From the NCBI RefSeq assembly GCF_009914755.1, contig NC_060944.1: DNA of 64,000 bases. One strand, 5' to 3'. Source of the DNA: the human T2T-CHM13v2.0 reference genome, Homo sapiens. Shown here in pieces: positions 1-64,000 of the stretch. The notes under the pieces were generated by a model. It was not told where the DNA came from. It was given only the letters and a program-made list of their open reading frames with translations, and did not search any database. Position numbers and translations under genes: made by a program. How positions within the stretch are numbered: the stretch's first letter is position 1; every line of letters starts with the position of its first letter.

Positions 1-39
1 CCCTTCTATGAAGCGAAGCGCATTCTGCATTCCCCAGAG

Positions 40-327
40 TCACCGAGCTCCTGCTACACACCAGGCATGGTTCTGGGCTCGGGAGACACCAGAGTGAAGA
101 AGCAATCCTGCTCTCATGGAGCTTACACTTCAGTGGGGCAGATGAACAATAAATAAATAATTAAAACAAGTCTGTTGGGGCAGGGAACAGAATGGAGAAG
201 TGTACAGAGTGAAGGGGCGAGAGTAGAGAGAGCAAGGGAGGTGAGTGGAGGTTTGCAATTTAACAGCGACACCAGGAAAGCCCTCACTGGGAAGGTGACA
301 TTTAAGACCTAAAGGAGGTGAAGGGGT
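40..327 (-). mobile_element. L2 fragment (resumes at ~1047-1260 after the MST LTR)
   Basis: CCAGGCATGGTTCTGGG..CTGCTCTCATGGAGCTTACA..AGGAAAGCCCTCACTGGGAAGGTGACATTTAAGACCTAAAGGAGG are typical antisense L2 motifs. Confidence 0.65.
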
Positions 328-1046
328 GCTCTGATTTTACTGTGTCCCCTAAAGCTCATGTGTTGGAAACATAATCCTCAATGCAACAGTGTTAAGAGGG
401 GCACTTTAAAGACATGATCAGGTCATGAGGACTCTGCCTTCATGAATGAATTGACGCTGTTATCACAGGAGTGGGTTACTGACAGAGTGGGTTCCTAGGC
501 CAGGCGTGGTGGCTCACATCTGTAATTTCAGCACTTTGGGAAGCTGAGGCAGGCGGATCACCTGAGGTCAGGAGTTTAAGACCAGCCTGGCCAAACATGG
601 CAAAATTCTGTCTCTACTAAAAATACAAAAATTAGCTGGATGTGGTGTCAGGTGCCTATAATCCCAGGAGGCTGAGGCAGAAGAATCACTTGAACCTGGA
701 AAGTGGAGGTTGCAGTGAGCGAGATTGCACCACTGCATTCCAGCCTGGGCGGCCGAGTGAGACTCTATCTCCAAAAAAAAAAAAGACAAGAAAAGAAAAG
801 AAAGAGAGAGTGCATTCCTAATAAAAGGATGAGTATGACTCCCTTCTTCTCTCTCTTTCTTTCCCAACCCCTTTGTCCTTCCACCTTCTGCCATGGGATG
901 ATGGAGCAAGAAGGCCCTTACCAGATGCAGCCCCCCTGGATTTTGGACTTCCCAGCCTCCAACCCATGAGCCAAAGAAAATTTCCATTCTTTATAAATTA
1001 CCCATTCTGTGGTATAGTGCTATAGCAACACAAAACGTACTTAGCC
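328..1046 (+). mobile_element. MaLR solo LTR (MSTC/MSTD-like), interrupted by an Alu
   Basis: Starts TGCTCTGATTTTACTGTGTCCCCTAAAGCTCATGTGTTGGAAAC and ends TTATAAATTACCCATTCTGTGGTATAGTGCTATAGCAACACAAAACGTACTTAGCCA. Confidence 0.8.
498..803 (+). mobile_element. Alu (AluS-like), full length, with target-site duplication
   Basis: Dimeric Alu with A-rich tail. TSD is GACAGAGTGGGTTCCTA (481-497) / GAGAGAGTGCATTCCTA (804-820). Confidence 0.97.
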
Positions 1047-1647
1047 AGGGATTTATCCAGGCAAAGGCAAGTGCAAAGTCCCTGAGGTGGGCACATCCCT
1101 GGTGTACAGGAGCAATGGCCACCGTGGCTAGGACACGTTCTAGGGGGAGAGTGGTGGGCTTGGAATGGTGAAATCCCTTGCCTCACAAGTAGGGCAGCTG
1201 AGAGCAATATCTTGGGCCTGTCTGACTGTAAAGTGAAGCTTTTAACTGCAAAGGGCCTGACACTCTTTCTAGTGAGGAAAGCCAGAAAGGGTGAGCGTAT
1301 GTTATTACCAGGCATTGCGCCAAACACGTTGGGGAATCACATGGGGGAAGCCCCCACCCTTCTGGGGCTGCTGCTGCCGTAGAGAGGAAGGGAAACTGAG
1401 AAGTCAGCTAAGAGCCTGAGCAGATACTATAAGAATCCATCGTGATTGCTGTTTTCCGTTTCTCTGTGTGTTGGTTGTGGAAGGAGTCTTAGCACGTGTA
1501 CACACAGCATGTGCATTCCTACCTCTGAGTGTGTCTGCCTGAGTGTTTATGGCTGCATAGGGGTCTTGAGTCTGCTGCCCACAAGTTAAACAGTGGTTTA
1601 CTTAGCCCTCCCCAACTGTGTGAATGCAAGTGTGCATGGGCATCTTC

Positions 1648-1752
1648 ATCTTGTCTTTGTGTTTATACATCTCTGTGTTTATACATCCCTTGTCTTTGTG
1701 TTTATACATCCCTTTGTGTTTATACATCGTCTTGTCTTTGTGTTTATACATA
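1648..1752. repeat. Short tandem repeat with core TGTGTTTATACAT, 5 copies, variable spacers
   Basis: Seen directly in the sequence. Confidence 0.9.
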
Positions 1753-1854
1753 CCTGGGAAGGTATCCATGTTCATCAGGAGGCATGTATCCATGTCTGCA
1801 TGTCCAAAATGAGTGTGTGTCATTGTGCATGTGTTTCATGGATCTGCACAGCTG

Positions 1855-2090
1855 TTAAGAGTTCTGTCTCTGTAGCCTGACTCCCTGGGTTGGAATCTAG
1901 GTCTGCCACTTACTGGGTATGACCTTGAGCAAATTACTCAACCCCCTCTCTGCTTCACTTTCCTTATCAGTAAAATGGGCATATTAATAAAACATACCTT
2001 ATAAGGTTGTTGTGAGGATCAAACAAATGAATATATGTGGAATGCTCGGATTGATGCCTGGCACATACTAGGAGCCATGTGTGAGCCGTT
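1855..2090 (+). mobile_element. MIR
   Basis: GACCTTGAGCAAATTACTCAACC..CTGCTTCACTTTCCTTATCAGTAAAATGGG..GTTGTGAGGATCAAAC is the MIR core. Confidence 0.85.
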
Positions 2091-2594
2091 GTGATGTTAG
2101 GGCTCTTTCTGCGTGCATGTGTCTGTCTGGGTCTATCTGGCTGACTGAGCACACTTGCCCCAGCTGATATGCCTCGTAGCATGCAAGTTGGCATGCCTAA
2201 GTTCACACCTTACCTACGTCTCTGTGTGCACAACCTCAGTCTTAGCCCCGCATGTGCAGTGCCCAGCCTCCTCTGCCTGACAAGAGCAAATGTGGCTGGC
2301 TGGGGTGGGGACTGGAGGAAGGGCCAGCAGGAGGGGGCTCCTGCCATGGCCTGGCCAGCTGGACTTTTCACAGCCCAGTGACTTTGTCCCTCTGATCGGC
2401 CAAGTGGCTAGACAGGCAGGCAAAGGAAGTGCCCCTCTTCCAGGCTGTCCCCGGCCTGTGCCATCTCTATCCCTGATCACAGGGATTGGGTTTACACGCC
2501 TGATGCCCCTCGGGATTGGGGGATCCAAGAGAGCAGAGTCAGGCCTGAGCCACCTTTGTGTCCCCACATCATAGCTGTCACTGTTAATGATGGC

Positions 2595-2800
2595 TAACAC
2601 TTACTAAGGACTGGCTGAGAGGCAGGCACTGTATTGGTTCTGTATTGATACATGGTCTAACTTGCCAATCCTCATGCCATTTCCCTGAGATAGGTCCTTC
2701 CATTGTCCCCACTTCATGGGTTTGGAAACTGAGGCACAGAGAAGCGAATTGTTTACTTAACTCACACAGCTGGTAAGTGAAGAGACCAGAATCCAAGCTG
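2595..2800 (-). mobile_element. MIR
   Basis: Antisense core GGAAACTGAGGCACAGAGAAGCGAATTGTTTACTTAACTCACACAGCTGGTAAGT. Confidence 0.8.
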
Positions 2801-3329
2801 ATTAAATACATGTTAAGTGACCCAGCTCATTGAATGAGACACAGAAGAGCCATGTTTGGGATGGAGTGGAAAGATGGAGAACAAGGTGGAGAGTGGTTCT
2901 GGCAGAGGAAGGGGCCAGCTTGGCTCTCTGCAGGGGAGCCCTGGGAATGGGAAGGAAAAAGTGGATGGGGCCAGATGGTAGGGGTCTGGAAGGCCAAGTG
3001 GGGAAGCTTGCATCTGAGCTGGCTCTACTCTTCAGAGACCTGGCCACAGTGAGGTGCCATGGGGACCGGCCACCTGGATCCTTCATTGTGAATAAACTGG
3101 TGAACTGAGCCCAGGTCTCTGGGAGAGCTGGTAGCTAAAGGCAGACTAACAGAACAAAAGCTCTGCTGTCAGTCTGAGGTTGGAATCCCAATGCCCTCAC
3201 CCCCTGGTCACTTCCTACTATGAAACTTCCATTTTCTCATCCAATTCAACTTGTTAAAATGGTTAAAGTCATCCATTATCCCAATGTCTGACATATAGTA
3301 CTCAATAAATGATCATCCACTCTGAAACA

Positions 3330-3615
3330 GGGGCTTTCAAATAATGGTAATAAATAGATTAAAGGATCTAGCAGAAAAGGTAGACAACATACATAAACAG
3401 ATGGGAAGTTTCAGAAGAGAGAAGGAAACTATGAGAAACAAAAGAGAGAGAGAGCTGACTGGAAGTGCTGGAACCAGCAAGAAAAAGATAATATCAAAGA
3501 GGAAGAATTCTGTTGATGGGATTAGCAACAGACTGGACACAGAGGAGGAAAGTGAAACTTAGTGATGGGTCAACAGAAATTCTCCAAACTGAAAAGAGAA
3601 AAGAATGAAAATTCA
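3330..3615 (+). mobile_element. Ancient L1M ORF1-region fragment
   Basis: A-rich stretch translating to a coiled-coil-like peptide (EKVDNIHKQMGSFRREKET...NSVDGISNRLDTEEE) typical of degraded L1M ORF1. Confidence 0.7.
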
Positions 3616-3689
3616 CAACGTAGCTTTCTTAGATTTGTTAAGAGGGTGAAGGCCAGTGTCAGACACATTGGATTAAGTAGTACCATTCC

Positions 3690-4830
3690 TTCAACCATTT
3701 AACAGAAGTACATTGAGCTCCTATTATGCACCAGACAGTGTTTACAGTGCTAGAATCTCAACAGTGATGAAAAGGACAAGGTCCCTGCCCTCAGGGAGCA
3801 CACAACCTAAGGGAAGGATCAGACTCCTAAATAAGTAAAATACATACATAGTATATTAGATGGTGTATTAGTCTGTTCTCATGCTGTTAATAAAGACATA
3901 CCTGAGACTGGGTAATTTATAAAGAAAAGAGGTTTAATTGGCTCACAGTTCCACATGGCTGAGGAGGCCTCACAATCATGGCAGAAGGTGAATGAGGAGA
4001 AAAGTCACGTCTTACATGGCGCAGGCAAGACATCTTGTGTAGGGGAACTCCCCTTTATAAAACCATCAGATCTCATGAGACTTATCACCATCATGAGAAC
4101 AGCACAGGAAAGACCAACCTCCATGATTCAGTTACCTCCTACTGGGTCCCTCCCATGACACATGGAAATTATGGGAGCTACAGTTCACGATGAGATTTGG
4201 GTGGGGACACACCCAAACCATATCAGGTGGTGATGTGTCCTATGGAGAAAAAGCACGGGAGCAGGCCAAGAAGAGTAGATTCAGGGGATGCAATTTTAAA
4301 TAAGGCGGTAGGTCAGGGAAGGCCTCAATAAGAAGGTGACATTTGAGCAAAGACCCAAGGGAGGTAATAGAGGAACCAGGCAAATATTTGGGGGAAGAGC
4401 ATTCCAGGCAAAATGAACAGCTGGTGCAAAGGTCCTGGGGCATAAATGTTCACAGACAGTTATGCCCCAGGGAAAGCCCAGAGGCTGAGGTGGCCAGAGA
4501 GGAATGATCTTGAATGATGGAAAACAAGGTCAGAGAGGAAGGTAAATGGGAGGTGGCCCCCCACCACCCCAGGAGGGAAGCAGATTATCATGTAGGGATT
4601 TTGGCTTCAGCTGTGAGATGGAGGCCTTTGGAGGATTTCCTTCAAAAGAGCCACATGACCTGACTTCTGTTTTAACAGGATTCCTCTGGCTGCTACCTGG
4701 AGAATGGACTGGAGGGGCCCAGGGTGGAAGCAGGGAAGCCAGTGGAGAGTCTGTGGTGACGATCCAGGTGAGATATGGCACCTGGGATGAAGGTGGTAGC
4801 CATAGAGATGATGGCAGCTTTTAGATTTGG
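3690..4830 (-). mobile_element. L2 fragment split by a THE1 LTR
   Basis: Antisense L2 motifs on both sides of 3864-4225, e.g. GGTCAGGGAAGGCCTCAATAAGAAGGTGACATTTGAGCAAAGACC. Confidence 0.75.
3864..4225 (-). mobile_element. THE1 (THE1B/C-like) solo LTR
   Basis: TGTATTAGTCTGTTCTCATGCTGTTAATAAAGACATACCTGAGACTGGGTAATTTATAAAG...CAAACCATATCA, with 5-bp TSD GATGG/GGTGG. Confidence 0.93.
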
Positions 4831-5969
4831 GGTGCATTATGATGGCTATGCTGATGTCAGGAGAGCTCTTATTGTTTTTATATGTGTTGCTGTTATTAGG
4901 GCTAGCCAGGCTCCCACAAACTTTTTTCAAGGAGCCCCAACCCAGACAAGCAGGAGTGAAGCTGCTCACCTGGCCCCACCTGCCAGGGGAATCTTGCTGC
5001 ACTTGTTGGGTAGCTGGTGGCCAAGGTCCATCTCCCCAGAGCCCAGCCCTGTAGGCTCCTCACCCTCCAGGCAGCCCAGGGCAGCTGCAGGCTCAAGGTT
5101 GCTCTGAGCAGCCCCCAGCTCCACAGCTGTAAGGTTCTAGTTGTTGGTTTACTCAGAGGCAGCAGATTCATCTGGAGAATCTGGTCCCTGCAGCCCCAGG
5201 TGCCCTCATCTCACTTCCTAAACATTCATGAGAGGGGAGGCGGGCAACCTCCTCAAGACACCTCGACTCAGATGCCTGATTCCTGCCGCCACTTGTCCAC
5301 AGCACTGCCCCATCTGGCTCCTGCCCTCCACCTGACGGCTGTCATGGGCTCCTGCTGGTACCCCTGCATCCATCCAACCCTTTCCCATCCACCCCACTAA
5401 GAGCAGGAATGGGCCATTCTGAAGAGGGTGACAATGTCACTCAGCGAGTGCTTAAAACTCCACCATAGCTCCCCCTGGCCTGGGATAACATCTAGAACAT
5501 TAATAGTGGCCTTCAAGGCCCTGTGTGATCTGGTCCCACTCTTCATGGCCTTCTTGTCCCCCCACCCCACCACCACAGTACTTGCCAGCTGTAAGAAGCT
5601 GTACCTAAAGCACCCCTGCAGAACTTTGCACAGTTGCTCCTCCAGGTTGCTCTAGCATGGAATCCTCTTCCTGCCCTTCTCTACCTGGCAAACTCCCACT
5701 TCTCTGTCACCTCCAGGGTCACTGCCGTCTTCTCCAGATGGCTGGAACTCACCCCAGGCTAGGCTCCCTGCTGGCTCCCACAGCTCCCTCTGCTCTCCCT
5801 CCTTATTCAGCTGCACTATATTACAAGGATAATGACAACACATTGGCAGGCATGCCCTGCTCCCATTGTCCATGGCAGACATCACTAAACGATCAGGGTG
5901 TTCTTCCCCCCTGAGCCCGGATATGGCCTCAGGAATGCAGCATTCTAGAGCTCATGGTAATCAAAAAGA

Positions 5970-6434
<465 letters not shown>

Positions 6435-6829
6435 AGGAGGCTGGGAGGGGGTGTAGGAAAGGCGGGAGGGGGTGTAGGAAAGGCAGGAGGCGGTGGCAGC
6501 CGGGTTGGCGGGGTGGGGTAGGGGGTGGGGAGGTGGGGAAGGAGGATGGGGTTGGTTATCAGGTTCTCGTCCTGAATGGCTCTGCCTCTGGCTTTCCCTG
6601 TAGCTTGGGCAGATGCCTTCTCTCGGGACCTCAGTTTTCACATCTGTGAAATGTGGCAATAGGGCCAAGTTGTCAGTGACATTCTTCCCAGATGTCTCCC
6701 AAGTGTCAGGGCTGGATTTATAAGCACCTACTCAGTGCCAGGCCCTCTGTGTTGTCCTGGAGAAAGAGATGAATAAGACACTTAACCCTGCCCTCCAGGA
6801 AGCCATGGACTAAAGGTGAAGGGAGTGTG

Positions 6830-6834
6830 GTGTG

Positions 6835-6885
<51 letters not shown>
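6830..6885. repeat. (TG)n microsatellite
   Basis: About 27 TG units with one CG interruption. Confidence 0.98.
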
Positions 6886-6886
<1 letters not shown>

Positions 6887-7409
6887 GCATGTAGGCAACT
6901 GGGGATGAAAAAATCAGTTTTAACCTGTCACCCAGCTGAGGCTCTCTAGGCTACTTGGAGCTTCCTGGAATTTCCTTTGTGTCTAATTGCAATTAGCATT
7001 CTTTCCTGTCTAGTAGATGCAATGTGTCCCTCGGGAGGAAACGCAGAGACCACTGCGGAGATGTTCCAGGAACTGAAACCTTTGCCTTCCCTTTAGACTT
7101 GCCTCCTAACTCCGTCTACATTAACCATATGTCTAATCTCAAGTCAAAAATTCAAGGTTTATAGGGTAGGGGCTAGGCTTGTCAGCATTTCCCAATGATG
7201 TCCTGTCCCACGATAAAACAATTCTGGGGACAATACATTCTGGAAATGCTACATGAAATCTCCCCCTCTTGAAGCTTCACATTACACATTTGCATATAGA
7301 AGAATCTAAGGGAAGCAAAAAAAAAAAAGTTTGTCAAACTTTGCTTAATCCAGTTCTTCAAACTTATTTAACCACATAACTCTTTTTCTCAAAGTTCCTG
7401 TTTGCATCT

Positions 7410-8440
7410 CTGTCAGTTATCATGCTTTAACTTGCATCAGAAACCTCAGTCAAGCTGGTTTATGCAACCGGAAGAGTACATTAGCTTTTGAGACTGAAAG
7501 TCTAGAAAACATAAGGGCCTCAGGTAGAGTTCAATCAAGGCCTCGGCTCCATCTCTTGAGGCTTCCCTTGTGTCTCTATCCCCCCTTCTGTACACTCGTA
7601 AGCTTCATCCTCAGCCTGGTTTACCCCATAAGAACAAAATAGCTGCAGCAGTTCTGGGCATCATATTCAAGTACCCCACTGCACAAAGAAGAGGAGCCTT
7701 CTCTTTTCATTACAGACTGGATGTCCTTGCTGTATTTAGACCATGTACTTATCTCTGAGCCAATCACTGGGCAAGAGAAATAAATGGGCATCAGCCAATG
7801 AGAGCTTACCCCTGGGATGAAATCATAACATCTTCCACAAAGCCTATGACAATGTCTTCCTTCTAGTAACACATATCCCAGTAATCTCAGCTATCCCATC
7901 CCATTCTTTGCTAAGGAAACTGATTTGTGTCCACAGCACTGGTGAGCCACTGATCTCAAAGAGGGTAGGCCCCTAACATGAACTCTGGGGGTGAATCTTG
8001 ATTGGTCCAAAGATCATGGTAACCTTATTTCTCTTCACCAACGATTGGTTCAGAGATGGCCATAGGACTTGGTTCTAGCTAATGAGATGCAAGCATCTCC
8101 TGGGTGGGGCTTCTAGAAAAGCTTTTGTCTTCTGGTGCAAAAAATAGACTTAGATGGCATATTCCTTTGCTCCTTCACCTTTCCTTCTTCTTCATACCTG
8201 GAATGAGGATTTGATACCTGGAGGTGTGGCAGCCATCGTGGGACCAAGAGGCAAAAACTGCAAGAATAAATGCCACAGTCCCAGAGACTGCAGAACAGAA
8301 AAATAGAGCCCAAAGGCTAGACAACATTGTTGGGCAGCTGTGCATAGTCTGGAATGCTATCTCTTGACATCTTATTATGAAAAATTGGATTGGAAATACA
8401 TATTTGTTTGAGCCAAAGACATTCATTACTAACTGACCAA
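7410..8440. mobile_element. Ancient ERVL/MaLR LTR fragments (MLT1J-L / LTR33-like)
   Basis: Motifs CTAGCTAATGAGATGCAAG, GCAGCCATCGTGGGACCAAGAGG and CTCTGAGCCAATCACTGGG. Boundaries approximate. Confidence 0.5.
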
Positions 8441-8819
8441 AGCCAAGTCATTTTTTGTAAAATAGGACTTGTGAGAGCCTTGAGACACAGCCTTGAAGAC
8501 ACAGCTTGAGTATCCTTGAATTCCAGATACTTTCATAAACAAGTTCTGCCCAAAGATGTTATAAGAAAGCAGATTGTCCAAGCTTTGCATCCACCCCAGC
8601 AAAGAGTTGAGTGTTCCCTGTGTGAGAGGGGCACCAGGAGTCATGGAGCGTCAGGCTGGGAGCCCAACAAATCCCATGGCAGAGTGTCCCATGTTGCTTT
8701 GAGGTTTATAGAGGAAGCTATGACAATGCCAACTCAAAAGTACATTCTTGAATTCAGATACTGATTGAGATGCAGCGAAATCTATCCACAGTCTTAAGCT
8801 CATCTCACTCTTCTTATAT

Positions 8820-9285
8820 CCTAGTAATCTTACTTCTGAGCTCTCTTCTGATAAAATAACCCATAATAAGCAGAGAAAAAGCCAGGAACATAATTTTCAT
8901 GACAGTTACATTTACAATATCCTCCTCATCCTGCCCCAGCCCCACCAAAAAAACTGGACAAATCTAAATGTCCTATAACAGAGGAAGGATTTTAAAACTA
9001 TCTGTTCAGTGGAATATTACATGATCATAAAAAATGATGTTTGCAAGTTTATAATATTATAGCACAGGGGAAAAGCCGGCTGTAGCATTATATATATTAT
9101 GTATAATCTCAATTATAGAAAAATTGCATGAGGGAAAAATCAACCATGAAATAAAGACAGTAACATGTTAATAGTGATTATGCTTGGTTACCGTTATTAT
9201 GGGTAATTTGTTGGGGAATTTTTCCTGCTGTTATATATTTTCCATTTTACCTATATGTTCTACTTTTGTAAGCATAAAAAATAAA
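8820..9285 (+). mobile_element. L1ME-like 3' end fragment
   Basis: AT-rich. AACTGGACAAATCTAAATGTCC..GTGGAATATTACATGATCATAAAAAATGATG..ending in ATAAAAAATAAAA. Confidence 0.6.
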
Positions 9286-10580
9286 ACTGGCTCTTCTTTT
9301 AAAAGCTTCCAGGACCCTCCAATTTGTGAGATCATTGCTGTTGTCTCTCCTCCAGTAAAGCAGGTAATCAAGGACTGCCCAGAGCTGGTGACCCCATTCT
9401 GCACCAGGCCAAAATAAAAACAGCTTCCAACTCCAGCATATTTGATTAACAGCTTGAAATTCTTTCAAGAGGCAAAATGAATGGTAGGGAAAGGGGAAGA
9501 TCAACACCCTATTGTTAAATGGTGATGTGAGCTTGCAGGAACTAAAGGCAAAAAGAGGTACACACCATTCCCTGCCTTATGCAAATCGATGCAAATAGGA
9601 CACACTCTCTGGCTAAGCAAGAATTCCAGGTCTGAGCTCCCACCTGGATCCTGGGTCTCACTGAGGAGGGAAGGAAGCAGTGAGAGGAGGGCATAGTGAT
9701 GACCCCATTCATTGAGCACCTACTAAGTGTCCCACTTGCAAAGCATTTTCATGGCCTGGAGCTCGTCTACCACTCATCACCGCTTGTGATGAAGGTAATA
9801 TTATCACCCACTGTTTGAAGGCAAGTCAAGTGGAGCTCAGAGTGGGAAGTGGCCTATGCAACGTCACAGCAGGACCAGCCAACTCCAAAGCCAGTGGTAT
9901 CTGATGACCAGGCTACGCAACCCTGGGATACAAGTGCATATGGTGCCTCTGGTGGGATCTAGGGTCAGTCCTCAGTGTGGAGGAGAGAAGAGATGTATAG
10001 GTTGTCGGGACCACAAAGCATGAAGGTCTGGAACTCCTGGATGCAATGTTAGACATCCAGGTGGAATGCTTGTAAGTCCCAGACAGACTTTGGTCCCCAC
10101 CTGGCCTTTACACTCATTGGGCCTGGAACACGCCCCCTGCAGACACCTACTGGCTCACTATAATTCCCCAGTCAGCTCTCTGCTAAAAGGTTACCTTATC
10201 AGAGGGGCCTCAGCTGACTACTCTACCTAAAAGAGCATCACCTGCTCACCTCTCCCAGCTCCAACATCTCTATCCCCGCCCTGCTTGGTTTCGCATCGTC
10301 GTGCTTGACACCCCTCGACTTACTACATATGTATTCGCTTATTGACAAGAAAGTCCACTCCATGAGGGTAGAGAGTTAACTTTTGGGCTCAGCTCTGTGT
10401 TTCCAACACCTGGTACATACTTGGTTGTTCAAGACATATGTGTCAAATGAATTAATGAATAAATAAGTGAATTTCAACTTCCCCAGAGCCTAGTTACACA
10501 ATCTTGGACAATGACCCAGCAACAATAATAACATAGTTATTAATGATACATCACTCTTTATAACTAACGTTTCTGAGCAC

Positions 10581-10876
10581 TTTTTTTTATGAGACAGGGT
10601 CTCACTCTGTTCCCCAGGCTGGAGAGCAGTGGCATAATCATAGCTCATTGCAGCCTTTGTCTTGGGTTCAAGTGATTCTCCCACCTCAGCCTCCAAGTAA
10701 CTGGGACTACAGGCACACGCCACCATGTGCAGCTAATGTTTTAATTTTTTATTTTTTTTTAGAGACAGGGTCTCACCATGTTGTCCAGGCTGGTCCCGAA
10801 CTCCTGGTCTCAAGCAATCCTCCTGCCTTGGACAGCCAACATGCTGAGATTACAGGCATGAGCCAGGCCCCCAGCC
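10581..10876 (-). mobile_element. Alu (AluJ-like)
   Basis: Antisense dimer GAGACAGGGTCTCACTCTGT...ATGAGCCAGGCCCCCAGCC, flanked by CTGAGCA on both sides. Confidence 0.95.
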
Positions 10877-11198
10877 CTGAGCATATATTTGTACATTCCT
10901 TTCCTCATTTGATCTTCACATCAATCATCTGAAGCAGAGAACGTAATTATCCCCATTAGACAGCTGCAGGGACGAAGGCACTGGGAAGGCAGGTGCTGCC
11001 CAGATCAGAGAGCATCGCTAGCAGAGTCAGGACTTGAATCAAGCATGTCTGATTCTAAAACCTACTTGCCTACCCACCATGTGATGCCCAGGTCAATTCC
11101 ACCCAACAAGAGGGCAGGCACTACATCTGCCTTATTCTTCGCCATATTCCCAGTGCCTGGCACCAGGTGAATTGCCCTTGGAAAAGGATGAGAGAAAT

Positions 11199-11333
11199 CA
11201 GTGGTTCTGGAAGTGTAGCCCCAGGACCAGCAGCAGCAGCAGCACTTGGGAACTTCTTAGAAATGCTGATTCTTGGTTCCCATTGCAGATCTACTGAATC
11301 ATACCAATGCACGCTAGAGTGTGAGAACCACTG
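11199..11333. mobile_element. MER5A-type hAT-Charlie MITE
   Basis: Terminal inverted repeats CAGTGGTTCT...AGAACCACTG with internal TTAGAAATGCTGATTCT. Confidence 0.85.
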
Positions 11334-12809
11334 GGACAAATGGGCGAACGTCCCCAAGCCTGATGCCCCATCCATAAAGCAAGGCTGAGCACCCATGGGA
11401 TCAGAGGGTAAAATGAGAACTTCAGCCAGCGCCAGACCTGCCAGGGGTTTGAGCTATCCTGATTCCTTCCCACAAGCAATTGGAGGACAAATTTTCAGCT
11501 CTAATTTCAGGCCTTTGATTTCGGCCTCATCTGGCCAGGAAGATGCCAGCTTGTCAGAGAGAGTGGGAGGCCAGGAGTGATGGAGCTGGAGCAGGAGAAT
11601 CTATTATTAATTACCATGTAACATTGATTAAGAGCCCACAAGGCACCACAGCTGCGAGGAGCTCAGGAGAGCCTCCGCTCCTGCCTGGAGGGGAAAATGA
11701 TTAGCAACATTATGAAAGGAAATATTCATCCTGTAGCGGCCCTGAGCAAACACCTCCAGGGATGGGGAATTTTCCTCTCCCAGTGATCTTTGCTCCTGGA
11801 GCGGGGGCAGCTGCCTCCGTGGCCTGGGACAGACTTGTCGAGCTAGGAAGGTGGAGAAGCTGACCTCTGACCCATCTGCAGGTGTCAGGTTGACAGGTCA
11901 GAGAGTGCAGCTCTAGGGGGCCAGAGATGCCCAACTTGGGCTCCTGAAAAAGCAGTTTAAGGTGGCAGGATCTTTCTGAATTTTGGAAAGAAAGAGGCAA
12001 TCTGGATTTGGTTTTCAATTCTCCAAATTTTTAAATATGGTTAAGACAGATTCTGGGTTGGCAACTTCTGTAGCTACTCAGCTGCCCTCATCACATTTAA
12101 TCCTTCCAACAACTCCGTCTTTATCTTCTAGATGATGACACTGAGCCTCGAAGTGGTCACTTACATAGCAAGTCAGTGGAGCAGCTGGGATTCAAGCCTA
12201 TATGTGCTTCCTGAACCTCTGCTTTCTCTACTGAATCACTCAGGTATATTGAGGTGCCCTGCCCCTGGTGTTCCAAAGCCACCCAAACAAATTCCAAAAA
12301 GTTTATGACTATTGCCCAATCCAAGCTACATCCCTGCAACAGGATCACACCCAGATGTAACATAAAAACTCCTAGTCAGGCAACATGTATGGATGTGTGA
12401 ATCTGAGCACCTGACCATTCTAATACCCACACTGTGCTCCTCCCAGAAGCTTGAGTGTCAAGGAGCTGGCCCCAACCTCCCAGTGGTCCTGCTTCTGACC
12501 TTTGATCTCACATTTATTTCCAAGAGGATCTAGTGGAATTAACCAGTCACCTCTCCCTTTGCTCCACGGAACTCTATTTTTTTCTGCCACTGACTAGCTG
12601 GGAAGCCTTAAGCAAGTCCCCAGCCTTCTCTGAGATTCAATTTCTCCATATGCCAAAGAGGACTATTTGGATCCAGGGATCAAGCTGCTGGCCTTATTCA
12701 TTCTATGGTCAAGCCACTGACCAAGTCATTCCTAAATTCCAGAGTGAGAACAGAGACTTCATAGGTGATAATGATGATGATGATAAAAATGATACCAAGA
12801 TACTAGTTA

Positions 12810-12960
12810 ACTATTTTTAATGCTACCTAAGTGCCAGGCACTGCGTGTGGATTATCTCTTTTAATCCTCACAGCAACCGTATGAAGAAGGTGGTCTTGGT
12901 AAATGCCATTTCACAGAAGATGAGACTGAGGCTCAGGCAGAAAAATGACTCCAGAGCAGA
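12810..12960 (-). mobile_element. MIR
   Basis: GTGCCAGGCACTG..TTTAATCCTCACAGCAACC..CATTTCACAGAAGATGAGACTGAGGCTCAG. Confidence 0.75.
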
Positions 12961-13344
12961 CACGCAGAGCCTCCACTCTGGTGTCCACCCTGTGCCCTCT
13001 CTCATGTTCACAAAATGTGAGGTTTGTTGGCTCCTTCTAGATTTCTCCATCTGGAATTCAGACCATAACAGGTCCCTGGGGGCTGAGCAAGCTGCTCTGT
13101 TTCCCAGGAAACCATGTGGAGCCTTGAAGATTTATTAAGGAATTCATAAATTTGGGGGAGAGTTTTAAAACTGGTACAGCTGGCCACAGATCCCCAGGGA
13201 GGTAGCAAGCTCCCCATCCCTGCAGGTGTGCAAGCTGAGACCAGGCAGTACATTTGGTGGAATGTTGTAGTAGGGATTCCAACACCAGATGGGAGGCAAA
13301 GAGGATGAGCTACATCAGTGACTTTTTGGAAAAAAACAAACAAA

Positions 13345-13570
13345 TACTTGTTAAGAGCCAGACTGCCTGAATTCAAATCCCTCTTACTTTTCTGAGTGAC
13401 TTTGGGCAAGTTACTAGACTTCTCTTTGTTCAATTTCCTTACCTTTAAAATAGAACTAATAATAGTACCTACCTGACTGCATTACTGTAAGATTACATAA
13501 AGTAATATGTGTGGAACACTTAGAAGAGTGCCTGGCACATGGTAAGTCTATAAAGTGTTAGCTATTACTT
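13345..13570 (+). mobile_element. MIR
   Basis: GCCAGACTGCCTGAATTCAAATCC..GACTTTGGGCAAGTTACT..GTGCCTGGCACATGGTAAG. Confidence 0.85.
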
Positions 13571-14727
13571 TCAAACATTTTATATTAACTTTGGAGTCCT
13601 GTCTTCCATTCGAAACTTCAGTGGATACTGATGTTACAACAAATAAAACAAAGAAAAGCTGACTGACCTGAAGAAGTCAGGGGCTGGGAGCACTGGAGCC
13701 CTGTGAAATCTGACCCCCTCCTGCAATAGCCTGCAAAAACACTGCCATGGCCCGATGCCACCACAGGCGACTGCACCTCAGTGGCTGCGTCCTTGCTGTC
13801 AAAATCCAATCTGCTCGGGCCTCTCAAAACTATGCATTCAGTGCCACATTTCACAGATGGGGAAACTGAGGCCTAGAGAGGCCTGCTAAGGTTACCAACC
13901 AGTTAAGAGCCAAGTTCCCTCTGGAGAGCAGAGGGGCTCCTCTGCCGCCTTCCCAGAAAAACAACCAACCACAACAAGGTCACAGTCCCAGTGCGAACTC
14001 CACTGCCCCTCTCGACATTGCCACAGAGGGACCCAGAGAGCCTCCTTAATGCCCCTCCCTGGTGCAGGACCTCCCACTGCAGGAAGCTGGTTTTGGAGGA
14101 GGGAAACCAGCTTTTGCTGGGAAATCATCAAGAGGAAGTAATACTTAGAGAAAGGAAAGAAGGGTAGCAGGAACCAGAGCTAAGCCTAGCAGAACGGGGG
14201 CAGGATGAGGCTGCAGGTTGGGGGTGGGGGCAGCCCAGAGCCTCCACCTCCCCACACAGAAAAGCTTGATCAGCCCTGGCCCAGCTCCAGACACCAAGCC
14301 TGGGATCAGCAATCCTGGGAGAGCCCCCAAACTTGCCAAAATTTCCCCTGCTCCTGGACTCTGCTCTTCCTGTGATAAGACCCATTTTCCGGGAAGATGT
14401 GATCACAGGACACTCTGCCTGTGAGTGTCTGATAGGAGGATTCCATCTGAGTCCTCTCCGGGAAGGCCTGTAAGACCCAACCATCAGGATCCAGACTCTC
14501 ATCGTACAAAGGGGACACTGGCCCAGATAGGGGCTCATCTGAAGTTACACAGCAGGTTGGGACAAAGCTGGGACCACCCCCAGGCATTTGAGGCCTTACT
14601 GTTTTCACCAACATCAAAGTCTTATCTTAGTAACCATAGTCATAATAATAATAACAACAATCATAAGACGGATATATATTTATATGTACATATAAAATTT
14701 GTTTTTTGAGAGAAAAAGAATTTCCTG

Positions 14728-15153
14728 ATTTTTTTAACTTTTTTTTAACTTTCAGGCTCAGGGGTACATGTGCAGGTTCGTTAATACAGGCAAACTCGTG
14801 TCATGGGGGTTTGGTGTACAGACCATTTTGTCACCCAGGTACTAAGCATAGTATCTGATAGTTATTTTTCCTGATCCTCTTCCTCCTCCCGCTCTCCTCC
14901 CTCAAGAAGGCCCAGTGTCTGTTGTTCCCCTCTTTCTGTCCATGAGTTCTCATTATTTACCTCCCACTTATAAGTGAGAACATGCAGTATTTGGTTTTCT
15001 GTTCCTGCATTAGTTTGCTGAGGATAATGGCCTCCAGTTTCATCCATGTTCCTACAAAGGACACCATCTTGTTCTTTTTTATGGCCGCATTGTATTCTGC
15101 AGTGTATATGTACATTTTCTTTATCCAGCCTGCCACTGGTGGCCATTTAGGTT
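14728..15153 (-). mobile_element. L1PA (old primate, L1PA15/16-like) 3' end
   Basis: GGGGTACATGTGCAGGTT..CTCCCACTTATAAGTGAGAACATGCAGTATTTGGTTTTCTGTTCCTGCATTAGTTTGCTGAGGATAATGGCCTCCAG. Confidence 0.92.
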
Positions 15154-15499
15154 GTTAAGAGCTGTATTTTTTTTGAATGCCTACAATAAGGCAGGCACTA
15201 TTCTAGGTCCTTCAGATGATTGAACATTTTCCACCCTCATAAAGGAACTCCACAGGGAAGGGTCCGCATCCCCATTTTACAGATGAGGAAAATGAGGCAC
15301 ACTGAAGTTACAGAATGTGCCTGGGACCACACAGCTGGTATTCGGTAGAGTAGGGATTCAGACCCGGCAGCTTGGCTTCACAACCCATCTTGATCACTAC
15401 ACTGACAGCAGGAAGAGGACCTGCTTTCTGGAAGTTCCAGCATCACTAGTGAGCATGGGTGAAGGAGGCTTCAGGGTTTGGGAAATCGGCCTGTGGCTG

Positions 15500-15980
15500 T
15501 GGAAACTATGTGTGGACAGCTTCCTCCCACACAGCTAATAGTTATTCTCATGCTAGCTGCAAGAAAACCCAGAACACTAACTTTCCCAGCTTCCTTTTTA
15601 ACTAGGAGTGGCATGTGACCCTCGCTGATCTAATCAATGAGATGTAGGTAGAAGTCTCAGAAACAGTCTTCCTCCACAGTTAAAAAGCCCTTTCTTTTGC
15701 GTTTATCCCTTTCCCTTCTTCCTACATGGAACAGGGATGCCATGCCCAAGACCTGGCAGTCATCTTGCAACCATGAGGCACTAGGAATGAGGATAAACAG
15801 CTACAGGCTAAAGATGGCAAAGACGAATGGCAAGCAGAGCCTGAGTCTCCAGTGGCATCAGTGAGAGCCACACTGGTCCCGGGTGGCCTGCCCAGGACTT
15901 ATAAGACAATAAACACCAATTGGATTATGCCTCTGCAGAAGGGTTTCTATTATTTCTAGCTGAGTTCATTCCTAACTTTC
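15500..15980 (+). mobile_element. Ancient ERVL/MaLR LTR (MLT1/LTR33-like)
   Basis: CATGTGACC..CAATGAGATGTAGGTAGAAGTC..GGCAGTCATCTTGCAACCATGAGG..GGGTTTCTATTATTTCTAGCTGAGTTCATTCCTAAC. Confidence 0.6.
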
Positions 15981-17999
15981 CCAAGAGTGGGGTCAAGATA
16001 GGACCCAGGGACTGCCTGTCACCGAGCTCTTGTTCCCTCTATGGAATCACACTACCTCCCAGGGGATGTACCTCCCCCTTTCTATCTCTTCCAAAATGCA
16101 CCAGCATTAGGCGTTTGCCTGGCTCAGGGCCTAGAAAAGGGTGCTGAGCAGTTGTTCCTCAGGCCACGTAGCCACTAGACCTGCCCATGTGAACCCATGA
16201 GGAGTGGGGGTGGGGTCTTGCCCTGAACCCACCTACCATGAAAATTCCAGGGTCCCAAGTATCCAACAGATTGGACTTCCAGGAAACATATTTGATTTGA
16301 CTTGTAATAACCATCCATCCATCATTCTAAACAAATAATAGCATACATCATTCTAAACAAATGTTTATTGAGGGGATGCCCAGTTTCAGGTGCTCATAAG
16401 TGAACAAAATCAGCAAAGTCCCTGTCATCAGAACTCATATCCTAATGGGGGAAGCAAACCATAACCAAGTCAGCAGAGAGGTCCCTCACCTTTACAAGGT
16501 GCTTTACAGTTTACTTTTAAGAATTTATCTGTCCTTTATCCTCATTCCTAGTGCCTCATGGTTGCAAGATGACTGCCAGGTCTTAGGCATCACATCCCTG
16601 TTCCATGTAGGAAGAAGGGAAAGGGATAAACATAAAGGGAAGGGCTTTTTAAGGAGACCTAACTTCGCCTCCTCAATAACTCCTCATTTTTCCATTTTGC
16701 CAAAGAAACAAAGGCACAAAACGGGGACCAAGAAGAGGCTTCCCCAAGATCACCCAGCCATGTCCAGGAGGGTCAGTCTGGCAGCAATTGCCTTCCCCAG
16801 GGCACATCCTCTGTCTACTAGAATAATCAAATAAGTCCCTCTGCCATGGGGATCTGTTGCTCTGGGCACCACTGAGACAGCCATCAGAAACAACAGCCTC
16901 TACCCAAAATCAGTGTTGGGCTGGGATACAGCATTGTCAGCTACACAAAACCCCCCTCATCAAGCTGTTGGCGCCTGGTGGCTGCTTAATTATTCATCCC
17001 TGCTGAACATGCAGGCCCAGGGCTTCAGCCATGGTTTTTGGAGCTCAACCATGGGGGAGCCTCGGTGATAAGCCCAGACCTGTTAAGAAGTTTGGAATGT
17101 ATGTGTCTGCCCACAAATTGTTCCCTGGTCCTCCCACACCAGCCTCGTCAGGCATAGTGAAAGATGACAATGAGCCAGGAGGCTTCAGAGACAACAGGGC
17201 CCAGGCTGTGTTTGCAATGTTGGTAGCTAAAACTGCTCGGCCTGTTTTCCATTCCCATCTAGCCCAAGATCTTTCAGACTTTGAGCTAAGCAGAGTTTTA
17301 GGCATGTTGTGAGGGTTAGTGAGGGAAGGGGGTGGGGAGTCATTTCTTCAGGGGAGTGGTGGTGGTGGTGGGCAGTGACTCAAAGAGGCCAATGAACGTA
17401 GAGAGAAGAGCTTCTTTTGCAAGATGGACAGAGCCAAACGGACCTGGTTTCAATTGGCTCTGTCACTTTCCAGCTGTGTGTCCTTGGACAAGTCACTTGC
17501 CCTTTCTGATCAAAGGCCTCAAATATAAAATGGAGATTCATTCATTGTGTAAATGTATATTGGGCCCCTGCTATGTCCCAGGCACTGCGGATACAGCAGT
17601 GAAAAGAACAGCCAAGTCCTGTTCTCACGGGGGCTTGTGTAAAGAGTTAATGTATCTAAAGTACTGTGTCCCACATATAAGTACTCGATTCATGGTCATT
17701 ATGACTTTTGTTATTGTCAGAGGATTTAAGTTTTACACATACAATTATTTGCTGTTACCCACCTATATGATTATTATTACCATGGCAGAAAACGCCCCCT
17801 CTACCCACCCCACACATATATACACACATACGCAACTCACACCTAAGCCATTATGAAAGAATTCATTTCCTCCTCTAAAGTTGTCTTTGGCATTCATTTT
17901 TCCTGGTCTGGGAGTTTTTAATTTCATTCATTTCCCCTTAGTCCTAACCCATCGTAGCTTGTCCTAACCTAACCCAGTATATAGCAGAGACCAATAAAT

Positions 18000-18450
18000 G
18001 TTTTCTTCATTCCTTCCTTCGTTCATTCATTTACTTGACAAACATTTATTACTTCCTCCAACATGCCAGGCCCCGCTCCGCGAGCTGGGGAAGCAGCTGT
18101 GACCCAAACAGACAATGTCAGGCGATGTCTCTGCTCTCATGGGGTTGACATTCCAGCAAGGAAGACAGACAACAGGAAGGCAGACAGACAGATGACAGAT
18201 AGACAGAAAATATACCACACTCACAGGCAGCGCAGATGCTGGAAGAGAAAAGCAGAGGCTTCAAGGTGGGGGAGGCAGGACGAGGCCATTCCAGACTGGC
18301 TGGGCGGAGAGTCCCTGCTGAGGAGGTGACGTATAAGACTGGGTGGGACGGAGAAGGGAGTCCTGTGAACATCTAGGGGAAGAAAGCTCCAGGCAGAAAA
18401 CACAGAGTGCAAAGGTACGAGGAAGGAAGAAGCTTGGTAGGGTAAAGGAA
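18000..18450 (-). mobile_element. L2 3' fragment with internal (GACA)n
   Basis: TTCATTCATTTACTTGACAAACATTTATT..ATGCCAGGC..CTGCTCTCATGGGGTTGACATTCCAG. Confidence 0.75.
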
Positions 18451-19609
18451 CCCATGGGGCAGCCTGTCCCAGGTTCCCAACTTGTCACCTTGGGCAGTCA
18501 GGCGAAAGCACAAAAATAGGCTCCAGTGATGGCTGGCACCTCCTTAGGCTCACTTAGATTCCTACAGTAGGGATCCAATGCGTGACTGCAGCCTCCAACC
18601 AGTCTCTGAAGAATGGAGAGAACAGGGACCAGAGAGGGAAGGTGATTTCCCCGGGTCACACAGCCAGCAGTGGCTGGGCTGGACCCAGATCCCACATCTC
18701 TTAACTCTGGCCAGTGGTGCCTCCCCTAAACCACAGTTGTTGTCTTTCTGGAAGGCAGAATGAGGGGTCCAGAAAGATCCCAGGAGACACTCAGAGACAC
18801 ACAAGTTAGGAGACAGACTGGAGAGATAGGAACTCGAAACCTTCCCCACTCCCAGCCATGCTTGTCCTCACACTCAAAGAACCACAGGAACCAGACAGCA
18901 GCCTCCATCCTGGCTCTGCATCTGGGAACCATGGTTACGGCTGCTGCTTGATTGGCAGGGGGTCCAGACACATTCGAGCTACCCCTTGATTCCTAGAGGT
19001 TGTGTGAGAAGCAGGAGCAAGGGCCAGGAGAGAAGCTGGGGGTCACCAGCAGGCCCCAAATACCACCCTCTAACCTTTCCCTCCCAAGCCAATCATCCAG
19101 GCACCTCGCACTGCCACGAAATCCTTTTTAGAGCTCTGAATTAAAAATAAATTTGCAAGCACATAACCAGATGTTACATGGGGAAAAGATAAATAACTCA
19201 GCCTGTCAAGGAACTGCCTCATCTCAGTCAACCCTCTCTCTTTCACAAGGTTTTAATTTTTAATTTCACAGCGGTAACTATAGCAACCTGCAAAAATAAT
19301 ATATTCCAAAGCAAAACAACTTTCTTGGCTCTGGCTTGGCATCTCCATGTTCCCTCCTTCCCTCCTCTCCACCAACTTCACGCAGGTCTGTGCCCAGAGT
19401 TGATGAACGCTCTCAGCTTTGAATGCCCTCATTCATTAAGTAATTAATTCATTCATACACAAGTATCTCTTGCCATCCAAATCCATAGAACTCCTAAATT
19501 CAGGTAGCGGGTATTGGACAATGGACTCAGAATCATGTGGGATGCCATGTTGTCTTAACCTATTTTGTTTCTAGGTTTTGAGTACATAGGAAAATTTGGA
19601 TAGCAAGGG

Positions 19610-20110
19610 ACATCTGTATTCATTGGGGACCTAATTTGTCCCAGAGTCAGTGCTAGGCAGGCCCTGGGGTGAGAGAGAATAGGACTGATCCTGCCCTTAA
19701 GGAGCTCACAGTCCTGTTGGGGAGACAGAATACAAACACATAATTACAATAAAGTAATATAAGTATTGTATACAAGGGAAAAATAATATACAAATGGGGC
19801 ACAAAAGAAGGGAGAGGCTGTCAATATCTAGGATGATCTAGGTAGGCTTCACAGAGAAGGTGACTTCTGAGATGGGTCTTGCTGGATGAGTAGAAGTTTT
19901 CTGAATGACCAGCATAGGGAAGGGCACATCAGGCAGGTGGAACAGCACGTGCAAAGGCAGAAACAGATGACATAGGTCAGTATGGCCTAAGCATAGGATG
20001 AGTCATACTTCAAAAAGATACTGGAGAGGTTGACAAGGGAGAAACATACAGAGCCTTGAATGCTGGGCTGACTTCAGCTTGGAGGCCAGGGGAAATCAGC
20101 CACATAGGGA
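19610..20110 (-). mobile_element. L2 fragment
   Basis: CTGCCCTTAAGGAGCTCACAGTC..GGCTTCACAGAGAAGGTGACTTCTGAGATGGGTCTT. Confidence 0.7.
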
Positions 20111-20239
20111 GTAGGGCAAAACATAAAAGGCCACTCTGAGGACAAGTGTGGCCAATGGATTAGAGGGCAAAGAATGCAGACGAAGCCTGTGGGGGAATTC
20201 AGGTGGGTGGTGGCTGCAGGGAAGAAAAGAGTGAAAAAG

Positions 20240-20690
20240 TGTCGGTTTGGGTTCCCTAAGAAGCAAACCTTGAGCCAAGGATCCAATCTTATTTGAGATG
20301 TGACCCCAGGAAGCACTGATATGGGGAGGAGGGAGAGGGAAGTGAGACAGGGAAGGGAAGAAGGCTCATAAAGTGTTTATTAGAAAGCCAGTTAGCACCG
20401 TGGGCCACGGGAGCTCAGTCCTCCTGGGAGTTCTGCGAGACGGCACCGAGAGTGCCTCAGAGTTGCCCACTTCAAGGGTAGGAGGCTGGAGGATCTCAAT
20501 GCCAATTCCTAGAGTAATTGGTTGGAGGCTACTCCCAGGAGGCATCAATTCCTGGTGAGCAGGGTCCAGTGCCAGATAAACCCTCAAGCAGAGACTCATG
20601 TGCCAGCAGCCAGACACAGGGCCCATGTGTCCTGAAACAGAAAAGAAATGCCAAGGGGACTCAGGTGGGGCATTAAGAGCATCTGCCCCT
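20240..20690 (-). mobile_element. LTR16-like ERVL LTR
   Basis: TGTCGGTTTGGGTTCCCTAAGAAGCAAACCTTGAGCCAAGGAT..TTATTTGAGATGTGACCCCAGGAAGCAC. Confidence 0.65.
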
Positions 20691-20859
20691 GTGGAATTCT
20701 GAAAGATAGTCAGTGGGCATACTGGGAGACTCCAACATCTGGCAGAGAGGCAGACGCACTGACACACACAGCTGGGACAGGTGGGTCATGGGCAACAGGG
20801 CCCAAGTGAGGACAGACCCATCACCATCCTGTGCCCAGGCTGCTTAAGGGTCCCAGTGG

Positions 20860-21012
20860 GATGCTGTGGCTCCTGCTGCAAGGAGGCTGAGGGAGGAGGA
20901 TCACTTAAGGCCAGGAGTTTGAGGTTGCAGTAAGCTAAGATCCCACCACTGCACTCCAGCCTGGGTGACAGAGCAAAACCTTGTCTTAAGAAAAATTAAG
21001 AAAAAAAAAAAG
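20860..21012 (+). mobile_element. Alu monomer (FRAM or right-arm fragment)
   Basis: GGAGGCTGAGG..GAGGTTGCAGTAAGC..CACTGCACTCCAGCCTGGGTGACAGAGC followed by an A tail. Confidence 0.85.
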
Positions 21013-22614
21013 AATCCCAATGGGGCTCAAAGGCTGGGTGACAGTCCTCAGCACATCCCCCTCTCATAATGGGATAGACCTTCTTTCCAAATAAAGAGTC
21101 CTCTCTCAAGTAAACAGAGCTTCCCTCTATCCCTGATTAAAACTGGAAAGTGGCAAGAAGAAAATGTGTCAAGTAGGAAGATGCACATACAGGATGTGTT
21201 CATGCAGGGATATAACATTGATGGTGACCTTGTGTGAGCTACTTCACCTCCCCTGGCCTCAGTTTCCTCTTCTACAAGGTATGGTTCATAGAGGTGCCCA
21301 TTGCATTATCTTGTAAGAATGTAATTCGATGATGCATGGTGATGCCTAGAAGTCACCTAATCAATATTACCTGTGAATATCGTTCTTTTCTGCAATATTG
21401 TTTTTTAGCATGGTCCACATGGGAGGCCCTGGGGAGACAGCAATCATCAAGCAGACTTGGTTCCTGCCCTCGTGCTGCCTCCAGCCTTGTGGACATGCTG
21501 AAATGCTTTATATAGAATGTTAAAGAGAGCCAGATAAAAAATTATGCATAGAGCAAGATTCTAATTTTGTTTAAACACACACACTCACAAAGGCCCAAGG
21601 GATATACACCAACATGTAATGATAGTTAACACCAGATGATGGAATTGAAGGTGGCTTGCAGTTTTACAATTCTTTCCTGGCTTTTTTTTCCTTTTAAAAT
21701 TTTCACAGTGGATTGTATTATTCGAATAGTCATTTTTGAAAAAATAAAGGAAAACAAGAATGCTTCTTTCTCTGACTCTCTGCCCATCACAAATTTCATC
21801 TGTTTCCTCGGGAACCAGGAGCTCCTGGCATTAGGGGCTGTTTGCTTGTACATTCCAGGGTCTACCCACCAGGCAGCCAGGTCTCAGGTCCTGGCCTCAT
21901 TCCCTACTGTGGTGCACATTTGAAAAGGGGCTGGGGGTTGGGGTGGCCTCCATCAGAGCAACAAACCTGGACTGAATGATTGGTGAGTATGAAGAGGGGA
22001 GCCCTCTCTCAACCTGGGATCAGCTACCTGTGAAGACATGTTCTGTCCCAGGAGTCAGAGGGGAGAGGTCTGTGTTTATCCATCTACCTGTGATTGCAAA
22101 GGTAAGGCTGTCCAACTCTGAGGATCAGTGTTAGCAGTTCCATTTGCCTGCATGCCCAAGCCACGTTCTCTAAACAGCTTTATCTGTAATAAGCTGACAT
22201 TTTGTTCCTCACCTCTTGACTCCTCGGTCTCCTACTGCTTCTGAACTTAAGTGAGGAAGAAAGCAACATTATATGTAGATGCCATAAAAATCACATAGTC
22301 CATACCTGGCTCCTAGAAATTGGCTATTAACAAAGAGATTAGACACCTATTTTTCTCAAGTTTCCTCTTTTTTCCTTTTGACACCTTGCTTTTCTCTTTT
22401 CCTTTTGACACCTAGGACTGTGAGATAGACCCAATGTTCTTGGAAAGATCTAGTAATCTCTCCTGTAGCGAACTTGACGGTATTGTCTGTCTGAGTCCCT
22501 TTTTCGGAAAATGGTCCCTCCTCCACACCATGTAAACTTGGGGTTTCCATCAAGATCACCAAAACAAGAGTGGTCATGGGTCCCATTCAGGACCAAAGTG
22601 ATTTTCTGGGATGA

Positions 22615-22845
22615 GTATGTGGCATAGATATGGATACATAATATATGTAGGTATATGACATGTATATGATAGATATATATACATGGATGTATGATGTGTA
22701 TAGAGGATATATGACATATATATGATATATATAGGATATACAATATATGACATATGTGATATGTACATGGATATATGATATATAGAGAGGATACATGATA
22801 TATGACATACATATTATAGATGTACACAGATAAATGATACATATG
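22615..22845. repeat. Degenerate TA-rich low-complexity repeat (ATATATGACAT-like) within an ancient LTR
   Basis: Seen directly. The flanks resemble ERVL/MaLR LTR sequence. Confidence 0.8.
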
Positions 22846-24621
22846 CCTCGCTCCTGCCAGCCTTGCTGGGCTTGTTGCATACATGTTTGGGTGTACCTGC
22901 TGGTGGCCTGCTTCCCTACCACACATTGACAGCCTGCCTGGAGGCTAAAGCCAACCAGAAAAGATGACCCTGTTGAGTTCCTGTATCCAGCCATTCCTGA
23001 AACCACCTTCCTAGACCAGAACCAATACATTCCCTCTTTTCCTTAAGTAGTTTGAGTTGGGTTTTTATCAGTTGAAGCTAAAAGAATCCTGACTAGCATA
23101 CTGCAGTGAATATATACCGGTTAGAAGGCTGTGACCACCCAGAATCCATGCCCCCTTCCTAAGTAACCCTCATTGTTTAGGAAAATCACCTCTCCTCCAT
23201 TGAATTCACCTGGGGGAACTGCTGGGCATGACACTGCTCCTTCCTTCACTCCTAGGTCACTACCTACACCCCCACACAAGACCAGGTGAATTGGCCATGA
23301 ATCCCTTCCAGGCCTGCCCATAAAACCTCCCCCATGCTCCTCCACACCCTGTCTTTTCCTCTCCTCTGCCGGGGGATGCAGAAGATCAAAAAAGAAATCA
23401 AGATCCCCTCCCCTGGATGGAAGGACCTGGGTCTCTGAGTGACCATGAGGAGTTGACCTACACTGGACTGTGACCTGAGTGACAAGTAAACAGATTATGA
23501 GTCACTGAGATTTGGGGGTTGTCTGTAACAGCAGTTATCCTGCCCTAACTAACACAATAGGCTGGCACATTGGAGAGCTACCTGAGAGCCATTATCCTAA
23601 GAGCTTTCCATTCAACCACGAATATTTACTGAGTCCCTATTCTGTGCTTGCAAAGCCCCCTGTGTTTCCTGTTCTCCTGCACTGCCCACGATTGCCTCTC
23701 TCCTCGTCTGGCTGTCTTCTCTCTCTAGACGGTAAGTTCCCCAAGAGATGGGTCCTTATCTGTCTTCATCCTCTGCACCGTGTCCCTGGTATCTAGTTTA
23801 GCATCAGGAACATAGCAAGTGCTCCGTATTGATTGATTGGATTTGCAAAATGACCAGATGCATAAAGTTGTCATGAGGCTTAAGCGAGGTTCTGATTGTG
23901 AAGCGTCATGGCACACAGGAGGTCCCCTGCAAATACAGTAAAAATGAGCTAAATCAAGGTGCATGTGGGCTGGGCAAGGCTTTCAGTGGGAGGGCAGATT
24001 TTAGCCAGGACTTATCCTGCCCTATACCCTACAGAGAGCTAAGTTATCTCTGGTCCTGGCTGGTCCCAGGCTCTATGCAGGAGGAAGGATGGGGACCAGC
24101 TGCTTCCTGGAGGGAGCCCCAGTCCCAGAGGCTTTGAGCTGTGGTAGGGGTGAGGCAACACTTCAGGAAATAACATTTCAAAGGCTTTGGCTGTGAGAGC
24201 AGACTTCTCACCCCTGTCTTGTGTGGAGGTGGGTGTGGGATGCCTGGTGTGCCTCTGGGGTAAAGCATCCCTTTCACGGTTTGAAATCTCATCTCGGGAA
24301 AGCTTAACTCCTTGTACCCCATTCTACTGGCTATAGACAGGCTCCAGGGATTTAGCCCAAGACTCCTAGGATAATGTCCAAACTCCATACCTGGGGTAGG
24401 AATGGGGGCAGGTGCAGCATGTCCAGCATAATGCAGCAGTTAACAGCCTGGGCTCTGGAGGCAGAATGCCTGGGTTCAAATCCTGGCTCAGTTCACATGG
24501 TAGCTGTGAGACTTTGGATGACTCAGCTTATCTGGACCTCAGTTTTCTCATCTGTAAAATGGGATTATAATAGTAACACACTAGAAGATTGTTAGGAAGA
24601 TGACCTCGCTTTGACAACTAA

Positions 24622-25076
<455 letters not shown>

Positions 25077-25701
25077 AAGTGTGTTTCTTAAATGTTTTAA
25101 TTCCTAACATGGTAACTATCAATAGATAAACTGACATAAACAAAATTCTTTGGGGTCCACAGTAATTTTTAAGAGTATAAAGGGGTCCTAAAACCAAAAC
25201 ATTAAAATCCAGTCTCATGTGATAACTTCACACTACACATGCCAGATGATTCACCTGGCGTCAATTCTTCACTTCCTCCTCTCCTCCCCCGACCGGCCAT
25301 GACCTAGTTTGGACCCTGTGCTCTGTCCAAATGAGCAACTGAGGCACCTACCCAAGGAGGCCATGAGGATTCCTCCCTCCACACCCCTGAACAGCAGCTG
25401 TCTACCCTGAATTCTGTGGTTTCACTATCCTTAACGAAATTGTACTTACTCTGCAAGGCCCAGGGGCTTCTGCCTCCTGCAGGAAGCCTGGCTGACTGCC
25501 CTAAATGGAGCCCTTGGTCCTCTGAGCTCACACAGCACTGCCCAGTCATGAGGGCAGATGGCCAAGGCAGCTTCATCAGTTTTGCTTGTGAAAGCCCATC
25601 TTCTCACTAGACTGCACGCTGCCTCTGGCTTTGGGGTCAGAACAGAGCTGAACTGGGTCATGTTGGGCAAGTCGCTGTCCCTCTCTGAGCCTGTTTCCTT
25701 A

Positions 25702-26879
<1,178 letters not shown>

Positions 26880-27289
26880 GCATCTAAAACATTCTGCCTA
26901 GGGCTGTCAGGTGTAAGTAAGCTGTGCTTCTCTCTCCACTGCCACCAGAGCCTGGGGCTGCGGTCAGTGGCTTGGGCTGGGCCTTTAGAGCCTGAATAAA
27001 TCGGTCATCAGATATGAGCTGCCCAGGGAGGGGACATGACCTCAGGCAAGACTGCTCTCCTTAACTGGGCAATCTCCAACAGGGACTTTGCTGCACCACC
27101 AATAGCTGGGCAGTAAGTCCTTCTTTCCTGAGGAGAGCTGGGCACCCACCCTGCCCCTTTACTCGCTACATGACCATGGGTAAGCTCCTTGCTTTCTCTG
27201 AGCCTCAACTTCCAAAACTGGAAAAAAAATAAAATGACTTGCAGAGGGATGATGATGAGATGGGGTCATTGCTGGTATTTTTATTTAGG

Positions 27290-27860
27290 CAACAATTTAT
27301 TTTATTGAGCACCTAGTATGTGCCAGGCATTGTTCTAGGCTCTGGGGATATAGCAGTGAATAACATGGACAAAATCTCAGTTAAAGCTGACGTCATTACA
27401 GGGACTGCCAGGCACTAAACAAATAAGCAAGTAAAATACATAGCATGTCAGATGCTGATAAGTGCTGTGAAAAAGTAGCAATTAAACCAAGAAAGGGGAA
27501 GCGAGAGTGTGAGAGGCAGGGGTGCGGAAAGGGGGATGTCACAATTTTAAATAAGATGGTCAGGGAAGGCCTGTCTATGAAAAGATTTGGCAAGGTAAGG
27601 GGGCCCTCTAGATATCTCCGAGCAGAGCTTTGCAGGCAGAAGGGCCGTGAGCATCCCTGACGTGGTTCCTGAATGCACGGCCTGAGCTCAGTGAGCAAAG
27701 GGGACCTAGACTGGACATGAGGTCAGAGGAGTGGCCGGGGTCAGCCAGGGCAGGGCCTGGCAGGCCACTGTCAGAACTTCGGCTTTTCCTCCACATGCAA
27801 CGTGGAGCCACAGGAGTCTTCTGAGTGCAGGAGGGGGCGTGACCTCACTTTGATTTTACT
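27290..27860 (-). mobile_element. L2 (L2a-like) 3' fragment
   Basis: TTTATTGAGCACCTAGTATGTGCCAGGCATTGTTCTAGGCTCTGGGGATATAGCAGTGAA. Confidence 0.85.
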
Positions 27861-29237
27861 AACACAGGGTAACCCAGGTGACAAGCTGAGATTGCAGCCG
27901 GCTCCCCTGCTCCCACCTTCCAGACCCGCTGGGCCCCACCTAGTAAGCCCTGCCCAAGCCGCCACCCCCTCTCCACACACACACACACACGCGCTCCATC
28001 AGTCCCACGCCTGCTTGTCCGTCAAGTCTCAGTCTAGCCCTCACCTCCTCCTTTGGGAAGCCAGCCCAGAGCCCCTGACCTGCCTCATCCCTCCCTCCCC
28101 AGAGAACCAGGAGGCAGTTAGGGGACAGGCCTTGGCAATCAAGCGCCAGATTCAAATCCTCCCTACTTAGAATCTCTGAACCTCAGTTTTCTTCATCTGT
28201 AAAATGGAGATAATAATAACAGACCATTAAAAACCCACCCTCAGGTAGTAAGTGAAATCCGAAGGTTCAATTGTATAAACTACACCACAGTACCATCACA
28301 GGGTCAATGAACAGCAGCATTATCAGCTGCTCTGTGTTGTCCTGAGAGCAAAGACATAAAGCTCACACCGCCCACCACTACCTGAGAAAGGTCCAATGGT
28401 CACAGGGCTTGTTTCCTAACCTCCCCCCAACCCCAGTCAACCCAAGACCACCCACACTTGAGAACAGGGGCTGGACCAAGGCTGGCTGCTCATCACCACC
28501 CAAGCTATGTTCACCACGTGACCACAGGGCTGTGGCATGGAGTGATGAGACATCCTTGGGTGTGTGCCTGGCACATTGCATGAGTGTCACCTGCTGCTGC
28601 TGCTGCACCCATCACGCCATGTAGGAGGATCTCCTTCCTCTTACGCTGCCTCCAGCCTATGAGAGGATGTAGGTAATGACTATGCTCACAAATATCACAA
28701 ATGCTCGGTATACAGCAGGGGCTCAATAAATGCTTGTTAGAGGCAACCAGAGCACAGCCAGATGTGTGCGTGTGTATGTGCTGACTGTACCATTTTCCAG
28801 ATGTGTGTCCCACAGCCCATCACTTTGCCTCTCTGAGCCTCTGTTACCTCATCTGTAAAATGGGAGGACTCATTCTTGCCTGGAAGGGTGAGTGGGGCAT
28901 CCCCAGGGCTCCTGCGCCCCAGTCACAGGGTGAAGGTATGGCACCAATGTACCCAGAGGATATCTGGCAGGTGCACAGTAGACATAATAGTCCACATAAT
29001 AGTGACAACCAGAGCCACCGTAGCATCTGGCAGAGCAGACTTGGGAGTGAGCTCTTGTGAGTCACAGGTTGGGGCTTCCCTGTGTAACCTGGTGAGGCTC
29101 ACAGGAGTCCAATGGCTTAGAGTGGCAGATAGGGCCATGAGTCGGGCCATTGTCTCTGTGTCATCAATGATTCTGTGTTTGGTAGGTTTGCTCTAGACTC
29201 AGAGAAGAGCAAGACTCACTGGGAGCCTCTTCCCCTC

Positions 29238-29605
29238 TGCTAAGTTTTGAATGTATCCCCCAGAGTTCACATATTGGACATGTAATCCCCAGTGCAAGAG
29301 TGGTGACATGTAGGACCTTTAAGGAATGATTAATGCCATTATCATGGGAGTGGGTTGGTTATCGTGGGATTGGGTTCTTGGTAAAAGGATGAGCTCAGCA
29401 CCCTTCCCTCTTGTTCTCTCTTGCACAATCTCTTACCCTTTTGCCTTCCACTATGGGATGATGCAGCCCAAGGGCCCTCTCCAGATGCCAGCTCCATGCT
29501 CTTGGACTTCCCAGTCTCTAGAATCATAGCCAGATAAATTTCTATTCATTATAAATTACCCAGTCTGCAGCATCCTGTTATAGCAGCATAACATGGACTA
29601 AGACA
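29238..29605 (+). mobile_element. MaLR solo LTR (MSTC/MSTD-like)
   Basis: TGCTAAGTTTTGAATGTATCCCCCAGAGTTCAC...TAAATTACCCAGTCTG..CATGGACTAAGACA, with TSD CCCTC/CCATC. Confidence 0.85.
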
Positions 29606-30351
29606 CCATCCTTTGCCCCAGTTCAGGGCAAAGAGGCCTCAAGAAACCCACCATTTGTGAGAAACTTTTATGTGCTTCCTGGACTTTCTAGGTATTTACT
29701 GACAGCTAACTGTTACGGAGCACTTCTAGCACTAGGTACTGCTCTGCGCTCTTGTACCGTCTCAGACAAGGCCCCACAGGAACTCCTTGACACAGGTATT
29801 GTTATCACCATTTTGCAGGTGAGGCAACTGAGGCACAGAAAGCTTCCCAGAGTCACACAGGTAGGGCGATGGAGAAAAATTTGGAGTCTAAGTCTGAGTC
29901 CCTGAGCTTTCTGCTTAGGAGGCAGCCTAGCCTGGTGGTTAAAGCTGTGACCCCTTCCAAAGCCAGGCCACCAGGGGTCAAAGCTAGGCTCTTCCCCTTT
30001 GTTCTCCTTGCCTCAGTTTCCTTATCCAGAAAATGGGAGCAATAGGACCTACCTCATCAGACTGCTGTGAGGATTAAGTGAGGGCTGTGTTTACAGTGAT
30101 AGGCAATCCATAATCCATAAAAGTACACGCTGGTCCTACCAGATTCCTCCTTCTCTTAGCTCAGAGGACTTCTCCCAATGTGTCTCTCTGTCAGTCTTAT
30201 TTCTCTCTCTTGCTCTTTGCCATCTCTTCTGAGGCATATAAGCTTCTCTTTGTCACTTTCCTCTCTATCTTGGTCCCTTCTGGGTCCTAAATCCTGGCTC
30301 TGAGTTTATGTGCTGCATAAACTTCAGCATAGCACAGGGCAACCCTCCTGA

Positions 30352-30550
30352 CTGTGGATACTCTCAAACTTCATAGAAATTTCTCCTGGGGAACTGGCTA
30401 AATGCAGAGTCCTGGTTCCACCGGAGAGAATCAGATTCTATAGGTCCAGGATGGGGTGAGAGAATCTGCATTTTAACCACTGTCCTCTCCAAAACCTTTC
30501 ACCCTGTGACCTCCCAGGCTGGCTCTTGAACTATACTTTGAGAAGCACTG
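30352..30550. mobile_element. MER5-type hAT-Charlie MITE
   Basis: CTCTCAAACTT..GAATCTGCATTTTAAC..ACTTTGAGAAGCACTG. Confidence 0.7.
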
Positions 30551-31389
30551 CATTTGCCCTCAGTTTCCTCATCTGTCAATTTGGAGTAAACAGAAACTAC
30601 CTCCCAAGGTTGTAAAGATGAAATGAAATAATTTGTCTGGAAAGCAAACACCTTTTCTCTGTCTTGGCTTTTGTAAAATTTATTTTGTCTCTGACTTTCC
30701 CATTCTCTGTTTCTGGTGTTTTTCCTATTTCATTCTCTGTCCTCTCTCTCCCTACCCTCTACCTGGAAGTGGACCCAACTCCAGAGCTGAAATGGAAAAC
30801 ACTGAACAGGTGTGGCCCTTCTGTAAAGGCTGGAGGCCCCAAGATCATCCAAATGGCCTGTCCAGCTCCTTCCTACTGGCACCCCAGCAGTCCCCAAGAC
30901 CAAGCATCCCCACCCCTGCAGCCCCCACAGCAGCAAAGCTGGGGAAAGATGGGGATCCATTGTGCAGGAACGGCCTTGCTGCTATGGAAACCAGCACTCA
31001 GAAAATGCTCAGAGATGATCCATTCTGGGGAGCGGCCTGGCCTTGGGGGAGGGGGAAAGGCCAAACTCTGCACCTTGGACTTTGCCCTCCCATTACCGGC
31101 CATGTGATGCTGGGCAAGTCACTTAACCTCTCTGAACCCTCCTCTCCCTCACCGGGCCCCGAGCAGCAGCCTCCATTATCGGTGGGTGATAACCGCCGCT
31201 GATGACTGAACACTGCTCTGCGGCTTTCAAGCCTGAAGACACGCCAAATTGCCATTTGCTTTCATTACTGCGAGCTTGAAATATTCTAGTGCCAGCTTGC
31301 TGCATGACCCTGTGCCTCCGAGGGCCACCAAACTATTTCCATGATAGAATTCCCTCTCGCAGAGGTGCAGAGTCCACTCTGAGTCACTC

Positions 31390-31447
31390 TACAACACACA
31401 CACACACACACACCACACAAGCACACACACACCGCACACACAGACAC
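31390..31447. repeat. (CA)n imperfect microsatellite
   Basis: Seen directly. Confidence 0.85.
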
Positions 31448-33339
31448 TAGCTACTGAGCTAAGTTGCCCATACACTTGCCTCACCCCGGTTGCGCTGCGA
31501 TTCCTCTTCTAGGAAGGGAAGAAGTGAGCACAATGTCTCCTGATTACTCCATCAGCAGCGCCCAATGCTCTGCAGCTGCAGAACTTATCTCATGGTGCAT
31601 TTTCCTTCCTCAATGTCTCCCAGGGCACCTCCCCTCCAAGATCCCTCCCACGGTTCCCCATGCCTCCAGGCCTAAGTCTAAGCTCAACAGCCTGACCTTC
31701 GAGGCCCTCAGAGCCAACTGCGCCCTTGCTCCACAATGTCACCCCTCTATTTGCGACAGCAGTCCCTGTGAAGGCAGGGATTCTGTTTGCCATTGTAGCT
31801 GATGGAACCCCAGTGCCTGGTACATCCTGAGGCCAGGGGAGCAGAGGATAAGGGCATGCATGAGAGGGTGGCTACCACGTGCCACCCACCCCAGGGACAT
31901 CAAGTAAGACCCTTACCCTCCTTGTGCCTCAGCTTCTCACTCTTCACAACACACAGTAACACACCACACACATATACACTCTGAAACTCACACACACACA
32001 GCAACATAAACACACATCCCACACTCCCCCATACACAGACACGCACACCATGGTGTACGAAGAGCATCGGACCCCCTGGCCATCTGGCCGTCCCCTGAAC
32101 AAGCTGTGCACTTTCCTCCCTCCTTACCTTTGCTCATGCAGTTTCTTCTTCCAAAAACCCACTTCCAACAAGTTCTTCCAGAGCTCTCAGGGATCCTCTG
32201 CACGCAACTCCTCCTCAGTAATCAATGTAATTTCTCAGAGAACACGATGACTTGCCCAAGATCACACAAGAAGTGTGTGGCCGCAGAGCCTGTGTCAGAA
32301 CCCAGGCCTTGGGGTGGGGGGACACTGAGTCCAGCTGCTCTGAAGAGCATCCGAGCATTTATTCAGCCAGCCAGGCGCCTGTTTGTTTGTTTTCCCAACA
32401 CACACTTATTACGCCCCAGGCAGGCTGCTCAGTGCTGGGGACCCAGCCATGAACAAGGCCAGCACACGCAGCCCAGAGAAGCAGACAGATGCTAAACAAG
32501 TAATTACAAGTGTGATGGATGCCACAAAGGAAAAGCAGCAAGGGCCCTGGGAAGAGACAGTGGGGGATGCCAACATCTCCCATTTGTACAAGGTTTGCAG
32601 AAACCTTACCGCAGTGGTGGTCCTGCAGCACCTCCCATCAGAATCCCGTTTAAAGCCCCCAGGCATGCAGACCCAGCACTTCTGGGGAGGGCTGTTTCTT
32701 CCCAGGGAAGGACACTGTGAGGTTTGAGGACCACAGCTTTAGAGGCCTGGGTGAGGGGGTCTGAAGGTGGTAAATGTTTTCTAAGTATCCACCAGATCTC
32801 GGGCTGATTCACTCCTGCCAGGCCACTGAGGTAGGCAGCATTAGGCCCATTTTACAGAGAAGCAAACCAAGGCCTAGAAAACCCCAGTGATTAGTGAGTA
32901 TAGAAGAGGGATTCGAACCCAGGCCTGTCAGACTCCAGATCTCAGGAAGGTCCTTAAAGATGGCCCGGCTCCTGGGTGCCCAGCACACAACCTTGCCAAA
33001 TGGGCTTACAGTTAAAAGGGAAACCACTAGCACTCAGAGACCCCAGGTCACGGATTACAAGGTGCCACTTGTGCTTTACAACAGAGCATGTTAGTCACAT
33101 GGTGCTAAGTGGCTCTGACATCACAGTGGGCATCCAGCCAGGTACCTCCACTGACCAGGTGCATGGCCTCGGGCAAGTTGCTTAACCTCTCTGGGCTCAG
33201 TTTCCTGTCTGTAAGATGGGACAATGGTGGTGGGGAGGAGTTTCTCTGCTTAGGCCTCCTTGCCTCCCCTCCCCCTCTCCCTCCGTCTGCTCCAGTCACA
33301 CCCGCCTCCCAGCCTTTCTCAAACATGTCAGGCCCTGTC

Positions 33340-33481
33340 CCTGCTCAGCAGCTTTGCACATGCTGTTCCTTCTGCCTGAACACTCTTCCTCCACATAGCT
33401 ACATATCTCCGCTCATATGTCACCTTTTCAGAGAGACCTTCCCCGACCCCTTGGCAGAAATCACCCCCACACCACCCCTGT
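33340..33481 (+). mobile_element. L2 (L2a-like) 3' region, left part, interrupted by the VNTR
   Basis: CTTTGCACATGCTGTTCCTTCTGCCTGAACACTCTTCC...ATGTCACCTTTTCAGAGAGACCTTCCCCGACC resembles the L2a 3' consensus. Confidence 0.75.
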
Positions 33482-36400
33482 GTGTCCACCACCCTGTATC
33501 CAGCCCCGTGTCCATCCCCCGTGTCCATCCCCGTGTCCATCCCCCCGTGTCCATCCCCCCGTGTCCATCCCCCCGTATCCATCCCCCCGTGTCCATCCCC
33601 CTGTGTCCATCCCCCTGTATCCACCCCCCCGTGTCCATCCCCCCGTGTCCATCCCCCCGTGTCCATCCCCCCGTGTCCACCCCCCCCGTGTCCACCCCCC
33701 CCGTGTCCACCCCCCCGTGTCCACCCCCCCGTGTCCACCCCCCCGTGTCCACCCCCCCGTGTCCATCCCCCCGTGTCCACCCCCCCGTGTCCACCCCCCC
33801 GTGTCCATCCCCCCCGTGTCCACCCCCCCGTGTCCATCCCCCCCGTGTCCACCCCCCCGTGTCCACCCCCCCGTGTCCATCCCCCCCGTGTCCACCCCCC
33901 CGTGTCCATCCCCCCCGTGTCCACCCCCCCGTGTCCACCCCCCCGTGTCCACCCCCCCGTGTCCACCCCCCCGTGTCCATCCCCCCGTGTCCACCCCCCC
34001 GTGTCCACCCCCCCGTGTCCACCCCCCCGTGTCCATCCCCCCGTGTCCATCCCCCCGTGTCCATCCCCCCGTATCCATCCCCCCGTGTCCATCCCCCCGT
34101 GTCCATCCCCCCGTGTCCATCCCCCCGTGTCCATCCCCCCGTGTCCATCCCCGTGTCCACCCCCCCTGTGTCCACCCCCCCTGTATCCATCCCCCTGTAT
34201 CCATCCCCCCTGTGTCCATCCCCCTGTGTCCATCCCCCTGTATCCATCCCCCTGTATCCATCCCCCTGTATCCATCCCCCCTGTGTCCATCCCCCTGTAT
34301 CCATCCCCCTGTATCCATCCCCCTGTATCCATCCCCCTGTATCCATCCCCCTGTATCCATCCCCCCTGTGTCCATCCCCCTGTGTCCATCCCCGTGTCCA
34401 CCCCCCGTGTCCATCCCCCCGTGTCCATCCCCCCGTGTCCATCCCCCCGTGTCCATCCCCCCGTGTCCACCCCCCCGTGTCCACCCCCCCGTGTCCATCC
34501 CCCCGTGTCCATCCCCCCGTGTCCATCCCCCCGTGTCCATCCCCCCGTGTCCATCCCCCCGTATCCATCCCCCTGTATCCATCCCCCCGTGTCCATCCCC
34601 GTGTCCACCCCCCCTGTGTCCATCCCCCTGTATCCATCCCCCTGTATCCATCCCCCCTGTGTCCATCCCCCTGTATCCATCCCCCTGTATCCATCCCCCT
34701 GTATCCATCCCCCCTGTGTCCATCCCCCTGTATCCATCCCCCTGTATCCATCCCCCTGTATCCATCCCCCTGTATCCATCCCCCCTGTGTCCATCCCCCT
34801 GTGTCCATCCCCCTGTATCCATCCCCGTGTCCACCCCCCGTGTCCATCCCCCTGTGTCCATCCCCCCGTATCCATCCCCCCGTATCCATCCCCCCGTATC
34901 CATCCCCCCGTATCCATCCCCCCGTATCCATCCCCCCGTGTCCATCCCCCCGTATCCATCCCCCCGTATCCATCCCCCCGTGTCCATCCCCCCTGTGTCC
35001 ATCCCCCTGTATCCATCCCCCTGTATCCATCCCCCCGTATCCATCCCCCCGTGTCCATCCCCGTGTATCCATCCCCCTGTATCCATCCCCCTGTATCCAT
35101 CCCCCCTGTGTCCATCCCCCTGTATCCATCCCCCTGTATCCATCCCCCTGTATCCATCCCCCTGTATCCATCCCCCTGTATCCATCCCCCCTGTGTCCAT
35201 CCCCCTGTGTCCATCCCCGTGTCCACCCCCCGTGTCCATCCCCCCGTGTCCATCCCCCCGTGTCCATCCCCCCGTGTCCACCCCCCCGTGTCCACCCCCC
35301 CGTGTCCATCCCCCCGTGTCCATCCCCCCGTGTCCATCCCCCCGTGTCCATCCCCCCGTATCCATCCCCCTGTATCCATCCCCCCGTGTCCATCCCCGTG
35401 TCCACCCCCCCTGTGTCCATCCCCCTGTGTCCATCCCCCTGTATCCATCCCCCCTGTGTCCATCCCCCTGTATCCATCCCCCTGTATCCATCCCCCTGTA
35501 TCCATCCCCCCTGTGTCCATCCCCCTGTATCCATCCCCCTGTATCCATCCCCCTGTATCCATCCCCCTGTATCCATCCCCCTGTATCCATCCCCCCTGTG
35601 TCCATCCCCCTGTGTCCATCCCCCCGTATCCATCCCCCCGTATCCATCCCCCTGTATCCATCCCCCTGTATCCATCCCCCCTGTGTCCATCCCCCTGTAT
35701 CCATCCCCCTGTATCCATCCCCCTGTATCCATCCCCCTGTATCCATCCCCCTGTATCCATCCCCCCTGTGTCCATCCCCCTGTATCCATCCCCCTGTATC
35801 CATCCCCCTGTATCCATCCCCCCTGTGTCCATCCCCCTGTGTCCATCCCCCTGTATCCATCCCCGTGTCCACCCCCCGTGTCCATCCCCCTGTGTCCATC
35901 CCCCCGTATCCATCCCCCCGTATCCATCCCCCCGTATCCATCCCCCTGTATCCATCCCCCCGTATCCATCCCCCCGTGTCCATCCCCCCGTATCCATCCC
36001 CCTGTATCCATCCCCCCGTGTCCATCCCCCCCGTGTCCATCCCCCCGTATCCATCCCCCTGTATCCATCCCCCCGTATCCATCCCCCCGTGTCCATCCCC
36101 CCGTATCCATCCCCCCGTATCCATCCCCCCGTATCCATCCCCCTGTATCCATCCCCCCGTATCCATCCCCCCGTGTCCATCCCCCCGTATCCATCCCCCT
36201 GTATCCATCCCCCCGTGTCCATCCCCCCCGTGTCCATCCCCCCGTATCCATCCCCCTGTATCCATCCCCCCGTATCCATCCCCTGTATCCATCCCCCTGT
36301 ATCCATCCCCCCGTGTCCATCCCCCCGTGTCCATCCCCCCGTATCCATCCCCCTGTATCCATCCCCCCGTGTCCATCCCCCCCGTGTCCATCCCCCCGTA

Positions 36401-39400
36401 TCCATCCCCCTGTATCCATCCCCTGTATCCATCCCCCCGTATCCATCCCCCCGTGTCCATCCCCGTGTATCCATCCCCCTGTGTCCATCCCCCTGTATCC
36501 ATCCCCCTGTGTCCATCCCCCTGTGTCCATCCCCCTGTATCCATCCCCCTGTGTCCATCCCCCCGTATCCATCCCCCCGTATCCATCCCCCCGTGTCCAT
36601 CCCCGTGTATCCATCCCCCTGTGTCCATCCCCCTGTATCCATCCCCCTGTGTCCATCCCCCTGTGTCCATCCCCCTGTATCCATCCCCCTGTGTCCACCC
36701 CCCTGTGTCCATCCCCCTGTGTCCATCCCCCTGTATCCACCCCCCTGTGTCCATCCCCCTGTATCCATCCCCCTGTGTCCATCCCCCTGTATCCATCCCC
36801 CCTGTGTCCATCCCCCTGTATCCATCCCCCTGTGTCCATCCCCCTGTATCCATCCCCCTGTGTCCATCCCCCTGTATCCATCCCCCCTGTGTCCATCCCC
36901 CTGTATCCATCCCCCCGTGTCCATCCCCCCGTGTCCATCCCCCCGTATCCATCCCCCCGTGTCCATCCCCGTGTATCCATCCCCCTGTGTCCATCCCCCT
37001 GTATCCATCCCCCTGTATCCATCCCCCTGTGTCCATCCCCCTGTATCCATCCCCCTGTATCCACCCCCCTGTGTCCATCCCCCTGTATCCATCCCCCTGT
37101 ATCCACCCCCCTGTGTCCATCCCCCTGTATCCATCCCCCTGTGTCCATCCCCCTGTGTCCATCCCCCTGTGTCCATCCCCCTGTATCCATCCCCCTGTAT
37201 CCATCCCCCTGTATCCATCCCCCTGTGTCCATCCCCCCGTATCCATCCCCCCGTATCCATCCCCCCGTATCCATCCCCCTGTATCCATCCCCCCGTGTCC
37301 ATCCCCCCGTATCCATCCCCCCGTGTCCATCCCCCCGTGTCCATCCCCCTGTGTCCATCCCCCCGTGTCCACCCCCCGTGTCCATCCCCCTGTGTCCATC
37401 CCCCCGTATCCATCCCCCCGTATCCATCCCCCCGTATCCATCCCCCTGTATCCATCCCCCCGTATCCATCCCCCCGTGTCCATCCCCCTGTATCCATCCC
37501 CCCGTATCCATCCCCCCGTGTCCATCCCCCCGTATCCATCCCCCCGTATCCATCCCCCCGTGTCCATCCCCGTGTATCCATCCCCCTGTGTCCATCCCCC
37601 TGTATCCATCCCCCTGTGTCCATCCCCCTGTGTCCATCCCCCTGTATCCATCCCCCTGTGTCCATCCCCCCGTATCCATCCCCCCGTATCCATCCCCCCG
37701 TGTCCATCCCCGTGTATCCATCCCCCTGTGTCCATCCCCCTGTATCCATCCCCCTGTGTCCATCCCCCTGTGTCCATCCCCCTGTGTCCATCCCCCTGTG
37801 TCCACCCCCCTGTGTCCATCCCCCTGTGTCCATCCCCCTGTATCCACCCCCCTGTGTCCATCCCCCTGTATCCATCCCCCTGTGTCCATCCCCCTGTATC
37901 CATCCCCCCTGTGTCCATCCCCCTGTATCCATCCCCCTGTGTCCATCCCCCTGTATCCATCCCCCCGTGTCCATCCCCCTGTATCCATCCCCCCTGTGTC
38001 CATCCCCCTGTATCCATCCCCCTGTGTCCATCCCCCCGTGTCCATCCCCCCGTATCCATCCCCCCGTATCCATCCCCCCGTGTCCATCCCCGTGTGTCCA
38101 TCCCCCTGTGTCCATCCCCCTGTGTCCATCCCCCTGTATCCATCCCCCTGTGTCCATCCCCCTGTATCCATCCCCCTGTATCCACCCCCCTGTGTCCATC
38201 CCCCTGTATCCATCCCCCTGTATCCACCCCCCTGTGTCCATCCCCCTGTATCCATCCCCCTGTGTCCATCCCCCTGTGTCCATCCCCCTGTGTCCATCCC
38301 CCTGTATCCACCCCCCGTGTCCACCCCCCTGTGTCCATCCCCCTGTATCCATCCCCCTGTATCCATCCCCCTGTATCCATCCCCCTGTATCCATCCCCCT
38401 GTGTCCACCCCCCTGTGTCCACCCCCCGTATCCATCCCCCCGTATCCATCCCCCCGTATCCATCCCCCTGTATCCATCCCCCTGTATCCATCCCCCTGTA
38501 TCCACCCCCCCGTGTCCATCCCCCCGTATCCATCCCCCCGTATCCACCCCCCTGTGTCCATCCCCCTGTGTCCATCCCCCTGTGTCCATCCCCCTGTATC
38601 CATCCCCCTGTATCCATCCCCCTGTGTCCATCCCCCTGTATCCATCCCCCTGTATCCACCCCCCTGTGTCCATCCCCGTGTCCATCCCCCCGTGTCCATC
38701 CCCCTGTATCCACCCCCCGTGTCCATCCCCCTGTATCCATCCCCCTGTATCCATCCCCCTGTATCCATCCCCCTGTATCCATCCCCCCTGTGTCCATCCC
38801 CCTGTGTCCATCCCCCTGTATCCATCCCCGTGTCCACCCCCCGTGTCCATCCCCCTGTGTCCATCCCCCCGTATCCATCCCCCCGTATCCATCCCCCCGT
38901 ATCCATCCCCCCGTATCCATCCCCCCGTATCCATCCCCCTGTATCCACCCCCCGTGTCCATCCCCCCGTGTCCATCCCCCCGTATCCATCCCCCCGTGTC
39001 CATCCCCCCGTGTCCATCCCCCCGTGTCCATCCCCCCGTGTCCATCCCCCCGTGTCCATCCCCCCGTGTCCATCCCCGTGTGTCCATCCCCCTGTGTCCA
39101 TCCCCCTGTGTCCATCCCCCTGTGTCCATCCCCCTGTGTCCATCCCCCCTGTGTCCATCCCCCCTGTGTCCATCCCCCTGTGTCCATCCCCCTGTGTCCA
39201 TCCCCCTGTGTCCATCCCCCTGTGTCCACCCCCCTGTGTCCACCCCCCTGTGTCCACCCCCCTGTGTCCATCCCCCCTGTGTCCATCCCCCTGTGTCCAT
39301 CCCCCTGTGTCCACCCCCCTGTGTCCACCCCCCTGTGTCCACCCCCCTGTGTCCATCCCCCTGTGTCCACCCCCCTGTGTCCACCCCCCTGTGTCCACCC

Positions 39401-42400
39401 CCCTGTGTCCACCCCCCTGTGTCCATCCCCCTGTGTCCATCCCCCCTGTGTCCATCCCCCCTGTGTCCATCCCCCTGTGTCCACCCCCCTGTGTCCACCC
39501 CCCTGTGTCCATCCCCCTGTGTCCATCCCCCTGTGTCCATCCCCCCTGTATCCATCCCCCTGTGTCCATCCCCCCGTGTCCATCCCCCCGTGTCCACCCC
39601 CCCGTGTCCACCCCCCCGTGTCCACCCCCCCGTGTCCATCCCCCCGTGTCCATCCCCCCGTGTCCACCCCCCCGTGTCCACCCCCCCGTGTCCACCCCCC
39701 CGTGTCCACCCCCCCGTGTCCATCCCCCCGTGTCCATCCCCCCTGTGTCCATCCCCCCTGTATCCATCCCCCTGTGTCCATCCCCCTGTGTCCATCCCCC
39801 TGTGTCCATCCCCCTGTGTCCATCCCCCCTGTGTCCATCCCCCCTGTGTCCATCCCCCTGTGTCCATCCCCCTGTGTCCATCCCCCTGTGTCCATCCCCC
39901 CTGTGTCCATCCCCCCTGTATCCATCCCCCTGTGTCCATCCCCCTGTGTCCATCCCCCCGTGTCCATCCCCCCGTGTCCATCCCCCCGTGTCCATCCCCC
40001 CGTGTCCACCCCCCCGTGTCCACCCCCCCGTGTCCATCCCCCCGTGTCCATCCCCCCGTGTCCATCCCCCCGTGTCCATCCCCCCGTGTCCACCCCCCCG
40101 TGTCCACCCCCCCGTGTCCACCCCCCCGTGTCCATCCCCCCGTGTCCATCCCCCTGTGTCCATCCCCCCTGTGTCCATCCCCCCTGTGTCCATCCCCCTG
40201 TGTCCATCCCCCTGTGTCCATCCCCCTGTGTCCATCCCCCTGTGTCCATCCCCCCTGTGTCCATCCCCGTGTGTCCATCCCCCTGTGTCCATCCCCCTGT
40301 GTCCATCCCCCTGTGTCCATCCCCCCTGTGTCCATCCCCCCTGTGTCCATCCCCCTGTGTCCATCCCCCTGTGTCCATCCCCCTGTGTCCATCCCCCTGT
40401 GTCCATCCCCCTGTGTCCATCCCCCCGTGTCCACCCCCCCGTGTCCACCCCCCCGTGTCCATCCCCCCGTGTCCATCCCCCCGTGTCCATCCCCCCGTGT
40501 CCATCCCCCCGTGTCCACCCCCCCGTGTCCACCCCCCCGTGTCCACCCCCCTGTGTCCACCCCCCTGTGTCCACCCCCCTGTGTCCATCCCCCTGTATCC
40601 ATCCCCCTGTGTCCATCCCCCTGTGTCCATCCCCCTGTGTCCATCCCCCCTGTGTCCATCCCCCTGTGTCCATCCCCCTGTGTCCACCCCCCTGTGTCCA
40701 CCCCCCTGTGTCCATCCCCCTGTGTCCATCCCCCTGTGTCCATCCCCCCTGTATCCATCCCCCTGTGTCCATCCCCCTGTGTCCATCCCCCTGTGTCCAT
40801 CCCCCCTGTGTCCATCCCCCCTGTGTCCATCCCCCTGTGTCCATCCCCCTGTGTCCACCCCCCTGTGTCCACCCCCCTGTGTCCATCCCCCTGTATCCAT
40901 CCCCCTGTGTCCATCCCCCCTGTGTCCATCCCCCCTGTGTCCATCCCCCTGTGTCCATCCCCCTGTGTCCATCCCCCTGTGTCCACCCCCCCGTGTCCAT
41001 CCCCCCGTGTCCATCCCCCCGTGTCCATCCCCCCGTGTCCATCCCCCCGTGTCCATCCCCCTGTATCCATCCCCCTGTATCCATCCCCCTGTGTCCACCC
41101 CCCTGTGTCCATCCCCCCGTATCCACCCCCCCGTGTCCACCCCCCCGTGTCCATCCCCCTGTGTCCATCCCCCTGTATCCACCCCCCTGTGTCCATCCCC
41201 CTGTGTCCACCCCCCTGTGTCCATCCCCCCGTATCCACCCCCCCGTGTCCACCCCCCCGTGTCCATCCCCCTGTGTCCATCCCCCTGTATCCACCCCCCT
41301 GTGTCCATCCCCCCGTGTCCATCCCCCTGTATCCATCCCCGTGTCCACCCCCCGTGTCCATCCCCCTGTGTCCATCCCCCTGTATCCATCCCCCTGTATC
41401 CATCCCCCTGTATCCATCCCCCTGTATCCATCCCCCTGTGTCCATCCCCCTGTGTCCATCCCCGTGTCCACCCCCCGTGTCCATCCCCCTGTGTCCACCC
41501 CCCCGTATCCATCCCCCCGTATCCATCCCCCTGTGTCCATCCCCCTGTATCCATCCCCGTGTCCACCCCCCGTGTCCATCCCCCTGTGTCCATCCCCCTG
41601 TATCCATCCCCCTGTATCCATCCCCCTGTGTCCATCCCCCTGTATCCATCCCCCTGTATCCATCCCCCTGTATCCATCCCCCCTGTGTCCACCCCCCTGT
41701 ATCCATCCCCCTGTATCCATCCCCCTGTATCCATCCCCCTGTATCCACCCCCCTGTATCCATCCCCCCTGTGTCCACCCCCCTGTATCCATCCCCCTGTA
41801 TCCATCCCCCTGTATCCATCCCCCTGTATCCATCCCCCCTGTGTCCACCCCCCTGTATCCATCCCCCTGTATCCACCCCCCCGTATCCACCCCCCCGTAT
41901 CCATCCCCCTGTATCCATCCCCCTGTATCCACCCCCCCGTGTCCATCCCCCCGTATCCATCCCCCCGTGTCCATCCCCCCGTGTCCACCCCCCCGTGTCC
42001 ACCCCCCCGTGTCCACCCCCCCGTATCCATCCCCCTGTATCCATCCCCCTGTATCCATCCCCCCGTATCCATCCCCGTGTCCACCCCCCGTGTCCATCCC
42101 CCCGTATCCATCCCCCCGTATCCATCCCCCCGTATCCATCCCCCTGTATCCATCCCCCTGTGTCCATCCCCCTGTATCCATCCCCGTGTCCACCCCCCGT
42201 GTCCATCCCCCTGTGTCCATCCCCCTGTATCCATCCCCGTGTCCACCCCCCGTGTCCATCCCCCTGTGTCCATCCCCCTGTATCCATCCCCCTGTATCCA
42301 TCCCCCTGTATCCATCCCCCTGTATCCATCCCCCTGTGTCCATCCCCCTGTATCCATCCCCGTGTCCACCCCCCGTGTCCACCCCCCGTATCCATCCCCC

Positions 42401-45400
42401 TGTATCCATCCCCCCGTATCCATCCCCCTGTATCCATCCCCGTGTCCACCCCCCGTGTCCATCCCCCTGTGTCCATCCCCCTGTATCCATCCCCGTGTCC
42501 ACCCCCCGTGTCCATCCCCCTGTGTCCACCCCCCCGTATCCATCCCCCTGTATCCATCCCCCTGTGTCCATCCCCCTGTATCCATCCCCGTGTCCACCCC
42601 CCGTGTCCATCCCCCTGTGTCCATCCCCCTGTATCCATCCCCCTGTATCCATCCCCCTGTATCCATCCCCCCTGTGTCCATCCCCCTGTATCCATCCCCG
42701 TGTCCACCCCCCGTGTCCATCCCCCTGTGTCCATCCCCCTGTATCCATCCCCGTGTATCCATCCCCCTGTATCCATCCCCCCTGTGTCCACCCCCCTGTA
42801 TCCATCCCCCTGTATCCACCCCCCCGTATCCACCCCCCCGTATCCATCCCCCTGTATCCATCCCCCTGTATCCACCCCCCCGTGTCCATCCCCCCGTGTC
42901 CATCCCCCCGTATCCATCCCCCCGTATCCATCCCCCCGTGTCCATCCCCCTGTATCCATCCCCCCGTATCCATCCCCCTGTATCCATCCCCGTGTCCACC
43001 CCCCGTGTCCATCCCCCTGTGTCCATCCCCCTGTGTCCATCCCCCTGTGTCCATCCCCCTGTATCCATCCCCCTGTATCCATCCCCCCGTATCCATCCCC
43101 CTGTATCCATCCCCCTGTGTCCATCCCCCTGTGTCCATCCCCCTGTATCCATCCCCCTGTATCCATCCCCCCGTATCCATCCCCCTGTATCCATCCCCGT
43201 GTCCACCCCCCGTGTCCATCCCCCTGTGTCCATCCCCCTGTATCCATCCCCGTGTCCACCCCCCGTGTCCATCCCCCTGTGTCCATCCCCCTGTGTCCAT
43301 CCCCCTGTGTCCATCCCCCTGTATCCATCCCCCTGTATCCATCCCCCTGTATCCATCCCCCCGTATCCATCCCCCTGTATCCATCCCCGTGTCCACCCCC
43401 CGTGTCCATCCCCCTGTGTCCATCCCCCTGTGTCCATCCCCCTGTGTCCATCCCCCTGTATCCATCCCCCTGTATCCATCCCCCCGTATCCATCCCCCTG
43501 TATCCATCCCCGTGTCCACCCCCCGTGTCCATCCCCCTGTGTCCATCCCCCTGTATCCATCCCCGTGTCCACCCCCCGTGTCCATCCCCCTGTGTCCATC
43601 CCCCTGTATCCATCCCCCTGTATCCATCCCCCTGTATCCATCCCCCTGTATCCATCCCCGTGTCCACCCCCCGTGTCCATCCCCCTGTGTCCATCCCCCT
43701 GTGTCCATCCCCCTGTGTCCATCCCCCTGTATCCATCCCCCTGTATCCATCCCCCTGTATCCATCCCCCTGTATCCATCCCCGTGTCCACCCCCCGTGTC
43801 CATCCCCCCGTGTCCATCCCCCTGTGTCCATCCCCCTGTGTCCATCCCCCTGTGTCCATCCCCCTGTATCCATCCCCCTGTGTCCATCCCCCTGTATCCA
43901 CCCCCCTGTATCCACCCCCCTGTATCCATCCCCCTGTGTCCATCCCCCTGTGTCCATCCCCCTGTGTCCATCCCCGTGTCCATCCCCCTGTGTCCATCCC
44001 CCTGTATCCATCCCCGTGTCCACCCCCCGTGTCCATCCCCCTGTGTCCATCCCCCCGTATCCATCCCCCCGTGTCCATCCCCCCGTGTCCATCCCCCTGT
44101 ATCCATCCCCCCGTGTCCATCCCCCCGTGTCCATCCCCCCGTATCCATCCCCCCGTGTCCATCCCCGTGTATCCATCCCCCTGTGTCCATCCCCCTGTAT
44201 CCATCCCCCTGTGTCCATCCCCCTGTGTCCATCCCCCTGTATCCATCCCCCCGTGTCCATCCCCCCGTATCCATCCCCCCGTATCCATCCCCCCGTGTCC
44301 ATCCCCGTGTATCCATCCCCCTGTGTCCATCCCCCTGTATCCATCCCCCTGTGTCCATCCCCCTGTGTCCATCCCCCTGTATCCATCCCCCTGTGTCCAC
44401 CCCCCTGTGTCCATCCCCCTGTGTCCATCCCCCTGTGTCCACCCCCCTGTGTCCATCCCCCTGTATCCATCCCCCTGTGTCCATCCCCCTGTGTCCATCC
44501 CCCCTGTGTCCATCCCCCTGTATCCATCCCCCTGTGTCCATCCCCCTGTATCCATCCCCCTGTGTCCATCCCCCTGTATCCATCCCCCCTGTGTCCATCC
44601 CCCCGTATCCATCCCCCCGTGTCCATCCCCCCGTATCCATCCCCCCGTATCCATCCCCCCGTGTCCATCCCCGTGTATCCATCCCCCTGTGTCCATCCCC
44701 CTGTGTCCATCCCCCTGTGTCCATCCCCCTGTGTCCATCCCCCTGTGTCCACCCCCCTGTGTCCATCCCCCTGTGTCCATCCCCCTGTATCCACCCCCCT
44801 GTGTCCATCCCCCTGTGTCCATCCCCCTGTGTCCATCCCCCTGTGTCCATCCCCCTGTGTCCATCCCCCTGTGTCCATCCCCCTGTATCCATCCCCCCGT
44901 ATCCATCCCCCCGTGTCCATCCCCCCGTATCCATCCCCCCGTATCCATCCCCCCGTATCCATCCCCCCGTATCCATCCCCCCGTGTCCATCCCCCCGTAT
45001 CCATCCCCCCGTGTCCATCCCCCTGTATCCATCCCCCCGTGTCCACCCCCCGTGTCCATCCCCCCGTGTCCATCCCCCCGTGTCCATCCCCCCGTATCCA
45101 TCCCCCCGTATCCATCCCCCCGTATCCATCCCCCCGTATCCATCCCCCCGTGTCCATCCCCCCGTGTCCATCCCCCCGTATCCATCCCCCCGTGTCCATC
45201 CCCCCGTATCCATCCCCCCGTATCCATCCCCCCGTGTCCATCCCCGTGTATCCATCCCCCTGTGTCCATCCCCCTGTATCCATCCCCCTGTGTCCATCCC
45301 CCTGTGTCCATCCCCCTGTATCCATCCCCCCGTGTCCATCCCCCCGTGTCCATCCCCCCGTATCCATCCCCCCGTGTCCATCCCCGTGTATCCATCCCCC

Positions 45401-47430
45401 TGTGTCCATCCCCCTGTATCCATCCCCCTGTGTCCATCCCCCTGTGTCCATCCCCCTGTGTCCACCCCCCTGTGTCCATCCCCCTGTGTCCATCCCCCTG
45501 TATCCACCCCCCTGTGTCCATCCCCCTGTATCCATCCCCCTGTGTCCATCCCCCTGTGTCCATCCCCCTGTGTCCATCCCCCCGTGTCCATCCCCCCGTA
45601 TCCATCCCCCCGTATCCATCCCCCCGTGTCCATCCCCCTGTGTCCATCCCCCTGTGTCCATCCCCCTGTGTCCATCCCCCTGTGTCCATCCCCCTGTATC
45701 CATCCCCCTGTGTCCATCCCCCTGTGTCCATCCCCCTGTATCCATCCCCCCGTGTCCATCCCCCCGTGTCCATCCCCCCGTGTCCATCCCCCCGTGTCCA
45801 TCCCCGTGTATCCATCCCCCTGTGTCCATCCCCCTGTATCCACCCCCCTGTGTCCACCCCCCTGTGTCCATCCCCCTGTATCCATCCCCCTGTGTCCATC
45901 CCCCTGTATCCATCCCCCCTGTGTCCATCCCCCTGTATCCATCCCCCTGTGTCCATCCCCCTGTATCCATCCCCCTGTGTCCATCCCCCTGTATCCATCC
46001 CCCCTGTGTCCATCCCCCTGTATCCATCCCCCCGTGTCCATCCCCCCGTGTCCATCCCCCCGTATCCATCCCCCCGTATCCATCCCCCCGTGTCCATCCC
46101 CGTGTGTCCATCCCCCTGTGTCCATCCCCCTGTATCCATCCCCCTGTGTCCATCCCCCTGTGTCCATCCCCCTGTATCCATCCCCCTGTGTCCATCCCCC
46201 TGTATCCATCCCCCTGTATCCACCCCCCTGTATCCACCCCCCTGTGTCCACCCCCCTGTATCCATCCCCCTGTGTCCATCCCCCTGTATCCATCCCCCTG
46301 TATCCACCCCCCTGTGTCCACCCCCCTGTGTCCATCCCCCCGTGTCCATCCCCCTGTGTCCACCCCCCGTGTCCACCCCCCTGTGTCCATCCCCCCGTAT
46401 CCATCCCCCCGTGTCCACCCCCCCGTATCCACCCCCCCGTATCCATCCCCCCGTGTCCATCCCCCTGTATCCATCCCCCTGTATCCATCCCCGTGTCCAC
46501 CCCCCGTGTCCATCCCCCTGTGTCCATCCCCCTGTATCCATCCCCGTGTCCACCCCCCGTGTCCATCCCCCTGTGTCCATCCCCCTGTATCCATCCCCCT
46601 GTATCCATCCCCCTGTATCCATCCCCGTGTCCACCCCCCGTGTCCATCCCCCTGTGTCCATCCCCCTGTGTCCATCCCCCTGTGTCCATCCCCCTGTATC
46701 CATCCCCCTGTATCCATCCCCCTGTGTCCATCCCCCTGTGTCCATCCCCCTGTATCCATCCCCCTGTGTCCATCCCCCTGTATCCATCCCCCTGTGTCCA
46801 TCCCCCTGTGTCCATCCCCCTGTGTCCATCCCCCTGTATCCACCCCCCTGTATCCACCCCCCTGTGTCCATCCCCCTGTGTCCATCCCCCTGTATCCATC
46901 CCCCTGTATCCATCCCCCTGTATCCATCCCCCTGTGTCCACCCCCCTGTGTCCATCCCCCTGTATCCATCCCCCTGTATCCATCCCCCTGTATCCATCCC
47001 CCTGTATCCATCCCCGTGTCCACCCCCCGTGTCCATCCCCCTGTGTCCATCCCCCTGTGTCCATCCCCCTGTGTCCATCCCCCTGTATCCATCCCCCTGT
47101 ATCCATCCCCCTGTGTCCATCCCCCTGTGTCCATCCCCCTGTATCCATCCCCCTGTGTCCATCCCCCTGTATCCATCCCCCTGTGTCCATCCCCCTGTAT
47201 CCATCCCCCTGTGTCCATCCCCCTGTATCCACCCCCCTGTATCCACCCCCCTGTGTCCATCCCCCTGTATCCATCCCCCTGTGTCCATCCCCCTGTATCC
47301 ATCCCCCTGTGTCCATCCCCCTGTATCCACCCCCCTGTATCCACCCCCCTGTATCCATCCCCCTGTGTCCATCCCCCTGTGTCCATCCCCGTGTCCATCC
47401 CCCTGTATCCATCCCCCTGTATCCATCCCC
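33482..47430. repeat. Giant GC-rich minisatellite/VNTR, 14-bp unit GT[G/A]TCCA[T/C]CCCCC[C/T], about 1,000 copies, with 12-, 13- and 15-bp length variants
   Basis: Uninterrupted tandem array. The first units at 33482-33520 are degenerate and the array ends abruptly at 47430 (...GTATCCATCCCC|ACTTTATTTT). 13,949 bp / 14 gives about 1,000 units. Confidence 0.99.
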
Positions 47431-47555
47431 ACTTTATTTTTCTCCCCCGCACTGTCACAGCTTTGACCCCCACCTCCCCACGTGAGAAAGTAAGTTGCAG
47501 GAGGGTAGAGGCTTTGTTTTGTCAGTTGTTTCCCCAGCCAAGGCTCTTGACTAGG
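47431..47555 (+). mobile_element. L2 (L2a-like) 3' region, right part, resuming after the VNTR
   Basis: CTTTATTTTTCTCC..GCACTGTCAC..CTCCCCACGTGAGAAAGTAAGTTGCAGGAGGGTAGAGGCTTTGTTTTGT..TTCCCCAG is collinear with the next segment of the L2a consensus. Confidence 0.7.
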
Positions 47556-50329
47556 GCCAACCAGAGTTAACAAGCATGCAAGGGCTCAATCTAGCCAGGG
47601 CTTCTGCATTACCATGGCCTGTGAGGCCCCTGGCAGCCCATTGGAGAGGTCTCTAAGGCATCTGGGAGGCTGGTTCTAAGTATCCCGCCCCTAGCCTGGT
47701 ACACAGCGGGCATCATCAGAACATGTCTGAGGCTGTGCTGACCTGCTGTCTGAGAGCAGACACTGCCCGGGCTTCCTGGACCACAGCAAAGACGCTGAAG
47801 AGAGGGGCAATGAATTCCCCTGGGCCCCCTCCCCAAATGGCCCTGAAACTAGCAGGCAGTGGGAAACCAGCCCCAGGCTTGGCAGGGGCCTGGCAGAGGC
47901 TCAGTGCCGAGGGCCAAGGGCCTGCCAACCTCACTCCCCCAAACAGCGACCAATTGTCCCAGCGGCGCCCAAGTTCCCTGAAGACCTCCCAGCAGTCACT
48001 CTCTCACAGAGACACCCGCTCTCAAAGGGGCCAGCAGTCTGGCTGCTTCCGGCCACGACCACAACCAAGGAGGCTGGACCAGCATGGTGGTCCCAGCTTC
48101 ACAGGAGGCCCCGGGACTTCCGAGCCCTGCTGGGAACTTGCAGCCGGGTGCTTGGTGAGGAGCGGGTGAGGACAGATCCCGGGGGTGGGCCAGTCCTCTT
48201 GGCATTTGTATGCAGGTGCAGACCCATGAACATGAGCTGGAATCTATCAACAGAAAATAAAACACTCAGGGACAGAAGCCTCAGAAGACAAACTGCTGCG
48301 GGGCGAAGGTGGCAGCCACTCCTGCTTGCTGGGTGTGCAACATGTCTCAGGCCCACTCTGGATAGGCATTCATCCAACCCTCAGACAGGGAGATGGGAAC
48401 TGTGGAACCTCTGTGTCTCAGAAAAGGAAATGAGGGAAGCCATTTGCCCAGAAGAGGGAAGCCGGGATTTGAACCCAGGTCTCCTGGCAAGGCCTTGACC
48501 ACTATGCTACATCCTAAACCTCCCTTGATGGCGATGAGGAGGGGCTGGTCACCAGGAGTCACGTTCCCATGACAAAGTCTCATTGGTGCCCCCCAGAGCA
48601 ATGGGTCTGAGCCCTGCTGCAAACCACCTGTGTCAGAATGGGATGCAGGCAGCTTCCTAGAAAGCCCATTCAGACCTGCTGTGGCTACATTTTTCACATG
48701 ATGCTACTGGATTCTGAAGCGCACACTGGAGTTTAAGAACCACTGGCTTAGAGGCAATTCTGACCTAGACAGAACTAGCGCTTTATTTGTCAGGACGATA
48801 GACCTCGAGAAGAGCTGCCTATGTGGGATCTGGAGGTGACAATAAAAACGGCTGTTGATTGGTCACTGAGTATGTGCTCGGTCCTCTTTTAAGTGCTTCA
48901 TTCTCATTTCATCCTTAGCACAACTCTACAGAAGAAGTAACAGTATTATCTTCCCCATTTTAGAGATGAGAAAACTGAGGCACAGGGAGCTTAAGTCTGT
49001 CCTGCCATCCTGTGAGATTCATGTAGTTGTTTGGAGGAGGTCCACCTTCCATCTGGGTGATCCCAGCACCTGCTAGGTGCCCTGTACATGCCTGCGTACA
49101 TGCCCTGTACATGCCTGCAGCACTGAATATGAACTAGGCCAGGTGTGTTTTGGTGGTGCGGGGGTCCCAGGACAGAGCTTCCCAAGGGGCAAGCTTTGGG
49201 AACTCTCCTGACCCAACTGCACCCCCCTACACACATCCACCTTCCTGGGCATACAGTCCTACTTACCCTGGTGTGGCTGAGCAAGGTGCTACCCCCTTCG
49301 TCTTCTTTGTCTATAAGTAGAACTCCTACTATGGAGCTATTAGAGAAATCGGGTCTAAATGGAGCCACTCAGACAAAGCCCTTAGGAAGTGGATAGGAGA
49401 GGGGTCAAGTTTTAGGATGTGGGTGTGAAACCCACCTGGATCCACCACTTGAGCGCTACACAGACTTGCCTGAGCCTTTCATCCTCACATCTGCCTAGTG
49501 AGGATCAGAATTGTATGTAATCACGTGAAGGTGAAATATGCAAACTACCTGTGCACAGTGGGCCTCACTGTACGGTCGCCGGTGAAAAGTACTAAGATTG
49601 GTGCCACAACCCCATCAGCACAACACCCCTGACCCCTCCTTCCAGGGCTCGAGCTAGGGGGTTGTCAGTGCCTGGCTGGTGCTCAGGCCTCTTCAGCTGG
49701 AGCCTGGAGCTGAAGGCCTGTTTGCTGGGTTACAGGAAGATCTGAGCTGTACAGCTGGTGCTGGCGAGGAAAGGTATTTGCATCAGATAATAGGTAAAGT
49801 GTCTTGTTATTCCATTAACTTGTGTAGCAACGACTGCGGCAGAGGGAGGGAGCGTTGGAAAGCCGTAGGGTGGGCAGGGGATGAGCTCACTGACCCACAG
49901 CTAAGCCAGGGACTTCCAGGGGGCCCAGCAGCCTCAACAGGAGCTACAGGGGTAGCCTTTGGGCAGAGGGGTATGGGTGAGGCTGCCCCTCGTTCCAGAA
50001 CCCTAACCTTAAGGTAGGGCCCCAGCTGGGGGCAAAATCGAAAAGTACATCCCAGGCACCACCAGCACCAGTGCCTCCCCCTCCCCCACCCCTAATTGAC
50101 CTCTGAGTCCCTGGGGCTCAGGGGCTCTGACCATGACCACAGCATGCAGCCTCCTGAACAAAAGCATAGATGCTGGAGCCCCCTGGATGGGGGTTTGAAT
50201 CCCGACTCCACCCTTCACAAGTTTGGTAAGTTGCACAGGCACCTAGCATTGCTGGGCTTCCTATTAAATGGGATACTACTATTACACTCATCCCTCGAGG
50301 CCATGTCATCCCTCCTCTGACAAATCCCA

Positions 50330-51010
50330 TGGAGTCCCTGCCACGTGCTGGTGCCTTCTAGGCACTGGGAACCAGCAGGGAACAACAGGGACTAAGTCTT
50401 GTTCTGACGAAATTTGCATTCCAGGTGGGGGAGGGTGCACATAAATAAATAAGAGAAATATGAGAAAGTGATAAGTGCTATAAAACTTGGAAATGGGATA
50501 ACAAGGGGCCAGATGTAAGGAGGAGCGGTCTTTTAGAGAATGAAGGAAGGATACTCTGGGGGGAGGCATTTGAACTAAGGCGCAGGTGACATCAACAGCC
50601 TTGAAGGGCCCCAGGTTGGCCTCAAGGGACACGTTTGAGGAGAGGAAGGAGGCCAGTGTGGCTGAAGCAGAGTGGGCAGCAAAGATGGACAACCTCAGGA
50701 TGGAGAAGAGTGGGGACTGGCCACGTAGAGCAGCATGGCTGCAGGATTCATTTTGACTGGAAGCACCATGGCAGTCCCTGGAGGTTCAGAGCAGGGGAGG
50801 GATGTGATCTGATTTTGATGGTTCAAAGGCCTCCTGGCTGCTGGTAGGGGATGGATTGCAGAGGCCAGGGTGGTGCAGGGGAGCTGAAAAGAGGCTGGTA
50901 CAGCCATGGGCATGACAGCAGCTGTGGTCTAAGAGGGTAGTGCAGGGGAATGTGGGACGAGACAGTGGACCAGGGCTGGGCTGGGTTTTAAAGATACTGT
51001 CACAGGATCT
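50330..51010 (-). mobile_element. L2 fragment
   Basis: GGAAGGAGGCCAGTGTGGCTGAAGCAGAGTG..GAGCAGGGGAGGGATGTGATCTGATTTTG. Confidence 0.75.
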
Positions 51011-53054
51011 GAGGATGATGAGCAGGAGAGGGAAAGGGAAGGGACAAGGATGGCACAGGTGATTGAGACCATGTATGTTAGCAGAGGGTTTATTGAGCGT
51101 GGCCCCTTGCATACAGTAAGTGCTGGTAAACACTGCCCATTGGGAAAGCATAGTGTTCTACACTAAGCACCACCTTCTACAGGAACCAGCCCTGTTGATC
51201 AACAGAGCGGCATTTCTGGTCTCAGATTCCTGGATTGCACCAAATGACCTCTGAGGGGATAACAGAGGACTCCACGCAGGAAGGGTTCAGGCAGTCATGT
51301 TGCCCAACATGTGCGGTGACAGCATAAACACCAGGGTGACTTGTCCCAGGTCACTGGGCTTGTTAGGGGCAGAGTGGGATCTCTTGACCCTGTAAAATGT
51401 CCTCTGGGATCTAAAGTCTGAGATTCCCAGGTGTGAGTCCTTCTCTGGACCTCGGGCTTCGGTAGCAGAGTCCAGCCTCAGAGCCTTTGTGCTTGCTGTT
51501 CCCCTTCCTGGAGCCTCCCATGACCTTTGGATGTCACTTGGCCTCTCTGCGCCCTCTCACCCCAGCAGTTCTGCAGAGGTCAGCCTTTAGAACTGACCCA
51601 CGCCTCCCTGGGCCTGCAGGGTTTCACAGAGCTCGGCAGCAGCTTGGGTTACCCCTAGGGTCAGGTCATCACCATTTGCCTCATCTCCTTCCACAGCCAA
51701 CTTGGAAGGATTCCCCAGCCTTGTGCCAGGAGAGGCTGGCACGGCTGCCAGAGCCCCACTCCGTGGCGCCATAGGCCCTCACAGGGACTGCCCTGGCTCC
51801 TGGTGGCCAAACCACACAGGATAGAACCACCTTTCCTGCTGGGACACAGCCCAGGCGGAATCCCCCTTTCTTTCTCCTGGACCAATCAGATGTGAGTCAG
51901 GGACCCTCTCATTAACAAATTTCCTCCCTTCCTCCTCCCCTGTTATGAGGCCAGGAGCGGGCGTCGACCTACATGGAAGGGGAGGAGAGGTGGAACCAGT
52001 TGGAGCAAATACCCAACCTGCCTCTTGCCTGGTAAGGTCACCCAGAAGCCTTGAGCCAGCAGCCGTTCCTTCCTCCATCTCCAACGGTCTGGCCTTATGC
52101 TAGCCCCCAACTCAGGACACAGACTTTACACTTAACCCCAAAGCAGTCCCTGCCTCACTTGGGGCCAAGTTCAGACAAGAGGCAATCAGGGACTTAACTG
52201 GCTGCCAGAGAAGGCCACCCGCCTGGTTATTAAATATTAAGTGGCAAGAGCCTGAGAATGTATAATTGCAAATGAGACTCTGAGGCAGATGTTGCCAACA
52301 GCTTGGACCGGTGCATGCAGTTGGGACCAACAGGGGATTTCAAGTCACCAAGCCAGGCTGCTGGCAAGGGCCCCACATTTGCTGGGCACCTGCTGGGTAC
52401 CAGGCCCTGAACTGGATGCTACGTGTAAAAAGATTAACCAGACACGACTCCAGCTTCAAGAGGTTCCCTGTCCGCTGAAGAAGTAAGCAAGGGCTCACAA
52501 CCACAGGTAATCTCGGGCGTGGTGCGGGCCCCAGGGAAATATCTAGAAGGGGTTGGAGAATTGAGGCTTCAGAGTGGAAATGAGCTGACTTTGAACTGTA
52601 CATTCAGTCAGTCATTTAACAAACATTGGTTCAATACCTAATGTGTGCCAAATGTTGTAGATTCAGGGAAATAAAGTATTAAATAAACCAAACTCTCTCA
52701 TGGTGCTTACAATTGAGTGAGAGCTTGTATTCCAAGGATGAACAAGGTTTGCACCAAGAAGAAGAGATAAAGAAGAGAGCGAGCCTGTGCAAACATTCAG
52801 AGGCATGAAGTCAAGTAGCTTCAAGGTGAATAGGGAGTTCACTGCGGCTGGACATGTGTGAAAGGGAGGGAGTGAGGCAGGGAGCAAGGGAGGGAGGGAG
52901 GGAGGGATGGGATGGCTAGTAGCCAGAGCCTGAAAAGCTGCCACATTAAAGAGTATAGGTGAGTCCTGGAGGGTTTCAAAGTACAGTGCAATGCCCTCCC
53001 TCAGGGATAGTCCATGGCTCCCAGGATTCCTGAGATAGGACACAGTCTACTCTC

Positions 53055-53392
<338 letters not shown>

Positions 53393-54394
53393 TAAGAGGA
53401 AGCAATAAGAGGAAGAAGACACCCCACTGAATATCCTGGGGCATGAGTGTGGTTGCCTGGTTAGCTACCCACCCCCACCCCAGGCTAGGTTACTGAGACT
53501 CCACCGAGGGAGGATCTCAGAGAAACAGAGCCCTGCCCCTTTACTCTCCCCACACCTGCAGCCTGTGTCAGCTCCTGAACTGCTAAGAACATATCCTAGG
53601 AACATAGGTGCCTTTGTCTTCGCCAGGAACTCAGTCCCTGTGGCAGGTGGCGGTGGGGAGAGTAATATGAGACCCCAGACCCTTCAGGCAACAAGTCCTT
53701 GTCCAGCAAGAGAGCCAGGGAAGATTCCAGTGCAACACTTCCAAGAATGTCCTCACTGGCTGGACCTCTGTCTCCACTGCCCTGCCCGGAGCCAGGGTGG
53801 GGTGGACTGGATGAACTTTCAAGGTCATTTTCTGGCCATGATTCTATACAAAGAGAAGGGGGACAAGAAGAACTGCATGTGCATGTGAAGATGCTAAAAT
53901 CCCAGGAGGATTAGGGTCCTTGAAGAGGTTCTACGCGTCTAGAGTTGCATTCGGCTGAGATTCTAGAATTCTATAGTTCGACAATTCCAAGATTTTAGAA
54001 TCCTGTGATTCTAAGACTCTTACTTGATTAGGGGAAGGAAGACATCGTAGTCATCACATCCCCTTAATAAAATTCACGCCTCTGGGAAGAACCCCACACC
54101 CGTAACTCCAAAGCCAAGCAGGCTTGTTTTCCCCCTTTCTGCCTTTAAATTGTCTTTTCACTCTTTGGTGTCTGCTCATCTGCACACCCCCCTCCACAGT
54201 CCCTCCTCCAAGCCTGGCAGCCACACATTTGCCATCTACATATAACCCAGTGATTAGCACAGCAGAACAGAGAGGAGGGTGTGGAAGCCATGCTGCCTGC
54301 CAGTCGGACGGCCTTAAGTCGACCAGGCTGCAGCGAATCACCTCAGCTCCCTGAAAGGGCTGAGCAGGGAAGGGAAACGCACTCCTGCAGATTC

Positions 54395-54790
54395 AGACAC
54401 ACACACAGAGACACACAAAGGAGGGCCCCAGGCACACAGACACACAAAGAAACAGAGATGTGCACGCACACACAGACAGTGCAAACAGCACACGCCCACA
54501 TGCGTACAGCACTCACACACATGCAAACAAACCAGAGACAGACACACAACCCCACAGTGACATACACCTGGACACGCAGGCATGCAGAAAAACAGAGAAA
54601 GACATGCACAGCACACGTGGATATTTGCGGTGCAACATAGACATACACACACACTCATATATAGCCACACAGCAAAACACACAATGCATGCATACACACT
54701 CAAATGTACAAACCCATGCAAATAAATCCAAACGAATAGATACGGATCCAGAGTTACACAGATCAACACACTCCCAGGGGGACAACAGCA
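54395..54790. repeat. Degenerate CA-rich low-complexity tract
   Basis: Repeated ACACAC and CATGCA motifs. Confidence 0.75.
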
Positions 54791-55854
54791 CTCAGCTGTT
54801 AACATACCTCCAAATGAGAGTTGTCAGAATCCCCCTTCTCATCCCCATCTCCCACTCCCTCTCATTCATGGGACATTATTTAGGCCCACTCTGCACACAA
54901 CCTGGCACTGGGCCCCTGGGAGATCCCAGGGCTCTGACACAGTGGAGTAAGGGGAGGAGCAGTTCAGTCAGCCCCCGGGAACTCAGAGGCAGCTAGAATA
55001 CAGATAGGCACTGGGTTCAGGAAACCATTCCCAGAGCTGTACAAAATGGATTGCCTGGAAAGGTAGTGAGCTCCCCACCCCTGGAGGCAATCTAGTGCAA
55101 CCAAGGGTTTTGGGCATCAGATGGGAGAGTGGGTGCCAGGGGAATTGAAGGCCTTTAAAATCTATTCCAGCCCTGAGAGTCTATTTCTATCAATTCCACT
55201 GGGCTTCAAAACAGTGGTCTTCAAAATTTTTTGTATCATATTCCCTATCAGTAAAAACATTTAAAACATGTATTCCTCAATGTATGTACATTTGATACTT
55301 TTTACAAATTTTTGTATATTTCTTTGTTATGTACTTCATAGAACACATACACAAAATAGAAAAATTTGAAAAATGAGATAAAGGTACATAGATCACTACT
55401 TTAAAGGACAGGTGAAACTGAAGGGAAAGTGATATAACATTTATGAAGTCCCTCCTGTGTGCCAGACTTTTGATATATATTATGCCTTTGAATCTTCAAA
55501 TAGCTCTGTAAAGAAGCTGTCATGAGTTTTCCATTTTGCAGATGAGAAACTAAATGGCAAGACAAATAAAATCATTTCCCCACAGTCTTGCCACCTGTAG
55601 CTGCCACGGCTGGAATCTGGACCCAAGTAAGCTGGCTCCGGAGCCCACTGCCCACCCTGACCACTCCTATGTCATACAGGAAGCATGGAGCTGGGGAAAG
55701 ACCCATTTGGTTTTTGGGGGCAACAGGCTGAGTGGAGGGGCTGCACGATTTGTCAAGAGCCCTGAATGACGGCCTTGAAGCCAAGCAGCAGGTATGATTC
55801 TCAAACCACAGGCACAGTTGGGCCAGATGTGGCCATTTCTTTCCTTTAAATCTT

Positions 55855-55990
55855 CACTGCTCAGAGTGCAGTCCAGGGACCAGCAGCTTCAACCTCACCT
55901 GGAAGTTTATCAGAAATGCAGAATCTTGGCCCCGCTACAAACCTACTAAGTCAGAATCTGCATTTAGCAAGAATAAAGTTTGAGAAGCCT
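55855..55990. mobile_element. MER5A-type MITE
   Basis: CAGGGACCAGCAGC..AGAAATGCAGAATCTTGGCCCC..ACCTACTAAGTCAGAATCTGCATTTAGCAAG. Confidence 0.8.
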
Positions 55991-56109
55991 CAAATTACTT
56001 AAACTCATCTGGTCTGTGAATGTATCCCATGGGGGTGACGTGAAGCAAGCCCAACCTTGGTCATTCTTGGGGCTCTCTCCTCTCCAGAGCCTGCTCAGAT
56101 GCAGGGTCT

Positions 56110-56620
56110 TAGAGAGTCTCTGGACATTTGAGGTGGCTTCCAGGAATCTGTCCACACTGCTTGCCTGCAGCTCCTCGGCTCCTAATCCCGCAGTGGCTCC
56201 CATCTGGTTCTGAGTAAAAGCTGAAGGCCTCACCTTGGCCTGCACGGCCCAACAGACTGGACCCTGCTTCCTCTCTAACCTCATCTCCCGCCTCACTCCT
56301 GGCTAGTTTCCCGTTGCCTGGCTGCCCAGCTGCCCTTGAACTTGTCATCCCAGGGTCTTCCCGGGGTCTTTGCACTGGCCATTCCTTTCACCTGGTGTTC
56401 CTATGGCTCTCCTTCATACTTTCCTTAGGAAACTCCACTCCCTGAGTGAGACCTCCACTGCATAGAATAGCATCCCCTCCCCCCTAATTCATACATTTAT
56501 CTTTCCATCTCCTCCACTAGAATGTGAATGCCTTGAGTGCAGGAACTGTGACTATCTCATTTCCAGCATCCAGCTGAGCCCCTGGCCATAGTAGATGCTC
56601 AATAAATATCTGTTGGCTGA
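56110..56620 (+). mobile_element. L2 3' fragment
   Basis: GGTCTTTGCACTGGCCATTCC..CCACTAGAATGTGAATG..CATAGTAGATGCTCAATAAATATCTGTTG. Confidence 0.75.
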
Positions 56621-57799
56621 TGGAGGCCGTGCCCATTGTCCCACCCTAAGGGACACCCATCTCAGTCACCCTGTGGGGCTGTGGGGTCTTCCATGAGGGC
56701 AGAGGTCTTGAGACACAGTTATGGCTACCTGGAGCCACCGTGAGGCCTGCCCTGGAGGCCTTGTCCCCTCCCCAATCCTGCTGGCGTGGGGGCAGCACCC
56801 CCTGTCAGCCTGACCCCCTCCAGCTTCTCCAGTGTGCTTGCCCCCAATCTCTCCCAGTCTTTCCTGGGAATCTCTTTGGTTTTAGACTTTACTAAAGACT
56901 AAGGGGAGTTCATTTTTCTGCCTAAATCCCTGCAGTGCCTGTTTACTAAGCCCAACTATTTGCTTGAAGCTGAAGAGAAGAAACATAAAGAGGAAAAACA
57001 GACTAACATTTTCTAACTTGGCCTGTCATGCCTACAGGCCGTGAGAGCTCAGGCCACCCATTTCCCTTTCTGCGCCTCAGTCTCCTCATCTATTCCCAGA
57101 GATTCATGGGGATAGTTACCACCTTTTTTGCTGAAGAGGGAATGAGACACAGTGAGAAAGAAAACTATAATGGTGGAATTTCAAGTATGAACCAGCCAGG
57201 GTTGTAGGCGTTGGGGCAGCAGGGTGTGAGTTGGGAGTAAGGAGGGGGACTAAGGGATTTGCTATCAAAAGATCTGGGTTTATGGCCTTTCTGTGCCACT
57301 AAGTCAATATGTTGGTCAGGTAGAGCCTCTGTTTACTCATCTGTACAATAGGTATGGCACGGCTATGAGGCTCCCATCAGATACAGTCCAAAGGGCTCTG
57401 GGAGACTTCCCAATCCACTTCCCTCCTTGCTCCAGCAGCAGTGGCAGCATGAAGGCTGGTGTGGCCAACTGCTACCCAGAGGGCATGGTCCCAATCGGAA
57501 GCTGCAGCAGCAAAGACAGTGGTATGTGTTGTTTAGGCTTTCCCTGAGAGCCAAACCAGTTCCTGCCCAGGGATGGACACTTCCTTTCTCGGGTACAGGA
57601 ATGAGGCCAACTAGAGTCTTGGCTTCCCTGCCCAGGAAAGCAGCCGGGGGAGTCCAACGAGGACACCTGTTCCTTCAGGAAACCCAAGCCAAGCCAGGCC
57701 CTCGGGTGGCGGAGCCTGAGCCCCTGGATCCAGCTGCCAGTGCCCTCATGGACAGAGCTGCATCCTGCTTCCTGTTTCCTGCTTCCTGCTCCTTCTTTC

Positions 57800-58590
57800 A
57801 CTCTATCAGTAGTTTCTGCCTGAGGCCCTACTCTGTGTGGGCTCAGCTCCAGGTGCTAGGGAACAAAGGCAAAGAGCTCACATGGAGCTCAAAGATCAGT
57901 AGGAGAGCCACGCAACCAATCAAATGTATAACATTGATATGCTGTCAAGAAATGGAAATGCTATCAAAAAATAAAGTGGAGTAGGGAATAGGAAGTGATG
58001 GGACAGTTTTAGCTGAGTGGTCAGGACATGCTTCTCTGCAGAGGTGATATTTGAGCATAGACCCTAAGGAAGAGTCAGGGGCAAACTAGGCAGCTAGCTG
58101 GGGAAGAGGGTTCTTGGCACAGGGAACAGCCCGTGCAAAGGCCCTGAGGTAGGCACCTGCTGGGCATGTTCAAGGAATACTGAGATGGTGAATTAACTGG
58201 AGTGGAGTGAGCAAGGGGGAGAGTGTGGGGAGACCGGGTCAGTGAAGCAGGGGATCACAGGGGGCCTTTTGAGCTGCACTGAGAACTTCAGGTTTTACTC
58301 CAAGAGAAGGAGTGGAAGGCCATTGGGAGGCTTTTATTGAAGAAGCAACAAGGTGGGGAGTCCAGGAAGTACGGAGCCAGTGAGGAAGTGACTGCACTAA
58401 TCCAGGTGAGAAATGAAGGTACTGGGACCGGAGTGTGATGCAGGTGGGAAGGAGTGGTTGGATTCTGGGTTTATTTTGAAGGTAGAGCCAAGAGGATTGG
58501 CTGGCAGGGAAGGAAGAGAAAGAGATAAGTCAAGGAGGGCACCAAGGTATTTTGCCTGAGGAACTGCACGAACAGACTGAGATGGAGCAG
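57800..58590 (-). mobile_element. L2 fragment
   Basis: GCAGAGGTGATATTTGAGCATAGACC..GGAACAGCCCGTGCAAAGGCCCTGAGG..GGATTCTGGGTTTATTTTGAAGGTAGAGCC. Confidence 0.8.
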
Positions 58591-59739
58591 GCAACAAACA
58601 TCATTCTCAGCTGCCATGCGTTGGTGCATATTTTCTCTGTCTCTCTCTCTCGTCTCTGTCTCTCGCTCTCCTCTTTATGCATTAATCCTGCCCTCACCTA
58701 TTTTCAGATGAGAAAACTGAGGCTGAGACCCACTCGAGATCACACACATAGTGAGGGGCAGCGCCTGGAATTGCATGCATATCTCTTAGCCACTGAGCTA
58801 CACTGTCCCATCAGAACTGGAGTTAGGGTCATCTGTTCATTCCTTATTTCATCCACCAGATCCTTGTGTGTCTAAGACCTTTTAGCAGGTCTGGTGCTGG
58901 GCACCTGAGAAGGACGTGGAAACCATCAGGACCTGGAAATCATCAAGCCAACACCTCAGTAGTGATGGAAACCCAGAGAGGGCACTGTGGGGCATCCCAA
59001 GCTCATCCTAAGCAAGTAGAAGTCAGAATGTGCAGAGGTCGGGAGCAGGGGATAGGGAATGAGAGCTCCTGGATTCAAAGCCTGGCTCTGGAGCTCTCAA
59101 GGTGTGGGCTCTTGGACAAGCTCCTTAAGTTCTCTGTGCCTCAGTTTTCTCATCTGTGAAATGGGGATAAGAATTGTGTCCACGTAAGATAATCACAGGG
59201 AGGCATCATGAGATAATGTGCTGAAACCCTTCAGGCCTGGGGCTTAACACACACTCCTATGTTTACCTGTGATTAGTACTATTAGGCAGTCAGCACTCAA
59301 ACCCAGGTCTCTCCGTGATGGCTGAGGCAATCAGCTCTCTGCCCCTGCAACACCACCAGTACACCCACCCAGAGGTGTTGGGGAGGGCTCAGCTCTGGGT
59401 GGAGCTAGATCCCCAGAGCCTGAGAACAGTGTTTAGGGCCCGACAGTGTGGTCCCACCCCTTATGGGCTCCTATGAGCTGCCTGCCTGCCTGCCGAGTTG
59501 CTCAATCACTGACTTCCCCAGGAAAGCACTAATTACAGCAAAGCTCCCCTGGGTTCAGTGATCTGTCACAGCCCCTAGGCATCAGAGCACTGGCTACAGT
59601 CTCTACAGCAAGCGCTGTCCTGCCCTCTGCCTTCGCCCTAAGGGGAGGACAGAAACCACAGGGATGGACAGACTAACCAACACGGAAACTGGGGCCAGGC
59701 TTACAAAGGAGTCTCACCTTGGCTTGAATGGCAGTCTAT

Positions 59740-59925
59740 TCAGCGGTTCTCAAAGTGTGATCCCTGAATCAGTAGCGTCAGTATCACCTGGGACCTTGTT
59801 AGAAATGCAGATTTTCAGACCTTACCTAAGGCCTACTGAATCAGACACTCCATGGCTAGGGCCCTGGAATCAGTGTTTTAACAATCCCTCCAGGGGCTAT
59901 TGGTATCAGCTCACGTTGTAGAACC
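59740..59925. mobile_element. MER5A MITE
   Basis: CAGCGGTTCTCAAAGTGTGATCCC..TTGTTAGAAATGCAGATT..CCTACTGAATCAGACACTC..GTGTTTTAACAATCCCTCCAGG. Confidence 0.88.
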
Positions 59926-59935
59926 AAAGCTCTGA

Positions 59936-60289
<354 letters not shown>

Positions 60290-61879
60290 TGACAACCTAT
60301 TGTTTACTGTTAAAGACCCTGGAGCTACAGCTCTGGGACAAAACAATGGCAGCGGCCAACACTTAACCGATATTAACTCATTTAACCCTCACAAGAAACC
60401 TTTCAGGTAAGGTCCTATCATTACCCCGAAGGAAGCACAGATCATCAAAATAACTTGCCCCACGGGGCTAGTCTGAGAGACCGCTGGAGTGCAAGCCACT
60501 AGGATAAACTGACCTGGAGCTAGTTAGGGAGACAGACAAAATGCAGTGGAGACACACAATATTAGCAGGTCGTGATGCATGCTATGAAGATAAAATAGGG
60601 AAGAGGGTAGGGCATATTGGGCAGGCGTGAGGGTGACTACTTTAACAGGGTGGTCTGGCAAGGCCTCTCAAGGAGGTGGCGTGTGAGCAGAGGCCTCCTG
60701 AAGTCTCAGCTGCCTCATCTGTAGAATGAGGGAATGATTAGCTCACCCCCCCAGGTGTGGTATGAATGTCACAAGTCTGTAAAGCATAGTAGCTGCTGAA
60801 CAGATGGGAATTGTTACTGTTTGGAAAACTGAGTTCAAATCCTGACTGGTCTGGCCACCCAGACAAAGGGCCTGTTGTGAACCTTGGAGATTACCCTTAC
60901 TCTGTAAGGGCCGGAGGACATAGCAGGGGCTCGGTAAGGTCACTCCCATCTCCCATCCCCCCAACCCCACTTGCCTTCCAGCCTGGTGAGCAGCAACTCT
61001 TGGGGCAGTTGGTTCCCTGGTCCAGGCTGCCCAGGAGTCCGTGCTGTTTTTATTTTTATTGTTCTGGCTTCACAGCTGAGACCTCTAACTCCAAATGGCT
61101 CTTCTTGCCCAGAAAAATAGGTCGTTGGCAGCTCCAGCCTCCTGGCAGGCCTGCCTGCTGACGCCAGCCCAGGGTTACGGGAAGTGGGGAGCAGAGCGCG
61201 GGCAGGGCTGGAACCAGGTGAAGCTGGGCTGTGCAGGTGCCAGCGTGCCCCACAGGGTGGCCCTGGTCAAGTCGTGTTCTGTCTCTCAGTGTGTTTCCTC
61301 ACCTCTGGGAACACCGCGGAGTTGCTGAGGCTTCAGTGAGATAATGTATCTCAAAGGACCTAGAACACACAAGGGTGTCATCTACCCCCCTGCAAAGGCC
61401 AAACTCCAGATAGGCCCTGCCATGCCATCGTGGCTGCTTTCACATCCTTGTCACTACTGACCCCTCGTATCAGAGTTTGTTATCCCTATTTCACAGATGA
61501 AAAGACTGAGGCTCAATTTTTTTTTTTGCCCAAGTTGCATAAGTCAAATTGGCAAAATCTTGGCTTCCAAGCCCCTGATCCTCTCCTTCTCATGCCCATT
61601 TGTCTTCTTCCCTTGACAACAGGGAAGGAATGTGATCTGACTTCTGTGCAAGGATTCCTCGGGCTGGTGAGTGAGGAATCGACAGAAGGCACAAGGTGGA
61701 AATAGGGCGCCCAGGTGAGAGCGGTGGAGGCTCAGACGAGGGCGGAAGCAGCGGAGGCGCTGAGAAGTGGTTTGGCTCTGGTTGTGATGAGAAGGCCCAG
61801 CAGGCAGGATTTGCTGACAGATTGTGCCCTCTAGGAGTAAGAGGAAGAGTCAAGCAGCAAAAGCAGGGATGCAACCACC

Positions 61880-62170
61880 CCTGGCTTCCCATCTCACCTC
61901 CTCGGTGAGACCTTCCTTGATCCGTTTTCAAAATTGCAATCTATCCCTCTCATCAGCACTCCTGGGCCTCTTCCCTGGCTAATTCCCCCCACCCCGTAGC
62001 ACCTGTCCCATTTGACAAACTAAATAATTTACTTATCTTATCGGTTCGTTTCCTCCCACTAGAATGTCAGCTTCTTGAGGGCAGAGATTTTTATCTGTTT
62101 TCCAGCTGTTGCATTCCCAGTGCCTGGCACCTAGCAGATGCTTAATACTGTTGAGTGCGTGAGTGAACAT
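61880..62170 (+). mobile_element. L2 3' end
   Basis: CTCCCACTAGAATGTCAGCTTCTTGAGGGCAGAGATTTT..GTGCCTGGCACCTAGCAGATGCTTAATA. Confidence 0.75.
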
Positions 62171-63329
62171 GTGTGAAGGCAGTTAGATTTTAACGCAGGG
62201 CAGCACAGACCTCCTGCTGTGCGGGTGGCTGATTCATGTCAATTATCTGCCATAATCTCTCTGTGTGGCCTCAGACAAGTTGCCCCTCACATCAGTCTAC
62301 CCATGGCCCGTGGGTCTCAATGGCTTCTCAGCCTTGAGGTTGGCCAAGGATGATTTTTATGTGGACAGAGAACAAGGGTCAGGGCCCCCTCCAGGGGGAG
62401 AGGTGAGGGAAGCCCTGCTGAGCGCCTTTGCCAAAGGTGCTATATATAAATAGCAGGTGGTTCAATTATTATCCTTCCCTAATCTCCAGTTTCCTAATCC
62501 CCCAGCAGGTTTGTGAGTGTGTATGTGTCTTGAGGAACAGTGAACAGCAGAGCCTTCTGGAAGTCCAGGGCAGGAGGCTGCCTCTTCTCTGACTTCATCA
62601 GCAGCCCCCATCTCCACTCCCACCCCAGATGGAGTCTGGTGACAGATTTTCCCAGGAGCCTCCCTGGTTACCTTCATGGTCTAGACCCGATGTGGCCTGA
62701 AGAGTTGGAGACCTTCCCTGCACCCACCTCAGATACCAGGATAACCCCAGAACAATCTTTCTCATTGGTGCCCAATTCCACGCTCCTCTCTCTCCAGTCC
62801 ACCCTCCGCTTGCAGACTGGCCTTTTAGACACATAAATCAGACATGGCCCTCCCGTGCTGAAAACCCTCTAGGGGTCTCCCAACTGCAGAATAAACGCAG
62901 GCTCTTTACCCAGGTCTTGGAGACCATCCCACCCTCCCCAGTCCTGCATACTGCGCTTTCTCTCCTCCGGCCTAGCCACCTGGGGCCTTCCCCTCCTTGT
63001 GCTGGGCCCTCTTCCTGGAACACCTTTCTCCCCAAATCTTCGCCTTGCTGACCCTACTTGTGATTCAGCAACCCATGTCTCAGGGAGGTCTTACTGGCCC
63101 CCTTATCTAAATACGCTCACCCCTCTCCTTCTCTAAGTTCAATCTTCCGTTCTTCATTAATTATTTCTACTTGTCCACTTACCTGTCTCCCCTAGTAGAA
63201 TATAAATTCCTCATGGACAGGGACCTCGTGCTCTCCCACACCCAGAGAAATGAAAATTCCCTTGCACTTCAAATGCTGCCCAGAACCCTGTGGGTTCTCA
63301 AGGACTGTTGTCAAACACTTCACTTATTT

Positions 63330-63530
63330 ATCAAATGCTTATGTTGCACTTGGTATGTGCTAGGCTCTTTTTAACATGTCTTACAAATATTAACTCATCA
63401 AATCCTCACAATTGAGACTCACGCTGGCCTCGTCTCAGATGAAGAAGCTGAGGCACAGAAGAGGTAAGGCACTTTCCAGTCCACCCAGCTCATAACAGTA
63501 GCCGGGGGATTTGAACCCACGGAGTTCAGC
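63330..63530 (-). mobile_element. MIR
   Basis: ATGTGCTAGGC..AATCCTCACAA..CAGATGAAGAAGCTGAGGCACAGA..GGGATTTGAACCC. Confidence 0.8.
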
Positions 63531-64000
63531 CCATGTTCTCAAGTGTGGCACCTTCCCTGCCCCCCTGCACAACAGCAGGGCCATGCCTTCACCAGGAGGC
63601 TCGGGGCAGGAGGGGAGGCAGTGGTGTTACTTTGCACAGGTCTTTAACCTGGGAATCAGGAATTCAAATCTTGTTTCTACCCCAAGCTTTGCTGTGTGGC
63701 CTTAAGCAAACCTATTCCCTCTCCGGGCCTCAACTTTCTGTCCATTTACAGGGTTGGGCCTTCTCTCACCTTGTGTCATTCCTGTCCTCTTAACCGCCAC
63801 TGTGTGAACCAAAATTCTCTCCCATTAGCAGCGGGGTCTTGAACTTGTGTTCCTCCCACAGTGCGGAGCCTTCTGCCAGGTGACCACGACACTGGCACTC
63901 CCCATCACTGACCTGGCTACTACAGGAACGGCGTTCCCTCCGGGAAAACCGGGGTTCTGTCCTCTCCAACTCCAGGCCTCTGGCCCCGGCTCCCCTTCCC

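What the first reader, a model, noticed from the sequence alone, without database searches (positions are those of the whole stretch)
33482..47430. ~14-kb 14-mer minisatellite open in all six reading frames, with a strong-context AUG in most minus-strand units
Seen: no unit variant creates TAA, TAG or TGA on either strand, giving six ORFs of ~4,700 codons. Because 14 is not a multiple of 3, all three frames of a strand encode the same 14-aa repeat, so indels cannot close it. The plus strand gives (VSIPLCPSPCVHPP)n and the minus strand gives (MDTGGWTQGDGHRG)n. On the minus strand each CCAT unit reads GGG-ATG-G (purine at -3, G at +4). On the plus strand, true ATGs at 33163, 33325 and 33417 run in frame into the array. 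Established: expanded GC-rich repeats can be translated into repetitive polypeptides by AUG-initiated or RAN translation. Inference: if transcribed, this is a frameshift-proof source of very long Pro/Cys-rich or Gly/Trp-rich polymers. The openness may simply be a by-product of the unit's composition.
Basis: partly seen in the sequence, partly recalled or inferred. Interest (0 to 1): 0.8.

Follow-up and report, generated by a model that had tools for sequence, protein, structure and literature searches.

The report
Giant stop-free 14-base minisatellite near SIRPA
This is a real, roughly 1000-copy tandem repeat of a 14-base C-rich unit upstream of the human SIRPA gene, and its lack of stop codons in all six frames is best explained by its base composition and very low variant diversity, not by any sign that it codes for protein.

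Summary
Window 33482-47430 is one 14-bp tandem array of about 1000 copies. It has none of the six stop trinucleotides on either strand, giving six open frames of 4686-4785 codons. It carries 835 minus-strand ATGs; all 834 whose context was tabulated read GGG-ATG-G. Three upstream plus-strand ATGs run into it.

The openness is not surprising. 5078 of 20000 random 14-mers are six-frame stop-free as tandem arrays, as are 25-61% of shuffles of the real units. All substitution variation sits at three transition sites, plus C-run and GT length changes; 997 of 1000 units fit one simple grammar. Given 3-4 variant sites, no stop is expected in 21-75% of trials.

A steady-state model matched only on diversity gave zero stops in 4 of 75 and 2 of 60 runs. 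That model predicts about 16-18 variant alleles against the 3 seen. The deficit is of all rare variants, not only stop-making ones, which points to recent amplification or homogenisation.

No RefSeq transcript overlaps the array. There was no Pfam hit in any of the six frames, no protein relative for the one minus-strand frame searched, and no paper on the locus. Best reading: a non-coding, G-quadruplex/i-motif-prone subtelomeric minisatellite. Interest is low.

The parts
33482..47430 (.). 14-bp minisatellite array of about 1000 units. It is C-rich on the plus strand and G-rich on the minus strand, and stop-free in six frames.
   Evidence: 1000 units in 24 distinct forms; 856 of 1000 are exactly 14 bp.
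33486..33511 (.). Degenerate left-edge units. These are the only 3 of 1000 units that break the unit grammar, and they include the single rare substitution.
   Evidence: exceptions at 33486, 33489 and 33500.
33148..33442 (.). Left flank made of old dispersed repeat sequence. Two segments have many diverged copies elsewhere in the genome.
   Evidence: 39 matches elsewhere among 40 scored of 110 candidates, at 75-95% identity, to query positions 9-102 and 138-313. The name 'MIR-like SINE' is recalled, not tested.
33163..33165 (+). Upstream ATG in frame with the array: 4767 codons to the stop at 47464. Context has T at -3 and G at +4.
33325..33327 (+). Upstream ATG in frame with the array: 4713 codons.
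33417..33419 (+). Upstream ATG in frame with the array: 4717 codons to the stop at 47568.
39000..40600 (.). Internal domain enriched in CCAC and CCGT unit types (E, F, C, G), with higher GC. It is an example of the block-wise domain structure.
   Evidence: GC 0.68 at 39-41 kb; unit map.
47431..47640 (.). Right flank, single-copy in the genome. The array ends abruptly here.
   Evidence: sequence; 1 match, itself.

Best explanation
This is a non-coding, GC-skewed subtelomeric minisatellite (VNTR) about 1.89 Mb from the chr20p end and 16.9 kb upstream of SIRPA. It grew, and keeps being reshuffled, by replication slippage, unequal exchange and short-tract gene conversion between units (inferred). 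Its openness in six frames, and the ATG in most minus-strand units, are by-products of two things. First, the consensus unit has only one or two A's, none in a stop context. Second, the array is extremely homogeneous: three old transition polymorphisms are shuffled among copies and there are essentially no new point mutations. That implies recent amplification or rapid homogenisation. The G-rich strand is a continuous G-quadruplex-prone tract and the C-rich strand has the spacing of an i-motif former. This may contribute to its instability. Any effect on neighbouring genes is undemonstrated.
For: Shown:
- One array of period 14 and 999.9 copies.
- 24 unit forms. 997 of 1000 units fit CCA[TC]C{3,8}T?GT([GA]T){1,2}, and the 3 exceptions are the first three units.
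- Among 839 plain 14-bp units only sites 4 (T719/C120), 10 (C287/T552) and 13 (G458/A381) vary. All 8 haplotypes are present and pi = 1.19.
- Multi-unit blocks recur exactly (15-17 units) at distances of 0.4-9 kb, and the unit map shows domains.
- 5078 of 20000 random 14-mers are stop-free on both strands, as are 5069, 10167 and 12276 of 20000 shuffles of the three commonest units.
- Only 4-10 of 42 single substitutions, and 2-3 of 14 transitions, create a stop.
- With S=3 variant alleles, no stop arises in 1552-3020 of 4000 trials. With S=4 it is 836-2714 of 4000.
- In an expansion model with a stop-free consensus, 6 of 21 and 8 of 28 arrays are stop-free.
- Steady-state runs with 3-6 variant alleles gave 50 of 87 and 31 of 65 stop-free arrays.
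- The repeat is unique to this locus. All 89 genome hits of a 28-mer, and all 813 hits of a degenerate dimer, lie in the array.
- No RefSeq transcript overlaps it (hub table). Pfam gave 0 families for 6 frames. No protein relative was found for the minus frame.
- The minus strand has 1000 G-runs of 3 or more with 7-10 nt spacers and 250 non-overlapping G3+N1-12 motifs. Six units fold at -38.1 kcal/mol with G-quadruplexes allowed, against -4.8 without.
- GC-rich VNTRs are enriched within 5 Mb of chromosome ends (PMC7608644, abstract and passages).
Against: - A steady-state turnover model matched only on unit diversity (pi 0.9-1.6) gave stop-free arrays in just 4 of 75 and 2 of 60 runs. Under that null the openness is borderline unusual.
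- The first expansion model, not conditioned on the consensus, gave 8 of 91 and 15 of 90.
- The insulin VNTR in the same genome, a similar 14-bp array of 149.6 copies, does carry 7 stop trinucleotides on one strand, so variants that close frames do arise in such arrays.
- Transcription, translation, length polymorphism and non-B structure were not measured.
- PMC7608644 notes fewer VNTRs on the 20p subtelomere than on most arms.
Confidence: 0.86

Rival explanations
1. The array is transcribed on one or both strands and translated, from any of the 835 Kozak-context AUGs on the minus strand or from the upstream plus-strand AUGs. The product would be very long, frameshift-proof 14-aa-repeat polypeptides.
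For: - Six open frames of 4686-4785 codons.
- 835 minus-strand ATGs; all 834 with tabulated context read GGG-ATG-G.
- Three upstream plus-strand ATGs are in frame.
- No AATAAA or ATTAAA on either strand of the array.
- A minus-strand lncRNA ends 10.9 kb upstream of the array's right edge in the direction of transcription (hub table), so read-through is conceivable.
- Repeat-derived polypeptides are established for some expanded repeats (passages of PMC13196383).
Against: - No annotated transcript overlaps the array (hub table).
- Openness is expected by composition and low variant number.
- The missing variants are of all kinds, not just stop-making ones: S=3 against a median of 16-18 in pi-matched steady-state runs. 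Selection for an open frame would not produce that pattern.
- No Pfam family and no related protein.
Confidence: 0.03
2. The array is a cis-acting structural or regulatory element. A long G-quadruplex/i-motif tract between two RefSeq enhancers would modulate SIRPA or the neighbouring lncRNAs according to its length or unit composition, as reported for the insulin VNTR.
For: - Dense G4 motifs on the minus strand and C5-6 runs every 14 bp on the plus strand.
- The insulin VNTR has the same 14-bp period, forms G4s and i-motifs, and is reported to affect insulin expression (abstracts of PMC12852952, PMC11336075 and PMC2691825 in the listing).
- RefSeq enhancers lie 572 bp to the left and 1936 bp to the right, and SIRPA starts 16.9 kb away (hub table).
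Against: - No expression, chromatin or association data for this locus were found in four searches.
- Only 22 motifs meet the canonical loop limit of 7 nt or less.
- The insulin VNTR sits in the promoter, whereas this array is about 17 kb away.
- The reading is compatible with, rather than an alternative to, neutral origin.
Confidence: 0.09
3. The array, or its size, is an assembly artefact of the reference.
For: Long, near-identical short-unit arrays are hard to assemble. Only one haplotype was available here.
Against: - The unit map is aperiodic, with distinct domains and no long exact self-duplication. The longest exact repeat is 17 units, about 238 bp. That is not what a duplicated or collapsed assembly block looks like.
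- Both junctions are clean.
Confidence: 0.02

Closest known systems
Insulin-linked polymorphic region (INS VNTR, ILPR)
   Same: Both have a 14-bp unit, strong G/C strand asymmetry, G-runs in every unit (G4 on one strand, i-motif on the other) and a position upstream of a gene. Both have a six-frame stop-free consensus and a handful of variant units (abstracts).
   Different: - The unit sequences are unrelated.
- ILPR in this genome has 149.6 copies (2.1 kb) against about 1000 (13.9 kb).
- ILPR has singleton variants and 7 stop trinucleotides on one strand, and no ATG on either strand.
- ILPR lies in the promoter, whereas this array is 16.9 kb from SIRPA.
- Regulatory function is shown for ILPR only.
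GC-rich subtelomeric VNTRs / hypervariable minisatellites
   Same: A GC-rich (63-68%) tandem array within 5 Mb of a chromosome end, with interspersed variant units and block duplications. Subtelomeric enrichment is described in PMC7608644 and in passages of PMC13196383.
   Different: - It is unusually long for such a short unit.
- It is unusually homogeneous: 3 variable sites in 839 plain units.
- Length polymorphism, the defining property of a VNTR, was not testable here.
Translated repeat expansions (RAN or AUG-initiated, e.g. C9orf72 GGGGCC)
   Same: A GC-rich, G4-prone repeat that is open in several frames on both strands (passages of PMC13196383).
   Different: - Those repeats lie inside transcribed genes and their products have been detected. 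This array lies in no annotated transcript and has no product evidence.
- The unit is 14 nt, not 3-6 nt.

Membership tests
Minisatellite / VNTR | Head-to-tail tandem array of a unit of roughly 7-100 bp | tested here: met
   Period 14, 999.9 copies, 92% matches.
Minisatellite / VNTR | Interspersed variant units and block-wise internal structure | tested here: met
   24 unit forms arranged in domains. Exact 15-17-unit blocks recur.
Minisatellite / VNTR | Copy number varies between individuals | not testable with these tools
   Only one haplotype (the window's assembly) is held. The genome tool states it has no relatives.
GC-rich subtelomeric VNTR class | GC above 60% and within 5 Mb of a chromosome end | tested here: met
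   GC 0.63-0.68. Position chr20:1.893-1.907 Mb (hub table). The class is defined in PMC7608644, where the enrichment figure refers to units longer than 15 bp; this unit is 14 bp.
G-quadruplex / i-motif VNTR (ILPR-like) | Four or more G-runs of at least 3 with short loops, repeated along one strand | tested here: met
   1000 G-runs with loops of 7-10 nt. 250 G3+N1-12 motifs but only 22 G3+N1-7 motifs. The predicted G4 fold is -38.1 against -4.8 kcal/mol. This is prediction only.
G-quadruplex / i-motif VNTR (ILPR-like) | Structures form in vitro or in vivo and change expression of the adjacent gene | not testable with these tools
   No data. Four literature searches found nothing on this locus.
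Translated repeat (RAN or AUG-initiated) | The repeat lies within a transcribed unit | tested here: not met
   No RefSeq transcript overlaps 33482-47430 (hub table). The nearest exons end at 25887 and start at 58313. RNA data themselves were not available.
Translated repeat (RAN or AUG-initiated) | An open frame through the repeat | tested here: met
   0 stops in six frames.
Translated repeat (RAN or AUG-initiated) | Repeat polypeptides or ribosome footprints detected | not testable with these tools
   No Ribo-seq or proteomics access.
Protein-coding repeat (coding VNTR) | Related proteins or domains, or an annotated CDS | tested here: not met
   0 Pfam families for six 400-aa frames at E<=1. 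None of 8000 scored candidates reached E<=0.001 for one minus-strand frame. The plus-strand frames were not searched in that database. No CDS in the hub table.

The most novel reading that the evidence does not exclude
In some tissue the array is transcribed on the minus strand, for example by read-through from the lncRNA that ends 10.9 kb away or from flanking enhancers. One of its 835 Kozak-context AUGs then starts translation of a Gly/Asp/Trp-rich 14-aa-repeat polypeptide. Its length would track the VNTR allele, and no indel could close the frame. That would make it a natural, polymorphic repeat-polypeptide source outside any annotated gene.
Probability: 0.03. Interest if true: 0.8.

Novelty: new member of a known kind. 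Interest (0 to 1): 0.15.

Why it matters
As found, this is an ordinary kind of element: a GC-rich subtelomeric minisatellite. Its striking six-frame openness is what composition and low variant number predict, so it should not be counted as coding potential.

Two things are mildly useful. First, the array is very large and unusually homogeneous, which marks it as recently amplified or rapidly homogenised. It is probably highly length-variable, and it lies 17 kb from SIRPA, a gene reported to be under strong balancing selection (PMC10853003 passages). Second, the result gives a baseline for this scan. About a quarter of random 14-mers, and 25-61% of shuffles of this unit's composition, give six-frame-open arrays. 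'Open in all frames' alone is therefore not a signal.

Tried and rejected
- Literature. Six rotations or strands of the unit as text terms found 0 papers. 'SIRPA' + 'VNTR' gave 14 papers, judged unrelated from the listing of 13 titles and abstract starts. '20p13' + 'minisatellite' gave 6 papers, judged unrelated from the listing. 'SIRPA' + 'tandem repeat' + 'long-read' gave 5 papers; the one opened (PMC10853003, passages) concerns coding balancing selection, not the array.
- Term look-ups in three recent tandem-repeat papers found no mention of SIRPA or this locus: 10.1101/2025.06.15.659631, 10.64898/2026.01.20.700717 and PMC13196383. Nor did PMC7608644. Their supplements were not examined and may list the locus in VNTR catalogues.
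- Protein-level searches were empty: Pfam and the large protein database with one minus-strand frame. The plus-strand frames were not sent to the large database.
- I looked for other copies of the repeat in the genome and found none outside the array.
- The right flank is single-copy, so I could not show that the array interrupts one dispersed element.
- The first expansion simulation mixed two questions: a drifting consensus and segregating variants. One search separated them. In the pi- and S-matched runs the consensus itself carried a stop in 61 of 82 and 50 of 78.
- Selection for an open frame was considered and rejected as the cause of openness. The array lacks rare substitutions of every kind, not only the 10-24% that would make stops.
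Full report
**1. What is there**

Tandem Repeats Finder reports a single array at window 33481-47430 with period 14, 999.9 copies, 92% matches and 2% indels. No comparable array occurs elsewhere in the window. The 13,949 bases are C 7467, T 3463, G 1614 and A 1405. GC is 0.63-0.68 and GC skew is -0.59 to -0.68 in every 1-kb bin.

Anchoring on CCA splits the array into 1000 units of 24 distinct forms. 856 units are 14 bp and 144 are other lengths. 997 of 1000 units fit the grammar CCA[TC]C{3,8}T?GT([GA]T){1,2}. The three exceptions are the first three units at the left edge.

Among the 839 plain 14-bp units only three sites vary, all by transitions. Site 4 is T719/C120, site 10 is C287/T552 (a CpG/TpG site) and site 13 is G458/A381. 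All eight haplotypes are present. Everything else is C-run length or GT-count variation.

**2.

It is correct in every checked detail.
- None of TAA, TAG, TGA, TTA, CTA or TCA occurs in the array. The six frames stay open for 4686-4785 codons, with the bounding stops in the flanks.
- The three frames of each strand give the same repeat peptides and the same composition.
- The minus strand has 835 ATGs, spread 283/275/277 over the frames. All 834 with available context read GGG-ATG-G. The plus strand has no ATG inside the array.
- The ATGs at 33163, 33325 and 33417 are the only 3 of 6 upstream ATGs in 33101-33482 that run into the array, for 4767, 4713 and 4717 codons.

**3. Is the openness more than chance?**

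*The consensus.* A tandem 14-mer exposes only 14 trinucleotides per strand. 5078 of 20000 uniform random 14-mers, and 2976 of 20000 at 41% GC, are stop-free in all six frames. So are 5069, 10167 and 12276 of 20000 shuffles of the three commonest real units.

*The variants.* Only 4-10 of 42 possible single substitutions of the major units make a stop on either strand. The figure is 2-3 of 14 for transitions and 2-4 of 14 for one-base deletions. I drew 3 or 4 variant alleles from a transition-biased spectrum, with or without CpG hypermutability, and with or without all haplotype combinations. This left the array stop-free in 1552-3020 and 836-2714 of 4000 trials.

*Forward simulations.* The answer depends on the model, and I report all of them.
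- A steady-state duplication/deletion/mutation model matched on unit diversity (pi 0.9-1.6; observed 1.19) gave stop-free arrays in only 4 of 75 runs (CpG x10) and 2 of 60 (no CpG effect).
- Those same runs carry a median of 16 and 18 variant alleles. Only 2 of 75 and 0 of 60 have four or fewer, against 3 observed. So that model is contradicted by the data for a reason unrelated to stops.
- Steady-state runs that have 3-6 variant alleles are stop-free in 50 of 87 and 31 of 65 cases.
- A model of a small old array that expands quickly gave 8 of 91 and 15 of 90 when matched on pi and S.
- One search showed that in this expansion model the consensus itself had drifted into a stop in 61 of 82 and 50 of 78 matched runs. 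Among runs with a stop-free consensus, 6 of 21 and 8 of 28 were entirely stop-free.

Taken together, the probability of no stop given what the array looks like is roughly 0.2-0.75.

**4. What the variant pattern says**

The unusual feature is not the missing stops but the missing rare variants of every kind. There are no private substitutions in 997 interior units (13,911 bases).

Selection for an open frame would remove only the 10-24% of substitutions that create stops. It would not remove the rest. The pattern instead indicates that most copies were made recently or are continually overwritten.

With a recalled germline rate of 1.2e-8 per base per generation, zero private changes puts a 95% upper bound of about 18,000 generations on the mean time since a unit was last copied. 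This is an inference.

The mechanism is also inferred, from three observations:
- exact blocks of 15-17 units recur 0.4-9 kb apart;
- compound units travel together (the 12-bp form is followed by the 13-bp form in 29 of 36 cases);
- all eight haplotypes of the three sites exist.

The mechanism these point to is block duplication by slippage or unequal exchange, plus short-tract conversion that reshuffles three old polymorphisms.

**5. Context**

The repeat is unique to this locus in the assembly. All 89 genome-wide hits of a 28-mer lie in the array. The 813 genome-wide hits of a degenerate dimer with up to 2 mismatches equal the 813 hits in the window.

The left flank (33148-33442) consists of old dispersed repeat sequence: 39 diverged matches elsewhere among 40 scored of 110 candidates. 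It looks like a MIR-type SINE, which is a recalled name and not tested. The right flank is single-copy.

According to the hub's RefSeq table, no transcript overlaps the array. Minus-strand lncRNAs start 7.6 kb to the left and end 10.9 kb to the right. Enhancers lie 572 bp to the left and 1.9 kb to the right. SIRPA starts 16.9 kb to the right.

**6. Coding tests**

Six 400-aa translations gave 0 Pfam families at E<=1. A minus-strand frame found no protein at E<=0.001 among 8000 scored candidates. The plus frames were not searched there. Expression and peptides cannot be tested with these tools.

**7. Structure potential**

The minus strand has 1000 G-runs of 3-8 bases separated by 7-10 nt. That gives 250 non-overlapping G3+N1-12 motifs, but only 22 with loops of 7 nt or less. 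Six units fold at -38.1 kcal/mol when G-quadruplexes are allowed, against -4.8 without. The plus strand has none. These are predictions only.

**8. Comparison with known elements**

The closest described element is the insulin VNTR. It is a 14-bp G-rich unit forming G-quadruplexes and i-motifs (abstracts of PMC2691825, PMC12852952 and PMC11336075 in the listing).

In the same assembly it spans 149.6 copies (L011 719-2843). It has 11 unit forms including singletons, 0 stops on the C-rich strand as read, 7 on the other (CTA x6, TCA x1) and no ATG on either strand. So a similar array has an open consensus too, and acquires a few stops once it holds more independent variants.

More generally the array fits the GC-rich subtelomeric VNTR class (PMC7608644, abstract and passages; passages of PMC13196383). 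It is not a demonstrated member of the translated-repeat class, because the transcript criterion is not met.

**9. Literature**

No paper in the searchable library contains the unit or discusses a VNTR at SIRPA or 20p13. These were judged from the search listings, plus passages of PMC10853003 and term look-ups in four tandem-repeat papers. Supplementary VNTR catalogues were not examined and may list the locus.

**10. Verdict**

The 'by-product' caveat is supported and translation is unsupported. The element is a very large, very homogeneous, locus-unique, G4-prone minisatellite. It is a new member of a known kind and of low interest for coding potential. It has modest interest as a probably recent and highly variable expansion next to SIRPA.

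Noticed in passing
window 33668-46432: A degenerate 13-base recombination-hotspot motif, typed from recall, matches 57 times inside the array out of 62 matches in the window (shuffle mean 19.4). All array matches fall in units that combine the CCGT and CCAC variants. The control shuffled the whole window rather than the array's composition, so the excess may be compositional.
   Followed up: partly
window 33148-33442: The left flank of the array is old dispersed repeat sequence, with 39 diverged copies elsewhere among 40 scored. It resembles a MIR-type SINE by recall. The first array units are degenerate (33486-33511), while the right edge is abrupt and single-copy. This suggests polar growth from a proto-repeat at the end of that element.
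   Followed up: partly
window 33482-47430: All eight haplotypes of the three variable sites exist. Near-identical multi-unit blocks differ only at those same three sites. This implies recurrent mutation at those sites or sub-unit gene conversion, not a simple tree of duplications.
   Followed up: partly
window 33482-47430: According to the hub note only 6% of the window is soft-masked in NCBI's file, yet the array alone is 21.8% of the window. So this 14-kb tandem repeat is not masked there.
   Followed up: no
L011 719-2843 (G000:C11:2249218-2251342): The insulin VNTR in this assembly has 149.6 copies in 11 unit forms. It carries 7 stop trinucleotides on one strand.
   Followed up: yes
window 24633-24798; 6825-6885; 1650-1755: Ordinary microsatellites and short tandem repeats elsewhere in the window: (TTTC)42, (GT)31 and a 39-bp repeat of 2.5 copies.
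   Followed up: no
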